Shown: piece after piece, positions 1 to 64,000 of the stretch
How the letters are laid out: each line of letters opens with the position of its first letter
How positions within the stretch are numbered: position 1 is the stretch's first letter
DNA from: Escherichia coli
Lineage (GTDB): Bacteria; Pseudomonadota; Gammaproteobacteria; Enterobacterales; Enterobacteriaceae
Strand: one strand, 5' to 3'
Length of the DNA: 64,000 nucleotides
NCBI RefSeq assembly: GCF_024223415.1
Contig: NZ_CP100500.1
Program-made: the position numbers and the translations under genes
The notes under the pieces: generated by a model
Told to the model about the DNA's origin: nothing
Seen by the model: only the letters and a program-made list of their open reading frames with translations
Databases searched by the model: none

Positions 1-27
1 AAGCCTGTAATTTTGGAATAGCCATCG
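1..27 (-). CDS. entB: isochorismatase EntB, first 9 codons only (gene continues beyond window start)
   Basis: Reverse complement of 1..27 reads ATG GCT ATT CCA AAA TTA CAG GCT = MAIPKLQA, the remembered EntB N-terminus; lies immediately downstream of entE as in the entCEBA operon. Confidence 0.6.
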
Positions 28-38
28 TGTTCTCTCCT

Positions 39-1649
39 TCAGGCTGACGCGCGTGACGCCAGCCACTGACGTAATTGTTTTTTATCGACTTTCCCGACCG
101 CCGTCAGCGGAAGTGAATCCACACACTCCACGCGATCCGGTAATTTAAATTCGGCAATACCCTGTTCACGCAGGAAACGACGCACCTGCACCGCGCGCAG
201 CGGCTCTTTTACCACCAGATAAGCACAGCTTTTTTCGCCCATCAGCTCATCTTCCATACTGACCAGTGCGGCGTAGATCACCGCCGGATGGCGCAGCAAC
301 AGGTTTTCGATCTCTTCGGCAGCGATCTTCTCGCCGCCACGGTTGATCTGATCTTTCTCGCGCCCCTGCACGGTGATGTAACCCTCTGGATCAATAGAGA
401 TCAGATCGCCGGAACAGTAAAAACCGTTGGCATCAAAGGCGCTGGCATTGTGCTGCGGGCTTTTGTAATAGCCACGGAAGGTGTACGGCCCGCGCGTCAT
501 CAGGCGTCCGACTTCCCCTTGCGGCAGTGGATTTCCTTCGGCATCGGCAACCCATACTTCATCGTCCGGACACATTGGGTAACCCTGGGTATGGATAATT
601 TTCTCCGCGCTATCATCAAGACGGGTATAGTTCACCAGCCCTTCCGCCATGCCAAACACCTGCTGCAACTGGCAGCCAATCTCAGAGGGAATACGCGCCG
701 CAAGCGTGGCAGAAAGACGTGCGCCACCGACCTGTAACAGTTTCAGCGAGGCAAGCTGCGCCCGGCTTTCGCCTTCGGTCAGCGCCTGCAACCACAGGCT
801 GACTGCCGGCGGCACCAGCGCGGTAACGTTAATCTGATCTTTTTCAATCAATGGGAAGCAAAGCGTGGCGCTGGGATCGGCCGCCAGAACAACCGTTCCT
901 CCGGCAAGAAAGACGCCCAGCGATCCTGGCGAACTCATGGCGTAGTTATGAGCCGCCGGGATCGCGCACAGGTAGCGCGTCTGTTGTGTGAACTGACAAA
1001 TCTCGACGCTACGACGCACGCTGTAGTAGTAGTCGTTATGAGTGCGCGGGATCAGTTTCGGTGTGCCGGTGGTGCCGCCGGAAAGCTGGAAATAGGCCAC
1101 TTCATCAGCAGGTGATGGCGTGGCAGTAAAACCGTCTGCCGGATGGTTAATCGCATCCTGCAAGTTATGCTCACCGCTGTCGTTGTGCAGTTGCACCACG
1201 CGAATGGAAGAATGCTCTGCAACAAATGTGTTGAGAAAATCATCCCCGCTAAATAGTCCATGTTGGCGATCGGCAATCAGTAACGCCGGTTCAATCTGGC
1301 TGGCGTATGCGTTCAGTTCACTACGCTGATGGCTGAACAGCGCCAGCACCGGCGCAACGCCCAGTTTCAGCAGCGCGAAAAAGGTAATGTAAAGTTCAGC
1401 GACGTTACCCAGTTGTACCAGCGCGGTTTCACCAGGTTTAATGCCCTGACGGCGCAAACTACACGCGAGGTTATCCGCCGCCTGATTCAGCTCCCGATAA
1501 CTCAACTGCCGCTCGCCGTCGATAACCGCGATGCTATCGCTCGCGGCGTGGCGGGTCAGAATGTCAGTCAGTGGCAAATCCTGCCAGTAGCCTTTTTCCC
1601 GATAGCGACGGGCAAACTCTTCCGGCCAGCGGGTAAATGGAATGCTCAT
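39..1649 (-). CDS. entE: 2,3-dihydroxybenzoate-AMP ligase (enterobactin synthase component E)
   Basis: 536-aa ORF; adenylation-domain motifs ([15 protein letters not shown]) visible in the translation; order entC-entE-entB. Confidence 0.95.
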
Positions 1650-1658
1650 CCTCGCTCC

Positions 1659-2834
1659 TTAATGCAATCCAAAAACGTTCAACATGGTAGAAAGTTTGAC
1701 GCCTGTTTCGCGCCACTCACCCAACGGTGACGACGCAGGCACAATCCCCGCTCCGGCAAACAGACGCACCTGATTTTCCCGCAGCTTCGCGCAGCGGATG
1801 GTCACCACCCATTCGCCGTTACCTTCGCTGTCACACCAACCCACAATGCCGCCAAACAGTTCGCGGTCGAACGGCTCCAGTTCAGCAATAACCTGGGTCG
1901 CGGCCTGATGCGGGAAACCGCTCAGCGCGGGGGTCGGATGCAGCAGACAGGCCAGAGTCAGTGCGTTTTCTTGCGAATTCGCTTTACCTTCAAAGGGAGT
2001 TGCGAGATGCCACAGCGTCGGCGTGGTAATCAATTGTGGAGAGGAAGGAACGTGTAACTCACTACTGCGTTCGCGCAGTACCTCTTTCATCGCCTGAGTC
2101 ACCAGTTCATGTTCATGGCGATCTTTTTCTGACGCCAGCAGACGATTACCCGCTTCGCGATCGAGCACTTCATCCGGCTGACGACGCGCGGAACCGGCTA
2201 ACGGAATGGAGCTAAAACGCTCGCCGTCTTTACGTAGCAGCAGTTCCGGGCTGGCCCCCAGCAGAACGCCACCATCTGCCAACGGCACATGGAAGTTGTA
2301 ACTAACCGGGTTTTGCGCAATCAACCGTTCCAGCAATACGCCACTATCAATGGCGGCGTCAGTGGTGATATCAATCAACCGTGACAACACCACTTTGTCG
2401 ACCTGCGGCGTGGCGGTAAGTGCGGCGGCGCGGGCAACCATCTGTTCAAACGTGGTTTGTTCCGGAATTGCCTGGCGTTCCACCACATTCAGCAACTGGC
2501 TGCGGGTGAAACGGCGTGCGGAAGTTTGTTTTTCCTGACGGGAGAACGACTGCCAGCATTCGGGAATATACAGCGACGAAGGCTGACGTGGATCGAAGGG
2601 AATCGCCCCGACCATCACCGGATTTTTGATGCCCTGCGCTTTGGCATCGGCAAACAGCGCGGCGAGTTTTTGCTGGAAGGGACTGTCGGGCGAATCCCCG
2701 TTCACAGCCGGTTCATCGAAGCGGGCGAAACATCCTGACGTCGTAAAACTGCGGTACGGCGACATAAAGAAAAAGCGATTGGGCGCAAGTGTTGCCATGG
2801 TCTGCTGTACTTCCTCAGCCAGTGACGTATCCAT
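1659..2834 (-). CDS. entC: isochorismate synthase EntC
   Basis: ORF 1659..2846; start moved to the conserved [12 protein letters not shown]-terminus (391 aa); chorismate-binding family; sits beside the Fur-regulated divergent promoter. Confidence 0.92.
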
Positions 2835-2863
2835 ATCATCCTCCACAAAATGATAAAGGCTTT

Positions 2864-2880
2864 AATAATGATTATCATTT
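2864..2880. promoter_or_regulatory. Fur box in the entC / fepB divergent promoter
   Basis: taATAATGATTATCATTt closely matches the Fur consensus GATAATGATAATCATTATC. Confidence 0.6.
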
Positions 2881-3022
2881 ATATTTTCGGTCGCTAACCT
2901 AAAAGCAAACGCGCACTATGTCAACTCTTGAGGTAACGCAATCTGCAACTCGGGGTTGCATCTGGTTGTGGTTACAATGAAAATGAGAAGCATTAACTTC
3001 ATTAATAACAGGAAGCTGATTT

Positions 3023-3979
3023 GTGAGACTCGCCCCGCTCTACCGCAACGCCCTTCTATTAACAGGACTTTTGCTTTCAGGAATAGCCGCAGTTCAGGCT
3101 GCCGACTGGCCGCGTCAGATTACTGACAGCCGTGGCACTCATACCCTGGAAAGCCAGCCGCAGCGTATTGTTTCCACCAGCGTCACCCTGACCGGCTCAC
3201 TGCTGGCGATTGATGCTCCGGTGATCGCCAGCGGCGCGACCACGCCAAATAACCGCGTCGCGGATGACCAGGGCTTTTTACGCCAGTGGAGCAAGGTGGC
3301 GAAAGAACGCAAACTGCAACGGCTCTATATCGGCGAACCGAGCGCCGAAGCCGTTGCCGCGCAAATGCCGGATCTGATTTTAATTAGCGCAACCGGCGGT
3401 GATTCGGCGCTGGCGCTGTATGATCAGCTTTCCACCATCGCTCCGACATTAATCATCAATTACGACGACAAAAGCTGGCAGTCGCTGCTAACGCAACTTG
3501 GCGAAATTACCGGGCATGAGAAACAAGCGGCAGAGCGGATTGCACAGTTTGATAAGCAACTGGCGGCGGCGAAAGAGCAAATCAAATTACCGCCGCAGCC
3601 GGTCACTGCCATTGTCTATACCGCCGCTGCACACAGTGCCAATCTCTGGACGCCGGAATCAGCACAAGGGCAGATGCTGGAACAACTCGGCTTTACGCTG
3701 GCGAAGTTGCCCGCAGGCTTAAACGCCAGCCAAAGCCAGGGCAAACGCCATGACATCATTCAGCTTGGTGGGGAAAATCTGGCTGCAGGGTTAAATGGCG
3801 AGTCACTATTCCTGTTCGCTGGTGATCAGAAAGATGCCGATGCGATTTATGCCAATCCACTGCTCGCGCACCTGCCCGCAGTACAAAACAAGCAGGTTTA
3901 TGCGCTGGGAACCGAGACGTTCCGTCTGGATTACTACAGCGCCATGCAAGTGCTGGAACGACTTAAGGCGCTGTTTTAA
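3023..3979 (+). CDS. fepB: ferric enterobactin periplasmic binding protein FepB
   Basis: 318-aa ORF with GTG start and signal peptide ([16 protein letters not shown]); class III periplasmic binding protein in expected synteny. Confidence 0.92.
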
Positions 3980-3982
3980 GCA

Positions 3983-5233
3983 TTAACCGTCAGACGCTGT
4001 CACCTGCGGCGGCGTCTGGCGAAAACGTCGCAACTCCACCAGCACCAGCAATAACAACACGCCGATAATCAACAAACCAAAACCGCTCGCGCTTGCGGAA
4101 GCAACCGGTGTCATCATCGCTCCCAAACCGCCCAGCAGCGCCGCGCCTATGGCATCGCCCGTCACGTTTTGTGCCGTCCACAAACCGTTAATCCGCCCTA
4201 ACATCGCTTCCGGGGTTTGCGTTTGCAGCATTGTGTATTGCAGCAACGAGCTGACCGCACTCAACCAGCCGAACAGCGTCAGACAAACCACGCCTAAAAT
4301 CCACATCGGCATCAGGCCAAACAGACCAATGGCGAGGAACGATCCCAGCGTGGAGAGCAGCATCAATAACCCTGGTCGCGCGCTATGCGCCAGCTTCCCG
4401 CTGGTTAACGCGCCAATAGCCGCGCCGAGCGGGATCGCCGCATAGAGAAAACCAATCTGTGCCGCCGACATCTGCCAGTTGTCAGCCAGCGCCGGATACA
4501 GTACCCGCACCGCACTCGCCATCGTCAATAAACCACCCAGCAGCGCAATCCCTCCCACCAGCGGGCTGGCGAGCAGAAAACGAAATCCTGCCAGTAATGA
4601 TTTCAACGGATGCTCACGCGGCTGCGGTGGCGGTGGCAGTGCCGGAAGGCTTAACAACGGCAGCAAGGTAATAAACGTGCCCGCCGCCGCCAGCCCGTAG
4701 TTCCAGGCTACGCCACCGGTCGCCAGCAATAAACCGCCAATCATGGGCGAAATCACCGACCCCAGACGCACGGTCAACATGGTGATCGCCCCGGCCTGCA
4801 TTAAGTTTTCACGCCCTACCAGTGCAGGTGTCGCCGCCAGTAGCGCCGTAACGCCAAGTGATGCGAAAAAACCATCCCATAAACCAAGTAAATAGATTGC
4901 CAGCAATGACGGTTCAGGCAGCAGTGCATTAAGGCACAGTCCAATGAAGCCAATGCCACAGGTGCCGCGCGCCAGCAAAATCACTTTTTTGCGTTCATAG
5001 CGATCCGCCAGCACACCGCCGACCATCAGGCCAACAAACATCGCGCCGCCGGTCAGCGTCACCGAAAGCCCCACCTGCCAGGTAGAATGTGTCATCATCT
5101 GGATCTGCACCGGCACCGCGACGCCGAGCAAACCCAGAGAAACAATAGAGATGAAACGAGCGAGGAATACTGCGCGAAACGCCGGGTGCGTTTTCAACAG
5201 GCTGAGGTTAAGCAGCCAGGATTGTTTATTCAT
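3983..5233 (-). CDS. entS: enterobactin exporter EntS (MFS transporter)
   Basis: 416-aa polytopic membrane ORF, divergent from fepD with a Fur box between them. Confidence 0.9.
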
Positions 5234-5306
5234 TACAATGCCTTGCCATCAAATATTTTAAATACCTATTCTTAGGCTGCACATGCTAACATATCCAAAT
5301 AAGATC

Positions 5307-5331
5307 GATAACGATAATTAATTTCATTATC
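5307..5331. promoter_or_regulatory. Fur box in the entS / fepD divergent promoter
   Basis: GATAACGATAATTAATTTCATTATC resembles the Fur consensus. Confidence 0.5.
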
Positions 5332-5343
5332 ATGGAAGTTCGT

Positions 5344-6348
5344 ATGTCTGGTTCTGTTGCCGTGACACGCGCCATTGCCGTGCCCGGATTGCTGTTATTA
5401 CTGATTATCGCGACGGCATTAAGTCTGCTCATTGGGGCAAAATCACTCCCCGCTTCCGTAGTGCTGGAGGCCTTCTCCGGCACCTGCCAGAGCGCCGACT
5501 GCACCATCGTGCTCGACGCGCGGCTGCCGCGTACCCTTGCCGGTTTACTGGCAGGCGGCGCGCTTGGCCTTGCCGGGGCGTTAATGCAAACCCTCACCCG
5601 AAACCCACTTGCCGACCCCGGCTTGCTTGGCGTGAACGCCGGAGCCAGCTTTGCCATTGTGCTGGGTGCGGCGCTGTTTGGTTACTCTTCCGCACAGGAA
5701 CAACTGGCGATGGCCTTCGCCGGGGCGCTGGTGGCCTCGTTGATTGTTGCCTTTACCGGCAGCCAGGGCGGCGGGCAGTTAAGTCCGGTGCGTTTAACCC
5801 TGGCGGGCGTAGCGCTGGCGGCGGTGCTGGAAGGGCTGACCAGCGGCATAGCCCTGCTTAATCCTGACGTCTACGATCAACTGCGTTTCTGGCAAGCCGG
5901 TTCGCTGGATATTCGCAATCTACATACCTTAAAGGTGGTGCTGATCCCGGTGCTGATCGCCGGAGCAACTGCGCTATTACTGAGTCGCGCGCTGAACAGT
6001 TTGAGCCTCGGCAGTGACACCGCGACGGCGCTGGGCAGTCGCGTGGCGCGCACACAGTTGATTGGTCTGCTGGCGATTACCGTGCTTTGTGGTAGTGCGA
6101 CGGCAGTAGTTGGCCCGATTGCCTTTATTGGCCTGATGATGCCGCATATGGCGCGTTGGCTGGTGGGTGCCGATCATCGCTGGTCGCTGCCCGTCACGCT
6201 ACTTGCTACCCCTGCCCTGCTGCTGTTTGCCGATATCATCGGGCGGGTGATTGTGCCCGGTGAACTGCGCGTTTCTGTGGTCAGTGCATTTATTGGTGCA
6301 CCGGTGCTGATCTTCCTCGTGCGACGTAAAACGCGAGGTGGTGCATGA
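5344..6348 (+). CDS. fepD: ferric enterobactin ABC transporter permease FepD
   Basis: ORF 5332..6348; start chosen at MSGSVAV (334 aa) preceded by GGAAG; alternative ATG at 5332. FecCD-family permease. Confidence 0.9.
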   Translation: MSGSVAVTRAIAVPGLLLLLIIATALSLLIGAKSLPASVVLEAFSGTCQSADCTIVLDARLPRTLAGLLAGGALGLAGALMQTLTRNPLADPGLLGVNAGASFAIVLGAALFGYSSAQEQLAMAFAGALVASLIVAFTGSQGGGQLSPVRLTLAGVALAAVLEGLTSGIALLNPDVYDQLRFWQAGSLDIRNLHTLKVVLIPVLIAGATALLLSRALNSLSLGSDTATALGSRVARTQLIGLLAITVLCGSATAVVGPIAFIGLMMPHMARWLVGADHRWSLPVTLLATPALLLFADIIGRVIVPGELRVSVVSAFIGAPVLIFLVRRKTRGGA

Positions 6349-7337
6349 TTTACGTCTCTCGCCGATTACTCATCACCTGTTTGCTGCTGGTTTCCGCCTG
6401 TGTGGTTGCAGGTATCTGGGGATTACGCAGCGGTGCCGTCACGCTGGAAATCTCGCAGGTATTCGCCGCGCTGATGGGCGATGCGCCGCGCAGTATGACG
6501 ATGGTGGTCACCGAATGGCGTTTACCACGCGTGCTGATGGCGCTGTTGATTGGCGCAGCACTGGGCGTCAGTGGCGCGATTTTTCAGTCGCTGATGCGTA
6601 ACCCGCTCGGCAGCCCTGACGTAATGGGTTTTAACACCGGGGCGTGGAGCGGCGTGCTGGTGGCGATGGTGCTGTTTGGTCAGGACCTGACGGCTATCGC
6701 GCTGGCAGCAATGGCGGGCGGCATTGTCACCTCGCTGCTGGTCTGGCTGCTTGCCTGGCGTAACGGTATCGACACCTTTCGGTTGATTATTATCGGTATC
6801 GGTGTTCGCGCCATGCTAGTGGCCTTTAATACCTGGCTGTTGCTGAAAGCGTCTTTAGAAACGGCGCTAACAGCGGGTTTGTGGAATGCCGGATCGCTCA
6901 ATGGCCTGACGTGGGCAAAAACTTCGCCTTCCGCACCCATCATTATATTGATGCTCATTGCCGCCGCCTTGCTGGTGCGGCGAATGCGCTTGCTGGAAAT
7001 GGGCGATGATACCGCGTGTGCGCTGGGCGTCAGCGTCGAACGTTCGCGTCTGTTAATGATGCTGGTTGCAGTGGTGCTTACCGCTGCGGCAACAGCGCTT
7101 GCCGGGCCGATTTCCTTTATTGCTTTAGTCGCGCCGCACATTGCCCGACGCATTAGCGGCACCGCTCGCTGGGGGCTAACCCAGGCGGCGCTATGCGGGG
7201 CGCTGTTACTGCTGGCGGCCGATCTCTGCGCCCAACAACTGTTTATGCCGTATCAACTTCCGGTTGGCGTCGTTACCGTCAGCCTCGGCGGTATTTACCT
7301 TATCGTTTTGTTAATTCAGGAGTCTCGCAAAAAATGA
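6345..7337 (+). CDS. fepG: ferric enterobactin ABC transporter permease FepG
   Basis: 330-aa membrane ORF; ATGA overlap with the fepD stop; FecCD family. Confidence 0.92.
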   Translation: MIYVSRRLLITCLLLVSACVVAGIWGLRSGAVTLEISQVFAALMGDAPRSMTMVVTEWRLPRVLMALLIGAALGVSGAIFQSLMRNPLGSPDVMGFNTGAWSGVLVAMVLFGQDLTAIALAAMAGGIVTSLLVWLLAWRNGIDTFRLIIIGIGVRAMLVAFNTWLLLKASLETALTAGLWNAGSLNGLTWAKTSPSAPIIILMLIAAALLVRRMRLLEMGDDTACALGVSVERSRLLMMLVAVVLTAAATALAGPISFIALVAPHIARRISGTARWGLTQAALCGALLLLAADLCAQQLFMPYQLPVGVVTVSLGGIYLIVLLIQESRKK

Positions 7338-8149
7338 CCGAATCAGTAGCCCGTTTGCGCGGCGAACAGTTAACCCTGGGATATGGCAAATATACCGTTG
7401 CGGAAAATCTGACTGTAGAAATACCTGATGGTCACTTCACGGCAATTATCGGGCCAAATGGCTGCGGTAAATCCACGTTGCTGCGTACCTTAAGCCGCCT
7501 GATGACGCCTGCTCATGGGCATGTCTGGCTGGATGGCGAGCACATTCAACATTACGCCAGTAAAGAGGTTGCCCGGCGGATTGGTCTGTTGGCGCAGAAT
7601 GCTACCACGCCGGGCGATATCACCGTGCAGGAGCTGGTGGCGCGTGGGCGTTATCCGCATCAACCGCTGTTTACCCGCTGGCGCAAAGAGGATGAAGAAG
7701 CGGTAACGAAAGCGATGCAGGCCACGGGAATAACTCATCTGGCAGATCAAAGCGTGGATACCCTTTCTGGCGGACAACGCCAGCGAGCGTGGATCGCGAT
7801 GGTGCTGGCCCAGGAAACGGCGATTATGCTGCTCGACGAACCCACGACCTGGCTGGATATCAGTCATCAGATTGATCTACTGGAACTGTTAAGCGAACTG
7901 AACCGCGAGAAAGGCTATACCCTGGCGGCGGTGCTGCACGATCTTAATCAGGCCTGTCGTTACGCCAGCCATTTGATTGCATTGCGGGAAGGGAAAATTG
8001 TTGCTCAGGGAGCGCCGAAGGAGATTGTCACTGCTGAACTGATTGAGCGCATTTATGGTCTGCGTTGCATGATCATTGACGATCCAGTTGCCGGAACGCC
8101 ACTCGTGGTGCCGCTCGGAAGAACGGCACCTTCAACCGCAAATAGTTAA
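7334..8149 (+). CDS. fepC: ferric enterobactin ABC transporter ATPase FepC
   Basis: Start at MTESVARLRGEQ (271 aa) overlapping the fepG stop (ATGA); Walker A GPNGCGKST and ABC signature LSGGQRQR present. The longer ORF from 7193 is rejected. Confidence 0.93.
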   Translation: MTESVARLRGEQLTLGYGKYTVAENLTVEIPDGHFTAIIGPNGCGKSTLLRTLSRLMTPAHGHVWLDGEHIQHYASKEVARRIGLLAQNATTPGDITVQELVARGRYPHQPLFTRWRKEDEEAVTKAMQATGITHLADQSVDTLSGGQRQRAWIAMVLAQETAIMLLDEPTTWLDISHQIDLLELLSELNREKGYTLAAVLHDLNQACRYASHLIALREGKIVAQGAPKEIVTAELIERIYGLRCMIIDDPVAGTPLVVPLGRTAPSTANS

Positions 8150-9279
8150 ACTAAGTGGTCTGCCATCATGGCATCCTGTTTTCTGGATGCCATCGCATAG
8201 CGCAATAACACGCTACCACAAGCCACCATCCCGCCGATCAGCGCGGAAAGGATCACAATAATCGCCTTACCCGGACCGTCTTTTTTCACTGGCAATGACG
8301 GGCTTAACTGATATTTAAACGGCGTAAAATTCACATCGTTGATATTTGCTTTTGTTAACTGCTCAACAAGATACTGACGATTACGTAATTCACCGTTCAG
8401 TTCCGCAACGTCAGTGACCGCTTTTTCAATTTCCAGTTTGCGTTCAATACCGTCTGCGCCGAGAGAGATAGAGAAATCGGGGTCATCTTTAACGGCCTGA
8501 CCATTACTGTAAACGGGCTTTTTAATTCCTGCCGCGTTGGCAATGTCGAGTGAATAATTGAGGCGCTGAATGTTTGCATCAAGTTGATTTTTCATTTTAA
8601 TGCGGTCCTGAGCCAGTTTTTCTTTTTCAAACTGGGTTTTGATCTCCAGTTTATTACGGACGTTTTCTATCGACTCTTTCACCACCAACGCAGAGATATA
8701 ATCGATATACCCGCTCAAAACGGTCTGCGCCTCTTCACTGGTTGGCGCGGTAAAACTTAGCGTCCAGGAGGTATACAGTGACGGTTCATCTTTTTTCTTA
8801 CTAGCATTGTCATCAACCGCTTTCATTTTTTCGCTCAATGCGACAATTGCGCGATGCAAATCCAGTTCGTCGATTTTCGCCTCTTTTAATTGGTCCATCA
8901 CATAAGGTGATGAACGCAGGTACTCTTCCAGCAAGCTAACCGACTGAAACTTCTTGATAAACAGGTTAAATGCTTCTGTACGATCAATTTTGATATCCAG
9001 ATCCAGCACACGAAGCTTAGTGAATGTTTTCTCCAACTCTTGCCACTGAACAGGTTCTGGAGGCGTGACAACCGCCGCGCTGGTCCATTTTTGCGGCAGG
9101 ATGAAAGAGATCAGCAAGCCTGCACAGGCAAACGCAAAAACGACCGCCATGACCGTTTTTTTGGCCCGCCATAAAACTGAGATTAGATTAAGTAAATCAA
9201 TTTCATTATTACTGGGCGACGCCAGAGGATAATCGGGAAAATGAGCGTCACTTCCCTGTTTAATATTCAGTGATGACAT
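8146..9279 (-). CDS. fepE: polysaccharide co-polymerase (Wzz-like) FepE
   Basis: 377-aa ORF with N- and C-terminal TM segments flanking a coiled-coil periplasmic region; expected position between fepC and entF. Confidence 0.9.
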   Translation of the reverse strand: MSSLNIKQGSDAHFPDYPLASPSNNEIDLLNLISVLWRAKKTVMAVVFAFACAGLLISFILPQKWTSAAVVTPPEPVQWQELEKTFTKLRVLDLDIKIDRTEAFNLFIKKFQSVSLLEEYLRSSPYVMDQLKEAKIDELDLHRAIVALSEKMKAVDDNASKKKDEPSLYTSWTLSFTAPTSEEAQTVLSGYIDYISALVVKESIENVRNKLEIKTQFEKEKLAQDRIKMKNQLDANIQRLNYSLDIANAAGIKKPVYSNGQAVKDDPDFSISLGADGIERKLEIEKAVTDVAELNGELRNRQYLVEQLTKANINDVNFTPFKYQLSPSLPVKKDGPGKAIIVILSALIGGMVACGSVLLRYAMASRKQDAMMADHLV

Positions 9280-9446
9280 GGGGTATAACCTGAAAATGAG
9301 TCCAATAGGGGGAAATCTCCACGGCGCTCACTTTACCAGTTGGTGAGAATTATCCGAAGCTGAAGTTTGTAAATTCATTCCACTGAATGCAACATTCACT
9401 CTATTTAAGAAAAATAACCAGCAAACTTATAAATTAAATAAATGAT

Positions 9447-9479
9447 AAACCCATAATTATTTCCTGCAATTATGGGTTT
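9447..9479 (-). terminator. putative rho-independent terminator downstream of entF
   Basis: Inverted repeat AAACCCATAATT / AATTATGGGTTT with about a 9-nt loop, followed on the minus strand by a T-rich tract. Confidence 0.4.
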
Positions 9480-9494
9480 ATAGATAATGTTAAT

Positions 9495-12400
9495 TTATCT
9501 GTTTAGCGTTGCGCGAATAATCGGCCCAATTTTTTCAAATGCCCCTGGAGAGATAATATCCACATGCGCACAATCCTGACGATAGATATCCAGCTCCGCA
9601 ATCCACGGCGACCAGGCGCGTTCAGGACTCATACCTTCCTGAAGCGTGCGTTCAGCAACAAACAACGTCGCTTTACCGTCAAACGGTATGCTATGAGCAG
9701 TCGTCAGCAGGCGCACAGCATCAGCGTAGTTGCCTTCAATGGTGGTAAACAACTCCGTTGAAGTACTTCCCTGCTGTGCCGCCAGGAAGGCCTCGCGCTC
9801 GCGGTTAATCTCCGCCAGCACTTCCGGGTCCAGACCATTAGCTTCTTTTTCCTGCCAGTTTTGCGTTTCTGGCGGCCAGGTATCCAGCAAGCCAAGAAAT
9901 GCCACCTGTTCGCCACGGGCACGCAGCCGCGCCGCAATACCCTGCACCAGCGTACCGCCCAGCGAATACCCCAGCAGGTAATAAGGGCCGCGTGGTTGTT
10001 GTTCAAGTAACGTAGCCAGATGCGCTTCGCAGACTTCATCCAGGTTCGTCGCCGTCTGCATGGGGCCATGAGGGCGCGGCGACTGAATGCCGATAATCGA
10101 CCATAGTGGATCGAGATAACGCGAGAGCACGCTGAACTGCCAGGCAAAACCGGATGCCGGGTGGAAACAAAACAGCGTCGGGCCATTACCTTCACGCAAC
10201 GGCAGAATGGTTTCGAATCCCATGCGCCGGGAGCTGTCCTCTTCACCATCAATAATCGTTGCCAGTTTGGCGACGGTTGACGCGACCATCACCTGCCCCG
10301 GCGTCACCTGACGGGCAAACTGCCGACTTAACTGCGCTGCCAGTTTCATTGCCAGTAGCGAATGACCGCCAAGCGCGAAGAAATCAGCATCGGCATCCTG
10401 CACGTCACAACCCAGCAACGACGCGAATGCCGCAGCGATAATCGTTTCACTGCCCGCTTTCGGCGCACGCCCCGGCGTTTGTGCCTTAAGTTCAGGCAAC
10501 GGTAAGGCTTTGCGATCCAGCTTGCCGTTGGCGCTAAGAGGTAACTGTGGAAGTTGCAGCAGAACGACCGGCACCATATGCGGCGGCAATGTTTCGCGAA
10601 GCTGTGCCTGTAATGCGCTGGTATCCAACGGCAGACCTGATTGCGACACCAGATAGCCCACCAACTGACGCGCATCACCACCGGTGGCTGCCGCCTGGTT
10701 AATCACACAGGCGTGGGTAACGGCTTGTTCGACATCCGGCAGCGCCTGCATCACGCGATCGATTTCGCCCAGTTCGATACGCTGCCCGCGAATTTTTAGC
10801 TGATCGTCACTGCGCCCGAGGTACTCCACCGCGCCGTTATCCAGCCAGCGGGCAACGTCTCCGGTACGATACATCCGTTCACCTGGGGCAAAAGGATCGG
10901 CAATAAAACGGCTGGCGGTCAGATCGGGTCGTCCAAGATACCCCTGCGCCAGTTGAATACCGGTGAGATAGAGATCTCCCGCCACACCCGGCGGCACCGG
11001 ATGCATCATCGCATCGAGAATGCGCAGGCCCGTATTCCACACCGGATAACCAATCGGCACACTACTGCCGCGCACCTGTGCCAGTTCCTCGCCAAAAGCC
11101 GGATACCAGCTGACATCTACCGCCGCTTCCGTCGGGCCATATAGATTATGCAACGGCGCGCCCGTTAACTGTTGCCATTCGCGGCATAAATCAGCCGGTA
11201 AAGCCTCACCACTACAGAAAACCTGTTTCAACGTCGCGCAACTCTGGCGAGCGGTTTGCGGCGTCAGCGAGGCAACAAATGCCGCCAGCATCGACGGCAC
11301 AAAGTGCGTGGTCGTTACGCCATATTCGGCAAAGAATTGCTGCATAGCGAGCGGGTCGCGGTGCGCTTCCGGTTCAGCCATCACTAGTTTAGCCCCGGCA
11401 ATAAACGGCCAGAAAAACTCCCACACCGAGACATCAAAACTGCACGGCGTTTTTTGGGCAACGACATCTTCACCTGTAAGTGGATAATGATTTTGCATCC
11501 ACAACAGGCGGTTAACGATAGCCGTCTGCCCGACCATTACCCCTTTCGGCCTGCCGGTGGAGCCAGAGGTAAAGATGATATAAGCCGTGTGATGCGGTTG
11601 TGAAAGTTGCAGCGGCGCACTGCCCTGCGGTGTAAGCGGGGCGTTATAGCAAAGGTTGGTTAAATCTGGAACATCGGCAAAGCGCGGCAGTTGATCGTCG
11701 GTGGTGATTAACAGCGACGGACGCGCATCTTCCAGCATCATTTTCAGGCGATCGTCCGGATAACCGGTATCCAGCGGTAGCCAGGCCGCGCCAGCTTCAA
11801 CTATCGCATGTAGCGCCAGGGTCAAAAAGACCGAGCGCGGTAATGCCACCGCCACGCTGTCGCCAGGTTTAACGCCGCGCTCACGCAGCAGATTCGCCAG
11901 CGCCACCACCTGCTCGCGCATTTCCCGATAGCTGAACTGGTAACGCGCATCTGCCAGCGCCGGAGCATCCGGTGTTTTTGCCGCTTGTTCTGCCACCAGC
12001 GCGCTAAGCGTGGTTTCTGGAATCTCAACCTGAGTGGCATTGATCTGCGCCAGCTGCGCATACTCACCTGGCAGCATAATATCGACATCGCCGCACAACA
12101 GCGCCGGATCCGCGGCGAATTGGGCGATCAGCATTTTCAGGCGTTCAGCATGCTGGATTAACGTTGGCTCAGCGTAACGCTGTTTATTGGCGAGGATCTC
12201 AATACTCAAATCACCGTATTCATCCGGGAACAGGGCCAGCTCAAGGTCATTAACCGGACCGGTTGCCAGGGTATGGGTTTGCGCCTGAACATCAGGAATA
12301 TCCAGTTGGTAATCAAATACCTTGATATTGAGTACCGGACCAAACAGCGGTTCATCACCTGCCGCTCGCCCGCTGTCACGGACAATTTGTTCGGCATCGT

Positions 12401-24301: not shown

Positions 24302-27300
24302 TTATTTCCGTACCCGATGTCGGTGCAGCCACATCAGCTTATACGCCGCCGGGATAATAAACAGCGACAGCAAAGGCGCGGTGATCATGCCGCCAATCAT
24401 CGGCGCGGCAATCCGGCTCATCACCTCTGACCCTGCTCCTGTTCCCCACAGAATCGGCAGCAGACCAGCGATAATCACCGCCACCGTCATCGCTTTCGGG
24501 CGCACGCGCAGTACCGCGCCGTGATACAACGCCTCATCCAGCTTCTGCTCGCTGAATGTTTGCGGATTATTCAACGACGGCTCGGCCTCTATGGCGTGAC
24601 GTAAATACATCAGCATCACCACGCCAAATTCGGCGGCGACCCCGGCGAGGGCGATAAAGCCAGTGCCCGTCGCCACAGAAAGATGAAAGCCCATCCACCA
24701 CAGCAACCAGATGCCGCCCACCAGCGCAAACGGTACGCTGCTGATAATCAGCAACGCTTCGCCCACCCGACGGAATACCAGATACAACAGCACGAAGATG
24801 ATCATCAGTGTCATCGGCACCATGAGTTTCAGCTTATGGTTGGCGCGCTCCAGTAGCTCGAACTGCCCGGAGAATGCCACGCTGGTGCCCGGTTTTAACT
24901 GCACTTTTTCAGCTATCGCTTTTTGCAAATCGTGAACCACCGACACCATGTCACGATCGCGGGCATCGATATAAATCCAGCTCGTCGGGCGCGCATTCTC
25001 GGTTTTCAGCATTGACGGTCCGGTAGAGACTTTAACGTCGGCCACGTCTGCCAGGGTGATTTGCTGCTTCATCGGCGTCAGGATCGGCAACTGGCGCAGT
25101 GCCTGCGGACTATCGCGCCAGCTTTGCGGATAACGCAGATTAATTGGATAACGGGCAATCCCTTCCACCGTTTCGCCAACCATCGCCCCGCCCACCGCAG
25201 AAGTCACAAACAACTGCACATCCGCCACCGTCATACCGTAACGTGCGGCTTTTTCACGGTTAATCTCAACGTTGATATAGCGCCCACCTTCCAGCCGCTC
25301 GGCAAGCGCAGAAGCTACGCCTGGCACCGTTCGTGCCACCTCTTCAATTTGCTCCGCCATCGCGTCGATATCCGCCAGCACAGTGCCGGAAACTTTTATG
25401 CCGATAGGGCTTTTAATGCCGGTTGAGAGCATATCGATACGGTTACGAATTGGCGGCACCCACAGATTCGCCAGCCCCGGCAGACGCACGGTGTTATCCA
25501 GTTCCTCAATGATTTTGTCCATTGTCATGCCTGGCCGCCACTGATCCTGTGGCTTAAGCTGGATGGTCGTTTCTACCATCTCCAGCGGAGCAGAATCGGT
25601 GGCGGTTTCCGCTTTTCCGGTTTTGCCAAATACCCGCGCCACTTCAGGTACGCTCATAATCAGCTTGTCGGTTTTTTGCAGCATACTCGCCGCCTCCGCT
25701 GCGGAAATCCCCGGCAGCGTCGATGGCATATACAACAAGTCGCCTTCATTGATCTGTGGTAAAAATTCCCCGCCAACTTTATTGAGCGGCCAGATAACCG
25801 TCAGCACCGAAAGCGCCGCCACCAGCAGCGTGGTTTTCGGCCAGTGCAGTACTTTCAGCAACAGCGGATGATAAACACGAATCAAAAAGCGATTGAGCGG
25901 GTTACTTCTTTCTGGCGGAATTTTGCCACGGATCCAGTAACCCATCAGGATAGGGATCACTACGATCGCCAGCAGAGCCGCACCCGCCATCGCATACGTT
26001 TTGGTGAACGCCAGCGGGCCAAACAGACGCCCTTCCTGCCCTTCCAGGGTGAAGATCGGGATAAACGACAGCGTGATAATCAGCAGACTGATAAACAGCG
26101 CCGGCCCCACTTCAACAGATGCATCGGTAATCACCTGCCAGCGCGTTTTATTATCCAGCGTGGCGTCAGGATGCTGGTGCTGCCACTCTTCCAGCCGTTT
26201 ATGTGCATTCTCGATCATGACGATAGCGGCATCGACCATCGCCCCGACGGCAATCGCAATGCCACCCAACGACATAATATTGGCATTCAGCCCCTGGAAG
26301 TGCATGACAATAAAAGCAATACACAACCCCAGCGGCAACGAAATAATCGCCACCAGCGCCGAGCGCACATGCCAGAGAAACAGCGCACAGACTACCGCCA
26401 CCACAATAAACTCTTCCAGCAACTTGCCGCTGAGGTTGTCGATGGCCCGGTCAATGAGCTGGCTGCGATCGTATGTTGTAACTATCTCCACGCCTTCCGG
26501 CAGACTACTTTTCAGCGTTTCCAGTTTGTCCTTCACGGCGGCGATCACTTCTCGGGCGTTTTTGCCGGAACGCAGGATCACCACCCCGCCCGCAACTTCG
26601 CCTTCGCCGTTCAGTTCGGCAATGCCCCGGCGCATCTCCGGGCCAACCTGGACCTTCGCAACATCACGCAGATAAACGGGCACGCCATTTTCACTGGCTT
26701 TTAAAACGATGTGATTAAAGTCGTCGAGCGTTTGCAGATAGCCGCTGGCGCGCACCATATATTCCGCTTCCGCCAGTTCGATCGACGAACCGCCCGCTTC
26801 CTGGTTTGAAGCATCCAGCGCATTTTTCACTTCGCCGAGACTGATGCCATACTGCGCCAGGCGCTGAGGATCGATAACCACCTGATACTCTTTCACCACA
26901 CCGCCCACCGACGCCACTTCCGCAACGTCAGGGATGGTTTTTAGCTCATATTTGAGAAACCAGTCCTGCAATGAGCGTAAATCGGCAAGATCGTGCTTAC
27001 CGCTGCGATCCACCAGTGCATATTCATAGATCCAGCCAACACCCGTGGCATCTGGCCCCAGCTCGGCGCTGACTCCTGCAGGCAGCTTACCCTGTACCTG
27101 GTTGAGGTACTCCAACACCCGCGAACGCGCCCAGTACGGATCGGTGCCATCTTCGAAAATGACATACACATAAGAGTCGCCAAACTGCGAGAAACCACGC
27201 ACAGTCTTCGCGCCAGGCACCGACAACATGGTGGTGGTTAGCGGATAAGTCACCTGATTTTCAACGATTTGCGGTGCCTGGCCGGGATAGCTGGTTTTAA

Positions 27301-27445
27301 TAATCACCTGCACATCGGAGAGATCCGGCAGTGCATCCACTGGCGTGTTAATGATGGTCCAGGTGCCCCAGATACTTAGAAACAACGCGCCCATCAGCAC
27401 CAAAAAACGGTTCGCCACCGAGCGACGAATAATCCATTCAATCAT
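24302..27445 (-). CDS. cusA: Cu(I)/Ag(I) RND efflux pump CusA
   Basis: 1047-aa RND transporter, last gene of cusCFBA. Confidence 0.95.
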
Positions 27446-27456
27446 TGGTTATTCCC

Positions 27457-28680
27457 TCAATGCGCATGGGTAGCACTTTCAGAGCGCATCCGCTCCAGTG
27501 CGCCAGAAATATTGGCTTCGGAATCAATCAGGAACAGGCCGCTGGAAACCACCTTTTCACCTTCCGCCAGACCAGAGCGTAACGCGGTGACACCTTGCGA
27601 TGCCTGGAAAACGGCAACGCGTTTCGGTACAAAGCGCCCGTCGGCATCAACGGTAATCACCCGCTGTTCGTTGCCGGTATCAATCAGCGCCTGTGACGGA
27701 ATGAGCAGCATCGGTTCGCTGGCGGTATTGAGTTGCAACCAGGCGTTCATTCCCGGTTTTAGCGCCTCGTCGGCGTTGTCGACTTCCAGACGCAGCTGCA
27801 GCGTGCGGGTCGCGGCATCCACGCCAGGTAGTAGCGTCCATTTGCGGATGGTGAGTGTTTTATCAGGTCGCGCCGGAACGGTGAGCGTAAACTGCGAGGC
27901 ATCTTTCACCAGCCAGGCGATGGACTCCGGGATCGCAGCAGTGACCCACACCGGGTCCATACCCTGAATTTTCGCGACCACGTTATCTTTGGCGATATTC
28001 ATTCCCGCGCGCAGATCAAACGCGGTGATCACACCATCAATGGGCGCTTTGAGCGTAAAGCGAGTCTGGATTTTTTGCGTGGCAATCAGGCGGCGAATAT
28101 CCGCCTCCGGCATTCCCGCCAGTCGCAGTCGCTCAAGAATGCCTTCAGTCTGGGTCGCCGTACCGCCGGTTTCGCGCAGCAGTAAATACTCACTCTGCGC
28201 TTCCACCCAGTCGGGAATGGTCAGGTCGAGAAGCGGTGTGCCCTTTTGCACTTTATCGCCCACGGTAAGCGGATACACCTTGTCGATAAACCCGGCAGCG
28301 CGAGCCTGCACAATGGCATACTGATACTCGTTGTAACTGACATTCGCCGGGAAACTCTGGGCAAAAGTCAGCGGTCCGCGCGTGACGGTAGCCGTTTTCA
28401 CCCCCAGATTCTGCGTCTGAGTCGGGTCAATGCGCACACCAGACGCAGAACTCTCTTCATCGGCATATTTCGGCACCAGATCCATATCCATAAACGGCGA
28501 TTTACCTGGTTTATCGAACCGCGTATTGGGATACATCGGGTCGTACCAGAATAAGATTTTACGTTCTGCGGTCGACGTTTTTTCTGCGGGCGGTTCAGCC
28601 CGGTCAAACCAGGTAAAACCTGCCGCAGAAATAATACCGCCCGCGATCATGCTGCCGATAATAAGCGCGATTTTTTTCAT
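27457..28680 (-). CDS. cusB: Cu/Ag efflux membrane-fusion protein CusB
   Basis: 407-aa ORF with signal sequence; HlyD-like periplasmic adaptor. Confidence 0.93.
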   Translation of the reverse strand: MKKIALIIGSMIAGGIISAAGFTWFDRAEPPAEKTSTAERKILFWYDPMYPNTRFDKPGKSPFMDMDLVPKYADEESSASGVRIDPTQTQNLGVKTATVTRGPLTFAQSFPANVSYNEYQYAIVQARAAGFIDKVYPLTVGDKVQKGTPLLDLTIPDWVEAQSEYLLLRETGGTATQTEGILERLRLAGMPEADIRRLIATQKIQTRFTLKAPIDGVITAFDLRAGMNIAKDNVVAKIQGMDPVWVTAAIPESIAWLVKDASQFTLTVPARPDKTLTIRKWTLLPGVDAATRTLQLRLEVDNADEALKPGMNAWLQLNTASEPMLLIPSQALIDTGNEQRVITVDADGRFVPKRVAVFQASQGVTALRSGLAEGEKVVSSGLFLIDSEANISGALERMRSESATHAH

Positions 28681-28695
28681 CTCATTAAACCTGGG

Positions 28696-29028
28696 TTACT
28701 GGCTGACTTTAATATCCTGTAATAAAGAAAGGTTGCCCTGCTGGACAAAATTAAACGCCACTTTGTCGCCAGTTTTAATTTCACTCATTTTCGTCTGCGG
28801 AGTGATGGTAAAGCGCATAGTCATCTCCGGCCAGTTCACGGCAGCAATCGGATCGTGATGGATGGTAATTTTTTTGCTTTCCAGATCAACACCTTTTACC
28901 ACGCCGGTGGCACTAATGACCTGTGGTTGTGCTTCGCTCATGGTTTCATGATGATGTTCGTTAGCCTGGGCATTAAAGCCAATAACGGTAAACAGACTGA
29001 ACATTGCGACTTGCAGTGCTTTTTTCAT
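28696..29028 (-). CDS. cusF: periplasmic copper chaperone CusF
   Basis: 110-aa ORF with signal peptide and Met/His-rich metal-binding region. Confidence 0.9.
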   Translation of the reverse strand: MKKALQVAMFSLFTVIGFNAQANEHHHETMSEAQPQVISATGVVKGVDLESKKITIHHDPIAAVNWPEMTMRFTITPQTKMSEIKTGDKVAFNFVQQGNLSLLQDIKVSQ

Positions 29029-29051
29029 TTATTCTCTCCTGGAGTTAAAAA

Positions 29052-30434
29052 TTATTGCTGCCAACCGCCACCAAGTGCGGTATATAATGAAATTTCGTTG
29101 ACCTGACGGGCATAATTCAGGTCAAGTAAGGTTTGTCGGGTTGCAAATAAAGAACGCTCGGCATCCAGCACTTCCAGATAACTTACCGCGCCGTGCTGAT
29201 ATAATGCCCGCGCCCGTTGCAAAGTAATTTGCAGCGACGCCAGATAACGCTGCTGGGCGCTGATTTGATCGTTCAGGCTTTGACGTAATGCCAGCGCATC
29301 TGCCACTTCTTTAAAGGCGTTCTGGATTTTCTGTTCATAATTCACTACCGACTGCTGCTGGCGAATTTCGGCGATATCCAGATTGGCCTGGTTGCGTCCG
29401 GCATTAAAAATGGGGATCTCAATTTTAGGAATAAAATTCCACATCCCGCTGCTGGCGTTAAATAATGACGACAGATCGCTGCTGGCGGTTGATATTCCGC
29501 TGGTCAGGCTTATAGATGGGAAAAATGCCGCGCGTGCGGCCCCAATATTGGCATTAGCCGCCATTAACGCGTGTTCAGCTTCCATAATATCCGGGCGCTG
29601 CAATAAGATTTGCGACGACAAGCCCGCCGGTAATTTAACGCTTTGCAGGCTGTCGCTGTTTACTGTCTGCGCTTGCGGCAGCTTGCCGTAGCTTCCCAAT
29701 AACAGTTGCAATGCATTATTCGCCTGCGCCAGTACCCCCTGACGTTTAGCGATGTCACTGCGGGTACTTTCTATCACCCCGCGAGCCTGTTCCAGCGCCA
29801 GAACATTGCTGCTACCGGTCAACAGTTGTTTTTCGACAAACGCATATGACTGCTGATAATTACGCAGCGTTTCTTCGGCTATTTGCAATTGCGCATACGC
29901 CAGCTGCTGATTGAAATAGCTTTGCGCGACATTAGAAACCAGCAGAATATGCACCGCGCGCTGAGCTTCCTCAGTGGCTAAATAATTTTGTCGCTCGGCT
30001 TCGCTCATGTTCTTTAAGCGCCCGAAAAAATCGAGGTCAAAGCTGGCGTTAAGGCCAGTAGAAAACTCCCGCGTCGTGGCTGAATCGCCTTTAAGATTGC
30101 CGCTCCAGCTGCCGCTGCCCTCGCCATTGAGCTGTGGGTAGCGGTCGGCATCGGTCAGACGATATTGCGCCCGTGCCTCCTGCACTTTCAGCGTCGCCAT
30201 GCGCAAATCCCGGTTATTCTCCAGCGCCTCGCTAATCAGCGTCTTCACCTGATTATCAACAAAAAAGGTGCGCCAGCCCGCGTTCTGATAGTTATCTGCT
30301 GCGTTAACCAGGCCGTTCTGGCTGAGTGAGAACTGCTGAGGAACGGGCATTGCCGGACGCTGATAATCCGGTGCCAGTGAACAACCGGTTAGCGCAAGGG
30401 CCACACAAAATGGCAGAAGTTTACAAGGAGACAT
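29052..30434 (-). CDS. cusC: Cu/Ag efflux outer-membrane factor CusC
   Basis: 460-aa ORF with lipobox LTGCS; TolC-like outer-membrane factor. Confidence 0.92.
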   Translation of the reverse strand: MSPCKLLPFCVALALTGCSLAPDYQRPAMPVPQQFSLSQNGLVNAADNYQNAGWRTFFVDNQVKTLISEALENNRDLRMATLKVQEARAQYRLTDADRYPQLNGEGSGSWSGNLKGDSATTREFSTGLNASFDLDFFGRLKNMSEAERQNYLATEEAQRAVHILLVSNVAQSYFNQQLAYAQLQIAEETLRNYQQSYAFVEKQLLTGSSNVLALEQARGVIESTRSDIAKRQGVLAQANNALQLLLGSYGKLPQAQTVNSDSLQSVKLPAGLSSQILLQRPDIMEAEHALMAANANIGAARAAFFPSISLTSGISTASSDLSSLFNASSGMWNFIPKIEIPIFNAGRNQANLDIAEIRQQQSVVNYEQKIQNAFKEVADALALRQSLNDQISAQQRYLASLQITLQRARALYQHGAVSYLEVLDAERSLFATRQTLLDLNYARQVNEISLYTALGGGWQQ

Positions 30435-30505
30435 AGGCTCATAATTTCTGGTGATTTTATACCGCCAACTTTACTCGCCAGGCTCTGATTTTCCGGTGAC
30501 AGGAA

Positions 30506-30527
30506 AATGACAAAATTGTCATTTTGC
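30506..30527. promoter_or_regulatory. CusR box in the cusC / cusR divergent promoter
   Basis: Perfect palindrome AAAATGACAAAATTGTCATTTT, matching the known CusR operator. Confidence 0.65.
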
Positions 30528-30590
30528 CAATAAGCGATTGCCATCTGATCCCGCTACTCTAGAATTGCCCGGGCAACATGCGGAGGAAAT

Positions 30591-31274
30591 ATGAAACTGT
30601 TGATTGTCGAAGATGAAAAGAAAACCGGAGAATACTTGACCAAAGGGTTAACCGAAGCCGGTTTTGTGGTCGATTTGGCCGACAACGGGCTGAATGGCTA
30701 CCATCTGGCGATGACCGGAGATTATGACCTGATAATCCTCGATATTATGCTGCCGGACGTGAACGGCTGGGATATCGTGCGCATGTTACGTTCCGCCAAT
30801 AAAGGGATGCCGATTCTGTTGCTTACCGCGCTTGGCACCATTGAACATCGCGTCAAGGGGCTGGAGTTGGGGGCAGATGACTATCTGGTGAAGCCGTTCG
30901 CTTTTGCTGAACTGCTGGCGCGGGTGCGCACTCTACTGCGGCGCGGGGCGGCGGTGATTATCGAAAGTCAGTTTCAGGTTGCCGATTTGATGGTCGATCT
31001 CGTCAGCCGCAAAGTCACCCGCAGCGGCACGCGCATCACTTTGACCAGTAAAGAGTTTACTCTGCTGGAGTTTTTTCTCCGCCATCAGGGCGAAGTGCTG
31101 CCCCGCTCGCTTATCGCCTCGCAGGTATGGGACATGAATTTTGACAGCGACACTAACGCCATTGATGTGGCGGTGAAGCGACTGCGCGGCAAAATCGACA
31201 ACGACTTTGAGCCGAAGCTGATTCAAACCGTGCGCGGCGTGGGTTACATGCTTGAGGTGCCGGATGGTCAGTAA
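30591..31274 (+). CDS. cusR: copper-responsive response regulator CusR (OmpR family)
   Basis: 227-aa ORF; receiver domain plus winged-helix output domain. Confidence 0.93.
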
Positions 31275-32712
31275 GCCATTTCAGCGCCCGTTTTCGCTGG
31301 CAACCCGCCTGACCTTTTTTATCAGCCTGGCCACCATCGCGGCGTTTTTCGCCTTTGCATGGATCATGATCCACTCAGTAAAAGTGCATTTTGCCGAGCA
31401 GGATATTAATGATTTAAAAGAGATTAGCGCCACCCTTGAACGGGTACTAAATCACCCTGACGAAACGCAAGCCCGACGCTTAATGACGCTGGAAGATATC
31501 GTCAGTGGTTATTCCAACGTGTTGATTTCCCTGGCAGATAGCCACGGCAAAACGGTGTATCACTCCCCCGGTGCGCCGGATATCCGCGAGTTTGCACGTG
31601 ATGCCATACCCGATAAAGACGCGCGGGGTGGCGAGGTGTATCTCCTTTCCGGCCCGACGATGATGATGCCAGGCCACGGTCACGGGCATATGGAACACAG
31701 CAACTGGCGGATGATTAACTTGCCGGTTGGCCCGTTGGTGGACGGCAAACCGATTTATACGCTCTACATCGCGCTTTCGATCGATTTTCATCTTCATTAC
31801 ATAAATGATTTGATGAATAAACTTATTATGACCGCATCGGTAATCAGCATCCTGATCGTCTTTATCGTACTGTTGGCGGTACATAAAGGTCACGCGCCGA
31901 TCCGCAGCGTCAGCCGTCAAATCCAGAATATCACCTCGAAAGATCTCGACGTCCGCCTTGACCCGCAGACCGTGCCCATTGAGCTGGAACAGCTGGTACT
32001 GTCGTTCAACCATATGATCGAGCGTATTGAGGATGTCTTTACCCGCCAGTCCAATTTCTCAGCGGACATCGCCCACGAAATTCGCACACCAATTACGAAT
32101 CTCATAACGCAAACCGAAATCGCCCTCAGCCAGTCGCGCAGCCAGAAGGAGCTGGAAGATGTGCTCTACTCTAATCTCGAAGAGCTGACGCGAATGGCGA
32201 AAATGGTCAGCGATATGCTGTTTCTCGCTCAGGCCGATAACAACCAGCTAATCCCCGAAAAGAAAATGCTCAACCTGGCGGATGAAATCGGCAAAGTGTT
32301 CGATTTTTTCGAGGCGTTAGCGGAAGATCGCGGCGTGGAGTTGCAGTTTGTTGGCGACGAGTGCCAGGTTGCGGGCGATCCGCTGATGCTGCGTCGGGCA
32401 TTAAGCAACCTGCTTTCTAATGCCCTGCGTTATACGCCACCCGGAGAGGCTATTGTAGTGCGCTGCCAGACGGTCGAGCATCAGGTGCAAGTTATCGTCG
32501 AAAACCCCGGTACTCCCATTGCGCCCGAGCACTTACCGCGATTGTTTGACCGTTTCTACCGCGTTGACCCTTCCCGCCAGCGAAAAGGCGAAGGTAGCGG
32601 CATTGGGCTGGCGATAGTGAAATCGATTGTTGTCGCACATAAAGGCACGGTTGCAGTAACGTCAGATGCGCGGGGGACAAGGTTTGTGATTGTGTTGCCG
32701 GAGAGGGGGTGA
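31264..32712 (+). CDS. cusS: copper-sensing histidine kinase CusS
   Basis: Start at [10 protein letters not shown] overlapping the cusR stop; two TM segments, H-box [10 protein letters not shown] and ATPase domain. Confidence 0.9.
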
Positions 32713-33305
32713 TTATTAAGTTCAAATTCAGGGCGAGGGTTTACGGCGTTTTTCGCTAAATTTCCATCATTATAAACAAGCCACCTATCATATAAAGCAA
32801 TGAATAATTAAATCGCGATTAATCATCATTAATTTTTATATTATTCACCCAATCCATTTATAAAGTGAATTTGATAAATTCCTAATTTAAAATATCCACT
32901 ATTGAGCCAGTATTTAACAACGTTAAGATGTGCAATGTGCAGATCATGTTATCAGGGTGGAGCGGTAGCATATATTTTTTAAGCAATCATTCATTTTAAT
33001 GATGTTAATTGGGTTATTTAGTTGTGAATAAAAACATATTATGAATATTGGTTTAACTTTGCGTTTTTGTTACTCGCTGTGATGTGCGCACCTGTCCTGA
33101 ATAACGTCAGGAAACAATAAGTTGAGCTTGTGATTATTTTTTTGACTGAACAGACACCCGTTTCTGTAAAGTAATATTTAAACAAAATTCTCACATAATC
33201 ATAGCATTTTTTGTTCCTTCCCTAATAACGTCTTAAGTCGTCCCGCTTATCTCATTATCCGCAGTTGTACGGTGCGGATTATTATTCATTTTACCGGAGG
33301 TTGCT

Positions 33306-35207
33306 ATGTCAACCGGATTACGTTTCACACTGGAAGTGGACGGCCTGCCACCGGACGCTTTTGCGGTGGTTTCCTTTCATCTCACCCAGTCACTCTCTTC
33401 GCTCTTTTCCCTCGATCTCTCCCTGGTCAGCCAGCAGTTTCTCTCCCTTGAATTCCAGCAGATCCTCGACAAAATGGCCTACCTGACGATATGGCAGGGC
33501 GATGACGTACAGCGCCGGGTGAAAGGTGTGGTGACCTGGTTTGAACTGGGGGAGAACGACAAAAACCAGATGCTGTACAGCATGAAGGTATGCCCGCCGC
33601 TGTGGCGTGCCGGTCTGCGCCAGAACTTCCGTATCTTCCAGAACGAGGACATCAAAAGCATCCTCGGCACGATATTGCAGGAAAACGGGGTGACCGAGTG
33701 GAGTCCGCTGTTCAGTGAACCGCATCCTTCCCGTGAGTTTTGTGTCCAGTACGGTGAGACTGATTACGATTTCCTGTGCCGGATGGCGGCGGAGGAAGGC
33801 ATCTTCTTTTATGAGGAGCATGCTTACAAAAGTACCGACCAGAGCCTGGTGCTGTGCGACACGGTCCGCCATCTGCCCGAATCTTTTGAAATCCCATGGA
33901 ACCCGAACACCCGTACCGAGGTGAGCACCCTCTGCATCAGCCAGTTTCGCTACAGCGCACAAATCCGCCCTTCTTCCGTGGTGACCAAAGACTACACCTT
34001 TAAACGCCCCGGCTGGGCAGGACGTTTTGATCAGGAAGGCCAGCACCAGGATTACCAGCGCACGCAGTATGAGGTGTATGACTACCCCGGACGTTTCAAG
34101 GGCGCCCACGGGCAGAACTTTGCCCGCTGGCAGATGGAGGGCTGGCGAAACAATGCAGAAACCGCGCGGGGAATGAGTCGCTCGCCGGAGATATGGCCGG
34201 GACGGCGAATTGTGCTGACGGGGCATCCGCAGGCGAACCTGAACCGGGAATGGCAGGTGGTGGCAAGTGAACTGCACGGCGAGCAGCCGCAGGCGGTGCC
34301 GGGAAGGCGGGGAGCAGGGACGGCGCTGGAGAACCATTTTGCGGTGATCCCGGCAGACCGGACATGGCGACCCCAGCCGCGGCTAAAACCGCTGGTGGAC
34401 GGTCCGCAGAGCGCCGTCGTGACGGGGCCGGAGGGTGAGGAAATCTTCTGTGATGAACATGGCCGAGTGCGGGTGAAATTCAACTGGGACCGTTATAACC
34501 CGGCAGACCAGGACAGCTCGTGCTGGATCCGTGTGGCACAGGCGTGGGCAGGCACCGGTTTTGGCAACCTGGCGATACCGCGTGTGGGTCAGGAGGTGAT
34601 AGTGGACTTCCTCAACGGCGATCCGGACCAGCCGATCATTATGGGGCGCACCTACCACCAGGAAAACCGCACCCCCGGCAGCCTGCCGGGGACGAAGACG
34701 CAGATGACCATCCGTTCCAAAACGTATATGGGCAGCGGGTTTAATGAGCTGAAGTTTGACGATGCGACAGGGAAAGAACAGGTCTACATCCACGCGCAGA
34801 AGGACATGGATACCGAGGTACTCAACGATCGTACCACCACCGTAAAACACGATCATCGCGAAACCGTAAAAAATGACCAGACGGTCACGATACAGGAAGG
34901 TAATCGCCTTCTTATGGTGGAAAAAGGCGACAAGATCACAGGAGTACGAAAAGGTTCTTTATCTGAGAATGTCTTTCAGGACAGAGGCACGATTGCCGGT
35001 TCGGTGCATGTTGACGCTGTAGACAATGGTGGCGAAGGCAACGGTATACAGGCTTATACGGCAATTAAGGAAATTATGCTGGCCGTGGAGGAAAGCAAAA
35101 TTGCGCTGACGCCGGATGGCATTCAGCTACAGGTCGGGGAATCAACGGTAATCAGGCTGTCGAAGGATGGCATCACCATCGTGGGCGGCTCTGTTTTTAT
35201 CAACTGA
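33306..35207 (+). CDS. vgrG: type VI secretion spike protein VgrG (gp27/gp5-like, no C-terminal extension)
   Basis: 633-aa ORF with strong RBS GGAGG; canonical VgrG sequence features; preceded by about 600 bp of AT-rich DNA. Confidence 0.9.
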   Translation: MSTGLRFTLEVDGLPPDAFAVVSFHLTQSLSSLFSLDLSLVSQQFLSLEFQQILDKMAYLTIWQGDDVQRRVKGVVTWFELGENDKNQMLYSMKVCPPLWRAGLRQNFRIFQNEDIKSILGTILQENGVTEWSPLFSEPHPSREFCVQYGETDYDFLCRMAAEEGIFFYEEHAYKSTDQSLVLCDTVRHLPESFEIPWNPNTRTEVSTLCISQFRYSAQIRPSSVVTKDYTFKRPGWAGRFDQEGQHQDYQRTQYEVYDYPGRFKGAHGQNFARWQMEGWRNNAETARGMSRSPEIWPGRRIVLTGHPQANLNREWQVVASELHGEQPQAVPGRRGAGTALENHFAVIPADRTWRPQPRLKPLVDGPQSAVVTGPEGEEIFCDEHGRVRVKFNWDRYNPADQDSSCWIRVAQAWAGTGFGNLAIPRVGQEVIVDFLNGDPDQPIIMGRTYHQENRTPGSLPGTKTQMTIRSKTYMGSGFNELKFDDATGKEQVYIHAQKDMDTEVLNDRTTTVKHDHRETVKNDQTVTIQEGNRLLMVEKGDKITGVRKGSLSENVFQDRGTIAGSVHVDAVDNGGEGNGIQAYTAIKEIMLAVEESKIALTPDGIQLQVGESTVIRLSKDGITIVGGSVFIN

Positions 35208-35234
35208 TTCACTCAGATTATCAGGGAGTATTTT

Positions 35235-35696
35235 ATGCAGTTCACTTTTAATGAAGGCCACATTCAACTGCCGTCTCAATGGCAGGATCAGTCAATGCAG
35301 GTCCTGGTGTCCACAGATAACAGTGGCATCAACCTGGTCATTACCCGCGAAGCCGTTCCACAGGGAACCCTGACACCAGAGCTGTACCAGGAAACGCTGG
35401 CGCTGTACCAGGGCAAACTTGATGGGTACACCGCACATGCCTGCCGGGAAATCACTCTGGCAGAGGCCCCGGCCTGGCTGCTGGATTATTCCTGGAACGG
35501 TCCGGAAGATGAAGGGAATCAGGGGCGGATTAGCCAGATAGCCGTATTCCAGCGGCGTGGAGATACGCTGCTGACCTTCACTTTCAGCACCTCCTTATCC
35601 CTGAAGAACAGTCAAAAGACGATGCTGCTGGAGGTGATAAAGAGCTTCACCCCGTTGCCACCGGAGAATGATATCCAAAAGGACCAGCCGCGCTGA
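35235..35696 (+). CDS. DUF1795-family (Eag-like) effector chaperone/adaptor
   Basis: 153-aa ORF directly between vgrG and a prePAAR Rhs gene, the usual position and size for Eag/DUF1795 chaperones; family assignment is by context and sequence recollection. Confidence 0.7.
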   Translation: MQFTFNEGHIQLPSQWQDQSMQVLVSTDNSGINLVITREAVPQGTLTPELYQETLALYQGKLDGYTAHACREITLAEAPAWLLDYSWNGPEDEGNQGRISQIAVFQRRGDTLLTFTFSTSLSLKNSQKTMLLEVIKSFTPLPPENDIQKDQPR

Positions 35697-35715
35697 CATA
35701 AACGAGGGATAACAC

Positions 35716-38700
35716 ATGAGTGAAGGACCAGGCGGGCCACAGGGAGCGACCGCAGGCGGTACGCTGGCAATGCGAATGCTTTCACAGCAGGCGATGGTCG
35801 CCAGCCAGATGAAACGGGCAGCCAACAACAAAGCCATTGCACAGATGTTGGCATCAAAAAAGTCTGGCCCCCCCGCCGCCAGGCTGGGCGATGAAATTCA
35901 GCACAAGAGTTTTTTGGGGGCGCTGGCAGGGGCCGTGCTGGGGGCGATAGTGACCATCGCAGAAGGTTGCCTGATTATGGCCGCCTGTGCCACCGGCCCT
36001 TATGCGCTGGTTCTGGTGCCTGCGCTGATGTATGCCAGCTATAAGGCGAGTGATTATGTGGAGGAGAAACAGAACCAGCTTGAATCATGGATAAACAGCT
36101 TTTGTGACACGGACGGCGCCATCAATACCGGTTCTGAAAACGTAAAAATTAACGGAAAGCCCGCTGCCAGGGCCGCCGTCACCCTTCCCTCTCCTCCCCC
36201 GCCTGAAGCAATACCCGAAGCCTCACAGGGGGAGCATTCATGGGGTGACATGGCCCTTGACCTGCTTGAATCGGCAGCGGAAAAAGCAGCGCCACTGGCT
36301 AAATCCTGGGGGAACGCTGTTATCACCCTGACGGACAGCAATGCCAGTTTTATGGATCGCGTCAGTGCAGGCGCATCGCTTCTGTTTCCCGCCGGTCCGG
36401 TATTAATGGAGTTTGCCACCATGGTGGGCGGGCGTGGCGAAATCAAAAAAGATGTGGATTTCCCGGAAGCCGGTGAGGACACGGCGCTCTGCGACAAGGA
36501 GAACAAACCACCGAGGATAGCCCAGGGCAGCAGCAACGTCTTTATCAACAATCAGCCTGCCGCGCGCAAGGGCGACAAACTGGAGTGCAGCGCGGCAATC
36601 GTGGAAGGTTCGCCGGACGTCTTTATTGGGGGTGAGCAGGTCACCTATCTGGATATCCAGCCGGAGTTCCCGCCATGGCAGAGAATGATCCTGGGAGGAA
36701 TAACGATAGCCAGCTATCTTCTGCCGCCAGCAGGACTGCTGGGAAAACTGGGGAATCTGGCGAAACTGGGCAAACTGGGAAACCTGCTGGGGAAAAGCGG
36801 GAAGCTGCTGGGCGCAAAACTCGGCGCGTTGCTGGGGAAAACAGGTAAGTCGTTAAAAAGTATTGCCAATAAAGTCATCAGATGGGTAACAGATCCTGTC
36901 GATCCGGTAACCGGCGCGTACTGCGACGAACGTACCGACTTCACCCTGGGCCAGACCCTCCCCCTCTCCTTCACCCGTTTCCACAGTTCTGTACTGCCAC
37001 TGCATGGCCTGACGGGCGTGGGCTGGAGCGACTCCTGGAGCGAATACGCCTGGGTGCGTGAACAGGGAAACCGGGTGGATATCATCAGCCTGGGAGCCAC
37101 GCTGAACTTCGCCTTCGACGGTGAAAGTGATACGGCGGTTAACCCGTATCACGCCCAGTACATTCTGCGCCGCTGCGACGATTACCTGGAGCTGTTCGAC
37201 AGGAATGCACTGAGCAGCCGCTTCTTTTATGACGCCTTTCCGGGAATGCGTCTGCGCCACCCGGTGACTGACGATACCAGCGATGACCGCCTGGCACACA
37301 GCCCCGCAGACCGGATGTACATGCTGGGCGGGATGAGCGACACCGCCAGCAACCGCATCACGTTTGAGCGCGACAGCCAGTACCGGATCACGGGTGTCAG
37401 TCACACCGACGGGATCCGGCTTAAACTGACGTACCACGCCAGCGGCTACCTGAAAGCCATTCACCGCACGGATAACGGCATACAGACGCTGGCGACCTAC
37501 GAACAGGATGCGCGGGGGCGGCTGACAGAAGCGGATGCGCGGCTGGACTACCACCTGTTTTATGAGTACGACGCTGCGGACCGGATCATCCGCTGGTCCG
37601 ATAACGACCAGACGTGGAGCCGTTTCACCTACGATGAACAGGGCCGGTGCGTGACCGTCACCGGGGCGGAGGGCTATTACAACGCCACGCTGGACTATGG
37701 TGACGGCTGCACCACCGTGACGGACGGCAAGGGCATTCACCGTTATTACTATGATCCTGACGGCAATATTCTGCGGGAAGAAGCGCCGGACGGCAGCACC
37801 ACCACGTATGAATGGGATGAATTCCATCACCTGCTGGCCCGCCACTCCCCTGCCAGGCGGGTGGAGAAATTTGAATACAACGCCGCACAGGGTCAGTTAA
37901 GCCGTTACACGGCGGCAGACGGCGCGGAGTGGCAGTACTGCTATGATGAGCGCGGCCTGCTCAGCAACATCACCGACCCTGCCGGGCAGACGTGGACGCA
38001 GCAGTGTGATGAACGCGGCCTGCCGGTAAGTCTGGTGTCGCCACAGGGCGAAGAGACCCGGCTGGCGTACACGCCGCAGGGGCTGCTGTCGGGGATATTC
38101 CGCCAGGATGAACGGCGTCTGGGCATAGAGTACGACCACCACAACCGGCCGGAAACACTCACCGACGTGATGGGCCGTGAACACCACACCGAATACAGCG
38201 GTCACGACCTGCCGGTGAAGATGCGCGGCCCCGGCGGTCAGTCAGTGCGGTTGCAGTGGCAGCAGCACCATAAACTGAGCGGCCTTGAGCGGGCAGGAAC
38301 CGGCGCAGAAGGATTCCGCTATGACCGCCACGGCAACCTGCTGGCGTACACGGACGGTAACGGCGTTGTCTGGACAATGGAATACGGCCCGTTCGATTTG
38401 CCGGTGGCGCGAACGGACGGTGAAGGCCACCGCTGGCAGTACCGCTACGATAAAGACACGCTGCAGCTCACAGAAGTCATTAACCCGCAGGGTGAGTCTT
38501 ATCTTTATATTCTGGACAACTGTGGCCGGGTGACGGAAGAACGTGACTGGGGCGGCGTGGTCTGGCGTTACCGTTATGACGCTGATGGCCTGTGTACCGC
38601 CAGGGTCAACGGCCTGGAGGAAACCATCCTCTACGGCCGGGACGCCGCAGGCCGCCTGGCAGAAGTCATCACGCCGGAAGGTAAAACGCAGTATGCGTAT

Positions 38701-40536
38701 GACAAATCCGGCAGGCTGACGGGTATCTTCAGCCCGGACGGCACATCACAGCGCACCGGCTACGACGAACGCGGGCGGGTGAATGTCACCACTCAGGGCC
38801 GACGGGCCATTGAATACCACTACCCCGACGAACATACCGTCATCCGCTGTATCCTGCCACCGGAAGATGAACGCGACAGACACCCCGATGAATCCCTGCT
38901 GAAAACCACGTACCGCTACAACGCAGCCGGAGAACTGACGGAGGTTATCCTGCCGGGGAATGAGACGCTGACGTTCAGCCGTGATGAGGCAGGACGTGAA
39001 GTGTTCCGGCACAGTAACCGGGGTTTTGCCTGTGAGCAGGGCTGGAATGCAGCCGGCCAGCTTACCAGCCAGCGCGCCGGACTTTTCCCGGAGGAAGCCA
39101 CGTGGGGCGGGCTGGTTCCGTCACTGGTGCGGGAGTACCGTTACGACAGCGCGGGTAATGTGTCAGGCGTCACCAGCCGGGAAGATTACGGACGGGAAAC
39201 ACGGCGGGAATACCGGCTGGACCGGAACGGCCAAGTCACGGCGGTGACAGCCTCAGGCACCGGGCTGGGCTATGGCGAAGGCGATGAGTCCTATGGCTAT
39301 GACAGCTGTGGCTACCTGAAGGCGCAGTCTGCGGGCAGGCACCGGATAAGTGAAGAGACTGACCAGTATGCCGGAGGCCACCGGCTGAAACAGGCCGGAA
39401 ACACGCAGTATGACTATGACGCCGCAGGCCGGATGGTCAGCCGGACAAAACACCGTGACGGCTACCGCCCGGAAACAGAGCGGTTCCGGTGGGACAGCCG
39501 GGACCAGCTGACCGGGTATTGCAGCGCACAGGGTGAGCTGTGGGAATACCGCCACGACGCCAGCGGCAGACGAACAGAGAAACGCTGCGACCGGAAGAAA
39601 ATCCGCTTCACGTATCTGTGGGACGGCGACAGTATTGCGGAAATCCGGGAATACCGCGATGATGAACTGTACAGCGTACGGCACCTGGTGTTTAACGGCT
39701 TTGAGCTGATAAGCCAGCAGTTCAGCCGGGTACGGCAGCCGCACCCGTCCGTGGCTCCGCAGTGGGTGACGCGGACGAATCATGCGGTGAGCGACCTGAC
39801 GGGCCGGCCGCTGATGCTCTTTAACAGTGAAGGTAAAACCGTCTGGCAGCCGGGACAGACCAGCCTGTGGGGGCTGGCACTCAGCCTGCCCGCAGACACA
39901 GACTACCCGGACCCGCGCGGGGAACTGGACCCGGAAGCCGACCCCGGCCTGCTGTATGCGGGACAGTGGCAGGATGCGGAATCCGGGCTGTGCTATAACC
40001 GGTTCCGGTATTACGATCCGGAAACCGGAATGTACCTGGTGAGTGATCCGCTGGGGTTGCAGGGAGGGGAGCAGACTTACCGGTATGTGCCTAATCCTTG
40101 TGGGTATGTTGATCCCTCTGGGTTGGCAATGACTTCGAAAATAGTCAATAAACTACCTTCTGCAAAAGATCTTGCTACAAAAAGGGCCAGTGAGTTATTA
40201 GCAAAGGCAACATCTAATACCCAGCGAAGTAAATTACCAAGGGCAGTTTCAGCTGTTGTTGATAAGAGAACTGGCAAAATATATTATGGAGAAAGTGGCT
40301 GGCCTCACCCAACAGAAATACATCCTACATTACAAAATAATATGCCATCAGCCAGTAAGGAGCGATGGGCAATCGAGAACTGTGCGGAATTTAAAGCTGT
40401 AAATGAAGCTTTGAAGGCAAATGCGAAAATTAGTGATCTTGAAGTTCATACAGTATTGGTAAAAACAGGCGAAGCTTTTCCAATGTGTAAGAATTGTCAA
40501 ATTTCAATATTTGGCGCTGTTGTTACAAGCGGGTGA
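35716..40536 (+). CDS. rhs: Rhs polymorphic toxin with N-terminal prePAAR/TM/PAAR region, YD-repeat shell and a variable C-terminal tip resembling a deaminase-fold toxin
   Basis: 1606-aa ORF; prePAAR motif AARLGDEIQH followed by hydrophobic helices; YD repeats; core ends with DPLGL...DPSGLA (about 40045-40119); after that GC content drops and the tip carries C-A-E (40381..40389) and P-M-C-K-N-C (40480..40497) about 34 residues apart, the zinc-ligand pattern of cytidine/adenosine deaminases. Confidence 0.9.
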   Translation: MSEGPGGPQGATAGGTLAMRMLSQQAMVASQMKRAANNKAIAQMLASKKSGPPAARLGDEIQHKSFLGALAGAVLGAIVTIAEGCLIMAACATGPYALVLVPALMYASYKASDYVEEKQNQLESWINSFCDTDGAINTGSENVKINGKPAARAAVTLPSPPPPEAIPEASQGEHSWGDMALDLLESAAEKAAPLAKSWGNAVITLTDSNASFMDRVSAGASLLFPAGPVLMEFATMVGGRGEIKKDVDFPEAGEDTALCDKENKPPRIAQGSSNVFINNQPAARKGDKLECSAAIVEGSPDVFIGGEQVTYLDIQPEFPPWQRMILGGITIASYLLPPAGLLGKLGNLAKLGKLGNLLGKSGKLLGAKLGALLGKTGKSLKSIANKVIRWVTDPVDPVTGAYCDERTDFTLGQTLPLSFTRFHSSVLPLHGLTGVGWSDSWSEYAWVREQGNRVDIISLGATLNFAFDGESDTAVNPYHAQYILRRCDDYLELFDRNALSSRFFYDAFPGMRLRHPVTDDTSDDRLAHSPADRMYMLGGMSDTASNRITFERDSQYRITGVSHTDGIRLKLTYHASGYLKAIHRTDNGIQTLATYEQDARGRLTEADARLDYHLFYEYDAADRIIRWSDNDQTWSRFTYDEQGRCVTVTGAEGYYNATLDYGDGCTTVTDGKGIHRYYYDPDGNILREEAPDGSTTTYEWDEFHHLLARHSPARRVEKFEYNAAQGQLSRYTAADGAEWQYCYDERGLLSNITDPAGQTWTQQCDERGLPVSLVSPQGEETRLAYTPQGLLSGIFRQDERRLGIEYDHHNRPETLTDVMGREHHTEYSGHDLPVKMRGPGGQSVRLQWQQHHKLSGLERAGTGAEGFRYDRHGNLLAYTDGNGVVWTMEYGPFDLPVARTDGEGHRWQYRYDKDTLQLTEVINPQGESYLYILDNCGRVTEERDWGGVVWRYRYDADGLCTARVNGLEETILYGRDAAGRLAEVITPEGKTQYAYDKSGRLTGIFSPDGTSQRTGYDERGRVNVTTQGRRAIEYHYPDEHTVIRCILPPEDERDRHPDESLLKTTYRYNAAGELTEVILPGNETLTFSRDEAGREVFRHSNRGFACEQGWNAAGQLTSQRAGLFPEEATWGGLVPSLVREYRYDSAGNVSGVTSREDYGRETRREYRLDRNGQVTAVTASGTGLGYGEGDESYGYDSCGYLKAQSAGRHRISEETDQYAGGHRLKQAGNTQYDYDAAGRMVSRTKHRDGYRPETERFRWDSRDQLTGYCSAQGELWEYRHDASGRRTEKRCDRKKIRFTYLWDGDSIAEIREYRDDELYSVRHLVFNGFELISQQFSRVRQPHPSVAPQWVTRTNHAVSDLTGRPLMLFNSEGKTVWQPGQTSLWGLALSLPADTDYPDPRGELDPEADPGLLYAGQWQDAESGLCYNRFRYYDPETGMYLVSDPLGLQGGEQTYRYVPNPCGYVDPSGLAMTSKIVNKLPSAKDLATKRASELLAKATSNTQRSKLPRAVSAVVDKRTGKIYYGESGWPHPTEIHPTLQNNMPSASKERWAIENCAEFKAVNEALKANAKISDLEVHTVLVKTGEAFPMCKNCQISIFGAVVTSG

Positions 40537-40540
40537 TTAT

Positions 40541-40978
40541 ATGTGTGAATTAATTAATGAAGCATCAAAATATGGGAAAGTCAATGTAAGAAAGATGGAC
40601 ATTGATTTGTGTTGTAAAAAAATAGAGGAAGAAGGGTATTCTGTTTTCGTTGCGTTCTATGATTTTATAAAAAAATATGGCGGTTTATATGGCTTTCATT
40701 CAGCTTACAAAGACACCACTATAAGTGAGGCTTTTTTTATAGATCCAGAAAGGGCCTCTAATCGCATTTTTATAGAAAGAGTCAATGATTATATTGAGAG
40801 AGCTGGTTACAATATGATTCCTGTTGGCGAGTGCAGTAATGGTCATATCACATTATTATATGGGGAAAATAATGTGATATATGGCGGCTTGGATGATTAT
40901 CTTTGGAAGTATGGGGATAATTTATCTTCATCAATTGATATATTGATTAATGGTAAGGAGGCAGTTGAAATTCCGTAA
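40541..40978 (+). CDS. putative cognate immunity protein for the Rhs tip
   Basis: AT-rich ORF starting 5 bp after the rhs stop (ATG at 40541; an upstream TTG at 40511 would overlap rhs); position and composition typical of Rhs immunity genes; family unknown. Confidence 0.6.
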   Translation: MCELINEASKYGKVNVRKMDIDLCCKKIEEEGYSVFVAFYDFIKKYGGLYGFHSAYKDTTISEAFFIDPERASNRIFIERVNDYIERAGYNMIPVGECSNGHITLLYGENNVIYGGLDDYLWKYGDNLSSSIDILINGKEAVEIP

Positions 40979-40984
40979 GGCCAA

Positions 40985-42909
40985 CTGCCAGGGCCAACGG
41001 CCTGGAGGAAACCATCCTCAACAGCCGGGACGCCGCAGGCCGCCTGGCAGAAGTCATCTCGCCGGAAGGCAAAACGCAGTATGCGTATGACAAATCCGGC
41101 AGGCTGACGGGTATCTTCAGCCCGGACGGTACATCACAGCGCACCGGCTATGATGAACGCGGGCGGGTGAATGTCACCACTCAGGGCCGACGGGCCATTG
41201 AATACCACTACCCCGATGAACACACCGTCATCCGCTGTATCCTGCCACCGGAAGATGAACGCGACAGACACCCCGATGAATCCCTGCTGAAAACCACATA
41301 CCGCTACAACACCGCCGGAGAACTGACGGAGGTCATTCTGCCGGGGGATGAGACGCTGACGTTCAGCCGTGATGAGGCGGGACGTGAAGTGTTCCGGCAC
41401 AGTAACCGGGGTTTTGCCTGTGAGCAGGGCTGGAATGCAGCCAGCCAGCTTGTCACCCAGCGCGCCGGATTTTTCCCGGAGGAAACCACATGGGGCGGGC
41501 TGCTCCCCTCACTGGTACGGGAGTACCGTTACGACAGCGCGGGCAATGTGTCGGCTGTCACCAGCCGGGAAGATTACGGACGGGAAACACGGCGGGAATA
41601 CCGGCTGGACCGGAACGGCCATGTCACGGCGGTGACAGCCTCAGGCACCGGGCTGGGCTATGGCGAAGGCGATGAGTCCTATGGCTATGACAGCTGCGGC
41701 TACCTGAAGGCGCAGTCTGCGGGCAGGCACCGGATAAGTGAAGAGACTGACCAGTATGCCGGAGGCCACCGGCTGAAACAGGCCGGAAACACGCAGTATG
41801 ACTATGACGCCGCAGGCCGGATGGTCAGCCGGACAAAACACCGTGACGGCTACCGCCCGGAAACAGAGCGGTTCCGGTGGGACAGCCGGGACCAGCTGAC
41901 CGGGTATTGCAGCGCACAGGGTGAGCAGTGGGAATACCGCCACGACGCCAGCGGCAGACGGACGGAAAAACGCTGTGACCGGAAGAAAATCCGTTTTACG
42001 TACCTGTGGGACGGCGACAGTATTGCGGAAATCCGGGAATACCGCGATGATGAACTGTACAGCGTACGGCACCAGGTGTTTAACGGCTTTGAGCTGATAA
42101 GCCAGCAGTTCAGCCGGGTACGGCAGCCGCACCCGTCCGTGGCCCCGCAGTGGGTGACGCGGACGAATCACGCGGTGAGCGACCCGACGGGCCGCCCGCT
42201 GATGCTCTTTAACAGTGAAGGCAAGACGGTCTGGCGGCCGGGGCAGACCAGCCTGTGGGGGCTGGCACTCAGCCTGCCCGCAGACACCGACGACCCGGAC
42301 CCGCGCGGGGAACTGGACGCGGAAGCCGACCCCGGCCTGCTGTATGCAGGACAGTGGCGGGATGGGGAATCCGGGCTGTGCTATAACCGGTTCAGGTACT
42401 ACGAGCCGGAAACCGGAATGTACCTGGTGAGTGATCCACTGGGGTTGCTGGGGGGTGAGCAGACTTACCGGTATGTGCCTAATCCACTGGGTTGGATTGA
42501 CCAGTATGGACTTGCTGGTTGCCCCAGAGCTCTGGCAAGGGCAATGAAACGGGCTAACAGAAACCTAGCTAAGAGTGCCGGATACATGAATCGAGCTTGG
42601 TATAAATTCAAAGGTTCTGCCGCCCATCATATTGTTGCTTGGGATGACCCCCGTGCTTTAGGCGCAAGAAAAATTCTGGAAAAATATGGTATACACATTG
42701 ATTCCGCAGAAAATGGAATATTTTTGAAACATGTAGATCCAAACTCTCTTCAGCCAGGATCTTATCATCGTGTTATTCATACGAACAAATATTATGCTGA
42801 TGTTGAGGCACGACTCGCAGACGCAGCTAAGGCTAATGGGAAACAAGGTGTTCTTGATGAGTTAGATGCTATCAGGGATGACCTGCTTTTTAATAGACTA
42901 ATTTATTAA
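40985..42909 (+). pseudogene. orphan rhs fragment (about 1.5 kb of core plus a distinct tip of the AHH nuclease family), no N-terminal region
   Basis: Nucleotides about 40988-42500 are near-identical to the main rhs at about 38599-40115; after its own DPLGL motif the tip differs and contains GSAAHHIVAWDD (AHH at 42622..42630), then ENGIFL and SYHRVIH, matching the HNH-like AHH family; longest internal ORF is 41167..42909. Confidence 0.7.
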
Positions 42910-42922
42910 TAAGGGCATAGTA

Positions 42923-43456
42923 ATGAATGTTTATTTAATTCGGCATGATGTGGACAACTTCAAGTTTTACTTGCAAGACGAGAGTGACTTTCTTTCAGTT
43001 GCTGCTTTTGATTTTTGTGGAGAGTCTCTATTTAATGGATGGAAACCATACAAAATAGAGCTATTTAAAGGAAAAACTAAAGCTGAGAAATCATTAAACG
43101 GGGATTTTAATTCATCATGTTTTAGTCCAGGATTATTATACGTCGAACATTCTCTCGCAGATGTATTATCTCGTCAGGCAAATGATATTGAGTTATTAAA
43201 AGTAATCACCAGTGATGATCGTGATTTTTATTATGCAAACGTGGTAGGGAAAATACCAGCCTTACATTATAACAACAGACAAGAGCTACAAATTATGAGT
43301 AGAACACAAGAATATAAATTCAATAACTCCATAAATGAAATGTTAATATTTCGTGATAAAACATTACCTTCAAACTATTTTGTTACAGATCGTTTTGTGG
43401 ATATTTTTCAGAATGATTTTCGTGGGGTAATTTTTAAAAAAGTTGGTGAGATATAA
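42923..43456 (+). CDS. putative immunity protein for the orphan AHH-nuclease tip
   Basis: 177-aa AT-rich ORF immediately downstream of the orphan tip; family unknown. Confidence 0.6.
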   Translation: MNVYLIRHDVDNFKFYLQDESDFLSVAAFDFCGESLFNGWKPYKIELFKGKTKAEKSLNGDFNSSCFSPGLLYVEHSLADVLSRQANDIELLKVITSDDRDFYYANVVGKIPALHYNNRQELQIMSRTQEYKFNNSINEMLIFRDKTLPSNYFVTDRFVDIFQNDFRGVIFKKVGEI

Positions 43457-43482
43457 CTTAATGCATTGAACATCTAACCCGT

Positions 43483-44015
43483 ACCGCTATGACCGCCACG
43501 GTAACCTGCTGGCGTACACGGACGGTAACGGCGTTGTCTGGACGATGGAATACGGCCCGTTCGATTTGCCGGTCGCGCGAACGGACGGTGAAGGCCACCG
43601 CTGGTGGTACCGCTACGATAAAGACACGCTGCAACTGACAGAAGTCATCAACCCGCAGGGTGAGTCATATCTTTATGTTCTGGATAACTGTGGCCGGGTG
43701 ACGGAAGAGCGTGACTGGGGCGGCGTGGTCTGGCGTTACCGCTATGACGCCGATGGCCTCTGTACCGCCAGGGTCAACGGACTGGAGGAAACCATCCTCT
43801 ACAGCCGGGACGCTGCAGGGCGCCTGGCAGAAGTCATCACGCCGGAAGGGAAAACGCAGTATGCGTATGACAAATCCGGCAGGCTGACGGGTATCTTCAG
43901 CCCGGACGGCATATCACAGCGCACCGGCTATGACGAACGCGGGCGGGTGAATGTCACCACTCAGGGCCGACGGGCAGGGAAAGATCATCAGAAGTTCACT
44001 TTTTGTACTAAATAA
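43483..44015 (+). pseudogene. second rhs core fragment (about 0.5 kb) truncated at the H-repeat insertion
   Basis: Near-identical to the main rhs at about 38316-38808; ORF 43545..44015 ends in a short unrelated tail (GKDHQKFTFCTK) where the H-repeat element begins. Confidence 0.65.
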
Positions 44016-45300
44016 TTCGCATTTTATGTTTAAAAATTGAGATATTCCTCATTATCCGAAGCTGTTTTTTATTGCTTATACATGATCAAATACTCCTTAC
44101 ATAATTAAGGAGAACAAAATGGAACTTAAAAAATTGATGGAACATATTTCTATTATCCCCGATTACAGACAAGCCTGGAAAGTGGAACATAAATTATCAG
44201 ATATTCTACTGTGGACTATTTGTGCCGTTATTTCTGGTGCAGAAGGTTGGGAAGATATAGAGGATTTTGGGGAAACACATCTCGATTTTTTGAAGCAATA
44301 TGGTGATTTTGAAAATGGTATTCCTGTTCACGATACCATTGCCAGAGTTGTATCCTGTATCAGTCCTGCAAAATTTCACGAGTGCTTTATTAACTGGATG
44401 CGTGACTGCCATTCTTCAGATGATAAAGACGTCATTGCAATTGATGGAATAACGCTCCGGCACTCTTATGATAAGAGTCGTCGCAGGGGAGCGATTCATG
44501 TCATTAGTGCGTTCTCAACAATGCACAGTCTGGTCCTCGGACAGATCAGGACGGATGAGAAATCTAATGAGATTACAGCTATTCCTGAACTTCTTAACAT
44601 GATGGATATTAAAGGAAAAATCATCACAACTGATGCGATGGGTTGCCAGAAAGATATTGCAGAAAAGATACAAAAACAGGGAGGGGATTATTTATTCGCT
44701 GTAAAGGGAAATCAGGGGCGACTAAATAAAGCCTTTGAGGAAAAATTCCCGCTGAAAGAATTAAATAATCCAGAGCATGACAGTTACGCAATCAGTGAAA
44801 AGAGTCACGGCAGAGAAGAAATCCGTCTTCATATTGTTTACGATGTCCCTGATGAACTTATTGATTTCACGTTTGAATGGAAAGGGCTGAAGAAATTATG
44901 CGTGGCAGTCTCCTTTCGGTCCATAATAGCAGAACAAAAGAAAGAGCCAAAAATGACGGTCAGATATTATATCAGTTCTGCTGATTTAACCGCAGAGAAG
45001 TTCGCCACAGCAATCCGAAACCACTGGCACGTGGAGAATAAGCTGCACTGGCGTCTGGACGTGGTAATGAATGAAGACGACTGCAAAATAAGAAGAGGAA
45101 ATGCAGCAGAATTATTTTCAGGGATACGGCACATTGCTATTAATATTTTGACGAATGATAAGGTATTCAAGGCAGGGTTAAGACGTAAGATGCGAAAAGC
45201 AGCCATGGACAGAAACTATCTGGCGTCAGTCCTTGCGGGGAGCGGGCTTTCGTAATCTTGCCCTGCCTGCTCACCTCCAGGCACTTCCACTACATCATGA
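44016..45300 (+). mobile_element. H-repeat (H-rpt) insertion element, boundaries approximate
   Basis: Encloses the H-rpt transposase ORF; left edge set where rhs homology stops (about 43976-44016); right edge not defined by recognisable terminal repeats. Confidence 0.45.
44119..45255 (+). CDS. H-repeat-associated protein (ISAs1-family transposase, YhhI/YdcC-like)
   Basis: 378-aa ORF closely resembling the H-rpt proteins found next to K-12 Rhs elements; sits at the distal end of the Rhs island. Confidence 0.85.
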
Positions 45301-45520
45301 CCTGATCGGTGCCACCACTCCTCTTCACTATGACGTTAACCTCCCCTCCTTGACACCACGCTTTTGTCTACATTCTACGCAAACGGCAACTTTTATAACC
45401 AGTGTAAAAATAACGTGCCGCAATAGTCATACCTATTAATGGTAAAAAGCTGTCACAATTCATAAAAAACCTTAATATACGCCACCCTAAACATAACCAG
45501 CGTTAATGTAAGGTTTTTGT

Positions 45521-47758
45521 GTGGACTGGCTTCTTGATGTTTTTGCTACCTGGCTCTACGGCTTAAAAGTAATCGCGATAACGTTAGCGGTCATCATGTT
45601 CATCAGCGGGCTGGACGATTTTTTTATTGATGTCGTCTACTGGGTACGCCGCATTAAACGCAAGTTGAGTGTTTATCGCCGCTACCCGCGAATGAGTTAC
45701 CGCGAACTGTATAAACCAGATGAAAAACCGTTAGCGATTATGGTTCCGGCGTGGAATGAAACGGGCGTCATCGGCAATATGGCCGAGCTGGCGGCGACCA
45801 CGCTCGACTACGAAAACTATCATATCTTTGTTGGCACCTACCCCAACGACCCGGACACTCAGCGTGATGTTGACGAAGTGTGCGCTCGCTTCCCGAATGT
45901 GCATAAGGTAGTCTGCGCGCGTCCTGGCCCCACCAGCAAAGCCGACTGTCTGAACAACGTGCTGGACGCCATCACCCAGTTTGAGCGTAGCGCCAATTTC
46001 GCATTTGCTGGTTTTATTCTGCATGACGCCGAAGATGTGATTTCACCGATGGAGTTGCGTCTGTTCAACTATCTGGTCGAGCGTAAAGATCTGATTCAGA
46101 TCCCGGTATACCCATTCGAACGCGAATGGACGCACTTCACCAGCATGACTTACATTGATGAGTTTTCAGAACTGCATGGCAAAGATGTTCCGGTGCGTGA
46201 AGCCCTCGCCGGACAAGTACCCAGCGCAGGCGTCGGCACCTGTTTCAGCCGCCGCGCCGTGACCGCTCTGTTAGCTGATGGTGACGGTATTGCTTTCGAC
46301 GTGCAAAGTCTTACTGAAGATTACGACATTGGCTTCCGCCTGAAAGAAAAAGGTATGACGGAAATTTTTGTCCGTTTTCCGGTGGTGGATGAAGCCAAAG
46401 AACGCGAGCAGCGTAAATTTTTACAGCACGCACGGACGTCAAACATGATCTGCGTGCGCGAATATTTCCCCGATACCTTTTCGACTGCGGTTCGACAAAA
46501 ATCCCGCTGGATCATCGGCATTGTTTTCCAGGGCTTTAAAACCCATAAATGGACCTCCAGCCTGACGCTGAACTACTTTCTCTGGCGCGACCGCAAAGGG
46601 GCAATCAGTAACTTTGTCAGCTTCCTCGCGATGCTGGTGATGATCCAGCTTTTGCTGTTGCTGGCGTATGAAAGTTTGTGGCCCGATGCCTGGCATTTCC
46701 TTTCTATTTTTAGCGGCAGCGCATGGTTAATGACCCTGCTGTGGCTAAACTTTGGCTTGATGGTTAACCGCATCGTGCAGCGGGTGATTTTCGTCACTGG
46801 CTACTACGGCCTCACGCAGGGGCTACTATCTGTCCTGCGTCTTTTCTGGGGCAACCTGATTAACTTCATGGCCAACTGGCGCGCGTTAAAACAGGTACTT
46901 CAACACGGCGATCCACGTCGCGTCGCGTGGGATAAAACAACGCATGACTTCCCCAGCGTCACTGGCGATACCCGCTCGTTGCGCCCGTTAGGTCAAATTC
47001 TGCTGGAAAATCAGGTCATCACTGAAGAACAGCTCGATACAGCACTGCGTAATCGCGTCGAAGGTCTACGCCTGGGCGGTTCAATGCTGATGCAGGGGCT
47101 GATTAGCGCCGAGCAGCTGGCACAGGCGCTGGCAGAGCAAAACGGCGTGGCGTGGGAATCCATCGATGCCTGGCAGATCCCGTCCTCGCTGATTGCCGAA
47201 ATGCCGGCCTCCGTGGCGCTGCATTATGCGGTACTGCCGCTGCGTCTGGAAAATGATGAGTTAATTGTCGGCAGTGAAGATGGTATTGACCCGGTTTCGC
47301 TGGCGGCCCTGACGCGTAAAGTCGGACGCAAAGTGCGTTACGTCATTGTTCTGCGGGGACAAATTGTCACGGGGTTACGTCACTGGTATGCACGCCGACG
47401 CGGTCACGATCCGCGGGCAATGTTGTACAATGCGGTTCAGCATCAGTGGCTCACGGAACAGCAGGCCGGTGAAATCTGGCGGCAATATGTGCCGCATCAG
47501 TTCCTGTTCGCCGAAATACTGACCACGCTCGGTCATATTAATCGTTCAGCAATTAACGTGTTGTTATTGCGCCATGAACGCAGTTCTCTGCCGCTCGGCA
47601 AGTTTTTGGTCACCGAAGGCGTTATCAGCCAGGAAACGTTGGATCGCGTCCTGACAATTCAACGCGAATTACAAGTTTCGATGCAATCACTATTACTCAA
47701 AGCAGGTTTAAACACAGAACAGGTTGCGCAACTGGAGTCCGAAAATGAAGGAGAATAA
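45521..47758 (+). CDS. nfrB: bacteriophage N4 adsorption protein B (inner-membrane glycosyltransferase-like) NfrB
   Basis: 745-aa ORF with GTG start; N-terminal TM and glycosyltransferase family 2-like region; followed by nfrA. Confidence 0.88.
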   Translation: MDWLLDVFATWLYGLKVIAITLAVIMFISGLDDFFIDVVYWVRRIKRKLSVYRRYPRMSYRELYKPDEKPLAIMVPAWNETGVIGNMAELAATTLDYENYHIFVGTYPNDPDTQRDVDEVCARFPNVHKVVCARPGPTSKADCLNNVLDAITQFERSANFAFAGFILHDAEDVISPMELRLFNYLVERKDLIQIPVYPFEREWTHFTSMTYIDEFSELHGKDVPVREALAGQVPSAGVGTCFSRRAVTALLADGDGIAFDVQSLTEDYDIGFRLKEKGMTEIFVRFPVVDEAKEREQRKFLQHARTSNMICVREYFPDTFSTAVRQKSRWIIGIVFQGFKTHKWTSSLTLNYFLWRDRKGAISNFVSFLAMLVMIQLLLLLAYESLWPDAWHFLSIFSGSAWLMTLLWLNFGLMVNRIVQRVIFVTGYYGLTQGLLSVLRLFWGNLINFMANWRALKQVLQHGDPRRVAWDKTTHDFPSVTGDTRSLRPLGQILLENQVITEEQLDTALRNRVEGLRLGGSMLMQGLISAEQLAQALAEQNGVAWESIDAWQIPSSLIAEMPASVALHYAVLPLRLENDELIVGSEDGIDPVSLAALTRKVGRKVRYVIVLRGQIVTGLRHWYARRRGHDPRAMLYNAVQHQWLTEQQAGEIWRQYVPHQFLFAEILTTLGHINRSAINVLLLRHERSSLPLGKFLVTEGVISQETLDRVLTIQRELQVSMQSLLLKAGLNTEQVAQLESENEGE

Positions 47759-50717
47759 CCTTAATCGCGTCATCGGATGGTCTGGTTTACTGCTGACGTC
47801 TTTATTGAGTACCAGCGCACTCGCAGACAATATCGGCACCAGCGCAGAAGAGCTGGGGCTGAGCGATTATCGCCATTTTGTTATTTATCCCCGTCTCGAT
47901 AAGGCGCTGAAGGCACAGAAAAATAACGACGAAGCAACCGCCATCCGCGAATTTGAATATATACACCAGCAGGTGCCGGATAATATTCCGCTGACTTTAT
48001 ACCTTGCGGAAGCCTATCGCCATTTTGGTCATGATGACCGGGCGCGGCTGTTGCTTGAGGATCAACTGAAACGTCACCCAGGAGATGCCCGACTTGAGCG
48101 CAGTCTGGCGGCTATTCCAGTTGAAGTGAAAAGCGTTACGACAGTTGAAGAACTGCTTGCCCAGCAAAAAGCGTGCGATGCTGCGCCGACCCTGCGTTGT
48201 CGCAGTGAAGTCGGGCAGAATGCCCTGCGGCTGGCACAGTTACCTGTCGCCAGAGCGCAACTGAACGATGCGACGTTTGCTGCATCGCCGGAAGGAAAAA
48301 CGCTGCGAACCGATCTGCTGCAACGGGCAATCTACCTGAAACAATGGTCCCAGGCAGATACGCTATACAATGAAGCACGCCAGCAGAACACATTAAGCGC
48401 GGCAGAACGCCGTCAGTGGTTTGACGTGCTTCTTGCCGGGCAGCTGGACGATCGGATCCTGGCGCTGCAATCACAGGGGATCTTCACTGATCCTCAGTCA
48501 TATATTACTTACGCGACCGCGCTGGCTTATCGTGGCGAAAAAGCACGCCTCCAGCATTATCTCATTGAAAATAAGCCGCTGTTTACCACGGACGCACAAG
48601 AGAAAAGTTGGCTCTATCTGTTATCTAAATACAGCGCCAACCCCGTTCAGGCATTGGCGAATTATACGGTGCAGTTTGCCGATAACCGCCAGTATGTTGT
48701 TGGCGCGACGCTACCGGTGCTGTTAAAAGAAGGTCAGTACGACGCAGCGCAAAAACTGCTCGCCACCCTCCCCGCCAATGAAATGCTTGAGGAGCGTTAT
48801 GCTGTCAGCGTGGCGACCCGTAACAAGGCTGAAGCTCTGCGTCTGGCACGCTTGCTGTATCAGCAAGAACCGGCAAATCTTACCCGCCTGGATCAACTGA
48901 CCTGGCAACTGATGCAGAACGAGCAGTCACGCGAAGCTGCCGATTTATTGCTGCAACGCTATCCTTTCCAGGGCGATGCGCGTGTCAGCCAGACTTTAAT
49001 GGCGCGACTGGCGTCTCTTCTGGAAAGTCATCCTTACCTGGCAACTCCAGCGAAGGTGGCGATTTTATCGAAACCCTTACCGCTGGCGGAGCAACGTCAG
49101 TGGCAAAGTCAGTTGCCGGGTATTGCAGATAATTGCCCGGCAATAGTTCGCTTGCTGGGCGATATGTCGCCTTCCTACGATGCTGCCGCCTGGAACCGTC
49201 TGGCAAAGTGTTATCGGGATACGCTACCCGGTGTGGCGTTGTATGCATGGCTTCAGGCCGAACAACGACAACCGAACGCCTGGCAACATCGTGCGGTAGC
49301 CTATCAGGCGTATCAGGTTGAGGACTACGCCACCGCACTGGCGGCCTGGCAGAAAATCAGTCTTCACGACATGAGCAATGAGGATCTGCTTGCTGCTGCC
49401 AATACCGCCCAGGCGGCAGGAAATGGTGCGGCTCGCGATCGCTGGTTACAACAGGCAGAACAACGTGGACTGGGAAACAATGCCCTCTACTGGTGGCTGC
49501 ATGCGCAACGTTACATTCCTGGTCAGCCGGAACTCGCACTGAACGATCTCACGCGCTCAATCAATATTGCGCCTTCTGCCAACGCTTACGTTGCGCGGGC
49601 GACAATTTATCGCCAACGTCATAATGTCCCGGCCGCGGTGAGTGATTTGCGCGCCGCGCTGGAACTGGAACCGAATAATAGCAACACCCAGGCAGCGCTT
49701 GGTTACGCCTTGTGGGATAGCGGTGATATCGCACAGTCGCGGGAAATGCTCGAACAGGCGCATAAAGGGCTACCGGACGATCCGGCACTGATCCGACAAC
49801 TGGCCTATGTGAACCAGCGTCTGGATGACATGCCTGCGACGCAGCACTACGCCCGGCTGGTGATTGATGACATTGATAATCAGGCGCTGATAACCCCACT
49901 CACCCCAGAGCAAAATCAGCAACGCTTCAATTTCCGCCGTCTGCATGAGGAGGTCGGTCGCCGCTGGACGTTCAGTTTCGATTCTTCCATCGGCTTGCGT
50001 TCCGGCGCAATGAGTACCGCTAACAATAATGTCGGCGGCGCAGCGCCAGGGAAAAGCTATCGTAGCTACGGACAACTGGAAGCCGAGTACCGCATCGGAC
50101 GCAATATGCTGCTGGAAGGCGACCTGCTCTCAGTCTATAGCCGCGTCTTTGCCGATACCGGAGAAAACGGGGTGATGATGCCGGTGAAAAATCCGATGTC
50201 CGGCACCGGTCTGCGCTGGAAGCCGCTGCGCGATCAGATCTTTTTCCTCGCCGTCGAACAGCAGTTGCCGCTGAACGGGCAAAATGGCGCATCCGATACA
50301 ATGCTGCGCGCCAGCGCCTCATTCTTTAATGGCGGCAAATACAGCGACGAATGGCACCCGAACGGTTCAGGCTGGTTTGCCCAAAACCTGTACCTCGATG
50401 CGGCGCAATATATCCGCCAGGATATTCAGGCGTGGACGGCAGATTATCGCGTCAGCTGGCATCAGAAGGTAGCTAACGGACAGACTATTGAGCCTTACGC
50501 TCACGTTCAGGACAACGGCTATCGTGATAAAGGCACTCAGGGCGCGCAGCTTGGCGGTGTCGGGGTCCGCTGGAATATTTGGACCGGCGAGACGCACTAC
50601 GACGCCTGGCCGCACAAAGTCAGTCTCGGCGTCGAGTATCAACATACCTTTAAGGCGATTAATCAACGTAACGGAGAGCGCAACAACGCGTTTCTCACCA
50701 TTGGAGTGCACTGGTAA
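47745..50717 (+). CDS. nfrA: bacteriophage N4 adsorption outer-membrane protein NfrA
   Basis: Start at MKENNLNRVIGWSGLLLTSLLSTSALA (signal peptide); TPR-rich; overlaps the nfrB end. Confidence 0.88.
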   Translation: MKENNLNRVIGWSGLLLTSLLSTSALADNIGTSAEELGLSDYRHFVIYPRLDKALKAQKNNDEATAIREFEYIHQQVPDNIPLTLYLAEAYRHFGHDDRARLLLEDQLKRHPGDARLERSLAAIPVEVKSVTTVEELLAQQKACDAAPTLRCRSEVGQNALRLAQLPVARAQLNDATFAASPEGKTLRTDLLQRAIYLKQWSQADTLYNEARQQNTLSAAERRQWFDVLLAGQLDDRILALQSQGIFTDPQSYITYATALAYRGEKARLQHYLIENKPLFTTDAQEKSWLYLLSKYSANPVQALANYTVQFADNRQYVVGATLPVLLKEGQYDAAQKLLATLPANEMLEERYAVSVATRNKAEALRLARLLYQQEPANLTRLDQLTWQLMQNEQSREAADLLLQRYPFQGDARVSQTLMARLASLLESHPYLATPAKVAILSKPLPLAEQRQWQSQLPGIADNCPAIVRLLGDMSPSYDAAAWNRLAKCYRDTLPGVALYAWLQAEQRQPNAWQHRAVAYQAYQVEDYATALAAWQKISLHDMSNEDLLAAANTAQAAGNGAARDRWLQQAEQRGLGNNALYWWLHAQRYIPGQPELALNDLTRSINIAPSANAYVARATIYRQRHNVPAAVSDLRAALELEPNNSNTQAALGYALWDSGDIAQSREMLEQAHKGLPDDPALIRQLAYVNQRLDDMPATQHYARLVIDDIDNQALITPLTPEQNQQRFNFRRLHEEVGRRWTFSFDSSIGLRSGAMSTANNNVGGAAPGKSYRSYGQLEAEYRIGRNMLLEGDLLSVYSRVFADTGENGVMMPVKNPMSGTGLRWKPLRDQIFFLAVEQQLPLNGQNGASDTMLRASASFFNGGKYSDEWHPNGSGWFAQNLYLDAAQYIRQDIQAWTADYRVSWHQKVANGQTIEPYAHVQDNGYRDKGTQGAQLGGVGVRWNIWTGETHYDAWPHKVSLGVEYQHTFKAINQRNGERNNAFLTIGVHW

Positions 50718-51608
50718 ATGCGTAAGTTCATTTTCGTATTGCTGACACTGCTTTTGGTCAGCCCTTTTTCCTTTGCGATGAAAGGTATTATCTGGCAACC
50801 ACAAAACCGAGATAGTCAGGTTACCGATACCCAGTGGCAGGGGCTGATGAGTCAGTTACGTTTGCAAGGCTTCGATACCCTGGTTTTGCAATGGACCCGT
50901 TACGGCGATGCATTTACCCAGCCAGAACAGCGCACGTTATTGTTTAAGCGGGCCGCAGCTGCGCAACAGGCTGGTCTGAAGCTGATTGTCGGGCTGAACG
51001 CCGATCCGGAATTTTTTATGCACCAGAAACAGTCGTCCGCAGCGCTGGAAAGCTATCTTAATCGCCTGCTGGCTGCCGATCTCCAGCAAGCCAGATTATG
51101 GAGCGCCGTACCTGGCGTAACGCCGGATGGCTGGTACATCAGCGCGGAAATTGACGACCTGAACTGGCGCAGCGAAGCCGCCCGTCAGCCTTTGCTAACA
51201 TGGTTAAACAACGCGCAGCGGCTGATTAGCGATGTTTCAGCAAAACCGGTTTATATCAGTAGTTTTTTCGCCGGAAACATGTCGCCAGATGGCTATCGCC
51301 AACTGCTGGAACACGTTAAAGCAACCGGCGTTAATGTCTGGGTACAGGATGGCAGCGGCGTGGATAAACTTACCGCTGAACAGCGTGAACGTTATCTACA
51401 GGCCAGCGCCGATTGCCAAAGCTCCGCCCCAGCAAGCGGCATTGTTTATGAACTGTTTGTCGCCGGCAAAGGCAAAACCTTTACAGCGAAACCGAAACCG
51501 GACGCAGAAATTGCCTCGCTGTTAGCGAAACGTTCCTCTTGCGGTAAAGACACTCTCTATTTCTCTCTGCGCTATTTGCCCGTCGCGCACGGCATTCTCG
51601 AGTATTAA
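50718..51608 (+). CDS. ybcH: YbcH (DUF4434 family)
   Basis: 296-aa ORF with signal peptide, immediately after nfrA. Confidence 0.82.
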   Translation: MRKFIFVLLTLLLVSPFSFAMKGIIWQPQNRDSQVTDTQWQGLMSQLRLQGFDTLVLQWTRYGDAFTQPEQRTLLFKRAAAAQQAGLKLIVGLNADPEFFMHQKQSSAALESYLNRLLAADLQQARLWSAVPGVTPDGWYISAEIDDLNWRSEAARQPLLTWLNNAQRLISDVSAKPVYISSFFAGNMSPDGYRQLLEHVKATGVNVWVQDGSGVDKLTAEQRERYLQASADCQSSAPASGIVYELFVAGKGKTFTAKPKPDAEIASLLAKRSSCGKDTLYFSLRYLPVAHGILEY

Positions 51609-51790
51609 ATCTCCTCCAGGTAAGTCGGGTACGACCTGGCTTACCTCTTTCGCTCTCGTCAGAATTCCATCAAGATTAATTGCTAAAAAGCGTGCTAAAG
51701 AAAGAAGATCGTTATCGGCGAACGGGCCGATCACTCATGCAGGAAGCATAGATCCTTTGAGCGGAGTTTCTGATATCTGAGGAGTGCGAA

Positions 51791-52552
51791 ATGCAATTGA
51801 GCAGCAGTGAACCTTGCGTGGTGATCCTGACCGAAAAAGAGGTAGAGGTAAGCGTCAATAACCATGCTACGTTTACCCTTCCGAAAAACTACCTGGCCGC
51901 CTTCGCGTGCAACAATAACGTCATTGAACTCTCAACGTTAAATCACGTATTAATCACCCACATCAACCGTAACATCATCAACGATTATCTGTTGTTTTTA
52001 AATAAGAACTTAACCTGTGTAAAGCCCTGGTCGCGGCTGGCTACCCCGGTTATCGCTTGTCATAGCCGTACACCGGAAGTGTTCCGGCTAGCCGCCAACC
52101 ACAGCAAGCAGCAACCCAGCAAACCCTGCGAAGCGGAGTTGACGCGCGCATTGCTTTTTACCGTATTGTCTAACTTTCTTGAGCAATCGCGGTTTATTGC
52201 CCTACTGATGTATATCTTACGCAGCAGCGTCCGCGACAGCGTCTGCCGCATTATTCAAAGCGATATTCAGCATTACTGGAATCTGCGAATTGTCGCCAGT
52301 TCGCTATGTTTAAGCCCCAGCCTGCTCAAAAAGAAATTAAAAAACGAAAATACCAGCTATAGCCAGATTGTCACAGAGTGTCGTATGCGTTACGCCGTAC
52401 AGATGTTATTGATGGATAACAAAAATATCACTCAGGTGGCGCAATTATGTGGCTATAGCAGCACGTCGTACTTTATCTCTGTTTTTAAGGCGTTTTACGG
52501 CCTGACACCGTTGAATTATCTCGCCAAACAGCGACAAAAAGTGATGTGGTGA
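51791..52552 (+). CDS. envY: AraC-family porin thermoregulatory transcription factor EnvY
   Basis: 253-aa ORF with C-terminal AraC-type HTH (GYSSTSYFISVFKAFYGLTP). Confidence 0.88.
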   Translation: MQLSSSEPCVVILTEKEVEVSVNNHATFTLPKNYLAAFACNNNVIELSTLNHVLITHINRNIINDYLLFLNKNLTCVKPWSRLATPVIACHSRTPEVFRLAANHSKQQPSKPCEAELTRALLFTVLSNFLEQSRFIALLMYILRSSVRDSVCRIIQSDIQHYWNLRIVASSLCLSPSLLKKKLKNENTSYSQIVTECRMRYAVQMLLMDNKNITQVAQLCGYSSTSYFISVFKAFYGLTPLNYLAKQRQKVMW

Positions 52553-52597
52553 AGGGCAAAGCGGAAACGGATAAGACGGGCATAAATGAAGAAGAAA

Positions 52598-52642
52598 TGG
52601 CGCGCCCTGCAGGATTCGAACCTGCGGCCCACGACTTAGAAG
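52598..52642 (-). other. partial tRNA-Arg (argU-like) 3' fragment, likely a lambdoid prophage attachment-site remnant
   Basis: Reverse complement CTTCTAAGTCGTGGGCCGCAGGTTCGAATCCTGCAGGGCGCGCCA is the anticodon loop (UCU), T-arm and acceptor 3' end of a tRNA-Arg; the 5' half of the tRNA is absent. Confidence 0.75.
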
Positions 52643-53065
52643 TTCCTAGAACGACATTTTAAGTCAACAACTTACCGCGCCATCTCTGCGCTCACACGTC
52701 CCACTACCTCAAAACATGTAAAGCCTTGCAAGCCATTGTGAGGCCTTATGTGTCTCAGTTTTGTCCCTCTTTTTTGTACCAAAAAACATAGCAATTGAGG
52801 ATAAACCTCATGCTATTTTCGCTTATATGCCTCTAAAGGCATGGCACTTAAATAGATAAAAGCACCACAAAAGCATAAAAAAACCACACAGTAAAACCGC
52901 AATATGAAACAATAACAGATAATTAAACCAAAAACAGATAGCGCATTGTGATAATCATTCAATACTAAACAAAATATAAACAGTGGAGCAATATGTAATT
53001 GACTCATTAAGTTAGATATAAAAAATACATATTCAATCATTAAAACGATTGAATGGAGAACTTTT

Positions 53066-54019
53066 ATGCGGGCGAAACTTCTGGGAATAGTCCTGACAAC
53101 CCCTATTGCGATCAGCTCTTTTGCTTCTACCGAGACTTTATCGTTTACTCCTGACAACATAAATGCGGACATTAGTCTTGGAACTCTGAGCGGAAAAACA
53201 AAAGAGCGTGTTTATCTAGCCGAAGAAGGAGGCCGAAAAGTCAGTCAACTCGACTGGAAATTCAATAACGCTGCAATTATTAAAGGTGCAATTAATTGGG
53301 ATTTGATGCCCCAGATATCTATCGGGGCTGCTGGATGGACAACTCTCGGCAGCCGAGGTGGCAATATGGTCGATCAGGACTGGATGGATTCCAGTAACCC
53401 CGGAACCTGGACGGATGAAAGTAGACACCCTGATACACAACTCAATTATGCCAACGAATTTGATCTGAATATCAAAGGCTGGCTCCTCAACGAACCCAAT
53501 TACCGCCTGGGACTCATGGCTGGATATCAGGAAAGCCGTTATAGCTTTACAGCCAGAGGTGGTTCCTATATCTACAGTTCTGAGGAGGGATTCAGAGATG
53601 ATATCGGCTCCTTCCCGAATGGAGAAAGAGCAATCGGCTACAAACAACGTTTTAAAATGCCCTACATTGGCTTGACTGGAAGTTATCGTTATGAAGATTT
53701 TGAACTCGGTGGCACATTTAAATACAGCGGCTGGGTGGAATCATCTGATAACGATGAACACTATGACCCGGGAAAAAGAATCACTTATCGCAGTAAGGTC
53801 AAAGACCAAAATTACTATTCTGTTGCAGTCAATGCAGGTTATTACGTCACACCTAACGCAAAAGTTTATGTTGAAGGCGCATGGAATCGGGTTACGAATA
53901 AAAAAGGTAATACTTCACTTTATGATCACAATAATAACACTTCAGACTACAGCAAAAATGGAGCAGGTATAGAAAACTATAACTTCATCACTACTGCTGG
54001 TCTTAAGTACACATTTTAA
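53066..54019 (+). CDS. ompT: outer-membrane protease OmpT (omptin)
   Basis: 317-aa ORF recognised as OmpT (MRAKLLGIVLTTPIAISSFA...AGLKYTF). Confidence 0.93.
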   Translation: MRAKLLGIVLTTPIAISSFASTETLSFTPDNINADISLGTLSGKTKERVYLAEEGGRKVSQLDWKFNNAAIIKGAINWDLMPQISIGAAGWTTLGSRGGNMVDQDWMDSSNPGTWTDESRHPDTQLNYANEFDLNIKGWLLNEPNYRLGLMAGYQESRYSFTARGGSYIYSSEEGFRDDIGSFPNGERAIGYKQRFKMPYIGLTGSYRYEDFELGGTFKYSGWVESSDNDEHYDPGKRITYRSKVKDQNYYSVAVNAGYYVTPNAKVYVEGAWNRVTNKKGNTSLYDHNNNTSDYSKNGAGIENYNFITTAGLKYTF

Positions 54020-54268
54020 GAACGCCAACTAAAATTTCCCCGAGGTGAAAATCGCCCCGGGGAATAACTAGCCATTTCAATGTAACAATTAACCCTTAAA
54101 ATAAACCCAGAAGGTTATTAACTAAATCACATAAAAAACCATCAATTATAGTATGTATAAAATAGGCGACAGCAACCCAATTACAAATTAATGGTTCCAG
54201 AATATCACATCAAAAAAAACGCTGTATAATATTATAATTAACATGTAGACAACTTGTAATAAACATTA

Positions 54269-55018
54269 TCAGTCAATTGTTTTGTTTATTCCATCTGTGA
54301 CGCCGATTATTTTCTCAAAATAATGAGATGGCGTGACACCATAATAATCTTTAAATGCACATATGAAATATGAAGTACTGTTATAGCCACATTTCTGGGC
54401 TACGACATTGATAGAATAAGAGTTTGAAGTTATGAGTTTTTTTGCATACCTCATCCTAGTATCTCTCAATATTTCAGTAAATGACGTTCCTTCATCCCTT
54501 AATCTTTTTTTTATTAAACTTTCACTCGTATAAATCAATTCCGCAATATCTTTTAAATGCCATTGCCGCTCAATATTAAAACTGATTATTCCAGTAATTT
54601 TACAGGTAAATGTATTTATATTTGTTAGTATAAATGAATTTACACTTTCGCGTTTTTTGAACATGGCAAGTAAGGATATACATAGTCTTTCTTTTAACCA
54701 AAGGGAGTATGAGTCTGCTATTTTAATCCCTTCAAACAGAGAAAAAACAAGCGATAATGGAGGTTCCTCTTCAGCAATATAGCCATTCTTATCAAGAGTA
54801 AATTTGCCAGGCAGCTCATTATTCACGTCGATAAAAAAGGATAAACATGTTTTCTTATCTATATCAACAATTCTTAGTTTAGAGGGGCATACTGGTAACT
54901 CCCTTCTAATTTTATCGCTTACAATAAACAATGAATTTTTTTTGAACGAGATAACTCTCCTGTTTATAATTAAATCAAATGATTGACAGATGAAAACTAC
55001 GGAGCAAACATAATCCAT
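54269..55018 (-). CDS. appY: AraC-family transcriptional activator AppY
   Basis: 249-aa ORF with C-terminal AraC HTH; very AT-rich upstream region of about 600 bp. Confidence 0.9.
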
Positions 55019-55638
55019 CTTGCACCTATCATAAAATTAAAACAAGTTGATAGCAGTCAAATAACAACCAATTAAATACACAATCATAATCAGGATGATG
55101 TGCATTTATATTTTTATACACAAAATTATAGTTTGCAAATTTTAATAAATTTCATTTAAGATTAAATTATTATATGTATATTGTTTTTTATTCTAACGTA
55201 TTTCAAAGTTACATTTTTCAACGCTTACTATACTTTTTATTAACATAAACTCACTACAACGCACCTGAAACCTCTTGCTATATATATGTCAACCGTTTGA
55301 ATTTAAAATAAAAAGAGTATCATTTTTACTTGCATTTCTTATCAAGTCACATTCAACAACAGTAAAAAAACATTATTAGAACCATTCAATTAACAAAAAA
55401 CCAACATCCAGCTTGCTTAATTTTTCTTTATTAAACGATATTGAAAATCAATTGATAAAATACATCTAAACAACCTTTTGGGGCGCAAAAGCATAACATC
55501 AAACAAACAAATAACACACCGAAAAAACTCACAATTAATAACCTATGATATACATACTGTTTATTATGGTTGAATAAGCCACTCGATATCTGGTGCTACG
55601 GAAGTGTCCACACGGTTTAGCAGCACCCGATACTTTTT

Positions 55639-55824
55639 TCAGGCTTCCAGCAACGATCTTTCTTCCTCCGTTGCGATTTCCAGATCTACAGCATCCTGCA
55701 GTGGCGCAATATACTCACTGAATTCCTGGATGTAGAACTGTGTGGTGACGGTCTTCCAGCCATTCGGCTCCTGCTGTATTGAAGCATACCAGGCTATTTC
55801 AATATCGCTATGCTGCGGCAGCAT
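55639..55824 (-). pseudogene. tfaX: tail fiber assembly protein remnant (tfaX-like C-terminal fragment)
   Basis: 61-aa ORF sharing [22 protein letters not shown] with the intact Tfa at 56604..57188 but lacking the rest. Confidence 0.6.
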
Positions 55825-55880
55825 TTAACCCCTTGTAATTCATTGCCATAATTGATTTAATTCACAAATAAAACTATAAC

Positions 55881-56549
55881 ATGGTGAAATTAATGAAAAA
55901 AAACACAGATGATGGGGCTAAAATTTACACACCACTTACCCTAAAGCTTTATGACTGGTGGGTTTTGGGAGTATCAAATCGGCTTGCATGGGGATCTCCT
56001 ACAAAGGAACACCTTCTTCCACACTTTCTGGAACATTTAGGTAACAACCATCTGGATATTGGTGTTGGAACTGGGTTTTACCTTACTCACGTACCTGAGA
56101 GTAGTCTGATATCTTTAATGGATTTGAACGAAGCTAGCCTGAACGCGGCATCTACAAGGGCTGGGGAATCAAAAATTAAACATAAAATTAACCATGATGT
56201 TTTTGAACCTTGTCCCGCGGCGTTACATGGTCAATTTGATTCCATTTCCATGTTTTACCTTCTTCACTGCCTGCCTGGAAATATATCTACAAAAAGCTGT
56301 GTAATACGCAATGCGGCGCAGGCCTTAACTGACGATGGAACTCTATACGGAGCCACAATTCTTGGCGATGGAGTTGTGCACAATAGCTTCGGTCAAAAAC
56401 TGATGCGCATTTACAATCAGAAAGGCATCTTTTCAAACACAAAAGATTCCGAAGAAGGCTTAACACATATACTCTCAGAGCATTTCGAGAATGTTAAAAC
56501 CAAGGTTCAAGGTACTGTAGTAATGTTTTCCGCTTCAGGGAAAAAATAG
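55881..56549 (+). CDS. ybcY: class I SAM-dependent methyltransferase YbcY (apparently intact here)
   Basis: 222-aa ORF with methyltransferase motif I (LDIGVGTGF); embedded between tfa copies in a prophage tail region. Confidence 0.72.
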   Translation: MVKLMKKNTDDGAKIYTPLTLKLYDWWVLGVSNRLAWGSPTKEHLLPHFLEHLGNNHLDIGVGTGFYLTHVPESSLISLMDLNEASLNAASTRAGESKIKHKINHDVFEPCPAALHGQFDSISMFYLLHCLPGNISTKSCVIRNAAQALTDDGTLYGATILGDGVVHNSFGQKLMRIYNQKGIFSNTKDSEEGLTHILSEHFENVKTKVQGTVVMFSASGKK

Positions 56550-56603
56550 CATCCAACCGCAGCACGTTCTTGCTTAAGACGTGCTGCGGCATAATCCCAA
56601 TGA

Positions 56604-64000: not shown

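Follow-up and report, generated by a model that had tools for sequence, protein, structure and literature searches.

The genes cusS and nfrB lie 149 bp apart in Escherichia coli K-12 MG1655, which confirms the adjacency given in the earlier note, and the 64,000-nucleotide stretch of E. coli DNA analyzed here (the window) raises the question of what the additional DNA between them encodes, how it came to be there, and which secretion system it serves. In our alignment, homology to K-12 ends at ~32692, within the final codons of cusS, and picks up again at ~45371–45380. The extra DNA, put at about 12.8 kb in the note, measures ~12.68 kb and has replaced 18 bp of the ancestral junction, CACATTACCCGCTTAATC.

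32693 to 45370, no strand assigned: the whole inserted island, delimited by aligning K-12 and two outgroup loci from Escherichia

Since the junction is empty and of K-12 type in E. whittamii and in one more Escherichia of ~93% identity, with breakpoints and a cusS terminus as in K-12, the comparison of sequences indicates that the island is an insertion between ancestrally adjacent genes and that E. coli is today polymorphic for its presence. The cusS–vgrG junction occurs in 2628 of 5426 complete E. coli genomes. The opposite polarity, in which E. coli ancestrally had the island and the K-12 arrangement arose by secondary deletion, would accord with its presence in about half of the genomes and with the codon-level similarity that the replaced cusS codons retain to the originals. 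However, we consider it highly improbable in light of the two sister species, of the empty E. coli junctions that are widespread and 97.3 to 100% identical to K-12, and of the other nfrB-bearing genera, none of which, among the loci listed, has cusS or vgrG upstream of nfrB. This outgroup comparison comprised the 80 loci listed, a set from which E. albertii, E. fergusonii, E. marmotae, and E. ruysiae are absent.

On its cusS side the island holds the following features, with the AT-rich leader, vgrG, and DUF1795 chaperone all as the note had described them.

32713 to 33305, plus strand: AT-rich leader upstream of vgrG (GC 0.41–0.42 vs. ~0.52 in the flanks)
33306 to 35207, plus strand: vgrG, encoding a T6SS-2-type spike protein of 633 aa (TIGR03361, E = 1e-189)
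35235 to 35696, plus strand: eagR, encoding a DUF1795/DcrB-family chaperone of 153 aa (Pfam DcrB, E = 1.5e-25)

The leader is presumed to be a promoter or H-NS target region. Its positions 32856–33211 are common to other vgrG loci at 82 to 87% identity; no Rfam match was found in it, and promoter-like sites were no more frequent there than by chance. The island VgrG has the gp27-like hub, gp5 OB-fold, and beta-helix of a VgrG/TssI spike (Phage_GPD, 7e-75; Phage_base_V, 1e-14; Gp5_trimer_C, 3e-21) and scores 631 bits against TIGR03361, for which the cut-off is 186. It consists of a core, residues 1–529, and a final stretch of ~100 residues that is locus-specific. The core is 93% identical to the VgrG of the T6SS-2 cluster at aspV in E. 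coli KV7, whereas the island protein shares only 24% identity with a T6SS-1 (Sci-1) VgrG and, along part of the protein, 32% with a T6SS-3 (aai) VgrG. By these identities the island VgrG appears to be of T6SS-2 type, near the T6SS-2 VgrG and far from those of T6SS-1 and T6SS-3. Just downstream of vgrG and just upstream of the effector gene lies eagR, whose product covers all 127 of 127 positions of the DcrB model and matches the EagT6 (6xrf) and PA0094 (1tu1) structures in phmmer at E = 5e-6. Eag homologues bind and stabilize effector transmembrane domains (TMDs) (PMC8636562).

The 1606-aa PAAR-Rhs toxin gene proposed in the note is present as an intact open reading frame containing prePAAR_I, PAAR, DUF6531, YD repeats, and an Rhs-associated core.

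35716 to 40536, plus strand: main class I prePAAR–PAAR–Rhs effector gene, 1606 aa, intact (domain profiles, motifs, and homology to Rhs1/Tre23)
40126 to 40533, plus strand: its toxin tip, residues 1471–1606, YwqJ-like with a predicted cytidine-deaminase fold (profile, motif columns, and AF2 model)
40541 to 40978, plus strand: putative cognate immunity gene, SUKH-3 family, 145 aa (Pfam SUKH-3, E = 7e-11; RefSeq annotation)

Class I prePAAR effectors combine an AARxxDxxxH motif, an N-terminal TMD region, a PAAR domain, and an Rhs cage with an adjacent DUF1795 gene. Residues 54–63 of the island Rhs read AARLGDEIQH (prePAAR_I, E = 1.4e-4) and are followed by a hydrophobic TMD stretch at residues 63–105, with a Kyte–Doolittle peak of 2.13. 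The PAAR domain is split between residues ~132–155 and 254–310, with PAAR_motif matches at 132–153 (E = 0.017) and 267–310 (E = 8.9e-10), and a postPAAR hydrophobic helix spans residues 324–343. At residues 394–401, PVDPVTGA resembles the N-terminal autocleavage motif PVxxxxGE but has A as its final residue where E is usual, a departure that weighs against the mechanism proposed below; the Tre23 chain has DPIDVTTGQ at the aligned position. The shell and core give 11 TIGR01643 stretches and a TIGR03696 match of 1.6e-19, and the core ends in the expected pair of DPxGL motifs 17 or 18 residues apart, namely DPLGL at 1444 and DPSGL at 1466. Moreover, residues 254–1476 are homologous to Photorhabdus Rhs1/Tre23 (7pq5) at E = 7e-255. 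Judged by these motifs and profiles, the main Rhs would be a class I prePAAR PAAR–Rhs effector.

The tip matches Pfam YwqJ-deaminase (PF14431) with a modest score (E = 2.7e-6; 13 of 27 family members reach E ≤ 1e-3). It carries the zinc-binding signature C/H-A-E … P-C-x-x-C in the form of NCAEF and MCKNC; across 27 relatives, the E88 and C121 columns never vary, and conservation at C86 and C124 is 90% or higher. The AF2 model of the tip has a pLDDT of 95.2, and nearly all of its top 50 Foldseek matches in the PDB are cytidine, dCMP, or blasticidin-S deaminases, with TM of ~0.5, E ≥ 0.016, and probabilities of up to 0.99. No PDB match to the tip was found by sequence. With a Pfam score this modest and a TM of ~0.5, the tip is a predicted deaminase-like domain of the YwqJ type. 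The SUKH-3 protein is the putative cognate immunity protein that would neutralize it. The combination of this tip with SUKH-3 is rare, occurring in 4 of the 5426 complete genomes.

Downstream of the SUKH-3 gene, the island continues with displaced Rhs material and an insertion element.

40984 to 42909, plus strand: displaced (orphan) Rhs C-terminal module, a core copy with an AHH nuclease tip (core alignment, Pfam AHH)
42923 to 43456, plus strand: 177-aa gene, by its position directly downstream the putative immunity partner of the AHH tip
43484 to 43975, plus strand: second Rhs core fragment, tip-less, 95.5% identical to main rhs residues 867–1031
44119 to 45255, plus strand: ISAs1-family (H-rpt) transposase gene (NF033564, E = 3.5e-122; 407 bits, cut-off 70)

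The orphan core copy (40984–42485) aligns ungapped with main rhs residues 961–1461 at 95.6% identity, and its tip matches Pfam AHH (PF14412), a family of nuclease toxins in the HNH/EndoVII superfamily, at E = 9e-15, with the motif in GSAAHHIVAW. As the module lacks an ATG or evident start and is listed in RefSeq as a partial pseudogene, it probably stays silent unless recombination joins it to the main gene. The 177-aa frame behind it has no match in Pfam, NCBIfam, or PADLOC. The second core fragment ends ~140 bp upstream of the transposase frame and was thus probably severed by the ISAs1 insertion; no terminal inverted repeat was found in 43900–45520 (seed 8, minimum length 12), a search that short or imperfect repeats may escape. 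The immunity genes and H-rpt element listed in the note are present, and its plural "orphan toxin modules" reduces to one complete module, that with AHH, as the other is a core fragment without a tip. The core with an AHH tip and immunity gene, together with the further core fragment, is best explained as the remains of earlier tips pushed aside when new ones arrived, and this material probably acts as a reserve for immunity and recombination.

This layout fits the pattern given by Jackson et al. 2009 (BMC Genomics 10:584, PMC2935791) for the nfrB–cusS locus, their Rhs position 4 and the sole clade IV rhs locus of E. coli. The flanks and clade context are the same, as is the succession of a GC-poor tip and dissociated core-plus-tip fragments with cores matching the upstream gene; only the particular tips differ, and that paper predates the Eag and prePAAR concepts. 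Similarly, the EHEC strain EDL933 carries vgrG1 (z0707)–eagR (z0706)–rhsF, and this and the VgrGO1–EagR–PAAR–Rhs-CT system share the order vgrG–DUF1795–PAAR–Rhs–immunity with the island. VgrGs of the EDL933/VgrGO1 type are reported to be at least 90% identical to T6SS-2 VgrGs, and O157:H7 and O111:H8 genomes have the same eagR–rhs 5' segment at 97.9 to 98.0% identity. According to secondary sources, Ma et al. 2017 (Environ Microbiol 19:345) found that Rhs-CT delivery in E. coli needs VgrGO1 and EagR. The tips differ: RhsF of EDL933 is without a recognized toxin motif, and those of Ma et al., as cited, include MafB19-deaminase, AHH, MPTase4, REase-3, and RNase.

The experimentally and structurally characterized relative is VgrG–EagR–Rhs1 (Tre23) of Photorhabdus laumondii (7pq5; Jurenas et al. 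2021, PMC8636562), for which the VgrG–EagR–Rhs complex and autocleavage have been described. Both proteins share the succession prePAAR–TMD–PAAR–postPAAR–YD shell–DPxGL–toxin, and an EagR gene adjoins each. However, Tre23 lies inside a T6SS core cluster and has an ADP-ribosyltransferase tip, whereas the E. coli island is hundreds of kilobases from core genes and has a deaminase-like tip; in addition, a ~98-residue insert (residues 156–253) splits the PAAR domain of the E. coli Rhs. Set beside the class I prePAAR effectors with their Eag chaperones (Ahmad et al. 2020, eLife 9:e62816, PMC7773334), the island shows no evident difference in kind and has all of their features: AARxxDxxxH, N-terminal TMD, PAAR, Rhs cage, and an adjacent DUF1795 gene.

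As the earlier note maintained, TssA–M, Hcp, and ClpV genes are absent from the 64-kb window, a result that for window positions 1–54000 comes from the RefSeq annotation of KV7, which is near-identical there, and for the divergent right end from NCBIfam scans of ORFs of at least 110 aa. The whole-genome search for tss core genes that it proposed was run on KV7, the closest complete genome, which is 99.8% identical over window positions 14400–54022 and is a close relative rather than the source strain. At aspV, ~420 kb from the island, KV7 encodes a T6SS-2-type core cluster comprising tssB, C, E, F, G, tagH, tssJ, K, L, H, vasI, tssA, and tssM as well as two hcp genes, vgrG, and rhs, in a gene order that fits what PMC10711316 and PMC7216683 name T6SS-2. 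KV7 gave the anchor match alone, and neither a T6SS-1 (Sci-1) nor a T6SS-3 (aai) tssC is present in it. Together with the 93% identity of the VgrG cores, this supports the proposal of an auxiliary spike–effector module relying on a T6SS encoded elsewhere, and we infer from KV7 that the cognate core cluster also lies elsewhere in the source strain. A frameshifting 23-bp deletion takes approximately the last 36 of 360 TssG residues in KV7, which makes activity in the KV7-like lineage uncertain, and a gene for a "VasL domain-containing protein" in the KV7-type T6SS is flagged as frameshifted as well. The island is fully intact and bears a rare deaminase tip, though the only T6SS of this lineage has a truncated baseplate gene.

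We consider it likely that the island serves the T6SS-2 of E. coli as an accessory vgrG–eagR–rhs effector module. Its mechanism would follow that of Photorhabdus Rhs1/Tre23, by homology. EagR would bind and shield the hydrophobic prePAAR/TMD region of Rhs, and the prePAAR–PAAR domain would cap a VgrG trimer made from the island vgrG, whose T6SS-2-type core would suit the Hcp tube and baseplate and whose locus-specific C terminus would suit the Rhs cargo. The loaded spike would be fired by the aspV-encoded T6SS-2 into a neighboring bacterium, where autoproteolysis at DPxGL may free the encapsulated YwqJ-like deaminase, and sibling cells would be protected by the SUKH-3 protein. Across the 5426 complete genomes, T6SS-2 tssG is present in ~71% of those with eagR–rhs vs. 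~16% of the rest (odds ratio ~12.7, with genomes counted irrespective of phylogeny). In line with a link to T6SS-2, islands with an obvious truncation numbered 4 of 15 where tssG was lacking and 1 of 32 where it was present (Fisher p = 0.03; 60-row sample).

The ~29% of island-bearing genomes without T6SS-2 tssG would also suit a silent, nondeliverable remnant, in which the truncated TssG stops firing in the KV7-like lineage or the leader is permanently silenced by H-NS, and the island would be retained through inertia or for its immunity genes alone. The 23-bp deletion in tssG is a genuine allele, identical in five genomes (KV7, SCU-316, O78 strain 3, GPEC1446, and NCTC10444) that have no other T6SS, and the leader has a GC content of only 41 to 42%. 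T6SS-2 was reported to be H-NS-repressed in vitro (PMC5874247); an EHEC report that names H-NS in its title points in the same direction, as far as its account of in vitro repression goes (PMC13141884), and MDR E. coli lineages are documented to have lost T6SS-2 through deletion (PMC10711316). However, vgrG, eagR, and the 4.8-kb rhs are all open here, with no stop in 1606 codons, and vgrG and rhs are annotated as intact in KV7, so that the frames are not disrupted. The tssG deletion costs only about 36 residues at the C-terminal end of the protein, and NCTC9112, with the same deaminase tip, has an intact tssG, so the source strain may have one too. We regard a silent remnant as rather unlikely. 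A spike and effector fired by another T6SS, of the T6SS-1/Sci-1 type, is hardly conceivable. A preprint on STEC O22:H8 ascribes VgrGO1-dependent delivery to T6SS-1 and states that the STEC T6SS-2 is without antibacterial activity (data not shown), but the 24% vs. 93% identities of the island VgrG, the lack of a Sci-1 or aai tssC in KV7, and the restriction of T6SS-1 and T6SS-3 tssC to no more than 543 of the 5426 genomes, set against the 2628 with the island junction, all speak against this assignment.

Read as an accessory island of T6SS-2, the locus is one already known and common, carried by roughly every second complete E. coli genome; what the note observed is thus correct but ordinary, and the comparison of occupancy and tips across E. 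coli that it called for leaves only strain-level details, namely the rare deaminase tip and the tssG truncation of KV7-like genomes. It is improbable, in our view, that the island is kept by a selection needing no firing by the T6SS of its own cell; a separate reading, likewise improbable, makes the YwqJ-like tip an uncharacterised nucleic-acid deaminase without a solved relative. If such selection without firing were at work, the island would be an immunity-gene reservoir against attack by kin, or its Rhs toxin would have another role.

The earlier note placed a 12.8-kb vgrG/Eag/prePAAR-Rhs island between cusS and nfrB, and alignment confirmed it, with all of its parts found. ORF listing and composition show cusS (31252/31264-32712) and nfrB (45521-47758) flanking an extra block with a GC content of 0.55-0.64 in the cores and 0.32-0.43 in the leader and tips. 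In K-12 MG1655, the distance from cusS to nfrB is 149 bp. When the window is aligned to K-12 and two outgroup loci, homology breaks off at about 32692 on the left, in the last cusS codons, and at about 45371-45380 on the right. The insert between these breaks, about 12.68 kb long, stands in place of 18 bp of the ancestral junction and alters the CusS C terminus at 32690-32712, where the last five codons changed from ITLPA* to IVLPERG*. The new end codons are still similar to the replaced ones at the codon level.

An NfrB search of species-representative genomes, with 80 loci listed, yielded two close outgroups, E. whittamii and the SCPM-O-B-8794 record. In both, cusS lies directly 5' of nfrB, the breakpoints are as in K-12, and the cusS end is of the K-12 type; among the loci listed from other genera, neither cusS nor vgrG lies upstream of nfrB. 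On these comparisons, the empty junction is the ancestral state, as the earlier note had assumed, and the island was inserted into it. The argument covers two species, as E. albertii, E. fergusonii, E. marmotae, and E. ruysiae fall outside the 80 loci listed. Across cus and nfr, the second outgroup record (NZ_JAATUR010000024.1), labelled Escherichia coli, reaches only about 93% identity with the window. Because this value is near that of E. whittamii, SCPM-O-B-8794 is probably not E. coli proper but an Escherichia species of a cryptic clade. We set aside a phage or plasmid origin of the island, since its 5,400-odd matches are chromosomal except for about 30 places and a T6SS island accounts for all of its content.

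Components of the cusS-nfrB island (window positions where given)
vgrG, 633 aa; TIGR03361 (E = 1e-189), Phage_GPD, Phage_base_V, and Gp5_trimer_C
DcrB/DUF1795 protein gene (eagR), 153 aa; E = 1.5e-25, phmmer match to EagT6/PA0094
35716-40536, main rhs, intact, 1606 aa; prePAAR, split PAAR, DUF6531, YD repeats, and Rhs-associated core
SUKH-3 immunity gene, directly 3' of the main rhs; SUKH-3 family match
Displaced core with AHH nuclease tip; 1502-bp ungapped copy of main rhs residues 961-1461, 95.6% identical
42923-43456, ORF after the AHH tip, putative immunity gene, 177 aa
Core fragment, 492 bp; matches main rhs residues 867-1031 and ends about 140 bp 5' of an ISAs1-family transposase gene

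The 492-bp core fragment was probably cut by the ISAs1-family element, around which a repeat search found no inverted repeats. Searches of Pfam, NCBIfam, and PADLOC found no family for the 177-aa ORF, and VgrG, Eag, and both immunity proteins matched no defence system in PADLOC. No RNA family was detected by Rfam (E ≤ 0.1) in 32000-46000. In the AT-rich leader of 593 bp, promoter-like sites numbered 4, within the range expected from shuffling (2.8 ± 1.6), and no terminator was found. Part of the leader (32856-33211) is 82 to 87% identical to DNA lying 5' of other vgrG loci and also matches one unannotated site in a laboratory strain; the latter match suggests a shared unit, either regulatory or duplicated, that may outlive the vgrG genes.

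The rhs reading frame, on whose integrity the earlier note's proposal depended, is open throughout. The protein carries AARLGDEIQH as its prePAAR motif (residues 54-63), a markedly hydrophobic segment (residues 63-105), and 11 YD-repeat matches, and its Rhs-associated core closes with DPLGL-(17)-DPSGL. It is homologous to Photorhabdus Rhs1/Tre23 (E = 7e-255), for which the individual steps were established by pull-downs, cross-linking, and cryo-EM (PMC8636562). In Tre23, EagR keeps the N-terminal TMD and postPAAR segments stable, and prePAAR-PAAR docks onto the tip of the VgrG beta-helix; the toxin lies enclosed in the YD shell, and aspartyl autoproteolysis cuts behind the second DPxGL (PMC8636562). 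By homology, the island EagR would stabilize the TMD and postPAAR regions of Rhs, prePAAR-PAAR would sit on the tip of the beta-helix of VgrG, the YD shell would enclose the toxin, and autoproteolysis would take place after the second DPxGL. We infer that the island products are expressed, loaded, fired, and cleaved and that the toxin has deaminase activity. The island Rhs differs from Tre23 in that an insert of about 98 residues splits PAAR (residues 156-253; window 36181-36474). In addition, its putative N-terminal autocleavage motif, PVDPVTGA (residues 394-401; window 36895-36918), lacks the glutamate of the published PVxxxxGE.

None of the tss, hcp, or clpV genes lies within the 64-kb window, in agreement with the earlier note. 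Since the window is identical to no complete RefSeq E. coli genome, KV7 and its relatives serve as proxies for whatever is said here about the genome outside the window. KV7 (pig faeces, Denmark) is the best complete-genome match, with 99.84% identity over 14400-54022 and 60 mismatches, of which 19 are bunched in cusA (24770-26087) in what looks like a recombination patch. Beyond this region, 54023-55594 is unrelated to KV7, the window encoding an AraC-family regulator (54269-55018) and KV7 an alpha/beta hydrolase, and the lambdoid prophage tail genes (55595-63320) are only about 95% identical.

KV7 carries a full T6SS cluster between yafV/ivy and aspV-dnaQ, about 420 kb from the island, comprising hcp, tssB, tssC, tssE, tssF, tssG, tagH, tssJ, tssK, tssL, tssH, vasI, tssA, tssM, a VasL-domain gene, a second hcp, vgrG, and rhs. 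Its gene order is that of T6SS-2 in published descriptions (one being PMC10711316). The island VgrG is 93% identical to the VgrG of this cluster over residues 1-529 and unrelated beyond, and it shares 24% identity with the Sci-1 (T6SS-1) VgrG and 32%, over partial length, with the aai (T6SS-3) VgrG of EAEC 042. A chimeric query, consisting of a KV7-specific anchor, Sci-1 tssC, and aai tssC, matched KV7 in one place only, the anchor, which indicates that, at megablast sensitivity, KV7 lacks both T6SS-1 and T6SS-3. One preprint assigns VgrGO1 to T6SS-1, the opposite of the sequence evidence here. Together with the prevalence counts below, the VgrG comparisons point to a spike of the T6SS-2 type, not the T6SS-1 type; this spike type, like the motifs and the gene order, is read directly from the sequence. 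The T6SS-2 core of KV7 and the VgrG match support the earlier proposal of an auxiliary spike-effector module that would need a T6SS encoded elsewhere.

The T6SS-2 tssG of KV7 (L004, the locus record of the cluster, 23250-23560; KV7 record about 3,923,250-3,923,560) carries a deletion of 23 bp, located 87 bp ahead of the stop codon, that shifts its frame. SCU-316, O78 strain 3, GPEC1446, and NCTC10444 are 100% identical to KV7 across the deletion, which marks it as a genuine allele. In NCTC9112, where the same island and tip occur, tssG is intact. In the same KV7 cluster, the gene annotated 'VasL domain-containing protein' is flagged as frameshifted.

Among 5426 complete E. coli genomes, the occupied cusS-leader-vgrG junction was found in 2628 and the K-12-type empty junction in 2328, while the whole 13.4-kb query matched at ≥80% coverage in 795 and T6SS-2 tssG in 2123. 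A two-part query (the 5' end of eagR-rhs plus tssG) matched 2789 genomes in 4417 places. From these counts, about 2283 genomes carry eagR-rhs; it is accompanied by tssG in about 1617 of them (71%) but not in about 666, compared with a tssG frequency of about 16% among all other genomes (odds ratio about 12.7, uncorrected for phylogeny). Hence, we estimate that roughly 29% of island carriers are without T6SS-2 tssG. A 60-row sample agrees, with both parts in 32 of 47 island rows. Within this sample, visibly truncated islands made up 4 of 15 without tssG versus 1 of 32 with it (p = 0.03, uncorrected for phylogeny). T6SS-2 deletions are documented in MDR lineages (PMC10711316), which explains many of the island-only genomes.

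The tip of the main Rhs begins after L1470 and matches Pfam YwqJ-deaminase (2.7e-6). Its zinc signature, C-A-E ... C-x-x-C, is kept and is invariant or nearly so across 27 relatives. The AF2 model has a pLDDT of 95, and almost all of its best 50 fold matches in the PDB are deaminases of cytidine, dCMP, or blasticidin S, with a TM score of only about 0.5; phmmer found no sequence relative among PDB sequences. A word-indexed search returned two hits, whereas exhaustive HMMER search returned 384 protein clusters (E ≤ 1e-3), and the family sits at the C termini of proteins of up to 4077 aa. The deaminase tip with its SUKH-3 gene (40126-40978) was present in 4 of the 5426 genomes.

The site is Rhs position 4 (nfrB-cusS), the only clade IV rhs locus in E. 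coli, and was used to demonstrate C-terminal tip displacement (Jackson et al. 2009). Its EDL933 counterpart is the vgrG1 (z0707)-eagR (z0706)-rhsF island, and according to one review and one preprint, Ma et al. 2017 showed that Rhs-CT toxin delivery requires vgrGO1 and eagR. The island is thus already known and common, being carried by about half of complete E. coli genomes. Because the locus, gene order, tip displacement, and VgrG/EagR dependence are in the literature, and because of this frequency, it has little weight as a discovery. Our modest additions are the occupancy count, the evidence for a T6SS-2 spike, the tssG-less carriers, the outgroup support for an ancestral empty junction, and the rarity of the tip in E. 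coli. The deaminase-like tip is rare in E. coli yet belongs to a widespread, structurally unsolved family of deaminase-like toxins, and it would be the only part of the island worth bench work.

What the first reader, a model, noticed from the sequence alone, without database searches (positions are those of the whole stretch)
32713..33305. About 600 bp of strongly AT-rich non-coding DNA upstream of vgrG
The composition is far from the flanking genes and has many A/T tracts, typical of horizontally acquired DNA and of H-NS-bound silenced promoters. It probably contains the island promoter and its regulatory sites.
Basis: inference. Interest (0 to 1): 0.3.

Follow-up and report, generated by a model that had tools for sequence, protein, structure and literature searches.

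The report
AT-rich leader of orphan vgrG-Rhs island
This 593-bp AT-rich gap is the island-borne regulatory leader of an E. coli orphan type VI secretion effector island (vgrG-EagR-Rhs, O-island 30), almost certainly an H-NS-silenced promoter region, and is ordinary apart from a small, unexplained near-invariant 55-bp core.

Summary
Positions 32713-33305 are exactly the gap between the cusS stop and the vgrG ATG. GC is 32.5% against 52% for the window, which puts it in the lowest 2.2% of 593-bp windows. The "many A/T tracts" are no more than this composition predicts.

The gap belongs to a ~12.7-kb E. coli island (~32690-45379): vgrG, a DcrB/DUF1795 protein, PAAR-Rhs, immunity genes and an ISAs1 element. 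K-12 lacks this island between cusS and nfrB.

The leader is a family with copies at two loci, cusS and yncH/rhsE. It was not found upstream of VgrG orthologues in other genera.

Published data on the K-12 yncH-rhsE paralogue report H-NS binding in vivo and in vitro, and sigma70-holoenzyme binding in vitro. That copy is ~82-84% identical.

On average the leader diverges like synonymous sites. The exception is a 55-bp core (32920-32974), which is 82-100% conserved in every lineage and found in 5290 of 5426 E. coli genomes. It carries the best promoter-like site and a weakly supported mini-ORF.

No Rfam family, sigma54 promoter, Fur, CRP, IHF or Fis signal was found. Overall this is a new member of a known kind, of low to moderate interest.

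The parts
32690..32712 (+). Left junction of the island, inside the last codons of cusS. The CusS C-terminus here is ...[10 protein letters not shown], against ...RFVITLPA* in K-12.
   Evidence: Alignment with the K-12 cusS-nfrB region and translations.
32713..33305 (+). The AT-rich non-coding leader: the whole cusS-vgrG gap, 32.5% GC.
   Evidence: No Rfam match. No intrinsic terminator predicted.
32753..32762 (+). TCGCTAAATT, a 9/10 match to the H-NS high-affinity motif TCGWTWAATT (motif recalled from Lang et al. 2007).
   Evidence: The motif is not enriched over the whole 64-kb window (15 observed, 14.7 expected), so this is suggestive only.
32865..32888 (+). Conserved upstream block GTGAATTTGATAAATTCCTAATTT. 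It contains TTGATAAATT (32871-32880), a second 9/10 H-NS-motif match.
   Evidence: Invariant or nearly so across alleles from both loci; motif match.
32920..32974 (+). Near-invariant 55-bp core: ACGTTAAGATGTGCAATGTGCAGATCATGTTATCAGGGTGGAGCGGTAGCATATA.
   Evidence: The core is 82-100% identical in all lineages while flanks are 54-83%. It is found in 5290 of 5426 E. coli genomes and precedes unrelated cargos at the ansP/yncH locus.
32949..32976 (+). P1, the best sigma70-like promoter candidate: TTATCA-16-TATATT. The predicted start is near 32983, giving a 5' UTR of ~320 nt.
   Evidence: It is the only + strand hit of the consensus scan. It is kept in all 7 full-length alleles. Prediction only.
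32935..32982 (+). Candidate mini-ORF of 15 codons, MCRSCYQGGAVAYIF*. The K-12 allele reads 25 aa, MAMCRSCYQGGAVAYIPYTNHHSFQ.
   Evidence: The frame is open in every allele, and two core polymorphisms are synonymous (GGA/GGG, GCA/GCG). Against it: no clear SD, the CxxC is lost in the 4314 and Ecol_448 alleles, there is no Pfam hit, and it is absent from a K-12 smORF list.
32942..32945 (.). The only GATC (Dam) site in the leader, 4 nt upstream of the P1 -35 hexamer.
   Evidence: It is lost in the 98222, 4314 and Ecol_448 alleles.
33063..33064 (.). Site of a deletion (11 nt against the K-12 allele, 10-14 nt against the other long alleles) relative to yncH-type and N4220121-type alleles. It removes the promoter TTGACT-17-TATTAC that was proposed for K-12.
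   Evidence: Alignments; PMC3946193.
33151..33177 (+). P2, a second conserved promoter-like site: CAGACA-15-TAATAT, with TAAAAT in other alleles. It would give a 5' UTR of ~120 nt.
   Evidence: Present in all 7 full-length alleles. It scores 8-9 of 12. Prediction only.
33200..33217 (.). Position homologous to the K-12 PhoB ChIP-seq site (CATGACATTTTTCTGATA). Here it reads CATAGCATTTTTTGTTCC, so the PhoB box is not kept.
   Evidence: PMC10294691; alignment.
33257..33279 (+). Hairpin AUCCGCA-(9 nt)-UGCGGAU followed by a U-rich tract. The stem ends 17 nt (16 intervening nt) before the SD.
   Evidence: The outer stem is kept in the yncH-locus allele with a longer insert, and is weakened in the N4220121 allele. 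There is no z-score support.
33294..33305 (+). CCGGAGGTTGCT (SD GGAGG at 33296-33300). This is the only part of the gap shared with the main-cluster hcp3-vgrG3 spacer.
   Evidence: blastn against the O157 T6SS cluster: identity starts 12 nt before the ATG.
33306..35207 (+). vgrG, the first gene of the island operon (called vgrG-2 or vgrG1, Z0707 in EDL933).
   Evidence: Pfam; RefSeq annotation of a 99.8% identical O157 locus; PMC5363993, PMC7216683.

Best explanation
The gap is the 5' regulatory leader of a horizontally acquired orphan T6SS effector island: vgrG, a DUF1795/EagR-type chaperone, PAAR-Rhs toxin, immunity genes and an ISAs1 element. This island is O-island 30 of EHEC.

The most likely mechanism is as follows. 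H-NS nucleates on the very AT-rich upstream part (21-30% GC around 32750-32900, with two near-consensus high-affinity motifs). It then spreads over the whole ~560 bp and occludes one or more sigma70 promoters that drive the vgrG operon. The best promoter candidate is P1 (TTATCA-16-TATATT, 32949-32976) inside the invariant core. The island stays silent under laboratory conditions until an unknown counter-silencing signal acts. A long 5' UTR (~120-320 nt) may add a post-transcriptional layer.

Shown: the composition, island membership, the two-locus family, the conserved core, and the identity of the downstream genes.

Shown only for the K-12 paralogue, from the literature: H-NS binding and RNA polymerase binding.

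Inferred: H-NS silencing of this copy, the promoter position, and the existence of a UTR.
For: Composition and exact gap coordinates.

Island borders by comparison with K-12.

Gene content.

The same leader lies at two loci, in 3758 of 5426 genomes with a median of 2 copies.

K-12 paralogue. PMC3946193 reports an RpoD-holoenzyme SELEX site and an H-NS SELEX site in the yncH>rhsE spacer. PMC10294691 reports that the PhoB peak at 1527862, which lies in the leader, is in an H-NS ChIP-seq-bound region.

EHEC T6SS genes are de-repressed in an hns mutant, and expression is very low in vitro: PMC5363993.

The main-cluster promoter region (tssB-hcp3 spacer) has the same composition, 32.6% GC over 696 bp, without any homology.

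Non-homologous AT-rich stretches of 400-600 bp precede some VgrG orthologues in other genera (L013, L014).

P1 and P2 are conserved in all 7 full-length alleles.

The core is conserved well above its flanks.
Against: There are no H-NS occupancy data and no hns-dependent expression data for this copy or for Z0707.

The SELEX-predicted K-12 promoter (TTGACT-17-TATTAC) and the K-12 PhoB box are both destroyed in this allele, so paralogue data do not transfer base for base.

The consensus scan finds 4 promoter-like sites in 1 kb against 2.3 +/- 1.7 in shuffles. Promoter-like matches are therefore close to expectation in such AT-rich DNA.

Averaged over its length the leader diverges like synonymous sites: 84% identity against 82% at vgrG third codon positions. 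Most of it need not be functional.

No TSS or smORF for the K-12 copy turned up in two supplementary data sets. This fits silencing but gives no positive support.

PMC13141884 reports that replacing the vgrG1 promoter gave no detectable VgrG1 or RhsF. Transcriptional silencing alone may therefore not explain the lack of expression.
Confidence: 0.7

Rival explanations
1. The functional heart of the leader is post-transcriptional. In this reading the conserved core and the long UTR act as a leader-peptide (uORF MCRSCYQGGAVAY...) or RNA element that gates translation or elongation into vgrG. H-NS would be secondary.
For: The core is near-invariant while the flanks drift.

An ATG-initiated frame through the core stays open in every allele, with different tails. 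The two polymorphic core sites among the main alleles are synonymous.

A hairpin with a U-rich tail lies just upstream of the SD.

PMC13141884 found no VgrG1 or RhsF after promoter replacement and suggested post-transcriptional repression. The same paper showed that the analogous hcp3-vgrG3 spacer represses vgrG3 translation.
Against: No convincing SD precedes the mini-ORF.

The 4314 and Ecol_448 alleles change TCATGT to TTAAGA (S->L, C->R), which destroys the CxxC. The APEC allele replaces the start region.

An invariant stretch without a stop codon is open in all alleles by construction.

The metagenome variants were retrieved with a pattern that fixed most positions, so they cannot test codon-position bias.

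There is no Rfam hit and no folding z-score: -1.4, -0.6 and +0.1. There is no Pfam hit. It is not in the Stringer 2021 smORF table.

The leader shares nothing with the hcp3-vgrG3 spacer except the SD.
Confidence: 0.12
2. The gap is mostly non-functional. In this reading it is a drifting AT-rich remnant carried along with the island. The core is conserved because it is a recombination or gene-conversion and IS-targeting junction, not because it regulates anything. vgrG would then be transcribed by read-through from cusRS, or not at all.
For: Leader identity between paralogues (84%) is about equal to vgrG third-position identity (82%).

Alleles differ by large indels (~143 bp, 11 bp, 10-27 bp).

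Both the left and the right neighbours of the core vary between lineages. At least two independent ISAs1-family ends lie 0-10 bp after the core.

No intrinsic terminator is predicted between cusS and vgrG, and in both loci the upstream gene points the same way.

Many island genes are pseudogenes in O157.
Against: In vitro RNA polymerase holoenzyme binding is reported for the paralogous spacer (PMC3946193).

The core is kept at 82-100% identity even where the cargo was replaced, and also in the more diverged 4314 and APEC lineages. That is easier to explain by selection than by a single recombination breakpoint.

A long untranslated AT-rich stretch after cusS would be expected to provoke Rho-dependent termination of read-through. 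This is general knowledge and was not tested here.
Confidence: 0.13
3. The leader holds a promoter controlled by a dedicated T6SS regulator of a known type. The candidates are sigma54 with an enhancer-binding protein (as in Vibrio and Pseudomonas T6SS) or a Fur/Dam epigenetic switch (as in the EAEC sci1 cluster).
For: Such regulation is common for T6SS clusters (general knowledge; PMC8855297 for P. aeruginosa orphan vgrG islands).

One GATC lies 4 nt upstream of the P1 -35 hexamer.

An RpoN SELEX peak is listed between yncH and ydcD in K-12 (PMC8743547).
Against: There is no + strand match to TGGCAC-N5-TTGCW with 3 or fewer mismatches in the gap.

The RpoN peak is given in U00096.2 coordinates (checked against pspF/pspA). 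It therefore falls inside the 3' part of rhsE, not in the leader (my coordinate conversion).

The best Fur-box match is 12/19. That is equalled in 85% of shuffles, and CRP, IHF and Fis are likewise at background.

The GATC is lost in several alleles.
Confidence: 0.05

Closest known systems
K-12 yncH-rhsE intergenic region (leader of the RhsE / 'vgrE' orphan locus)
   Same: It is a true paralogue. Identity is 82-84% over ~360-500 bp, with the same core and the same orientation relative to vgrG/Rhs. It is reported as H-NS-bound and RNA-polymerase-bound (PMC3946193, PMC10294691).
   Different: In K-12 the vgrG gene is deleted and the leader is fused to a truncated rhsE. The K-12 SELEX-predicted promoter and the PhoB box are not conserved in the window allele. 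The chromosomal site also differs (yncH rather than cusS).
H-NS-silenced promoter regions of T6SS clusters (EHEC tssB-hcp3 bidirectional promoter 't6sP'; Salmonella SPI-6)
   Same: All are long AT-rich intergenic regions at the head of horizontally acquired T6SS genes. The EHEC region is 32.6% GC over 696 bp against 32.5% over 593 bp here. hns deletion de-represses the EHEC cluster (PMC5363993).
   Different: There is no sequence homology. The region here is unidirectional, because the upstream gene cusS is co-oriented. Silencing of this copy has not been tested.
EHEC h3R (hcp3-vgrG3 intergenic regulatory region, PMC13141884)
   Same: It lies immediately upstream of a closely related vgrG and shares the SD/start context CCGGAGGTTGCTATG. 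That region was shown to hold a terminator and a promoter, and to repress vgrG3 translation.
   Different: h3R is 209 bp and 53% GC, and it is unrelated in sequence beyond the last 12 nt.
P. aeruginosa orphan vgrG islands (RsmA- and sigma54/Sfa2-controlled, PMC8855297)
   Same: The concept is the same: satellite vgrG-effector islands whose own leaders tie them to the regulation of the main machine.
   Different: No sigma54 promoter is present here. No evidence was sought for CsrA/RsmA GGA-motif hairpins beyond general folding. The organism and the sequences are different.

Membership tests
H-NS-silenced xenogeneic promoter region | AT content well above the genome average over several hundred bp | tested here: met
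   32.5% GC against 52.2%; lowest 2.2% of 593-bp windows; minimum 21%.
H-NS-silenced xenogeneic promoter region | Lies in horizontally acquired DNA (presence/absence polymorphism, definable junctions) | tested here: met
   K-12 has an empty site. Junctions lie at ~32690 and ~45380. An ISAs1 element sits at the far end. Distribution among E. coli is patchy, and the leader is absent in other genera.
H-NS-silenced xenogeneic promoter region | H-NS occupancy in vivo or in vitro | not testable with these tools
   Reported only for the K-12 paralogue: ChIP-seq flag in PMC10294691 Table 1 and a SELEX mark in PMC3946193. Here there are two 9/10 matches to TCGWTWAATT, but the motif is not enriched window-wide.
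H-NS-silenced xenogeneic promoter region | De-repression of the downstream gene when hns is removed | not testable with these tools
   Shown for EHEC main-cluster genes z0254, z0264 and z0267 (PMC5363993). No data were found for Z0707.
H-NS-silenced xenogeneic promoter region | Contains a functional promoter | tested here: inconclusive
   P1 and P2 are conserved in all 7 full-length alleles, but the count of promoter-like hits is near shuffle expectation. RNA polymerase binding is reported for the paralogue only, and that study's predicted hexamers are deleted here.
Orphan vgrG / Rhs element (T6SS effector island) | VgrG spike gene followed by an adaptor, a PAAR-Rhs toxin with a variable C-terminal tip, and a cognate immunity gene | tested here: met
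   Pfam hits: Phage_GPD/Phage_base_V/Gp5_C; DcrB (DUF1795 type); PAAR_motif + RHS_repeat + a weak YwqJ-deaminase tip; SUKH-3. RefSeq annotation agrees.
Known structured RNA (riboswitch, sRNA, leader) in Rfam | Match to a covariance model | tested here: not met
   No match at E <= 1 on either strand of 32000-34000. Folding z-scores are -1.4 to +1.1.
Leader-peptide / uORF attenuator | Start codon with SD, peptide conserved at the amino-acid level, alternative terminator/antiterminator structures | tested here: inconclusive
   An open frame exists in all alleles and two changes are synonymous. However, there is no clear SD, some alleles carry non-conservative changes, no alternative structures were detected, and only a weak hairpin with a U-tract lies before the SD.
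sigma54-dependent T6SS promoter | -24/-12 element TGGCAC-N5-TTGCW on the coding strand | tested here: not met
   No + strand hit with 3 or fewer mismatches in 32713-33305. The K-12 RpoN SELEX peak maps outside the leader.
Fur/Dam epigenetic T6SS switch (EAEC sci1 type) | Fur boxes overlapping GATC sites at the promoter | tested here: not met
   The best Fur match is 12/19, at shuffle background. There is a single GATC, which is not conserved in all alleles.

The most novel reading that the evidence does not exclude
The 55-bp near-invariant core (32920-32974) may be a dedicated cis-regulatory switch shared by all orphan T6SS effector islands at the cusS and ansP/yncH loci of E. coli. It could be the promoter plus operator for an as yet unknown regulator, or a translated Cys-containing leader peptide. 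Either would couple whatever effector cargo sits downstream to a common signal. This could also explain why simple promoter replacement or hns deletion does not yield VgrG or Rhs protein in EHEC.
Probability: 0.25. Interest if true: 0.45.

Novelty: new member of a known kind. Interest (0 to 1): 0.25.

Why it matters
Expression of E. coli T6SS-2 and its satellite Rhs effector islands has resisted activation in the laboratory (PMC5363993, PMC13141884). The natural inducing signal is unknown. Defining the leader as island-borne shows where to look for that control. It is shared by the two orphan loci, H-NS-bound in its K-12 copy, and contains one short conserved core. Beyond that, the finding is a textbook example of an AT-rich, xenogeneically silenced promoter region and does not change current understanding.

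Tried and rejected
Rfam search with permissive E-values: no match.

RNA folding of the putative UTR, of the core on both strands, and of the pre-SD hairpin in three alleles: no significant z-scores.

sigma54 promoter scan: nothing on the coding strand.

K-12 RpoN SELEX peak 'yncH>ydcD' at 1,527,534. This was rejected after I noticed that the paper uses U00096.2 coordinates, as shown by the pspF/pspA peak at 1,366,070. The peak therefore lies within rhsE.

Fur, CRP, IHF and Fis consensus matches: at shuffle background.

H-NS motif TCGWTWAATT: two near-matches in the gap, but no window-wide enrichment.

A/T-tract count: equal to shuffles.

Homology to the main-cluster promoter and to h3R: none beyond the SD.

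Search for the leader outside Escherichia:
- A 20-mer scan of 100,044 species representatives found nothing.
- VgrG orthologues in Pseudocitrobacter, Citrobacter, Yokenella, Atlantibacter and Superficieibacter have no homologous leader.
- All 120 metagenome matches retrieved had E. coli-like cusS or ansP/yncG/yncH contexts.

Small ORFs in the gap: no Pfam hits. The 51-aa minus-strand ORF is broken by indels in other alleles.

TSS and smORF evidence for the K-12 copy:
- Nothing in the Stringer 2021 supplement.
- Nothing in the Kim 2012 supplement.
- The Cappable-seq file is truncated.
- No supplementary files are held for the Weaver 2019 and Kahramanoglou 2011 papers; the Thomason 2015 paper is not held at all.

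Primer details for the published vgrG1 promoter swap: not in the held supplements.

Core as an ISAs1 terminal repeat: rejected. Only CAGGG is shared with the IS ends.

Full report
1. THE OBSERVATION

The window is E. coli chromosome. cusCFBA lies on the minus strand. cusR (30591-31274) and cusS (ending at 32712) lie on the plus strand. After a gap, an ORF starts at 33306.

Pfam identifies that ORF as VgrG (Phage_GPD, Phage_base_V, Gp5 C-terminal domain). It is followed by a DcrB/DUF1795 protein, a 1606-aa PAAR-Rhs protein with a weak YwqJ-deaminase-like tip, and a SUKH-3 immunity protein. RefSeq annotation of a 99.8% identical O157:H7 locus agrees.

The coordinates 32713-33305 are exactly the cusS-vgrG gap. 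Its GC content is 0.325 against 0.522 for the window. Only 2.2% of 593-bp windows are as low, and 100-bp bins fall to 21%. No ORF in the gap exceeds 51 aa and none has a Pfam match. The compositional observation is therefore confirmed.

The "many A/T tracts" do not exceed what the composition gives: 11 observed against 10.3 +/- 2.7 in shuffles. A wedge-model bend estimate, with parameters recalled from memory, puts two spots (~32755 and ~33110) in the top 1% of the window. The mean is only slightly raised. AA/TT dinucleotides show a periodicity peak at 11.75 bp that exceeds shuffles.

2. WHERE THE DNA COMES FROM

K-12 MG1655 has only 149 bp between cusS and nfrB. Aligned to K-12, homology stops inside the last codons of cusS at ~32690. 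CusS ends ...[10 protein letters not shown] here and ...RFVITLPA in K-12. Homology resumes at ~45380, just after an ISAs1 element (transposase ORF 44119-45255).

The whole AT-rich gap is therefore the leftmost part of a ~12.7-kb island. In EDL933 this island is O-island 30 (Z0700-Z0707), also called the vgrG-2 or vgrG1 orphan locus (PMC12981562, PMC5363993, PMC7216683, PMC2907692).

3. A TWO-LOCUS LEADER FAMILY

The 593 bp match 3758 of 5426 complete E. coli genomes, with a median of two places per genome. The places are:
- the cusS locus, with alleles ~100%, ~94% and ~80-84% identical;
- the yncH locus, where the same leader precedes a second vgrG-Rhs pair, "vgrE".

In K-12 the vgrG gene is gone and the leader abuts truncated rhsE.

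The region from about 32825 to 33260 is shared between loci. Leader identity between loci is 84%. That is about the same as third-codon-position identity of the adjoining vgrG genes (82%), while first and second positions are 97% identical. On average, then, the leader drifts at roughly the synonymous rate. Alleles also differ by indels: ~143 bp after cusS, 11 bp at 33063/33064, and 10-27 bp before the SD.

Homology to the spacer upstream of the main-cluster vgrG3 begins only 12 nt before the ATG (CCGGAGGTTGCTATG). The main-cluster tssB-hcp3 promoter region has the same composition (32.6% GC, 696 bp) but no homology.

VgrG orthologues (77-93% aa identity) in Pseudocitrobacter, Citrobacter, Yokenella, Atlantibacter and Superficieibacter have no homologous leader. 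Some follow hcp in a main cluster. Two have unrelated AT-rich stretches upstream.

4. EXPERIMENTAL EVIDENCE, ALL FROM THE K-12 PARALOGUE

Shimada et al. list the yncH>rhsE spacer among sites bound in vitro by RpoD holoenzyme alone. They mark it as also containing an H-NS SELEX site (PMC3946193).

Fitzgerald et al. found a weak PhoB ChIP-seq peak at 1527862, inside the leader. They flag the region as H-NS-bound according to the Kahramanoglou 2011 ChIP-seq (PMC10294691).

Both sequence elements named in those papers are absent from the window allele:
- the promoter TTGACT-17-TATTAC;
- the PhoB box CATGACATTTTTCTGATA.

So the general properties transfer, but the details do not.

In EHEC the main T6SS cluster is barely expressed in vitro and rises up to ~60-fold in an hns mutant (PMC5363993). 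A 2026 study adds that replacing the vgrG1 promoter gave no detectable VgrG1 or RhsF. Its authors suspect a post-transcriptional block (PMC13141884). Details of that construct were not in the held supplements.

5. ANATOMY OF THE LEADER

Only one + strand site passes the consensus promoter scan: TTATCA-16-TATATT at 32949-32976, called P1 here. P1 is conserved in all seven full-length alleles. So is a weaker site, P2, CAGACA-15-TAATAT at 33151-33177.

P1 lies inside a 55-bp core (32920-32974). The core is 82-100% identical in every lineage examined, while the 130 bp on either side are 54-83% identical.

The core alone is found in 5290 of 5426 genomes. At the ansP/yncG/yncH locus it precedes quite different cargos:
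- vgrG-Rhs;
- an Rhs fragment plus another vgrG plus DcrB;
- an ISAs1 remnant plus PAAR-vgrG-M35 peptidase in B2/APEC strains;
- only an ISAs1-family element.

All 120 metagenome matches retrieved were E. coli-like and fell into the same two loci.

A short frame through the core stays open in all alleles. It reads MCRSCYQGGAVAYIF here, starting at ATG 32935, and has 25 aa in K-12. Two core polymorphisms are synonymous. Several points argue against a real peptide:
- there is no clear SD;
- some alleles make non-conservative changes that remove both the CxxC and the single GATC;
- the metagenome variants were retrieved with a pattern that fixed most positions;
- the K-12 ORF is absent from one ribosome-profiling smORF table.

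A 7-bp hairpin with a U-rich tail ends 17 nt upstream of the SD and is partly conserved. Folding energies are not unusual.

Rfam gives nothing. There is no sigma54 promoter. Fur, CRP, IHF and Fis matches are at background. No intrinsic terminator separates cusS from vgrG.

6. INTERPRETATION

The best-supported reading is the ordinary one. The gap is the island's own regulatory leader. It is an AT-rich, H-NS-bound region holding the sigma70 promoter or promoters of the vgrG-EagR-Rhs operon, probably with a long 5' UTR. Confidence is about 0.7.

It is not supported by any data on this copy.

The rivals are:
- a mainly post-transcriptional element, either a uORF or an RNA (0.12);
- largely non-functional drift, with the core as a recombination or IS-target junction and transcription by read-through from cusS (0.13);
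- a known T6SS-type regulator such as sigma54 or Fur/Dam (0.05).

7. NOVELTY AND SCORE

AT-rich H-NS-silenced leaders of acquired islands are well known, and the paralogous K-12 spacer already appears in genome-wide H-NS and RNA polymerase binding lists. This copy is a new member of a known kind.

The one feature I could not explain is the near-invariant 55-bp core, which is kept whatever cargo follows. If it proves to be a shared switch for the orphan effector islands, it would be of moderate interest to the T6SS field. Overall interest is 0.25.

Noticed in passing
window 32690-32712 (and the right junction at ~45380): The island's left junction lies inside cusS. The last codons of CusS are island-derived: ...[10 protein letters not shown] here against ...RFVITLPA* in K-12.
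   Followed up: yes
L020 ~3537-3560; L021 3530-3545; L058 (minus strand) ~30 bp after the core: At least two independent ISAs1-family ends (CAGGGAAAGAT..., CAGGGAAAAAGC...) begin 0-10 bp downstream of the 55-bp core at the ansP/yncH locus. The Ecol_448 form looks like a 7-bp (ATCAGGG) microhomology deletion of the APEC form. This may be an insertion hot spot at the putative transcription start.
   Followed up: partly
window 32755/32756 and 33063/33064: This allele lacks ~143 bp that other cusS-locus alleles carry just after cusS. It also has an 11-bp deletion that removes the promoter hexamers predicted for the K-12 paralogue.
   Followed up: yes
window 40191-41024, 41167-43574, 44119-45255: The rest of the island holds low-GC modules: the Rhs C-terminal tip with SUKH-3 immunity, a second orphan Rhs C-terminal fragment (580-aa ORF) with small downstream ORFs, and an ISAs1 element. 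This is the classic Rhs-element layout.
   Followed up: partly
window 52711-55904: This is the largest low-GC block in the window (28-40% GC). By gene order after nfrBA-ybcH it should be the envY-ompT-appY region, which I recall from general knowledge to be an H-NS target area.
   Followed up: no
L015 (NZ_VTAV01000062.1, 257 bp): A 257-bp contig in a Sphingobacterium phlebotomi assembly encodes a 94% identical VgrG fragment at very low coverage. It is probably E. coli contamination of that assembly.
   Followed up: no
K-12 NC_000913.3 ~1529511 (inside rhsE, upstream of ydcD): The RpoN-holoenzyme SELEX peak listed as 'yncH>ydcD' (PMC8743547) maps, after coordinate conversion, to the AT-rich 3' tip of the rhsE pseudogene rather than to the leader.
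   Followed up: partly

What the first reader, a model, noticed from the sequence alone, without database searches (positions are those of the whole stretch)
35235..36860. prePAAR effector architecture with Eag chaperone and an unusual G/K/L-rich repeated linker
The Rhs N-terminus has the AARxxDxxxH prePAAR motif (35875..35904) followed by hydrophobic helices and a PAAR domain, and is preceded by a DUF1795 gene, consistent with the Eag-chaperoned class of transmembrane T6SS effectors. Between PAAR and the YD-repeat shell lies a low-complexity tract, GKLGNLAKLGKLGNLLGKSGKLLGAKLGALLGKTGK (about 36733-36850), whose role (amphipathic helix or flexible tether) is unclear.
Basis: partly seen in the sequence, partly recalled or inferred. 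Interest (0 to 1): 0.4.

Follow-up and report, generated by a model that had tools for sequence, protein, structure and literature searches.

The report
Known E. coli Rhs toxin delivery module
This is the well-known VgrG–Eag chaperone–Rhs toxin cassette of E. coli's type VI secretion system, and the odd glycine/lysine/leucine-rich stretch is E. coli's repetitive version of a "postPAAR" segment already described in a Photorhabdus relative, so it is largely ordinary.

Summary
A DUF1795/Eag gene (35235-35696) precedes a 1606-aa Rhs gene (35716-40536). The Rhs has an exact AARxxDxxxH prePAAR motif, a hydrophobic two-helix region, a PAAR domain, and a 36-aa G/K/L tract (aa 343-378, 36742-36849) before the YD shell.

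The cassette sits between cusS and nfrB and is present in about 42% of complete E. coli genomes. The same island is known as vgrGO1-eagR-rhs (EHEC z0705-z0707).

The "linker" is not an oddity. It aligns with the postPAAR region (called "TMD2" in that paper's supplement) of Photorhabdus laumondii Rhs1 (PDB 7PQ5). There the isolated region binds EagR, and lysines of the basic tract cross-link to EagR, to the N-terminus and to the barrel surface. Basic, glycine-rich post-PAAR tracts also occur in Erwinia, Pectobacterium, Xenorhabdus, Inquilinus and Gallibacterium homologues.

In E. coli the tract has a fixed length and changes mostly synonymously. AlphaFold2 predicts helices there with low confidence.

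Most likely it is a flexible, cationic, chaperone-proximal tether and membrane-contact segment. It lies between a post-PAAR hydrophobic helix (aa 324-342) and the anchor helix and autocleavage site (D393-P394|V395). Its exact role remains untested. Interest is low to moderate.

The parts
33306..35207 (+). vgrG spike gene (633 aa)
   Evidence: Pfam Phage_GPD 1.6e-75, Gp5_trimer_C, Phage_base_V. RefSeq annotates the identical locus as T6SS tip protein VgrG.
35235..35696 (+). eag chaperone gene (DUF1795/DcrB family, 153 aa)
   Evidence: Pfam PF08786 E=2.4e-27. PDB EagT6/PA0094 E=5e-6.
35716..40536 (+). Rhs effector gene (1606 aa)
   Evidence: RHS_repeat 1.4e-74, PAAR, DUF6531. PDB 7pq5_L (P. laumondii Rhs1) E=7.4e-255 over aa 254-1476.
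35755..35856 (+). N-terminal helix preceding prePAAR (aa 14-47)
   Evidence: AF2 helix 14-47, pLDDT about 92 for aa 21-40. Similar 30-45-aa extensions occur in the Erwinia and Xenorhabdus homologues.
35875..35904 (+). prePAAR motif AARLGDEIQH (aa 54-63)
   Evidence: Exact AARxxDxxxH match. Pfam prePAAR_I scores 23.3 bits, just under the 25-bit cut-off. AF2 strands here have pLDDT about 96.
35902..36039 (+). TMD1: hydrophobic two-helix region (aa 63-108)
   Evidence: KD19 maximum 2.13. AF2 helices 66-92 and 97-129. No nonsynonymous change in 4 E. coli alleles.
36106..36180 (+). PAAR domain, first part (aa 131-155, first PAAR motif KPAAR)
   Evidence: AF2 pLDDT 94-97. Aligns with the first PAAR repeat of P. 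laumondii Rhs1.
36181..36510 (+). ~110-aa insert splitting the PAAR domain (aa 156-265)
   Evidence: Absent from P. laumondii Rhs1. AF2 predicts helices with pLDDT 41-77. 10-12 nonsynonymous versus 8 synonymous codon differences between E. coli alleles. Foldseek aligns the PAAR fold of 4jiw_D across 176 columns.
36511..36645 (+). PAAR domain, second part (aa 266-310)
   Evidence: Pfam PAAR_motif 4.4e-16 at aa 267-310. NCBIfam T6SS_PAAR_dom 4.5e-13. pLDDT 93-97.
36646..36741 (+). postPAAR conserved motif (YLDIxxEFPPW) and hydrophobic helix (aa 311-342; helix 324-342)
   Evidence: E317 is nearly invariant, and P319 (82/106) and W321 (78/105) are the commonest residues in their columns of the 106-sequence alignment. 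KD19 is 1.62. It is the second most hydrophobic 19-mer of the N-terminus on a rough Hessa sum. AF2 helix 320-335, pLDDT 70-93. No nonsynonymous changes.
36742..36849 (+). G/K/L-rich tract (aa 343-378), the basic Gly-rich part of postPAAR
   Evidence: Fixed length in E. coli. 2-5 synonymous versus 1-2 conservative nonsynonymous codon changes. G362, G366 and G370 fall in columns that are 82-91% Gly family-wide. AF2 predicts helices at pLDDT 47-57 (N-terminal model) or below 50 (shell model).
36850..36891 (+). predicted anchor helix (aa 379-392, SLKSIANKVIRWVT)
   Evidence: Hydrophobic moment 0.64 at 100 degrees. Aligns with the RhsA anchor helix SQATNALTQAVVAS (PMC8765631).
36892..36900 (+). predicted N-terminal autocleavage site D393-P394|V395
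   Evidence: Aligns with D288-P289|I290 of P. laumondii Rhs1 and H304/P305 of RhsA. Cleavage was not tested here.
36892..37068 (+). N-terminal plug (DUF6531, aa 393-451)
   Evidence: Pfam DUF6531 1.5e-12. AF2 pLDDT 81-92.
37069..40125 (+). YD-repeat shell and C-terminal aspartyl-protease plug, up to DPSGL (aa 452-1470)
   Evidence: RHS_repeat, 10 stretches. AF2 shell mean pLDDT 82.5, pTM 0.81. DPLGL at aa 1444 and DPSGL at aa 1466.
40126..40533 (+). C-terminal toxin (aa 1471-1606), deaminase-like
   Evidence: Pfam YwqJ-deaminase scores 23.1 bits, below the 25.9 cut-off. CAE and PMCKNC motifs are visible in the sequence. No PDB sequence match.
40511..40978 (+). probable immunity gene (SUKH-3)
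   Evidence: Pfam SUKH-3 1.4e-12.

Best explanation
The region is the delivery module of a standard E. coli T6SS Rhs effector encoded in a vgrG-eag-rhs-immunity cassette.

The G/K/L tract is the E. coli form of the basic, glycine-rich half of the postPAAR ("TMD2") segment. That segment joins the PAAR spike tip to the Rhs cocoon.

**Proposed mechanism**
- In the producer cell, the Eag dimer shields TMD1 and a second Eag site shields the post-PAAR hydrophobic helix (aa 324-342).
- The adjoining Lys/Gly/Leu tract stays outside the cocoon as a flexible, helix-prone cationic tether. It lies next to Eag, the prePAAR N-terminus and the barrel surface.
- The last ~14 residues (aa 379-392) form the amphipathic anchor helix inside the cocoon.
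- The chain self-cleaves at D393-P394|V395 but stays attached.
- After firing, Eag is lost. The hydrophobic helices enter the prey inner membrane. The cationic Gly-spaced tract contacts the anionic membrane surface and holds the cocoon at the membrane for toxin release.

**Shown here:** the sequence anatomy, homology to P. laumondii Rhs1, conservation of length and sequence in E. coli, and family-wide recurrence of the tract type.

**Shown only in the homologue:** Eag binding, cross-links and cleavage.

**Inferred:** membrane contact and any role in translocation.
For: - **Architecture:**
- **Locus identity and prevalence:** the segment is in 2292 of 5426 complete E. coli genomes, between cusS and nfrB. 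In E. coli, vgrGO1 and eagR upstream of rhs-ct are reported to be required for delivery (PMC6730261; PMC7216683).
- **Homology:** 7pq5_L matches at E=7.4e-255, and the post-PAAR stretch is aligned.
- **Eag binding in the homologue:** isolated postPAAR of P. laumondii Rhs1 is pulled down by EagR.
- **Cross-links in the homologue:** EagR S117-K252 and EagR S74-K266 link EagR to the basic tract. Tract lysines K226-K275 link to the N-terminal S2 and to barrel K518/K519. K282, next to the cleavage site, links to the encapsulated toxin. This places the tract outside the cocoon and only the last residues inside it.
- **Anchor helix and seal:** precedent from P. protegens RhsA.
- **Family recurrence:** basic Gly-rich tracts with net charge +6 to +14 occur in 11 of 27 non-E. 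coli large homologues, and in small non-Rhs effectors. Gly columns are conserved at positions 362, 366 and 370.
- **Purifying selection in E. coli:** length is constant in all sampled alleles. Changes in the tract are mostly synonymous, whereas the PAAR insert evolves freely.
- **Flexibility:** AF2 predicts low-confidence helices.
Against: - No experiment or multimer model was possible for the E. coli proteins.
- The alignment to P. laumondii within the low-complexity tract is approximate.
- The whole-tract alpha-helical hydrophobic moment is not significant (p about 0.1).
- GxxxG enrichment is not significant against shuffles (p 0.07-0.15). A defined membrane-active amphipathic or zipper helix is therefore not demonstrated.
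- On a rough Hessa sum the tract itself is far from membrane-spanning (+11).
- Post-PAAR length varies from 66 to 136 aa across the family. That variation would suit a mere spacer.
- The HMMER alignment to RhsA would put the second half of the tract at the seal peptide position.
Confidence: 0.6

Rival explanations
1. Passive spacer. The tract is only an entropic, flexible linker that gives the ~130-kDa cocoon room beside the VgrG/PAAR tip. Its sequence matters only for length and solubility.
For: AF2 gives pLDDT below 50 in the shell construct. The tract is low in complexity. Post-PAAR length varies from 66 to 136 aa across homologues. No significant amphipathic moment was found.
Against: The tract is constrained in both sequence and length within E. 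coli, while the nearby PAAR insert drifts. Gly spacing is regular (0.02% of shuffles). The basic, Gly-rich character and a shared GxGKL-type core recur across genera. Tract lysines cross-link to EagR in the homologue.
Confidence: 0.25
2. Seal or in-cocoon segment. The C-terminal half of the tract (about aa 353-378) threads through the plug as the seal peptide and lines the cocoon interior, as residues 268-288 do in P. protegens RhsA.
For: HMMER aligns RhsA's seal region (KGKFLSNL) with E. coli aa about 353-361, and the segment before the anchor helix with aa 362-378. The RhsA structure is described in PMC8765631.
Against: In the closer homologue P. laumondii Rhs1, lysines up to K275 (13 residues before the cleavage site) cross-link to the N-terminal S2, and several of them (K226-K266) and T271 to the barrel exterior residues K518/K519; K252 and K266 cross-link to EagR. 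Only K282 cross-links to the toxin. AF2 did not place the segment. The alignment lies in low-complexity sequence.
Confidence: 0.1
3. Slippage-prone repeat. The 9-nt repeat is a mutational hot spot that generates length variants or pseudogenes and has no function.
For: Tandem Repeats Finder detects 9-nt and 21-nt periodicity. One metagenomic variant has a 50-aa deletion that removes the helix and the tract (P0056).
Against: All sampled full-length matches among 1972 genomes span exactly 231 nt. The 9 distinct sequence variants that span the whole helix-to-cleavage-site window are all 86 aa there (a tenth differs only at the window's left edge). Substitutions are mostly synonymous.
Confidence: 0.03

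Closest known systems
Photorhabdus laumondii Rhs1 (Plu0353)-EagR-VgrG complex, PDB 7PQ5 (Jurenas et al. 2021, PMC8636562)
   Same: It has the same order of parts: prePAAR, TMD1, PAAR, postPAAR (E-F-x-x-W motif, hydrophobic helix ending in VPP, basic Gly-rich tract), D-P|[VI] cleavage site, plug, shell, DPxGL protease and toxin. Sequence match is E=7.4e-255. An adjacent vgrG and a single eag gene are also present.
   Different: - The E. coli basic tract is shorter (36 aa plus a 14-aa anchor helix, against about 62 aa). It is far more repetitive and uses almost only G, K and L.
- Its post-PAAR helix is more hydrophobic (rough Hessa sum +4.3 against +10.6).
- E. coli has a ~110-aa insert inside PAAR.
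- The toxin differs: deaminase-like here, Tre23 ADP-ribosyltransferase there.
Pseudomonas protegens RhsA, PDB 7Q97 (Gunther et al. 2022, PMC8765631)
   Same: It is a class I prePAAR Rhs effector with N-terminal autocleavage, an amphipathic anchor helix just before the cleavage site and a seal peptide upstream. The E. coli aa 379-392 align with the anchor helix.
   Different: The RhsA post-PAAR segment is short and not strongly basic. Similarity is lower (E=3.6e-57).
Class II prePAAR effectors (Tse6, Tas1; Ahmad et al. 2020, PMC7773334)
   Same: They have a hydrophobic, Gly-rich region directly after PAAR that needs its own Eag dimer. Small class II-like proteins match E. coli aa 255-372. Conserved Gly columns are shared.
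   Different: - Class II proteins lack the Rhs shell.
- Their TMD2 is truly hydrophobic (rough Hessa sum about +2).
- They carry the GxxxxGxxLxGxxxD motif, which is absent here.
- The E. coli tract is cationic and is not membrane-spanning on its own.
Glycine-zipper translocation motif of Agrobacterium Tde1 (PMC10240207)
   Same: It is a Gly-spaced (GxxxG) segment in a T6SS effector's delivery region that also lies in the adaptor-binding part. The E. coli tract contains G362xxxG366xxxG370xxxG374.
   Different: There is no sequence homology and the chaperone system differs (Tap1/DUF4123). GxxxG enrichment here is not significant given the composition. Permeabilisation was not tested.
E. coli vgrGO1-eagR-rhs-ct islands (Ma et al. 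2017, as summarised in PMC6730261) and EHEC EDL933 z0707-z0706-rhsF (PMC7216683)
   Same: The gene order is the same (vgrG, then the DUF1795/eagR gene, then rhs), and 2292 of 5426 complete E. coli genomes carry this segment. I did not check the chromosomal position of the published islands.
   Different: Those papers, as far as I could read them, do not discuss the post-PAAR tract. The C-terminal toxin varies between strains.

Membership tests
prePAAR effector (Ahmad et al. 2020) | AARxxDxxxH motif N-terminal to the TMD | tested here: met
   AARLGDEIQH at aa 54-63 is the only match in the protein. Pfam prePAAR_I scores 23.3 bits against a 25-bit cut-off. Close E. coli homologues carry PF25799 in the precomputed annotation.
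prePAAR effector (Ahmad et al. 2020) | PAAR domain downstream of the motif | tested here: met
   Pfam PAAR_motif 4.4e-16. NCBIfam T6SS_PAAR_dom 4.5e-13, below its whole-protein cut-off. The AF2 model matches the PAAR protein 4jiw_D at probability 1.00 and TM 0.65.
prePAAR effector (Ahmad et al. 2020) | Predicted transmembrane helices in the N-terminal region | tested here: met
   KD19 maximum 2.13 over aa 63-108. AF2 helices 66-92 and 97-129. No dedicated TM predictor such as TMHMM was available.
prePAAR effector (Ahmad et al. 2020) | Eag (DUF1795) chaperone gene adjacent | tested here: met
   35235-35696 matches PF08786 at 2.4e-27 and EagT6 at 5e-6. It ends 19 nt upstream of rhs.
prePAAR effector (Ahmad et al. 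2020) | Physical Eag-effector interaction | not testable with these tools
   Shown only for homologues (PMC7773334, PMC8636562).
Class I prePAAR effector | Large protein with an Rhs/YD-repeat shell | tested here: met
   1606 aa; RHS_repeat 1.4e-74; AF2 shell pLDDT 82.5.
Class I prePAAR effector | A single TMD region, located N-terminal to PAAR only | tested here: inconclusive
   A second hydrophobic helix follows PAAR at aa 324-342 (KD19 1.62; rough Hessa sum +4.29, more hydrophobic than TMD1 helix b). It lies beyond the first 300 aa to which the published TM search was limited. No calibrated TM predictor was run.
postPAAR / 'TMD2' region of T6SS Rhs effectors (Jurenas et al. 2021) | Conserved alpha-helix between PAAR and the shell | tested here: met
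   Aligned with P. laumondii W206-P220. AF2 helix 320-335 at pLDDT 70-93. E317, P319 and W321 are conserved.
postPAAR / 'TMD2' region of T6SS Rhs effectors (Jurenas et al. 2021) | Second Eag-binding site | not testable with these tools
   Pull-down and cross-links exist for P. laumondii only.
T6SS Rhs effectors with N-terminal autocleavage | D-P-[VI]-x-x-x-[TS]-G cleavage motif at the start of the plug (DUF6531) | tested here: met
   D393-P394-V395-D-P-V-T-G400 aligned with D288-P289-I290. Pfam DUF6531 starts at aa 393. Actual cleavage was not tested.
Class II prePAAR effector | GxxxxGxxLxGxxxD motif and small size without an Rhs shell | tested here: not met
   The regex has no match in aa 1-460. 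The protein has a full Rhs shell.
Glycine-zipper membrane-permeabilising segment (Tde1-like) | Consecutive GxxxG motifs enriched beyond composition | tested here: inconclusive
   G362, G366, G370 and G374 form a 4-Gly zipper, but shuffles reach this at p=0.07 and the GxxxG count at p=0.15. Overall Gly spacing of at least 3 residues is highly non-random (0.02%).

The most novel reading that the evidence does not exclude
The post-PAAR helix plus the cationic Gly-spaced tract may be a true second membrane-engaging element. Under this reading, many "class I" Rhs effectors are functionally two-TMD effectors. The published single-TMD definition would then partly reflect limiting the TM search to the first 300 residues.

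The Lys-rich, flexible tract would act as a "pull cord". The prey's inside-negative membrane potential would draw it into or across the inner membrane. That would tug the seal and anchor out of the plug and uncork the cocoon, so that the toxin can be threaded through.
Probability: 0.1. Interest if true: 0.6.

Novelty: already known. Interest (0 to 1): 0.22.

Why it matters
How Rhs toxins leave their cocoon and cross the prey inner membrane is still unresolved. Published models differ on this (PMC8636562, PMC8765631). The segment between PAAR and the plug is the physical connection through which any opening signal must pass.

The E. coli version is short, highly regular and strongly conserved. 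It sits next to an unusually hydrophobic post-PAAR helix. It is also present in about 40% of E. coli genomes, in a genetically tractable host. That makes it a convenient place to test, by charge, glycine or length mutants, whether the postPAAR tract only tethers or actively takes part in delivery.

As a discovery it adds little. The cassette and the region are already described.

Tried and rejected
- **Word-index homologue search.** It returned almost only E. coli fragments. I replaced it with the exhaustive representative search.
- **AF2 of aa 301-1472 to locate the tract relative to the cocoon.** The shell is confident, but aa 301-388 have pLDDT below 50, so no placement was possible. Coordinates cannot be inspected with these tools.
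- **AF2 of aa 1-430.** The tract is helical but at pLDDT 47-57.
- **Amphipathic-helix test on the whole tract.** The moment at 100 degrees is 0.25, against a shuffle mean of 0.15 (p about 0.1). The first half shows period-3, not alpha-helical, periodicity. I therefore did not accept a clean amphipathic helix.
- **Glycine-zipper enrichment.** Not significant given the composition.
- **Class II motif GxxxxGxxLxGxxxD.** Absent.
- **Pfam and NCBIfam on the isolated postPAAR segment and on the PAAR insert.** No family matched.
- **Hypervariable slippage tract.** Rejected.
- **PeerJ UMN026 chaperone-effector paper.** It concerns a different locus (DUF4123) and is not relevant.
- **Toxin domain against PDB sequences.** No match.
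- **Recent Eag biophysics paper and Serratia Rhs preprint.** Neither says anything about this region.
- **Other strand.** The minus-strand ORFs overlapping the tract (36714-37100 and others) are mechanical by-products of the coding frame. I did not pursue them.
Full report
**1. What is there**

The window is E. coli chromosome. The segment 35235-36900 is found in 2292 of 5426 complete E. coli genomes, at 95-100% identity in nearly all. In strain NCTC10444 the same locus reads cusCFBA, cusRS, vgrG, "DcrB-related protein", Rhs, small ORFs, an ISAs1 transposase, then nfrB and nfrA.

In the window the genes are:
- vgrG, 33306-35207;
- a 153-aa DUF1795/DcrB-family gene, 35235-35696 (Pfam 2.4e-27; EagT6 5e-6);
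- a 1606-aa Rhs gene, 35716-40536;
- a SUKH-3 immunity-type ORF, 40511-40978.

The prePAAR motif AARLGDEIQH is aa 54-63 (35875-35904). The quoted 36-aa peptide is aa 343-378 (36742-36849).

**2. Anatomy of the Rhs N-terminus**

| Residues | Feature | Evidence |
|---|---|---|
| 14-47 | N-terminal helix | AF2, pLDDT about 92 |
| 54-63 | prePAAR motif | |
| 63-108 | Hydrophobic region; AF2 helices 66-92 and 97-129 | KD19 up to 2.13 |
| 131-155 | First PAAR repeat | |
| 156-265 | ~110-aa insert, absent from P. laumondii Rhs1 | |
| 266-310 | Rest of PAAR | Pfam 4.4e-16 |
| 311-321 | Conserved YLDIxxEFPPW motif | |
| 324-342 | Hydrophobic helix | KD19 1.62; AF2 helix 320-335, pLDDT 70-93 |
| 343-378 | G/K/L tract | |
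| 379-392 | Strongly amphipathic stretch | moment 0.64 |
| 393-400 | DPVDPVTG, where Pfam DUF6531 (the plug) begins | |

The shell then runs to DPLGL (aa 1444) and DPSGL (aa 1466). A 136-aa C-terminal toxin follows.

**3. Is the tract more than chance?**

Yes.
- At the DNA level, Tandem Repeats Finder finds a 9-nt unit (CTGGGGAAA, encoding L-G-K) at 5.1 copies and a 21-nt period.
- At the protein level, the ten glycines are spaced 3, 4 or 6 residues apart and never closer. Only 0.02% of composition-matched shuffles achieve this.
- It is the lowest-complexity post-PAAR stretch among the relatives retrieved.

Two more specific readings did not pass a shuffle control.
- The alpha-helical hydrophobic moment of the whole tract is not significant (p about 0.1). 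The first half shows period 3 rather than 3.6.
- GxxxG counts are not significant (p 0.07-0.15).

On a rough, position-independent Hessa sum, the tract is far from membrane-spanning (+11). The preceding helix (+4.3) is the second most hydrophobic 19-mer of the N-terminus, ahead of the second TMD1 helix (+5.2).

**4. Conservation within E. coli**

The 9 distinct protein variants that span the whole helix-to-cleavage-site window are all 86 aa there. A tenth differs only at the window's left edge, and one metagenomic fragment has a 50-aa deletion. Full-length matches sampled evenly across 1972 genomes all span exactly 231 nt.

In four alleles that are 85-97% identical over the first 2.2 kb (three at 96-97%), codon differences were as follows:
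- the tract has 2-5 synonymous differences and only 1-2 conservative replacements (G346K, K350R, K378N);
- TMD1, the post-PAAR helix and the anchor stretch have no replacements;
- the PAAR insert has 10-12 replacements against 8 synonymous differences.

The tract is therefore under constraint on both length and sequence. It is not a slippage hot spot. The sample is small and the alleles are not independent.

**5. Relatives**

An exhaustive profile-free search of 1.84 billion representatives gave 1049 hits. Large Rhs homologues all have a post-PAAR segment of 66-136 aa that ends at a [DNHE]-P cleavage-type motif. It comes in two flavours:
- a basic type, Gly/Ala/Leu-rich, with net charge +6 to +14 (11 of 27 non-E. 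coli sequences);
- a near-neutral, more hydrophobic glycine-zipper type.

The basic type occurs in Erwinia tracheiphila, Pectobacterium parmentieri, Xenorhabdus and Inquilinus limosus. It also occurs in small non-Rhs effectors such as one from Gallibacterium anatis.

The aligned block shows a shared core after the "VPP" end of the helix: G-x-G-K-L-[FL]-x-[KR]-x-G-[KR]. A metagenomic homologue (P0107) reads LGKLLSKSGKLVGSAVRGAGKL, very close to E. coli LGNLLGKSGKLLGAKLGALLGK. In the 106-sequence alignment, the columns of G362, G366 and G370 are 82-91% Gly. Alignment within low-complexity sequence is uncertain.

No Pfam or NCBIfam model covers aa 311-392.

**6. What the literature already says**

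- **Closest solved structure.** This is P. laumondii Rhs1 (7pq5_L, E=7.4e-255). Jurenas et al. [quoted passage not shown] They show that EagR binding is lost only when prePAAR, PAAR and postPAAR are all removed. They also show that isolated postPAAR is pulled down by EagR, and that the N-terminal fragment ends at Pro-289 with D288 required for cleavage.
- **Cross-links.** Their Supplementary Table 1 labels the region "TMD2". It lists EagR S117-Rhs K252 and EagR S74-Rhs K266. It links S2 to K226, K234, K247, K251, K252, K254, S258, K266 and K275. It links K226, K251, K254, K266 and T271 to barrel K518/K519. It links K282 to toxin K1463 and K1476.
- **Mapping the cross-links.** I rebuilt the numbering from the HMMER alignment, and the cross-linked residue identities fit that numbering. 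All of these lysines lie in the basic tract (R222-K283) that follows the hydrophobic helix W206-P220. So in the homologue the basic tract is exposed, lies near EagR, the N-terminus and the barrel exterior, and only its last residues reach the toxin inside the cocoon.
- **Anchor helix precedent.** Gunther et al. 2022 (PMC8765631) describe for P. protegens RhsA a seal peptide (268-275), an amphipathic anchor helix (289-302) and cleavage at 304/305. E. coli aa 379-392 align with that anchor helix.
- **Class definition.** Ahmad et al. 2020 (PMC7773334) define class I as having a single TMD region. However, they searched for TM helices only in the first 300 residues. That limit would miss the E. 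coli helix at aa 324-342.
- **E. coli itself.** vgrGO1 and eagR upstream of rhs-ct are reported to be needed for delivery (Ma et al. 2017, as summarised in PMC6730261). The EHEC EDL933 version (z0707 vgrG1, z0706 EagR, rhsF) has been described in silico (PMC7216683).

**7. Structure prediction**

With a 32-sequence alignment, AF2 models the plug and shell well (mean pLDDT 82.5, pTM 0.81). It leaves aa 301-388 below pLDDT 50.

With a 106-sequence alignment of the N-terminus, prePAAR and both PAAR halves are confident (pLDDT 93-97). The TMD1 helices are moderate. The post-PAAR helix scores 70-93. The tract is helical at only 47-57.

Foldseek matches the model to the E. coli PAAR protein c1882 (4jiw_D, probability 1.00) over 176 alignment columns. 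The PAAR fold is therefore kept across the insert.

The low confidence fits a flexible or partner-dependent segment. It does not settle whether any part of the tract enters the cocoon.

**8. Mechanism**

Best-supported reading (confidence about 0.6): the tract is the cationic, glycine-spaced tether of the postPAAR/"TMD2" module. It lies outside the cocoon next to Eag in the loaded spike. It follows a hydrophobic helix that is probably the second Eag-shielded element, and it leads into the anchor helix and the self-cleavage site. After firing it plausibly contacts the anionic prey membrane while the hydrophobic helices insert.

Rival readings:
- a purely passive spacer (0.25);
- a seal or in-cocoon segment, by analogy with RhsA (0.1);
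- a non-functional slippage repeat (0.03).

The steps shown here are sequence anatomy, homology and conservation. Eag proximity and cleavage are shown only in P. laumondii. Membrane action is inferred.

**9. Novelty and verdict**

The cassette, the chaperone dependence and the region between PAAR and the shell are all already described. The only new point is the observation that the E. coli version is an unusually regular (L-G-K)-type elaboration, placed beside a comparatively hydrophobic post-PAAR helix.

Verdict: already known. Interest is about 0.2. The most novel reading not excluded is a membrane-potential-driven "pull cord" that uncorks the cocoon (probability about 0.1).

Noticed in passing
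window 36181-36510 (Rhs aa 156-265): The PAAR domain is split by a ~110-aa insert between the first and second PAAR repeats. The insert is absent from P. laumondii Rhs1 but present in the Erwinia tracheiphila homologue, and at the same site in two metagenomic Rhs proteins (P0089, P0099). It contains a weakly hydrophobic stretch (aa 216-239), has low-to-moderate AF2 confidence, and evolves with about equal replacement and silent changes in E. coli.
   Followed up: partly
window 35755-35856 (Rhs aa 14-47): A confidently predicted helix (pLDDT about 92) lies within the 53-residue N-terminal extension that precedes the prePAAR motif. In Tse6 the motif lies in the first 15 residues. Relatives from Erwinia and Xenorhabdus have similar 30-45-aa extensions.
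   Followed up: partly
window 40126-40533 and 40511-40978: The C-terminal toxin (aa 1471-1606) scores just under the Pfam threshold for YwqJ-like deaminase (23.1 against 25.9 bits). It shows CAE and PMCKNC motifs and has no PDB sequence match. The downstream ORF is a SUKH-3 immunity-type protein whose listed TTG start overlaps the rhs stop by 26 nt.
   Followed up: partly
window 41167-45255: Downstream lies an orphan Rhs C-terminal fragment with an AHH nuclease domain (41167-42909) and a 177-aa ORF with no Pfam match (42923-43456). A further Rhs-repeat fragment follows (43545-44015), then a 378-aa ORF (44119-45255) at the position of the ISAs1 family transposase annotated in strain NCTC10444. 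This looks like a typical displaced-toxin array.
   Followed up: partly
protein P0005 (also P0004, P0008); E. coli contigs up to 327 kb: These are 606-aa E. coli variants. Aa 1-475 (prePAAR, TMD, PAAR, postPAAR, plug) are fused directly to a zincin-like metallopeptidase toxin (PF15640), with the whole YD shell and the DPxGL protease missing. P0005 was seen on 31 contigs. Whether this is a functional cage-less effector or a deletion remnant is unknown.
   Followed up: partly
protein P0056 (ENA metagenome contig, 1614 nt): A single variant has a 50-aa in-frame deletion that removes the post-PAAR helix and the whole G/K/L tract (MILG|KSLKS), between short LG/TG repeats.
   Followed up: no
protein P0070 (811 aa, Logan/other assembly): This database entry is the E. 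coli Rhs N-terminus with systematic A->V, T->I/M, P->L/F and S->L/F changes. That is the pattern expected from complete C-to-T conversion of the coding strand. It most likely comes from an assembly of bisulfite-treated reads and is therefore an artefact in the protein collection. It was included in alignments A1 and A2.
   Followed up: no
locus L001 12482-17288 (NZ_LR134092.1, strain NCTC10444): In this strain the segment 35235-36900 is 100% identical to the window, but the Rhs gene is annotated as a frameshifted pseudogene.
   Followed up: no

Follow-up and report, generated by a model that had tools for sequence, protein, structure and literature searches.

We show here that the known E. coli rhs locus between cusS and nfrB carries, in the 64-kb stretch of DNA that was analysed (the window), a main-plus-orphan rhs toxin array, whose shared core is very probably a working substrate for homologous recombination that switches toxin tips. 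The array begins with a T6SS-type PAAR-Rhs effector gene, which ends in a deaminase-like tip and is succeeded by a SUKH-3 immunity gene. Behind these lies a silent 3' rhs fragment that bears an AHH nuclease tip and has a small ORF of its own downstream, and the array closes with a tipless core cut by ISEc1. In the proposed mechanism, an in-frame crossover between the main and orphan cores would excise 2388 bp that span the deaminase tip, SUKH-3 and a portion of one repeat, and would leave a full-length Rhs bearing the AHH tip. A crossover between the main gene and the third copy would instead leave Rhs truncated, devoid of a tip and joined to ISEc1. The features of the locus are as follows.

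33306..35207, + strand: vgrG, T6SS spike protein, opening the island inserted between cusS and nfrB (Pfam Phage_GPD 1.6e-75, Gp5_trimer_C, Phage_base_V)
35235..35696, + strand: DcrB/DUF1795-type (Eag-like) effector chaperone gene, putative (Pfam DcrB 2.4e-27)
35716..40536, + strand: main full-length PAAR-Rhs effector gene, 1606 aa (Pfam PAAR_motif 59.3 bits, DUF6531, RHS_repeat x10, 1.4e-74)
38316..38807, + strand: main-core segment, copy 1 of the 492-bp repeat (blastn match to 43484-43975)
38596..40097, + strand: main-core segment, copy 1 of the 1502-bp repeat (blastn match to 40984-42485)
38830..38909, + strand: crossover interval (allele typing and in-silico recombinant; orphan partner block 41218-41297)
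40098..40536, + strand: main Rhs C-terminal tip, deaminase-like, a weak assignment (Pfam YwqJ-deaminase E=9e-5; GC 39.6%)
40541..40978, + strand: SUKH-3 immunity gene of the main tip (Pfam SUKH-3, PF14433, 1.1e-12, 48.8 bits, cut-off 23; GC about 34%)
40984..42485, + strand: orphan rhs core, copy 2 of the 1502-bp repeat, without N-terminal PAAR or plug region (blastn, Pfam)
42486..42909, + strand: AHH nuclease tip of the orphan (Pfam AHH, PF14412, 3e-15, 56.6 bits, cut-off 22.3; GC 42.5%)
42923..43456, + strand: presumed immunity gene of the AHH tip (imm2), 177 aa, 13 nt past the tip stop codon (GC 31%)
43484..43974, + strand: tipless rhs core fragment, copy 2 of the 492-bp repeat, its right end adjoining the ISEc1 inverted repeat (blastn, Pfam)
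43975..45265, + strand: ISEc1 (ISAs1 family, "H-repeat"), 1291 bp, transposase ORF 44119-45255 (Pfam DDE_Tnp_1_assoc and DDE_Tnp_1)

The first gene of the island is annotated as VgrG in the related strains KV7 and NCTC10444, and the gene behind it is named "DcrB-related protein" in relatives; going by the DcrB/DUF1795 family, its product presumably acts as a chaperone. The main Rhs protein has the YD/RHS shell, Rhs-associated core, PxxxxDPxGL motif and variable tip by which Rhs polymorphic toxins are recognized, and its N-terminal PAAR domain, with vgrG and a DcrB-family gene directly upstream, identifies it as a T6SS PAAR-Rhs effector. NCBIfam profiles matched YD_repeat_2x and Rhs_assc_core (TIGR03696, 70 bits), and a match to prePAAR_I was weak (23.3 bits, cut-off 25). 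At the border of core and tip, the PxxxxD(P/Q)xGL motif reads PNPCGYVDPSGL in the main gene and PNPLGWIDQYGL in the orphan. GC content amounts to 61-62% in the cores, 40-43% in the tips and 31-34% in the immunity genes, compared to 52% in the whole window. Tips and immunity genes thus differ in composition from the core, which points to their lateral origin.

YwqJ-like deaminases are defined by an above-threshold profile match together with [HC]AE ... PCxxC zinc-binding motifs. The main tip scored 23.1 bits against YwqJ-deaminase (PF14431), under the cut-off of 25.9, and its translation contains CAE and PMCKNC motifs 33 residues apart. Searches of PDB and NCBIfam returned no match for this tip, and a single-sequence AF2 model (pLDDT 42) was too poor for a fold search. 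We regard the deaminase assignment as weak. The gene downstream, whose start codon lies 4 nt past the main rhs stop codon, is annotated as a SUKH-3 protein in relatives. The complete deaminase/SUKH-3 module was present in 4 of 5426 genomes, and 361 others retained SUKH-3 behind no more than the terminal 127 bp of this tip.

The orphan core begins 5 nt past the SUKH-3 stop codon and its frame is open from 40984 to 42909 (641 codons), with an in-frame GTG at 41167 that would start a 580-aa ORF; the KV7 annotation describes it as "incomplete; missing N-terminus". Its tip translation contains the motif SAAHHIV. No family match was found in Pfam or NCBIfam for the imm2 product, which presumably confers immunity to the AHH tip, given its position and its co-occurrence with this tip in 88 genomes. 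Lying downstream of the main gene on the same strand, sharing its core and having a different tip and a small ORF of its own, the orphan completes a main/orphan array.

Comparison of the region with itself by blastn aligned 38596-40097 with 40984-42485 over 1502 bp (95.6% identity, 66 mismatches, 0 gaps) and 38316-38807 with 43484-43975 over 492 bp (95.5%, 22 mismatches, 0 gaps). In addition, 40984-41195 matched 43764-43975 (212 bp, 94.8%), the start of the orphan corresponding to the end of the third copy. E-values from 0 to 1e-92 exclude chance, and a repeat search independent of blastn recovered the same repeats. The initial annotation, made from the sequence alone, had placed the longer repeat at about 38599-40115 and 40988-42500 and the shorter one at about 38316-38808 and 43483-43975; both are borne out, with limits within about 4-18 bp of those from blastn, and the self-comparison that it had proposed as a check found the copies collinear, gapless and about 95% identical. 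No further copies of the core were found when the 64-kb window was searched against itself with blastn.

All core copies lie on the plus strand, collinear and in the Rhs frame, and the offset between main gene and orphan (2388 bp = 3x796) preserves the reading frame. Nucleotide homology of main gene and orphan stops at 40097/42485, just upstream of the PxxxxD(P/Q)xGL motif, and their longest blocks of perfect identity measure 229 and 80 bp. Among the core copies, dS ranges from 0.12 to 0.16 and dN/dS from 0.09 to 0.19 (0.18 for main versus orphan, 0.09 for main versus tipless fragment), which indicates diverged functional alleles rather than a decaying local duplicate. Minus-strand ORFs are also present within the core, e.g., at 39253-39783 and 41641-42171, and were treated as by-products of the GC-rich repeats.

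The third copy possesses neither a tip nor an immunity gene and terminates at the left inverted repeat of ISEc1; relatives annotate it as "missing N-terminus and C-terminus" and the adjoining element as an ISAs1/ISEc1 transposase. The terminal inverted repeats of the element are CAGGGAAAGATCA and CAGGGCAAGATTA, at 43975 and 45265. In K-12, H-repeats of the ISEc1/ISAs1 family sit at the distal end of the RhsB, RhsC and RhsE elements, and the 1291-bp ISAs1-family element of the window is likewise distal in its rhs element. In contrast to the K-12 H-repeats, the ISEc1 end directly adjoins the rhs core here, at coordinates that vary by lineage while the right flank is constant. In IAI1 and CP53, the same ISEc1 end adjoins other core coordinates, and this combination of a moving left and a constant right border suggests nested IS-adjacent deletions. 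The initial annotation had read the nested repeats as the layout expected from serial C-terminal displacement. This reading stands for the main-plus-orphan part, where the GC contrast and the small ORF after each tip agree with it, but not for the third copy, which is a tipless, IS-cut fragment. The array was presumably first built by lateral gain of tips through C-terminal displacement.

Since the third copy is tipless, its recombination with the main gene would truncate and disarm the Rhs protein. A synthetic query detected about 44 genomes with a tipless main Rhs adjoining an IS; as products of main-by-fragment recombination in this array they were rejected, because they are joined at ~39120 and not at 38807. 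Recombination of orphan and fragment would place SUKH-3 ahead of 212 bp of core and ISEc1; no genome covered at least 80% of a synthetic query for this junction. Arrays of the IAI1 type were likewise rejected as such a product, since their fragment corresponds to core 37290-37621 with a different junction.

Support for the role as recombination substrate comes from NCTC10444. Between cusS and nfrB, this isolate has a single-copy locus, 2388 bp shorter than the array, in which the one Rhs gene ends in the AHH tip and both the deaminase tip and SUKH-3 are absent. At 66 diagnostic sites, its alleles are of the main type at the first 10, up to 38829, and of the orphan type at the following 56, from 38910 onward. 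When the 2388 bp were removed in silico from the KV7 array, the product differed from NCTC10444 at 3 positions across the 16.9-kb locus. The crossover interval coincides with an 80-bp stretch over which main gene and orphan are perfectly identical in KV7-type relatives; in the window, the interval shrinks to 38830-38834 owing to a private T at 38835. The recombinant predicted in the initial annotation, a full-length Rhs fused to the AHH tip and devoid of the deaminase tip, thus exists in nature, and, as also predicted, it lacks the main immunity gene, the sole SUKH-3 copy being absent from the NCTC10444 locus. The fusion allele was seen in the public assembly of a related isolate, not as a subpopulation of the window's strain. 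The 4 genomes that have the full deaminase/SUKH-3 module do not include NCTC10444, so that the recombinant would be sensitive to the toxin of its parent. The fused Rhs-AHH protein may be exported and toxic.

Further strains with AHH as the main tip have scrambled patterns of main and orphan alleles, and the clean switch is therefore specific to the KV7/NCTC10444 pair. 13KWH46 versus GF8 was considered as a second clean recombinant pair and set aside as ambiguous, their upstream parts not being comparable. In the main gene of SCU-316, orphan alleles occur solely at 38910, 38923 and 38925, an apparent short gene-conversion tract between the core copies.

The array could also be a mere fossil of past tip displacements, in which repeat deletions, IS-adjacent deletions and microhomology deletions gradually erode the locus as ordinary decay, with no selection for switching; we consider this unlikely, albeit not negligibly so. 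The genomes with a tipless main Rhs adjoining an IS and those reduced to the end of the deaminase tip with SUKH-3 are in line with such erosion, as is O78 strain 3, which lost 42301-45839 through a deletion at 11-13 bp of microhomology, so that its orphan core ORF now runs into nfrB. The fusion gene of NCTC10444 is, moreover, annotated as frameshifted, G5 having become G6 in a homopolymer near 38954, and if this frameshift is real, the fusion product is a pseudogene and the event resembles decay rather than a useful switch. However, the extra G sits in a homopolymer run of an assembly from the PacBio era and is possibly erroneous. Furthermore, the NCTC10444 crossover is in frame and yields a complete Rhs-AHH architecture, the orphan frame, the AHH tip and the downstream ORF are all intact, the core copies retain a low dN/dS, and experiments in Salmonella demonstrated selection for recombinants of this kind (PMC3967940).

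Alternatively, the orphan module might function in place, providing immunity against AHH-armed neighbours and perhaps acting as a TA-like pair from an internal promoter, the repeats being incidental. Internal promoters and TA-like behaviour have been reported for Salmonella rhs tips, and the P2 promoter is reported upstream of E. coli Rhs toxins too (PMC7043789). The 580-aa ORF from the in-frame GTG would fit this role, and the occurrence of the AHH tip with imm2 in 92 of 5426 genomes implies that immunity to AHH could matter. However, when signals for separate expression of the orphan were sought, promoters and terminators were no more frequent than in shuffled sequence; consensus promoters in 40000-45600 numbered 8, compared to 9.3 expected from shuffles, with none prominent upstream of the orphan tip. 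A function in place leaves the NCTC10444 product unexplained, and is compatible with the role as recombination substrate instead of excluding it. We regard this reading as rather unlikely.

As to direction, the single gene of NCTC10444 might be ancestral and the array the result of single-crossover integration of a 2388-bp circle containing the core fragment, deaminase tip and SUKH-3. This corresponds to the insertion step of the already published circle model (PMC2935791), and the strain pair would then record gain, not loss. The allele pattern is symmetrical with regard to direction. Across 11.7 kb of flanks, six related strains form a star tree with 0-4 singleton substitutions, which leaves the event unpolarised and is uninformative on deletion versus insertion. 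Many other strains have AHH as their main tip, whereas the complete deaminase module is confined to 4 of 5426 genomes, which would also suit a gain. Yet insertion requires a donor circle with the exact complementary chimera, a switch in the same 80-bp block and transfer into the clone, whereas spontaneous deletion between 1.5-kb direct repeats requires nothing external, and the array is carried by 5 of the 6 near-identical strains. We judge insertion to be improbable and the event to have probably been a deletion.

Finally, a collapse of the repeat in the NCTC10444 assembly together with a short-read polishing artefact in SCU-316, which would leave no natural recombinant, is highly improbable: both loci were read from public assemblies alone, SCU-316 has many indel errors in AT-rich parts of the locus and the NCTC10444 homopolymer indel lies 45-125 bp downstream of the switch interval, but a collapse should give mixed or noisy alleles instead of one clean switch and not a single further substitution over 1.5 kb, and repeats 2.4 kb apart and 4.4% diverged are readily spanned by long reads.

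Switching of tips by deletion within the array has a close precedent in Salmonella Typhimurium LT2, in which main-by-orphan rhs recombination occurs over 522 bp of 95% identity (Koskiniemi 2014, PMC3967940). The LT2 genes STM0291/STM0292 resemble the array in comprising a T6SS-linked rhs gene, its immunity gene and an orphan whose core is ~95% identical but whose tip and immunity gene differ (PMC3967940), and in both systems, homologous recombination places the orphan tip on the main gene, at the expense of the main tip and its immunity gene. Here, the homology is three times longer (1502 versus 522 bp), the tips are deaminase-like and AHH, and a second, tipless fragment cut by ISEc1 is present, unlike in LT2. 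For LT2, the proposal is that the locus duplicates before it recombines, immunity being kept, whereas NCTC10444 shows a fixed simple deletion in which the main immunity gene was not retained. Switching was tested experimentally in LT2, whereas the present array is known from its sequence.

It is tempting to speculate that KV7 and NCTC10444 represent a natural near-isogenic Rhs switch by simple deletion without protective duplication, in which the recombinant swapped weapons and became sensitive to its parent. Considered jointly with the SCU-316 tract and the IS-truncated alleles, the nested repeats might then act as a three-way switch that swaps the tip, patches the core or disarms the gene at a frequency observable in the wild. 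This wider reading has some plausibility, although on balance we remain sceptical of it.

Orphan rhs arrays are regarded as stores of alternative toxins, and direct evidence for switching comes chiefly from laboratory evolution of one Salmonella strain. Public genomes now offer a pair of E. coli isolates that differ by precisely the predicted exchange. The pair is a ready test system for competition of parent and recombinant, for the effect of the lost SUKH-3 and for the rate of recombination across 95.6% identical repeats. The mechanism itself is already published (Jackson 2009; Koskiniemi 2014), which makes this case a clean new instance and not new biology, and it leaves the understanding of the Rhs family unchanged.

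Tandem silent tip/immunity pairs downstream of a full-length toxin gene were previously described as orphan cdiA-CT/cdiI and rhs-CT/rhsI modules (Poole 2011, PMC3150448). Like the present array, these modules retain a conserved stretch that could mediate recombination (PMC3150448); they belong to CDI and Rhs systems of other species and loci, unlike the cusS-nfrB array (PMC3150448). For the nfrB-cusS site itself, which is E. coli rhs locus 4, a model of homologous recombination was put forward (Jackson 2009, PMC2935791), and the arrays described there similarly have displaced tips on same-clade core fragments of variable length downstream of an intact gene. KV7 and NCTC10444 stand on either side of the excision (or integration) step in that model (PMC2935791). 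Whereas the model was circumstantial (PMC2935791), one of its steps appears here as a one-event difference between near-identical genomes. Unlike in those arrays, the right end of the last fragment was made here by an IS and not by displacement, and a history with a single circle does not account for the same module end being joined to two core coordinates, one in the window and another in IAI1.

The rhs segment is bounded by cusS (31252-32712) and nfrB (45521-47758), a site that corresponds to E. coli rhs locus 4 in the list of Jackson et al. 2009 (PMC2935791). It contains the following features:

33306-35207, vgrG
35235-35696, DcrB/DUF1795-type chaperone gene
35716-40536, plus strand, PAAR-Rhs gene (main), 1,606 aa
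40541-40978, SUKH-3 immunity gene
40984-42909, orphan rhs 3' fragment with an AHH nuclease tip (56.6 bits) at its end
42923-43456, 177-aa ORF without a family match
43484-43974, tipless core fragment (third copy), 491 bp
43975-45265, ISEc1, 1,291 bp, with terminal inverted repeats CAGGGAAAGATCA and CAGGGCAAGATTA

The last ~146 residues of the main Rhs protein contain CAE and PMCKNC motifs and weakly match YwqJ deaminase (23.1 bits; cut-off, 25.9). The orphan lacks the N-terminal part, beginning at core codon 961, and its reading frame runs uninterrupted from 40984 to a stop at 42909. The 177-aa ORF behind it is presumably the AHH immunity gene. GC content is 61-62% in the cores and 31-42% in the tips and immunity genes.

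Self-comparison by blastn, both of this region and of the entire window, confirmed the repeated rhs core reported in the initial annotation, whose coordinates were right within a few bases; a separate repeat search was concordant. The matches pair 38596-40097 with 40984-42485 (1,502 bp, 95.6% identity, 66 mismatches), 38316-38807 with 43484-43975 (492 bp, 95.5%), and 40984-41195 with 43764-43975 (212 bp, 94.8%); all three are gap-free and on the same strand, and the fragments are collinear with the main gene. The two long copies are offset by 2,388 bp, a multiple of three, and their nucleotide homology ends just 5' of the PxxxxD(P/Q)xGL motif at the core/tip boundary. Given a dS of 0.12-0.16 and a dN/dS of 0.09-0.19, the core copies look like diverged functional alleles joined at this locus rather than a decaying local duplication.

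The same array is held by KV7, NCTC9112, and SCU-316 at 99.5-99.9% identity. A crossover between main and orphan cores would delete the 2,388-bp unit and leave a single Rhs-AHH gene. The locus of strain NCTC10444 is shorter by exactly 2,388 bp: its single Rhs gene has the AHH tip and is followed by the 177-aa ORF, then by the tipless fragment and the IS, and the deaminase tip and SUKH-3 gene are absent from the locus. We typed this rhs gene at the 66 sites discriminating main from orphan core and found main alleles at the first 10 (to 38829) and orphan alleles at every later site (38910 onward). Since the T at 38835 is private to the window's main core compared with its closest relatives, the switch in the relatives lies inside an 80-bp block of perfect identity, the second longest after one of 229 bp. 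When a 2,388-bp deletion with its crossover inside this block was simulated in the KV7 sequence, three differences separated the product from the 16.9-kb NCTC10444 locus: two substitutions and a homopolymer indel (G5 to G6). Other strains with AHH as main tip carry a scrambled mix of main and orphan allele sets, so that the clean switch is peculiar to the KV7/NCTC10444 pair. Thus, the predicted fusion of full-length Rhs to the AHH tip, with loss of the deaminase tip and its immunity gene, has a natural counterpart, and comparison of these sequences supports the tip-switching reading, with corrections. The fusion gene of NCTC10444 carries an annotated frameshift in a G run, which may reflect either an error of sequencing or true inactivation.

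We favor deletion from the array as the origin of the difference, because it requires nothing external. Alternatively, a single gene might have gained the unit by circle integration, as in the Jackson model. The allele pattern would be identical for loss or gain of the unit, but for integration, the donor circle would have to be precisely the complementary chimera. Flank phylogeny does not fix the direction, since the six related strains form a star tree with 0-4 singleton substitutions across 11.7 kb of flanks. If deletion occurred, NCTC10444, which is not among the four genomes with a complete deaminase/SUKH-3 module and kept no parental-type copy, should be sensitive to the toxin of its parent. 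A promoter consensus scan yielded no more sites than shuffled sequence.

Both the architecture and the mechanism agree with published work on rhs orphan arrays, in which C-terminal displacement is combined with homologous recombination between core fragments (PMC2935791) and orphan toxin/immunity modules have been described (PMC3150448). In Salmonella, main-by-orphan recombination was selected experimentally across 522 bp of 95% identity (PMC3967940), whereas the homology here spans 1.5 kb. Recombination in Salmonella LT2 was proposed to follow duplication, keeping the main immunity (PMC3967940), whereas NCTC10444 retained none. Salmonella orphans were also assigned a further, non-exclusive role as internally expressed toxin-antitoxin-like modules (PMC7043789). 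Specific to the present locus are the pairing of a deaminase-like tip and SUKH-3 with AHH, the 1.5-kb homology, the IS-truncated third copy, and a natural isolate pair one exchange apart. The mechanism itself is known; the chief value of the locus is this ready-made natural test pair.

In SCU-316, the main gene carries orphan alleles at 38910, 38923, and 38925 only, while its orphan retains the same alleles, a non-reciprocal pattern of the kind that a short gene-conversion tract would leave. The tract may also be a short-read polishing artefact, as the SCU-316 assembly is rich in indel errors. The window's orphan has T at 41392, the main-copy allele at homologous 39004, where relatives have C; either conversion of one site or a simple mutation could explain it.

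The third copy does not represent a displaced tip: it is tipless, and on the right it stops at the inverted repeat of ISEc1. On the left it begins 27 nt past the stop of the 177-aa ORF, at what looks like a displacement junction. Recombination between main gene and third copy would take out 5,168 bp, with the two tips and the two immunity genes, and the remaining Rhs would be truncated, ending in ...GRRAGKDHQKFTFCTK; no exact main-by-fragment or orphan-by-fragment products of the window's array were found among 5,426 complete E. coli genomes. In IAI1-type arrays, this IS, its right flank upstream of nfrB unchanged, adjoins core coordinate 37621; in CP53 and some 40 further genomes it adjoins the main gene itself, near core coordinate 39120. 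ISEc1 (window 43975-45265; 9919 in the IAI1 locus; ~8424 in a further comparison locus, L013) hence has its left end at three core coordinates in three lineages, with a constant right flank, which suggests that repeated, nested IS-adjacent deletions have eaten into the array.

O78 strain 3 lacks 42301-45839, with a microhomology of 11-13 bp, ACGACCCGGAC, at the deletion junction (window 42288-42300 and 45844-45856; 11173-11223 in that strain's locus). Lost with this segment are the orphan core end, the AHH tip and its downstream ORF, the tipless fragment, ISEc1, and ~320 bp at the start of nfrB. Beginning at GTG 41167, the orphan core ORF is joined in frame to nfrB and annotated as a 3,036-bp "glycosyltransferase family 2 protein."

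Of the 5,426 genomes, 92 carry the AHH tip together with its downstream ORF, as main tip in some and as orphan in others. Only 4 have SUKH-3 with a complete deaminase tip; in another 361, just the final 127 bp of that tip are kept with SUKH-3. Most SUKH-3 carriers at the locus, such as IAI1 (8847-9131), keep this remnant, preceded by an 83%-identical core scrap and a main Rhs with a restriction-endonuclease-fold tip. With so little of the tip kept before it, the SUKH-3 gene has outlasted its toxin in many E. coli lineages. In the window (40979-40986) and in IAI1-type arrays (IAI1 locus 9570-9590), the deaminase/SUKH-3 module terminates at an identical base, 8 nt past the SUKH-3 stop, joining core coordinate 38596 in the former and 37290 in the latter. 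A single displacement history would fail to account for one module end with two junctions.

Elsewhere in the window, envY is followed by ompT (omptin, 53066-54019), an AraC-type regulator, a methyltransferase, and then lambdoid prophage tail genes, within 53066-63975:

56604-57188, minus strand, tail fibre assembly gene
minus strand, side tail fibre gene, 918 aa, with a 132-bp tandem repeat at 58452-58750
60003-60602, minus strand, lom
60673-63975, minus strand, J-type tip attachment gene

No tRNA was found in 50000-56000; relatives carry tRNA-Arg after envY. A 157-bp direct repeat of 86% identity (55575-55731 and 56624-56780) brackets the methyltransferase gene beside the tail fibre assembly gene.

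Follow-up and report, generated by a model that had tools for sequence, protein, structure and literature searches.

The question raised by this Escherichia coli locus is whether the C-terminal tip of a large Rhs protein is a deaminase toxin with its own antidote and, if so, on what it would act. We analysed a stretch of 64,000 nucleotides (hereafter, the window). A sequence-only reading had seen in it an Rhs tip with a pair of deaminase-like motifs, followed by an immunity gene. The reading that we prefer, with a probability of roughly 0.8, places a toxin-immunity module in an E. coli T6SS "vgrG island". The module would consist of an Rhs-delivered YwqJ-like zinc deaminase and a SUKH-3 antidote.

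Organization of the locus

The rhs gene belongs to a known E. coli vgrG-eagR-PAAR-rhs island, flanked by cusS and nfrB. The features of the module are the following:

33306..35207, + strand: vgrG, T6SS spike protein and first gene of the island (633-aa ORF; "type VI secretion system tip protein VgrG" in NCTC9112)
35235..35696, + strand: eagR-type chaperone, DcrB/DUF1795-related (153-aa ORF; "DcrB-related protein" in RefSeq)
35716..40095, + strand: PAAR-Rhs carrier with prePAAR, split PAAR and RHS/YD-repeat shell (profile matches, uninterrupted ORF)
40096..40125, + strand: Rhs autoproteolysis motif PxxxxDPxGL, present as PCGYVDPSGL (read from the sequence)
40126..40536, + strand: toxin tip, predicted YwqJ-like zinc deaminase domain of 136 aa (residues 1471-1606)
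40541..40978, + strand: putative cognate immunity gene, SUKH-3 protein of 145 aa (PF14433 match, RefSeq name, conserved adjacency)

The RefSeq gene names were taken from E. coli NCTC9112, whose locus is 100% identical to that of the window. The whole rhs ORF (35716-40536, + strand) is intact and encodes 1606 aa. The prePAAR_I domain (PF25799) occupies residues 54-100 (E 3.7e-5), and PAAR_motif (PF05488) was matched at residues 266-310 (E 2.4e-10) and 132-153 (E 4.9e-3). The features of a class I prePAAR PAAR-Rhs protein are all present: the prePAAR and PAAR N-terminus, the RHS shell, PxxxxDPxGL, and upstream genes for VgrG and an Eag chaperone. Likewise, a DcrB-family gene precedes a prePAAR/PAAR toxin at the equivalent position in the locus of one relative. 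Neither NCBIfam nor PADLOC matched the tip, its immunity protein, the chaperone or any neighbouring ORF.

Rhs proteins undergo C-terminal autoproteolysis at PxxxxDPxGL, and on this basis the tip is predicted to be cleaved from its carrier. The sequence-only reading placed a tip after DPxGL, and this is where we find it. Its boundaries change slightly. The tip has 136 aa instead of about 139. The start given before (40120) falls on residue 1469, the Gly of DPSGL, and the tip itself runs from residue 1471. The tip and the following ORF had also been described as AT-rich, which we confirm: the rhs core has a GC content of about 0.60-0.65, the stretch 40000-40900 has 0.33-0.46, and beyond it the value is about 0.58 again.

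The 64,000-nt window contains no T6SS core genes, so T6SS delivery rests on analogy. More precisely, the vgrGO1-eagR-PAAR-Rhs-CT arrangement is reported to deliver other Rhs-CT toxins by the T6SS in E. coli (Ma et al. 2017, via PMC6730261, bioRxiv 10.1101/2024.03.05.583533).

Conserved motifs and family placement of the tip

Both motifs of the deaminase-like pair are present in the tip. The first is ENCAEFKAVNEAL, with Cys1556 at 40381-40383 and Glu1558 at 40387-40389. The second is FPMCKNC, with Cys1591 at 40486-40488 and Cys1594 at 40495-40497. It reads P-M-C-K-N-C (PxCxxC) and not PCxxC as previously proposed, and the distance from Cys to Cys is 35 residues, not 34. The predicted zinc ligands are C1556, C1591 and C1594, and E1558 is the predicted catalytic residue.

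The tip matches the Pfam family YwqJ-deaminase (PF14431) with an E-value of 3.8e-6 and 27.6 bits, over model positions 5-130 of 138; dCMP_cyt_deam_1 is a weak second match. The same model was matched by 33 of 48 tip relatives at E <= 1e-3 and by 41 at E <= 0.1. An exhaustive homologue search returned 382 toxin representatives, whereas word-indexed searches recovered just 7 toxin and 4 immunity proteins. The domain is nearly always the extreme C-terminus of a larger protein, and in most relatives it ends 0-10 residues short of the protein C-terminus. Among 144 distinct relatives with 35-60% identity, C88, E90, C123 and C126 (tip numbering) are conserved in 99, 99, 99 and 97%, respectively. The family profile aligns NCAE...CxxC with the CAE...PCxxC pair in cytidine deaminases of known structure (3dmo, E 1.2e-3). 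A PDB sequence search with the single tip as query gave no match, even at E 10.

The glycine of the Gx[CH]xE signature of the YwqJ-like clade is missing in the tip, which has Glu there (ENCAE). Only 11% of the 144 relatives have Gly in this column. The absence of Gly two residues before the zinc ligand marks a distinct subclade. The tip also has IHP, with His68, a residue present in 51% of the relatives. With a pI of 9.5 (family median 8.8), the toxin is basic.

When Iyer et al. (2011, PMC3239186) defined the YwqJ-like deaminase clade, they listed RHS among its carriers and SUKH-3 among its immunity proteins. At the sequence level, our results support the tip as a divergent member of this clade (PF14431). 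A deaminase-type tip of this kind can be placed in a named family and is not a new kind of toxin. The earlier statement that it could not be placed, and might form a new pair, has to be withdrawn; Rhs-YwqJ fusions are already catalogued.

Predicted structure of the tip

The AlphaFold2 model of the tip has a pLDDT of 96 and a pTM of 0.88. It shows a minimal zinc deaminase, whose elements follow the order helix 1, strands 1-2, an insert of about 30 residues, helix 2 (NCAE), strand 3, helix 3 (CxNC) and a short strand 4. Helix 89-99 of the model holds CAE, and helix 124-129 holds CKNC. [quoted passage not shown] The model stops after helix 124-129 and a strand of 2-3 residues at 133-135, without strand 5. 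Truncated versions are a described feature of the YwqJ-like clade (PMC3239186).

The model has the three layers of the deaminase-like (CDA-like) fold superfamily, and the predicted zinc site lies at the N-terminal ends of helices 2 and 3. A cytidine/adenosine deaminase fold had been suggested from the motifs, together with a profile search and a structure prediction as the way to check it. Three independent lines agree with the suggestion: the PF14431 match (E 3.8e-6), the alignment of the family profile to cytidine deaminases (3dmo, E 1.2e-3) and the modelled fold.

Foldseek searches against the PDB gave weak E-values (best 8.5e-3). The nearest solved structures are blasticidin-S deaminase and cytidine deaminase, which are small-substrate enzymes. 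Matches in AFDB50 include proteins named YwqJ-like deaminase, with TM-scores of 0.65-0.75, and the second-best is an Rhs tip of Pectobacterium versatile with 64% identity. These small-substrate neighbours, the modest Pfam match (27.6 bits) and the missing clade glycine were counted against our main reading.

The adjacent SUKH-3 gene

The 145-aa ORF begins at an ATG 4 nt past the rhs stop. RefSeq annotates the identical gene under the name "SUKH-3 domain-containing protein", and the product matches SUKH-3 (PF14433) with an E-value of 1.3e-12. It is acidic (pI 4.7).

Related loci were located with a degenerate DNA pattern for NCAEF[KN]A[AV]N, which returned 11 loci. In all nine related loci where the toxin domain is intact and the gene behind it can be read, that gene encodes a SUKH-3 protein, and this gene order recurs in distant relatives. 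One locus (L005) has no toxin and is probably a chance match to the pattern. In the Bacillota loci L006, L008 and L014, the domain is fragmentary or split over frames, and phmmer found no SUKH-3. A fused toxin-linker-immunity AlphaFold2 model, built with 10 paired sequences, has a pTM of 0.86; both domains exceed a pLDDT of 95, and the linker is below 50, values that would suggest a defined complex. The assignment of ORF 40541..40978 as an adjacent immunity gene is upheld: the profile match and the conserved adjacency support it as the probable immunity gene of the deaminase tip.

The neighbouring cassette and occurrence in E. coli

The module is followed by a second cassette:

40984..42909, + strand: orphan rhs-CT cassette in which the 3' end of the rhs core is repeated and continues into a different tip, an AHH nuclease (identity, PF14412, RefSeq)
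42923..43456, + strand: presumed immunity gene of the AHH cassette (177-aa AT-rich ORF after the AHH tip; assigned by position only)

The segment 40984-42485 is 95.7% identical to 38596-40097, and the tip of the orphan cassette matches AHH (PF14412) with an E-value of 2.8e-16. RefSeq flags the cassette as an N-terminally incomplete RHS protein.

Among 5426 complete E. coli genomes, the intact toxin was found in 4, and about 300 retain just the immunity gene and a toxin stump. Strains NCTC9112 and SCU-316 have an intact locus. The repeated core segment in orphan cassettes and the immunity-only genomes show that the tip is an interchangeable cassette in a recombining array. The roughly 300 immunity genes beside a catalytically decapitated stump are a clear example of orphan immunity outliving its weapon. 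A plasmid search gave distant matches only, and a phage or plasmid origin was rejected. Apart from this orphan immunity, the substrate and the possible use as a tool, the locus is a standard Rhs cassette array.

Proposed mechanism and substrate

The architecture suggests that the PAAR-Rhs protein would ride the VgrG spike. The 136-aa tip would be cut at DPSGL within the Rhs shell and would then enter the cytoplasm of a neighbour cell. In the tip, Cys1556, Cys1591 and Cys1594 would hold zinc, and Glu1558 would shuttle a proton for the hydrolytic deamination of a cytosine-type base. The resulting C-to-U changes could be mutagenic or lethal. In the producer cell, the acidic SUKH-3 protein would bind and block the toxin.

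The most likely substrate is, at about even odds, cytosine in a single-stranded polynucleotide (DNA or RNA). The label "nucleic-acid deaminase" given to the tip is a prediction. All toxin deaminase clades tested so far act on DNA cytosines (PMC7901873, bioRxiv 10.1101/2023.05.21.541555), and the SGW motif of SsdA contacts the ssDNA backbone (PMC12494967). By 2021, a substrate had been defined for three of eight toxin-linked deaminase subfamilies (PMC7901873); more followed from a later screen. YwqJ is not among the clades reported as ssDNA-active in a 16-family screen, whose text is silent on whether YwqJ was tested (bioRxiv 10.1101/2023.05.21.541555). In the literature searched, we found no report of the substrate or biochemical activity of any YwqJ-like deaminase. 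The basic toxin with its acidic immunity protein, the Ser-Gly motif and the DNA-acting toxin deaminase clades were counted as weak evidence for a polynucleotide substrate. Tentatively, the NCAE/CxNC subclade may have a substrate new to interbacterial deaminase toxins. In place of DNA, this could be RNA (e.g. cytidines of tRNA or mRNA) or free nucleotides of the pool.

A tip that deaminates free nucleosides, nucleotides or another small molecule (e.g. CTP/dCTP or cytidine pools), and so poisons through nucleotide pools, seems unlikely to us. The N-C-A-E motif is common to tetrameric cytidine deaminases, and YwqJ of B. subtilis caused no visible damage to chromosome or rRNA, its authors proposing small molecules as targets (PMC8321402). 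However, in tetrameric cytidine deaminases the active site is completed by a neighbouring subunit, and the fold retains strands 4-5, which the tip model does not have. The domain is also basic and its immunity protein acidic, and the tested toxin deaminase clades are all DNA-acting (PMC7901873, bioRxiv 10.1101/2023.05.21.541555).

It is considerably less probable that the tip keeps the fold without being a deaminase, either as an inactive remnant or with another chemistry (cf. the JAB, AICAR transformylase and LpxI branches). The modelled truncation after strand 4 would fit such a loss, as would the literature searched, where no activity is reported for any family member. Nevertheless, truncation is already described for the YwqJ-like clade (PMC3239186), and the small BaDTF3 deaminase is reported to be active (PMC13346905). 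The three zinc ligands and the catalytic Glu form the exact deaminase signature and are 97-99% conserved in 144 relatives. An intact ORF with a conserved, adjoining and dedicated immunity gene makes sense only for an active toxin. The same conservation, with the matches to deaminase profiles, led us to reject CAE...CxxC as a chance motif in an unrelated Rhs tip; short motifs do arise by chance and the Foldseek matches to the PDB are weak (best 8.5e-3), but the likelihood of this is close to nil.

With the tip read as a YwqJ-like deaminase, this toxin-immunity pair, native to E. coli, offers the easiest way to settle the substrate of the clade. Should the tip edit nucleic acids, its small size (136 aa) and its cognate protein inhibitor would be of interest to base-editor builders. 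If the substrate is RNA or the nucleotide pool, the pair would be a tractable entry to a new toxic mechanism, and the 136-aa tip would be a candidate editing enzyme for which a protein inhibitor already exists.

Comparison with known systems

The prototype of the YwqJ-like clade is the B. subtilis LXG toxin YwqJ, with its antitoxin YwqK. YwqJ is toxic, and the co-expressed downstream gene ywqK neutralises it (PMC8321402). The E. coli tip matches the HMM of the clade and, like the clade, has CxE in its second helix and CxxC in its third. Both are truncated after helix 3/strand 4 and are C-terminal on a polymorphic toxin, and the RHS carriers and SUKH-3 partners listed for the clade are both found here. 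On the other hand, the E. coli tip falls in a divergent subclade: its score is 27.6 bits, and at E 1e-3 the model fails to detect 15 of 48 relatives. The motifs S-G, P..S..W, N-C-A-E and C-x-N-C form a signature peculiar to this subclade. The carriers also differ, a T6SS PAAR-Rhs protein in E. coli and a T7SS LXG protein for the prototype.

Rhs-YwqJ-deaminase effectors have been catalogued as annotation-level predictions, namely Tme22AB of A. baumannii (PMC6833914) and Prhs24 of Pectobacterium (bioRxiv 10.1101/2025.05.08.652813). The likeness, which for Tme22AB is one of architecture, lies in a vgrG-linked Rhs that ends in a YwqJ-deaminase and is followed by a gene for cytoplasmic immunity; both effectors come from genera other than that of E. 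coli. The E. coli vgrGO1-eagR-PAAR-Rhs-CT islands have the same gene order and the same AHH-nuclease neighbour cassette. Delivery of other CTs from these islands is reported to be T6SS- and EagR-dependent (Ma et al. 2017, Environ Microbiol 19:345, via PMC6730261, bioRxiv 10.1101/2024.03.05.583533). The deaminase tip described there (Rhs-MafB19) is of the MafB19 type (PF14437), whereas the tip studied here is of the YwqJ type.

Like the predicted E. coli toxin, DddA (BaDTF1), SsdA (BaDTF2) and BaDTF3 are toxins with a deaminase fold that are delivered through T6SS/Rhs or PAAR proteins, and each has its own immunity protein. Membership of the tip in BaDTF1, BaDTF2 or BaDTF3 was rejected; there is no match at the sequence level. 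The zinc ligand of DddA and SsdA is the His of HAE, in contrast to the Cys of the E. coli tip. Conversely, the Ser-Gly(-Trp) of the tip lies in the insert equivalent to that of the SGW of SsdA. Finally, the immunity proteins differ in fold, with SUKH-3 in this module and an all-helical SsdAI in the SsdA system (PMC7901873).

Organization of the locus

The tip belongs to an E. coli vgrGO1-eagR-PAAR-Rhs-CT island, which presents the following features.

Features of the island and the adjoining cassette array (window coordinates)
33306-35207, +, vgrG, upstream of rhs
35235-35696, +, DcrB/DUF1795-type Eag chaperone, upstream of rhs
35716-40536, +, Rhs gene, one uninterrupted ORF of 1606 aa
40096-40125, +, Rhs C-terminal cleavage motif PxxxxDPxGL, reading ...YRYVPNPCGYVDPSGL followed by AMTSK...
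40541-40978, +, SUKH-3 immunity gene, 145-aa ORF, with its ATG 4 nt past the rhs stop
40984-42909, +, orphan rhs-CT cassette, repeat of the core 3' end plus an AHH-nuclease tip
42923-43456, +, AT-rich 177-aa ORF after the AHH tip, presumed immunity gene
43484-43975, third rhs core fragment, 95.5% identity to 38316-38807
44119-45255, ISAs1-family transposase ORF after the third core fragment, intact, 378 aa

At its N-terminus, the Rhs protein has a class I prePAAR motif, together with a PAAR domain that is split. At the other end, 136 amino acids follow the PxxxxDPxGL motif. They carry ENCAEFKAVNEAL and FPMCKNC, both found as the sequence-only reading had claimed, with 35 residues between their first cysteines. 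The second motif is PxCxxC, however, and not the PCxxC it had been called. The 145-aa ORF is likewise where that reading placed it. The AT-richness reported for tip and ORF is also present: GC content drops from ~0.60-0.65 in the rhs core to 0.33-0.46 in these two, and is ~0.58 beyond. The 891 bases at 40100-40990 are 100% identical to the chromosomes of SCU-316, O78 strain 3, and NCTC9112. In NCTC9112, cusS and nfrB flank the locus.

Further downstream, 40984-42485 repeats the 3' end of the rhs core (38596-40097) at 95.7% identity, and the orphan tip is an AHH nuclease (PF14412, E 2.8e-16). NCBIfam and PADLOC gave no match for the 177-aa ORF, presumably the AHH cassette's immunity gene. With the third core fragment and the ISAs1 ORF, the cassette array reaches its decayed end, ahead of nfrB; in NCTC9112 this ORF has an internal stop and is annotated as a pseudogene. 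The repeated core 3' end, the AHH cassette, and the third fragment show that the array recombines and that the deaminase tip is one of its cassettes.

Family and fold of the tip

The tip is a real, intact, and correctly read deaminase-fold Rhs toxin with a SUKH-3 immunity gene. Against Pfam, it matched the YwqJ-like deaminases (PF14431, E 3.8e-6, model positions 5-130 of 138). A second match, to the general dCMP/cytidine deaminase zinc-binding family, was weak (E 0.042). When the alignment profile was compared with solved cytidine deaminases, it matched 3dmo (E 1.2e-3), placing NCAE and CxxC on their CAE and PCxxC. The deaminase fold first proposed for the tip is thus upheld by both comparisons.

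We searched 1.84 billion representative proteins exhaustively with HMMER. This yielded 382 homologues at E <= 1e-3, 158 of them at <= 1e-10. The domain nearly always forms the end of a longer protein, with 0-10 residues left before the C-terminus. As polymorphic-toxin tips should, many are preceded by DPxGL or YD-repeat signatures. Among 144 distinct relatives, the four defining residues of a zinc deaminase are conserved at 99% (C88), 99% (E90), 99% (C123), and 97% (C126) in tip numbering, corresponding to Rhs residues 1556, 1558, 1591, and 1594. The subclade signature comprises D48, G52, S59-G60, P76, S79, W83, N87-C-A-E, N95, A97, and C-x-N125-C. PF14431 was matched by 33 of the 48 aligned relatives at E <= 1e-3, and by 41 at <= 0.1. 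The group is a divergent branch of the PF14431 family.

The AlphaFold2 model, built with the 48-sequence alignment, was very confident (mean pLDDT 96, pTM 0.88).

Elements of the tip model (tip numbering)
15-29, helix
42-48 and 54-58, strands
insert of ~30 residues, with a short helix at 69-74
89-99, helix with CAE
107-113, strand
124-129, helix with CxxC
last strand, very short

The tip is thus predicted to be a deaminase core that ends after helix 3/strand 4, and the structural check agrees with the sequence-only reading. In the comparison with solved structures, blasticidin-S deaminase scored highest (9.5), followed by cytidine deaminase (7.9), TadA-8e (7.8), guanine deaminase (7.7), the T6SS toxin SsdA (7.0), DddA (5.2), and DddB/BaDTF3 (3.5). 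None was close, with identity of at most ~20%. To our knowledge, no YwqJ-type structure has been solved. Foldseek gave weak matches in the PDB and 166 matches at E <= 1e-3 in AFDB50. Rhs tips head the latter list (Pectobacterium versatile, 64% identity), and several matches bear the name YwqJ-like deaminase.

The immunity partner

The 145-aa ORF matched the SUKH-3 immunity family (PF14433, E 1.3e-12), and RefSeq annotates it as SUKH-3 as well. All five representative relatives with a complete downstream gene on the contig have a SUKH-3 gene after the toxin. Their carriers are two Rhs, one Tox-PAAR-like, one prePAAR/PAAR, and one cyanobacterial protein. A degenerate DNA pattern added four loci, in Anabaena, a Coriobacteriales MAG, Nostoc, and Psychrobacter, and in each the next ORF downstream is homologous to the immunity protein (E 9e-19 to 5e-6). 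The toxin-SUKH-3 pairing is thus conserved, and the immunity role first assigned to this ORF is supported. Toxin and immunity protein were also modelled as a single chain joined by a (GGGGS)6 linker, from an alignment of 10 paired rows and further unpaired ones (pTM 0.86; both domains pLDDT > 95, linker < 50). We read this model as a predicted defined complex of the two proteins.

In Nostoc sp. CHAB 5836 (locus L012, 6279-7893), two tandem cassettes each carry a truncated relative of the deaminase domain and then its own SUKH-3 gene. The arrangement suggests an orphan toxin/immunity array of this family in a cyanobacterium. In three Bacillota genomes/MAGs (L006, L008, L014), related domains appear fragmentary or split over two frames, and no SUKH-3 homologue was detectable downstream of them. 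They may be pseudogenes, or paired with another type of immunity protein; for the YwqJ clade, Iyer et al. (2011) list Imm6.

Distribution in E. coli

The tip-plus-immunity query matched 365 of 5426 complete E. coli genomes. Only 4 of the 365 keep it whole, so the weapon is rare. Some 300 genomes have query positions 311-887 alone, sharing the start at 311. This segment holds 127 nt from the tip's 3' end and the entire SUKH-3 gene.

Orphan remnant
window ~40410-40978 (7001-7577 in the related locus L002), tip remnant plus SUKH-3

Antidote genes next to a stump of the toxin, catalytically decapitated, are common and occur in O111 STEC lineages too. In DSM 103246, the one orphan locus aligned, the tip is joined to rhs-core-like sequence at a breakpoint (~40410) that directly follows the CAE codons on the 3' side. 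Its CxxC motif presents a Cys-to-Phe change. About 59 more genomes have only an 89-nt remnant of the immunity gene 3' end.

Part of the tip, residues 83-127, also has a counterpart at 58% identity in two E. coli records of PLSDB (CP088669.1, 722307-722441; NZ_CP141089.1, 662580-662714). This counterpart comes from a related deaminase tip and is a second remnant, diverged further than the first. One of these "plasmid" records measures 4.9 Mb and is probably a chromosome.

Mechanism and substrate

The alignment and the model show that the zinc site and catalytic Glu are complete and strongly conserved, on an intact carrier with a conserved immunity partner. For other CT toxins of such islands, T6SS-, VgrG-, and EagR-dependent delivery was shown by experiment (Ma et al. 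2017, via PMC6730261 and bioRxiv 10.1101/2024.03.05.583533). The 64-kb window has no T6SS core genes, and T6SS delivery of the tip is predicted by analogy with those toxins. Following established Rhs/T6SS biology, PAAR would load the Rhs protein on VgrG, and EagR would chaperone it. Autoproteolysis at DPSGL would free the tip, which would enter the target cytoplasm. By deaminase chemistry, zinc held by C1556, C1591, and C1594 would activate water, and E1558 would shuttle a proton for hydrolytic deamination.

Our leading candidate substrate is cytosine in single-stranded DNA or RNA, with a probability of about 0.5. Three observations count for a polynucleotide. With a pI of 9.5 (family median 8.8) the tip is basic, and its immunity protein, at pI 4.7, is acidic. 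Every toxin deaminase clade tested had DNA cytosines as its target (PMC7901873; bioRxiv 10.1101/2023.05.21.541555). The third is S59-G60-W61 (40294-40302) in the strand 2-helix 2 insert, a possible counterpart of the SGW with which SsdA holds the ssDNA backbone from the same insert (PMC12494967). Ser and Gly are conserved in the family (90% and 83%), and Trp is not.

Free nucleosides or nucleotides are a less likely substrate. Three points count against DNA. B. subtilis YwqJ halts growth with nucleoid and rRNA visibly unaffected, and small molecules were suggested (PMC8321402). YwqJ is absent from the ssDNA-active clades of a 16-family screen whose text is silent on its inclusion (bioRxiv 10.1101/2023.05.21.541555). 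Finally, the nearest solved folds are small-substrate deaminases. Some other substrate is unlikely.

Comparison with known systems

Membership in BaDTF1-3 (DddA, SsdA, and BaDTF3) was rejected on Pfam, PDB sequence, profile, and structure comparisons. The YwqJ clade has Gx[CH]xE in helix 2 and an insert before CxxC, is often truncated after helix 3/strand 4, counts RHS among its carriers, and has SUKH-3 and Imm6 as immunity partners (Iyer et al. 2011). The tip agrees with it in HMM match, motif, insert, truncation, carrier, and immunity partner. Thus, the earlier view that it could not be placed in a family is superseded, although it is right that the tip is uncharacterised at the biochemical level. 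One difference is the Gly of Gx[CH]xE, replaced by Glu in the tip and present in 11% of its subclade. The novelty is a divergent subclade, rare in E. coli, within an already predicted kind of toxin. The substrate question of the YwqJ family and the imbalance between armed and immune E. coli are reasonable grounds for choosing it for experiments. Its architecture would not surprise a specialist. Rhs-YwqJ fusions are known by annotation in A. baumannii (Tme22AB) and Pectobacterium (Prhs24).

Follow-up and report, generated by a model that had tools for sequence, protein, structure and literature searches.

Orphan rhs modules are best compared with rhs-CT(orphan)/rhsI(orphan) of Salmonella Typhimurium (STM0292), whose activation through recombination has been reported (Koskiniemi et al. 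2014, PMC3967940; see also Starsta et al. 2020, PMC7043789). The AHH family of nuclease toxins carries the signature [AG]HH, N, H, H and Y, and Imm11 is among the immunity families listed for Tox-AHH (Zhang et al. 2012, PMC3482391); MXAN_0050 and MXAN_0049 of Myxococcus xanthus constitute an experimentally studied AHH-Imm11 pair (PMC12077181). For other AHH effectors, plasmid-DNA degradation assays of V2a and of a catalytic-site mutant have been published, as has genomic DNA degradation by Acinetobacter baylyi Rhs2 (PMC6971182). In E. coli, the order VgrG, EagR, Rhs-MafB19-type deaminase, immunity, Rhs-AHH, immunity has been described (bioRxiv 10.1101/2024.03.05.583533), which is also the order found here, and a study of ETEC placed AHH at the same locus, with or without the deaminase Rhs (PMC10761095). 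Here, we analysed a stretch of 64,000 nucleotides from E. coli (the window; contig NZ_CP100500.1 of assembly GCF_024223415.1), in which a displaced AHH toxin tip lies next to a gene for a small protein. We consider it very probable that the two form an orphan Rhs AHH toxin/Imm11 immunity cassette, the toxin being a silent reserve that recombination could deploy.

The whole region is a vgrG-eag-rhs effector island, situated in E. coli between cusS and nfrB; all genes named in the following are on the plus strand. The island is headed by vgrG, the T6SS spike gene (33306..35207; a 633-aa ORF). KV7 and NCTC10444 have the identical gene, under the label type VI secretion system tip protein VgrG. 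Next comes an Eag-type (DcrB/DUF1795) chaperone gene (35235..35696; Pfam DcrB PF08786, i-E 2.9e-27), whose product goes by 'DcrB-related protein' in RefSeq and corresponds to EagR in bioRxiv 10.1101/2024.03.05.583533. The third gene (35716..40536) encodes the main effector, a full-length class I prePAAR PAAR-Rhs protein of 1606 aa, and the operon-like row of these three is that of a class I prePAAR Rhs T6SS effector island. In the main Rhs, prePAAR_I, PAAR_motif and DUF6531 all fall within the first 500 aa, the core extends up to 40097, and a YwqJ-like deaminase forms the tip (40099-40536; YwqJ-deaminase PF14431, i-E 8.6e-6). The SUKH-3 immunity gene of this tip (40541..40978) takes its coordinates from KV7, whose locus is 99.9% identical and annotated in RefSeq; the ORF list has it begin with a TTG at 40511. 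Then follow the orphan core, its tip and the adjoining small gene, to which we turn below, and a second, tipless rhs fragment consisting of internal core only (43484..43975; 95.5% identical to main 38316-38807; PGAP label 'missing N-terminus and C-terminus'). This fragment ends ∼140 nt 5' of an ISAs1-family (H-repeat) transposase gene (44119..45255; a 378-aa ORF, which KV7 and NCTC10444 list as ISAs1 family transposase), which closes the rhs array before nfrB. Long minus-strand ORFs within the GC-rich rhs core, such as 41641-42171 (a copy of 39253-39783), were set aside as by-products of composition and repetition.

The original prediction, made from the letters of the DNA alone, had the first orphan rhs fragment end in this tip, with a full-length rhs gene upstream. 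This arrangement was borne out, the fragment being the first of two that lie 3' of the full-length gene. The orphan core (40984..42485), 3' of both the main rhs and its SUKH-3 gene, aligns with main 38596-40097 over 1501 columns at 95.8% identity and corresponds to the ∼500 codons at the 3' end of the Rhs shell; the PxxxxDPxGL motif lies within it at 42406-42447. Its reading frame is open from 40981 and offers no ATG, the listed GTG at 41167 being only mechanical; the KV7 counterpart bears the PGAP label 'missing N-terminus'. The prediction was also right in that the fragment has no N-terminal delivery region: prePAAR, PAAR and DUF6531 are present in the main gene only. Because the fragment lacks a start codon as well as prePAAR/PAAR, and retains no more than the final third of the Rhs shell, its toxin cannot be loaded onto VgrG and fired, and as placed it would constitute a silent reserve. 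The orphan and main sequences part at 42485, after PxxxxDPxGL, where an AHH tip takes the place of the YwqJ-like deaminase tip of main, in line with the expectation that the two tips differ. GC content drops as well, being about 0.60-0.69 in the rhs core, 0.42 in the tip and 0.30-0.33 in the 177-aa ORF that follows. Judged from the DNA, the fragment shares the features given for orphan rhs-CT/rhsI modules (Poole 2011; Koskiniemi 2014) and, by comparison of genomes, also their capacity for fusion to the main gene.

The tip (42487..42909; 140 codons and a stop) is an AHH-type nuclease domain of the HNH/EndoVII superfamily, with a presumed His-Me-finger (beta-beta-alpha-metal) fold, and by homology a probable DNase. 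Tip-specific sequence begins at 42486/42487, right after PxxxxDPxGL, so that the span of 42500-43456 given previously started ∼14 nt inside the tip-specific part, while its end coincides exactly with the stop of the 177-aa ORF. The motifs quoted as the hallmark of the AHH family are all present in the plus-strand ORF ending at 42909, namely GSAAHHIVAWDD (AHH at 42622-42630), ENGIFL (N at 42712-42714) and HRVIH (H at 42766-42768 and 42778-42780). Could these be chance resemblances in a tip that is no HNH/EndoVII nuclease? We regard this as scarcely credible. A comparison of the tip with PDB sequences returned noise only, and the lack of a solved relative detectable from its sequence speaks for such a reading; however, the HMM search that had been named as a check returned a significant match to Pfam AHH (PF14412; i-E 5e-15, 55.9 bits) across 99 of the 111 model positions (10-108). 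Besides, PF14412 is precomputed on 13 of the 14 database matches of the tip, the 14th, although 100% identical, being no more than a short piece that carries PF22178. Conservation extends to each of the five signature positions: A46 H47 H48, N76, H94 and H98 are invariant in an alignment of 13 homologous sequences, and Y102 is conserved in at least 90%. Finally, the tip is adjoined by a member of a cognate-type immunity family.

This neighbour, the AT-rich ORF of 177 aa at 42923..43456, begins 13 nt 3' of the tip ORF and had been proposed as the tip's own immunity gene. Its product, in RefSeq a 'hypothetical protein' (WP_001103754.1), has no direct match in Pfam even at E <= 10, and none in NCBIfam or among PDB sequences. 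A word-indexed protein search with the ORF retrieved 8 close clusters only, and it was a full HMMER search of representatives that gave the depth needed. Of 69 aligned relatives, 41 match Pfam Imm11 (PF07791) at E <= 0.001, with a best value of 1.8e-18, and the family profile of the protein matches PDB 6a4c (MXAN_0049) at E 1.7e-6. Structure prediction agrees: the AlphaFold2 model of the protein (pLDDT 96.8) gave 6a4c as the sole significant PDB match in Foldseek (E 1.5e-5, prob 1.00, TMq 0.57; next E 2). An earlier model, built from a 7-sequence alignment, was useless (pLDDT 40.8) and was kept out of the fold search. As to genomic context, remote homologues, of 49% and 36% identity, are encoded directly 3' of full-length PAAR-Rhs-AHH genes in other bacteria. 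Profile, predicted fold and synteny thus support the view that the ORF encodes a divergent Imm11-family protein, which as the cognate immunity protein would neutralise the AHH tip. The gene is equipped with an ATG of its own and with a Shine-Dalgarno-like AAGGG, and a scan of the plus strand in 40400-44150 found no terminator-like sites; with no such barrier between it and the upstream operon, it is probably expressed. Read through from that operon, it would probably protect its host against E. coli armed with Rhs-AHH.

A different function is conceivable if the toxin itself were made inside the cell. In Salmonella, a transcription start site lies 89 nt 5' of the PxxxxDPxGL-coding sequence in main and orphan copies alike, and a CTG start yields a toxic product (PMC7043789). 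By analogy, weak transcription from within the conserved rhs core, combined with translation from a non-ATG codon, might give rise to a small intracellular Rhs-CT held in check by the immunity protein, and the AHH/Imm11 pair might act in E. coli as a growth regulator akin to a type II toxin-antitoxin module, a role described for the main and orphan rhs loci of Salmonella, with recombinational activation as a second, occasional use. In-frame CTG and ATG codons 5' of the motif, e.g. at 42376 and 42418, would be compatible with this. Yet the number of sigma-70-like sites in 40400-44150 was no better than chance (3, against 5.0 +/- 2.4 expected from shuffles), with none 5' of the tip on the plus strand or otherwise placed to drive it, and a relaxed promoter scan returned two 8-of-12 matches only, weak candidates that lie either 3' of where the AHH motif begins or at the immunity gene. 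We therefore deem such a regulatory role improbable, and continue with the reading of the toxin as a silent reserve.

How the cassette is maintained across the species bears on a second alternative, the immunity-retaining relic already raised in the original prediction. On this reading, the locus would be of use solely through the 177-aa gene and its protection from Rhs-AHH attackers, the toxin fragment being non-functional and on the way to decay. A query consisting of the tip plus the ORF was covered to at least 80% in 88 of 5426 complete E. coli genomes. With the toxin thus present in about 1.6% of them, immunity has value, as this alternative would have it. Some copies are indeed damaged: the orphan copy of SCU-316 is frameshifted, and a main-position copy in CH423 is pseudogenised, with an internal stop and an H47R exchange, a natural change that is only suggestive as regards the catalytic HH pair. 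Together with the frameshift in NCTC10444 (see below), these indicate that several copies are decaying. Moreover, the adjoining deaminase module provides a precedent at the same locus, as it is whole in 4 genomes and falls below 80% in 361 of the 365 matching genomes; among the matches listed, partial copies cover query positions 313-886, i.e. the last ∼125 nt of the toxin and the SUKH-3 gene. The deaminase/SUKH-3 module thus survives mostly as an immunity-only relic with a truncated toxin, and the AHH cassette beside it is kept whole. It is this latter behaviour that weakens the relic explanation for the AHH cassette. The tip is present in 92 genomes, the immunity ORF in 89 and both in 88, so that one is hardly ever without the other. 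The tip DNA is at least 99% identical in 89 of the 92, and the toxin protein is the same, without a single amino-acid change, in the five alignable, non-pseudogenised copies, whether in orphan or main position. A natural recombinant, NCTC10444, re-deploys the tip. On balance, we find it rather unlikely, though a good deal less so than the regulatory role, that the immunity gene alone is of consequence. Among alignable copies, the immunity gene is more variable than the tip, with up to 9 amino-acid changes among 16 nucleotide differences. Positive selection on it was considered and dismissed, a rough dN/dS estimated from counts in this small sample being about 0.4.

The case for a deployable reserve rests chiefly on the arrangement of the repeats and on genomes that carry the fusion. 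RecA-type recombination between the two 1.5-kb, 95.8%-identical core copies would remove the deaminase tip along with the SUKH-3 gene (2388 bp) and leave a 4806-bp full-length PAAR-Rhs-AHH gene, whose product should be deliverable by a working T6SS. Exactly this product exists in nature: in 1919D62 and 23CRST029, an intact PAAR-Rhs gene of 4806 bp has this cassette at its end. In strain 1500, the cassette is an orphan behind another tip, and strain 154, ETEC-2264 and TW10828 are also among the genomes matching it. As for mobilisation through recombination with the upstream rhs, NCTC10444 provides the natural example, equalling the window minus one stretch of 2388 bp between the core copies, with a single clean crossover by which the AHH tip became part of the main Rhs. 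Of 63 diagnostic sites, the first 10 in NCTC10444 are main-type and the following 53 orphan-type, which places the crossover between main 38829 and 38835. A deletion product constructed in silico from the window differs from NCTC10444 by 3 mismatches and one 1-bp indel over 9563 bp. The fused gene itself carries a G5->G6 frameshift. The reverse order of events, i.e. a gain of the deaminase module by an NCTC10444-like ancestor, was rejected as less parsimonious, because those first 10 sites are orphan-type in the orphan of the window but main-type in NCTC10444. Formally, an assembly collapse in NCTC10444 could also account for its one-copy arrangement. Taken as assembled, a closely related strain has evidently switched the cassette on through recombination with the upstream full-length rhs, and comparison of the sequences suggests that the orphan can fuse to the main gene by homologous recombination. 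The deletion also takes out the SUKH-3 immunity gene, a loss that would come at a cost when siblings have not recombined, as pointed out for Salmonella (PMC3967940). With KV7 or NCTC9112 on the one side and NCTC10444 on the other, a natural before/after pair is at hand for orphan activation by a single crossover.

Both the cassette and the mechanism of its activation have been published before, and the present locus is a textbook orphan Rhs toxin/immunity pair, a finding that changes little in its overall significance. What is added here is the placement of an immunity protein that RefSeq calls 'hypothetical' in the Imm11 family, and the identification of NCTC10444 as a natural deletion derivative. 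WP_001103754.1 and its relatives can now be annotated as divergent Imm11-family AHH immunity proteins, which current Pfam and NCBIfam models miss. The E. coli T6SS-1 Rhs-AHH and its immunity protein (ECDEC10E_0684/0683, and Ec154_03862/03863 of STEC O22:H8 strain 154), as well as the 'locus 6' Rhs-AHH of ETEC TW10828 and ETEC-2264, are essentially the same genes as those of the window. According to papers citing their work, Ma et al. 2017 (Environ Microbiol 19:345) are said to have characterised E. coli Rhs-AHH. Further afield, MXAN_0050 belongs to the same toxin family, and MXAN_0049, the Imm11 prototype (6a4c), shares the immunity fold and family, its gene likewise being T6SS-associated and immediately 3' of the toxin gene. 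However, the model of the E. coli protein aligned with MXAN_0049 at only ∼10% identity, and the protein lies below Pfam Imm11 detection; the delivery scaffold in the E. coli cassette is a PAAR-Rhs cage, unlike in MXAN_0050. V2a of Agrobacterium tumefaciens 1D1609 (a PAAR-AHH protein) and the Rhs2-AHH of A. baylyi bear T6SS-delivered AHH tips too, although their sequences are distant, their immunity proteins different, and neither is an orphan copy. The Salmonella orphan, in turn, is likewise 5'-truncated, lies 3' of main rhs/rhsI and has a tip and an immunity gene to itself, it likewise is without a start codon or export region, and its ∼95% identical homology to the main gene allows fusion. 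It differs in its toxin and immunity families, in the length of the homology (522 bp, compared with 1502 bp here), and in that internal promoter activity was shown in Salmonella alone. Besides, the Salmonella model involves duplication followed by recombination, with rhsI(main) being kept, whereas NCTC10444 arose by plain deletion with loss of the SUKH-3 gene.

The region of interest lies between cusS and nfrB on the E. coli chromosome, and strains KV7 and NCTC9112 match it at 99.9% identity over 7.8 kb. On the plus strand, it comprises vgrG (33306-35207), the gene of a DcrB/DUF1795 Eag-type chaperone (35235-35696; Pfam DcrB, i-E 2.9e-27), the full-length main rhs gene (35716-40536), whose 1606-aa product carries N-terminal prePAAR_I, PAAR and DUF6531 domains and ends in a YwqJ-like deaminase tip (PF14431, i-E 8.6e-6), a SUKH-3 immunity gene (40541-40978), a 5'-truncated rhs fragment (40984-42909), a 177-aa ORF (42923-43456), a second rhs fragment of internal core only (43484-43975, equivalent to main-gene positions 38316-38807 at 95.5% identity), an ISAs1 (H-repeat) transposase gene (44119-45255), and nfrB (45521-47758), followed by nfrA. 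Core homology of the second fragment stops at 43975, ~140 nt 5' of the transposase gene, and other strains have additional orphan cassettes here, e.g. with a restriction-endonuclease-fold toxin or a zincin-like metallopeptidase toxin. Two minus-strand ORFs of 176 aa each, duplicated across the main and orphan cores (39253-39783 and 41641-42171), were put down to the GC-rich, repeated nature of the core and not taken as genes.

The first rhs fragment is an orphan AHH cassette, as the original prediction for 42500-43456 had proposed. Its core (40984-42485) is 95.8% identical to main-gene positions 38596-40097 over 1501 aligned columns; its PxxxxDPxGL motif spans 42406-42447, and the likeness to the main gene ends at 42485. 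The tip consists of the last 140 codons (42487-42909), so the predicted start fell 14 nt inside it, while the predicted end was exact. All three motifs that had suggested an AHH nuclease (GSAAHHIVAWDD, ENGIFL and HRVIH) lie within this tip, and Pfam AHH (PF14412) matches it over model positions 10-108 of 111 with an i-E of 5e-15, which rules out a chance resemblance. When the tip is aligned with 12 homologues from the database (Rhs proteins and stand-alone proteins of Xenorhabdus, Avibacterium, Flavobacterium and Lysinibacillus), residues A46 H47 H48, N76, H94 and H98 never vary and Y102 hardly does, coinciding with the [AG]HH, N, H, H, Y signature of Tox-AHH (Zhang et al. 2012, PMC3482391). 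GC content is ~0.6 in the core but 0.42 in the tip, and drops further to 0.30-0.33 in the following ORF, whose AT-richness had been noted; this is consistent with a horizontally exchanged cassette.

The predicted lack of an N-terminal delivery region was borne out: the open frame of the fragment extends from 40981, directly after the SUKH-3 stop, and holds no ATG, and the ORF list's GTG start at 41167 is a mechanical assignment only. Internal expression of the cassette as a toxin-antitoxin-like module, for which there is a precedent in Salmonella (PMC7043789), has a low probability, since a promoter scan of 40400-44150 returned no better-than-chance promoter and a listing of in-frame starts only weak candidates.

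The 177-aa ORF had no direct sequence match in Pfam, NCBIfam or PDB, and a word-indexed protein search found only eight close clusters. Searching 1.84 billion representatives with a profile yielded 94 relatives of ~180 aa each, and Pfam Imm11 (PF07791) matches 41 of the 69 aligned full-length relatives at E <= 0.001 (best 1.8e-18). The profile of this family matches PDB 6a4c (MXAN_0049; E 1.7e-6), the Imm11 prototype and immunity partner of the AHH nuclease MXAN_0050 (PMC12077181). An AlphaFold model from a deep alignment reached a pLDDT of 96.8 and a pTM of 0.90 (pLDDT 40.8 with a shallow alignment), and 6a4c was its sole significant Foldseek match in PDB (E 1.5e-5, probability 1.00, TMq 0.57; next E 2). 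Besides, Imm11 is among the immunity families listed for Tox-AHH (PMC3482391), and homologues with 49% and 36% identity lie directly 3' of full-length PAAR-Rhs-AHH genes in other bacteria (loci L008 and L011). Because relatives, profile and fold agree and synteny with Rhs-AHH is found, we call the ORF the cognate immunity gene of the AHH tip, a divergent Imm11 member missed by current models. It has its own ATG with AAGGG just 5' of the start, no plus-strand terminator-like site was found between the upstream operon and the ORF, and we infer that it is expressed. At L011 (GCA_030130165.1, 4912-6033 and 7320-7873), the PAAR-Rhs-AHH and Imm11-like genes are followed on their 3' side by a stand-alone 164-aa AHH ORF with a 203-aa partner, probably another orphan pair; two ORFs with a SymE toxin domain lie close by.

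Mobilisation by recombination with the upstream rhs, likewise predicted, appears to have occurred in strain NCTC10444. At the 63 sites where the window's main and orphan cores differ, the single full-length rhs-AHH gene of this strain (L001 5704-10510) is main-type at the first 10 and orphan-type at the remaining 53, with no exception. Removing 38833-41220 (2388 bp) from the window in silico reproduces the NCTC10444 locus over 9563 bp, from vgrG to the ISAs1 gene, with three mismatches and one 1-bp insertion, and NCTC10444 is absent from those of the 5426 complete E. coli genomes that hold the whole deaminase/SUKH-3 module (40099-40978). Given these three observations, the most plausible reading is that the strain arose naturally from a window-like locus by deletion, through a single crossover that falls between 38829 and 38835 of the main gene (crossover sites 38829-38835 and 41217-41223). 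The reverse history, with an NCTC10444-like ancestor, would need the window's orphan to begin with main-type bases, which it does not. The insertion extends a G5 run to G6 (L001:8943) within the fused gene, annotated as frameshifted, and may reflect either a (long-read) sequencing error or genuine inactivation.

Of the 5426 complete genomes, 92 contain the tip, 89 contain the immunity gene, and 88 match the combined query of tip plus ORF over 80% or more of its length. At this same chromosomal locus, the cassette terminates an intact 4806-bp PAAR-Rhs gene in 1919D62 and 23CRST029. In further strains it lies in orphan position: strain 1500 and others have a different tip on the main gene ahead of it, and KV7, NCTC9112 and SCU-316 have the deaminase tip there. 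Approximate counts from record spans among the best 60 matches listed give ~21 genomes for the main and ~14 for the orphan position; the position was checked against annotation at seven loci. In E. coli O78 strain 3, identity to the window is 100% from 35716 to ~42300, where a deletion fuses the orphan core straight to nfrB (L013 9452-12487); this 3036-bp chimera is named a 'glycosyltransferase family 2 protein' by PGAP, and the strain has lost the AHH tip and immunity gene as well as the second rhs fragment and ISAs1 element.

The suggestion that the cassette might be a relic kept for its immunity gene alone suits its neighbour better. The deaminase/SUKH-3 module is whole in only four complete genomes, and 361 of the 365 genomes matching it hold less than 80%; all partial matches listed retain the final ~125 nt of toxin sequence together with the SUKH-3 gene, many of them in O26, O103 and O111 STEC. 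This is clearly an immunity-retaining relic. The AHH cassette fits such a reading less well because its toxin is almost always present, with a protein unchanged in the five alignable, non-pseudogenised copies among L001-L007. Tip DNA is at least 99% identical in 89 of 92 genomes, the immunity gene in only 10 of 89, with up to nine amino-acid changes across L001-L007. Positive selection on the immunity gene was set aside at a dN/dS of ~0.4, a rough estimate from difference counts; a different recombination history is possible. In CH423 (L004, ~7384-7806), the main-position AHH tip carries H47R, turning AHH into ARH at a predicted metal-ligand histidine, and according to PGAP the rhs gene is interrupted by an internal stop; this looks like a disarmed toxin copy with an intact immunity gene.

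Judging by family membership and by analogy with related AHH effectors (PMC6971182, PMC12077181), the tip would act as a His-Me-finger DNase delivered through VgrG by the T6SS when part of a full-length Rhs, and would be blocked in kin by the Imm11 protein. In the window, the tip is most likely neither made nor loaded and forms a silent reserve, the immunity gene probably protecting against carriers of the AHH toxin, which make up ~1.6% of E. coli. Recombination across the 1.5-kb repeat would then switch the deployed toxin from deaminase to AHH.

The cassette itself is already known. STEC O22:H8 strain 154 has the same arrangement of VgrG, EagR, Rhs-MafB19-type deaminase, immunity, Rhs-AHH and immunity, its AHH tip and immunity protein being 98-99% identical to E. 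coli proteins for which the preprint credits Ma et al. 2017 (bioRxiv 10.1101/2024.03.05.583533), and ETEC strains are reported to carry AHH at the cusS-nfrB locus with or without the deaminase Rhs (PMC10761095). The additions made here are incremental: the assignment of the immunity protein to Imm11, the crossover seen in NCTC10444, and the way the two modules differ. Orphan activation through recombination is established in Salmonella (PMC3967940), yet over a homology of 522 bp rather than the 1.5-kb repeat seen here, and with a prior duplication proposed, so that rhsI(main) is kept.

Follow-up and report, generated by a model that had tools for sequence, protein, structure and literature searches.

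In Escherichia coli, the closest described relative of the H-repeat (H-rpt) considered here is H-rptB, or ISEc1 (yhhI), of the K-12 RhsB element, which has paralogues in ydcC (RhsE region) and ybfD (RhsC). The founders of the ISAs1 family, ISAs1 of Aeromonas salmonicida and IS1358 of the Vibrio cholerae O139 rfb region, are likewise single-ORF DDE elements of 1.2–1.3 kb. As described in ISfinder, the family has CAGGG-type ends and makes 8–10-bp duplications; IS1358 reportedly makes 10-bp duplications. A limited literature search found neither a published duplication length for ISEc1/H-rpt nor a published family end sequence, the matches to "ISEc1" being to other ISEc elements or to unrelated terms. 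The insertion site is also known: the island between cusS and nfrB was described as Rhs "Locus 4" by Jackson et al. 2009 (PMC2935791), and in E. coli W this site holds rhsW3 (PMC3032704). According to the genome paper for that strain, no transposition of H-rpt has been observed (PMC3032704).

We analyzed a 64-kb stretch of E. coli DNA (64,000 nucleotides of contig NZ_CP100500.1, hereafter the window), which is chromosome around the cus operon and nfrBA. Alignment to an empty-site genome (L003), in which nfrB comes 149 bp after cusS, places the whole Rhs island at 32688–45378 (+ strand): the empty-site genome aligns only to 26714–32687 and 45379–51520 of the window. The island contains vgrG, a gene for a DcrB/Eag-like chaperone, PAAR-rhs, immunity genes, orphan modules and an H-rpt. 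The main rhs (35716–40536) has a YwqJ-like deaminase tip at its end, and a SUKH-3 immunity gene comes next. In the orphan-1 module (40984–42909) the tip is an AHH nuclease, and downstream of it comes a 177-aa ORF (42923–43456, + strand, from the ORF list), presumed to be the immunity gene for that tip; a Pfam search with the 177-aa ORF gave no match. This ORF is the last intact gene ahead of a truncated rhs fragment, and it also precedes an untruncated orphan in two other genomes, E203449 (L008) and VG35A2 (L009). To the right of the H-rpt there is a 113-bp island-specific spacer (45266–45378, + strand), which separates the element from the core genome, and beyond the island the first core gene is nfrB (45521–47758, + strand).

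A genome search found the segment 43900–45520 at 100% identity in strain NCTC10444, where the annotated order is cusS, vgrG, DcrB-related protein, RHS, hypothetical protein, Rhs fragment, ISAs1 family transposase and nfrB. Apart from chance 7–8-mers, no repeats were found in common between the left end of the island and the 113-bp flank on its right, and an Rfam scan of 32000–46000 gave no match. Within 43900–45600, both promoter-like sites (5, with 4.0 expected by chance) and terminator-like sites (2, with 1.5 expected) were at chance level; no outward promoter directed toward nfrB is claimed.

The H-rpt of the window occupies 43975–45265 (+ strand; 1,291 bp). Its ends were fixed from junction alignments of 12 copies in 10 distinct flank contexts; across these copies identity starts at CAGGGAAAGATC and stops at GTAATCTTGCCCTG, with unrelated sequence flanking either end. 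In the yhhI-, ydcC- and nfrB-locus copies the matching segment is exactly positions 1–1291 of the element, at 96–98% identity, and the sequences diverge beyond each end. Over all 1,291 bp the window copy is 97.6% identical to the K-12-type yhhI copy and 97.5% identical to the ydcC copy, both of which RefSeq labels "ISAs1-like element ISEc1 family transposase". In window coordinates the yhhI (RhsB) and ydcC copies match from 43975, or from 1–12 bases earlier via chance extension, to 45265. The C at 43975 is common to rhs and the IS, which makes the junction ambiguous by 1 bp. The terminal inverted repeats are CAGGGAAAGATCA at 43975–43987 and TAATCTTGCCCTG at 45253–45265 (both + strand); CAGGGAAAGATCA and the reverse complement of the right repeat, CAGGGCAAGATTA, agree at 11 of 13 positions, and the pair was also recovered by an independent repeat search. 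A preliminary description of this DNA, made from the letters, had placed an H-rpt within 43960–45300 and proposed that alignment with other copies would define its ends and any target-site duplication. That interval contains the true element, and the alignment gave sharp ends, common to copies at unrelated loci, at 43975 and 45265, with no target-site duplication.

Between these ends lies an intact gene for an ISAs1-family DDE transposase (44119–45255, + strand, 378 aa), the H-rpt transposase-like ORF of the preliminary description; an identical ORF is RefSeq WP_071337660.1, "ISAs1 family transposase". Membership of the family, which had been left to an HMM comparison, was borne out by a match to NCBIfam NF033564 ("ISAs1 family transposase") that scored 407.5 bits (cutoff 70; E = 3.5e-122) and spanned 314 of 314 profile positions. 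The Pfam domains DDE_Tnp_1_assoc (PF13808, 114 bits, 2.7e-33) and DDE_Tnp_1 (PF01609, 103 bits, 2.8e-29) both scored above their gathering scores. The family HMM, the domain architecture, the layout (about 1.2–1.5 kb with one ORF and CAGGG-type inverted repeats) and the near-identity to ISEc1 all agree with the ISAs1 family. By sequence, then, 43975–45265 is a complete H-repeat (ISEc1-like, ISAs1 family) insertion sequence. It stands alone in the 64-kb window, where no second H-rpt copy or fragment was found; H-rpt copies occur in nearly all of 5,426 complete E. coli genomes, the median genome having them at 6 places.

In the first comparison set the window copy has 19 private substitutions (10 synonymous, 7 non-synonymous and 2 non-coding), a pattern that is compatible with past purifying selection. 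The seven amino-acid changes are L32W, K111I, I140L, K144R, L162M, C241Y and E278K. The transposase ORF is full length and without stops, and inspection by eye shows the motifs AIDG, TTDAM and HVENK. Because K111I adjoins the first presumed catalytic Asp, the activity of the window-copy transposase is uncertain.

To the left of the element, the distal rhs core fragment (43484–43975, + strand) consists of 492 bp from a third module (orphan-2), which breaks off within the conserved YD-repeat core. By self-BLAST it is 95.5% identical to main rhs 38316–38807, and its segment 43764–43975 matches orphan-1 at 40984–41195; the fragment also matches Pfam RHS_repeat and the TIGR01643 YD repeat. The preliminary description put the end of rhs homology at about 43975; the self-BLAST match ends at that position, and base-by-base alignment shows divergence directly after the C there, so that the fragment stops exactly at the H-rpt left terminus. 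A chimeric 156-aa ORF (43545–44015, + strand) crosses the junction. Its rhs codons (...TTQGRRA) run to the Ala codon at 43974–43976 and are followed by 12 codons from the IS left end (43977–44012), read as GKDHQKFTFCTK, and then by a stop; these are the 12 unrelated codons that had been noticed earlier. An Rhs orphan module extends from core through the PxxxxDPxGL boundary to a variable tip and has an immunity gene, but this fragment ends within the core, and a tip with downstream ORFs is found only in relatives (L008 9533–12032). The fragment is accordingly classed, on its sequence, as the remnant of an rhs orphan module rather than a functional one.

No target-site duplication flanks the window copy (left flank ggccgacggg, right flank cctgctcacc), and self-BLAST found no rhs homology to the right of it. 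An unrearranged IS insertion has a direct repeat and a continuous target, and the window copy has neither. Because there is no target-site duplication and rhs is not resumed on the other side, the window H-rpt is not a simple insertion. Suppose that it had nonetheless inserted into an already short rhs fragment with nothing deleted, the right-hand sequence being the original continuation of the target. Entry of H-rpt into rhs cores does happen, VG35A2 being an example, but such an origin is scarcely credible here: the two flanks share no 8–10-bp duplication, the right flank lacks rhs homology, the identical right flank lies beside H-rpt in about 2,460 genomes having unrelated left flanks, and in relatives the fragment extends 1.3 kb past the junction. 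No 8–11-bp duplication was found at the yhhI, ydcC, ISEc5, O157-type, L002-type, L007-type or L016 copies either; among the copies examined, VG35A2 is the sole exception.

A survey of complete E. coli genomes showed how constant the right-hand junction is. The arrangement H-rpt, 113 bp, nfrB occurs in about 2,460 of the 5,426 genomes, and the 113-bp flank (45266–45378) is present in 2,460, essentially those with H-rpt beside nfrB. In about 2,540 other matching genomes the match begins at 45379, that is, at the empty site. As the right flank occurs in the H-rpt-carrying genomes while in the others the match begins at 45379, the H-rpt is a conserved marker of the island's distal end.

The left-hand junctions, in contrast to the fixed right-hand one, fall into at least six classes, all of which end on the same IS nucleotide at the CAGGG terminus. 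The window type, in which H-rpt abuts rhs core, is rare: four of the 5,426 genomes have it (NCTC10444, NCTC9112, KV7 and SCU-316). A junction lying 54 bp past an immunity-like ORF (L002/L008/L009 type) was found in 527 genomes, one in which the main rhs itself is truncated (L007 type) in 378, and the O157 type in up to 1,135. In the L015 type the rhs core of a different orphan module is joined to the element 8 bp upstream of the window junction position, and in the L012 type a 119-bp left-end fragment of H-rpt lies directly against the full copy. The L015 array also has a left-end remnant, of 81 bp. Since such remnants persist in the L012 and L015 arrays, several H-rpt copies were once co-resident in the cusS-nfrB island.

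What the rhs fragment looks like when whole can be seen in E203449 (L008) and VG35A2 (L009). In both, the 177-aa ORF and the rhs fragment recur, the latter untruncated: for a further 1.3 kb it remains 96% identical to the main rhs, crosses the DPxGL boundary and ends in a short tip, after which come two small ORFs, a spacer of about 820 bp and then H-rpt, with its right junction unchanged. Alignment of the window to L008 covers 8951–10026 and 12853–14583, and the missing segment, L008 10027–12852, is 2,826 bp. L008 is about 3% diverged from the window, and none of the reference genomes is its direct ancestor. The fragment's abrupt end inside conserved core marks the window state as derived; the L002-type junction, too, derives from longer arrays such as that of DETEC-S792 (L012). 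Very probably, then, the window lineage lost about 2.8 kb between core position 43975 and the H-rpt left terminus. With similar confidence, this DNA would have included the remainder of the core, the toxin tip at the C terminus, the spacer of about 820 bp and two small ORFs that are presumed to be immunity genes; a Pfam search with the two small ORFs gave no assignment. Through this deletion the lineage would have lost one toxin/immunity specificity. The loss of about 2.8 kb accounts for the way in which the rhs fragment abuts the CAGGG end without a duplication. Of the earlier proposal that the H-rpt truncates the distal rhs fragment, one part stands, as the fragment does stop at the IS left terminus; the simple insertion point that it implied does not, given the missing duplication, the failure of rhs to resume and the 2,826-bp deletion relative to relatives.

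A deletion of this kind might owe nothing to the IS, arising by illegitimate (microhomology) recombination and ending at the IS boundary by chance, or the junction might be an artefact of assembly. We regard either as very improbable. The single base (C) common to both sides of the junction is what microhomology would offer, but a 1-bp overlap is no more than is expected by chance, and at least five other junction classes stop at the same IS nucleotide, unlike random endpoints. An assembly artefact is excluded because four independent assemblies (NCTC10444, NCTC9112, KV7 and SCU-316) have the identical junction. Both simple insertion and IS-independent deletion are effectively excluded.

Evidence that H-rpt moves comes from VG35A2. 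The island of this strain holds two direct H-rpt copies, one of them inside the main rhs in the same orientation. The inserted copy is flanked by a perfect 10-bp duplication (gatacg, then tcggttaacc, the IS, tcggttaacc again, and cgtatcac), rhs is otherwise continuous, and the uninterrupted window sequence at the site is gatacggcggttaacccgtatcac. This copy is 97.8% identical to the window copy, and the 10-bp duplication belongs to the VG35A2 copy, not to that of the window. We take the duplication to be a bona fide footprint of transposition, from which it follows that the element does transpose.

For the window junction we lean, modestly, toward a second H-rpt insertion followed by recombination with the resident copy, which is the likeliest of the routes considered. 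In the first step a second, diverged H-rpt would have entered the core of the orphan rhs by transposition, oriented like the resident copy, with an expected 10-bp duplication of GGCCGACGGG. In the second step the two direct copies would have undergone homologous recombination, with the crossover in the last approximately 300 bp, removing all DNA between the copies, including the right-hand copy of the duplication. This order of events, and the place of the crossover, we infer. The route is favored because of the VG35A2 intermediate, the left-end remnants in other arrays, the mosaic appearance of the window copy and the divergence gradient at the nfrB locus. VG35A2 is, by analogy, an existing example of the proposed first step, a two-copy intermediate.

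The window copy differs from the resident L002 and L007 copies at 36 and 46 sites, respectively, within positions 1–976 (3.7% and 4.7%), and at 1 within 977–1291. Its 14–19 private substitutions all lie at or before position 976 (P about 0.02 under uniformity). These distributions are suggestive of a mosaic copy. Informative-site triplet tests for a mosaic were weak (p = 0.0015–0.29, uncorrected), with part of the signal coming from yhhI/ydcC-specific alleles. Among nfrB-locus copies (n = 8), mean pairwise divergence declines from left to right: 7.3% (positions 1–150), 3.6%, 3.6%, 2.9% and 1.6% (1001–1291). The nfrB core flank is 1.2–1.7% diverged, which matches the 1.6% of the H-rpt right end, and copies at other loci (n = 4) show no divergence gradient. 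Both the mosaic and the gradient signals come from 12 sampled copies, with breakpoints picked after the data had been viewed. Gene conversion among H-rpt copies could give the same pattern without a second insertion.

These patterns also bear on a one-ended, transposase-mediated adjacent deletion, in which the left end of the resident H-rpt would have attacked the upstream orphan rhs core intramolecularly, removing the 2.8 kb and keeping a single IS copy without target duplication. Such an event would explain well why the endpoint matches the IS left terminus to the base and why at least six independent left junctions do likewise while the right junction is fixed; moreover, the transposase ORF is intact and the H-rpt family transposes. 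It predicts, though, that the whole IS should be that of the resident lineage, whereas the window copy is 3.7–4.7% diverged over positions 1–976 and near-identical in the last 315 bp, and the left-to-right gradient among nfrB-locus copies likewise tells against it. DDE_Tnp_1 (IS4-like) transposases mostly act by cut-and-paste, and single-IS adjacent deletions are uncommon for such enzymes, a generality about the group that is not specific to ISAs1. Of the two IS-dependent routes to an end-precise junction that lacks a duplication, we judge adjacent deletion the less likely.

Insertion followed by recombination predicts an intermediate in which the H-rpt right end is followed by GGCCGACGGG and continuing rhs. 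No single-piece match to this arrangement was found in the 5,426 genomes. Hits with an apparent 9-bp extension (H209–H219) were set aside, as the H-rpt there is unrelated, lies between two different rhs fragments and lacks a duplication.

The window feature is an ordinary textbook H-repeat in a known Rhs locus, and its existing RefSeq annotation is correct. The refinements made here are the exact ends, the absent duplication, the 2.8-kb deletion relative to relatives and the rarity of the junction. In addition, a natural insertion with a 10-bp duplication was seen, against the stated non-observation of H-rpt transposition in the available text of PMC3032704, and the H-rpt beside nfrB emerges as a fixed point up to which orphan toxin/immunity modules have been deleted time and again. 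There is suggestive evidence for pruning of the orphan array by recombination among H-rpt copies, with transposition into rhs as its starting point. We put forward tentatively, as something that may well prove too broad, that natural E. coli populations harbor active H-rpt/ISEc1 and that this element is chiefly responsible for pruning and reshuffling orphan toxin/immunity arrays at Rhs loci: new copies would enter rhs cores with a 10-bp duplication and recombine with the distally anchored resident copy, giving the nested, end-precise deletions of about 2,000 genomes and controlling which immunities a lineage keeps. Were the pruning role general, it would be relevant to the way immunity to one another's Rhs toxins is acquired and lost among E. 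coli lineages.

Among known systems, the likeness of ISAs1 and IS1358 to the window element is one of family-level protein similarity, by HMM, with different hosts and contexts; the 10-bp duplication of VG35A2 fits the 8–10-bp duplications described for the ISAs1 family. The deletions resemble the IS1, IS26 and IS903 paradigms of direct-copy recombination and IS-adjacent deletion in that one IS end is kept precisely while adjacent DNA is lost, no target duplication is present and endpoints are nested among strains, the case for ISEc1 being drawn from comparative sequence. With Rhs Locus 4 (PMC2935791) and rhsW3 (PMC3032704), in the available portions of those papers, the island shares the nfrB-cusS site and the order of a full rhs followed by orphan modules of partial core plus tip; the same portions cover tips and displacement and do not describe H-rpt as a fixed distal boundary or nested deletions. 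The closest parallel is the yhhI H-rptB. Like it, the window copy is 1,291 bp long (97.6% nucleotide identity), has CAGGG termini and a 378-aa transposase, lies downstream of an rhs gene in the same orientation with no flanking duplication, and truncates its neighbor with its left end, the neighbor in RhsB being a HEAT-repeat pseudogene. Unlike it, the window copy is at cusS-nfrB rather than nikR-yhhJ, carries 14–19 private substitutions with 7 amino-acid changes, and abuts an rhs core fragment instead of an immunity-like gene.

Direct evidence that the H-repeat (H-rpt) transposes naturally comes from E. coli VG35A2 (NZ_CP128590.1). In this strain the main PAAR-rhs gene is interrupted by an H-rpt (positions 9675-10965 of the extracted locus, L011), and a perfect 10-bp target duplication (tcggttaacc) flanks the element within the gene. 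The resident nfrB-proximal H-rpt is retained in VG35A2, 15 kb downstream of the rhs-inserted copy and in the same orientation. Just inside the left inverted repeat, at H-rpt positions 14-25 (window 43988-43999), two forms were found among the copies. The window, yhhI and ydcC copies have CAGAAGTTCAC; the O157-type copies, the copy of extracted locus L007 and the H-rpt fragment of DETEC-S792 (locus L012) have (G/C)TAACGCCG(G/C)T. The two forms differ at about 10 of 12 bp, in elements that are elsewhere 96-98% identical.

The junctions at the nfrB locus also vary. In DETEC-S792, a 119-bp left-end piece of H-rpt (L012 8035-8153) lies directly against a complete H-rpt. The complete element has a right flank (L012 9445 onward) that begins 68 bp further in, at the equivalent of window 45334, so the right junction is not quite the same in all copies; the shorter right flank is also found in PEC1021 (locus L015). 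In PEC1021 the junction between rhs core and H-rpt (L015 7067/7068) lies just 8 bp upstream of the point where the window has its junction, and it sits in a different orphan module, one preceded by a DUF4304 gene. The rhs core may have a site near ACTCAGGGCCGACGGG at which joining is preferred; alternatively, the 8-bp spacing may be due to a secondary 8-bp deletion. PEC1021 has another H-rpt left-end remnant, of 81 bp (L015 5034-5114), which comes after a segment of the main rhs.

The toxin/immunity array of the window spans 35716-43456. The main Rhs has a YwqJ-like deaminase tip, and the SUKH-3 immunity protein that goes with it is encoded at 40541-40978. Orphan-1, the partial rhs core and tip module at 40984-42909, has an AHH nuclease tip, after which comes a 177-aa ORF. 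No Pfam family was found for the 177-aa ORF, nor for two small ORFs that are deleted in the window relative to E203449 (locus L008). When NCTC10444 (L001 9084-10586) was compared with window 38596-42485, 2,388 bp proved to be absent from NCTC10444, and around the H-rpt the two are identical. In NCTC10444, recombination joined the main rhs to orphan-1; as a result the deaminase tip has given way to the AHH nuclease tip, with loss of the SUKH-3 immunity gene. The recombined gene is annotated as frameshifted. These two near-identical strains illustrate orphan-tip displacement.

At the other end of the island, the left boundary (window 32688-32712, at the cusS 3' end) falls about 19 bp before the point at which cusS ends in genomes with an empty site. 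Because the boundary is inside the gene, the CusS C-terminus of island-bearing strains is different and two residues longer, the cusS CDS being 1,449 bp versus 1,443 bp in empty-site genomes. Downstream of the H-rpt, the adjacent gene carries the symbol 'nrfB' in many RefSeq records (L001, L002, L007, L010, L013 and others). Its product is the N4-adsorption glycosyltransferase NfrB, and the label is a mix-up with the name of a nitrite-reductase gene.

In the K-12-type RhsB locus, a HEAT-repeat (YibA-like) pseudogene (L004 2659-3009) is truncated by the left end of the yhhI H-rpt, and no duplication accompanies the element. This pattern, left-end truncation of a neighbour without duplication, is the same as that of the H-rpt at the nfrB locus, and the likeness suggests that H-rpts in general are associated with end-precise loss of upstream DNA.
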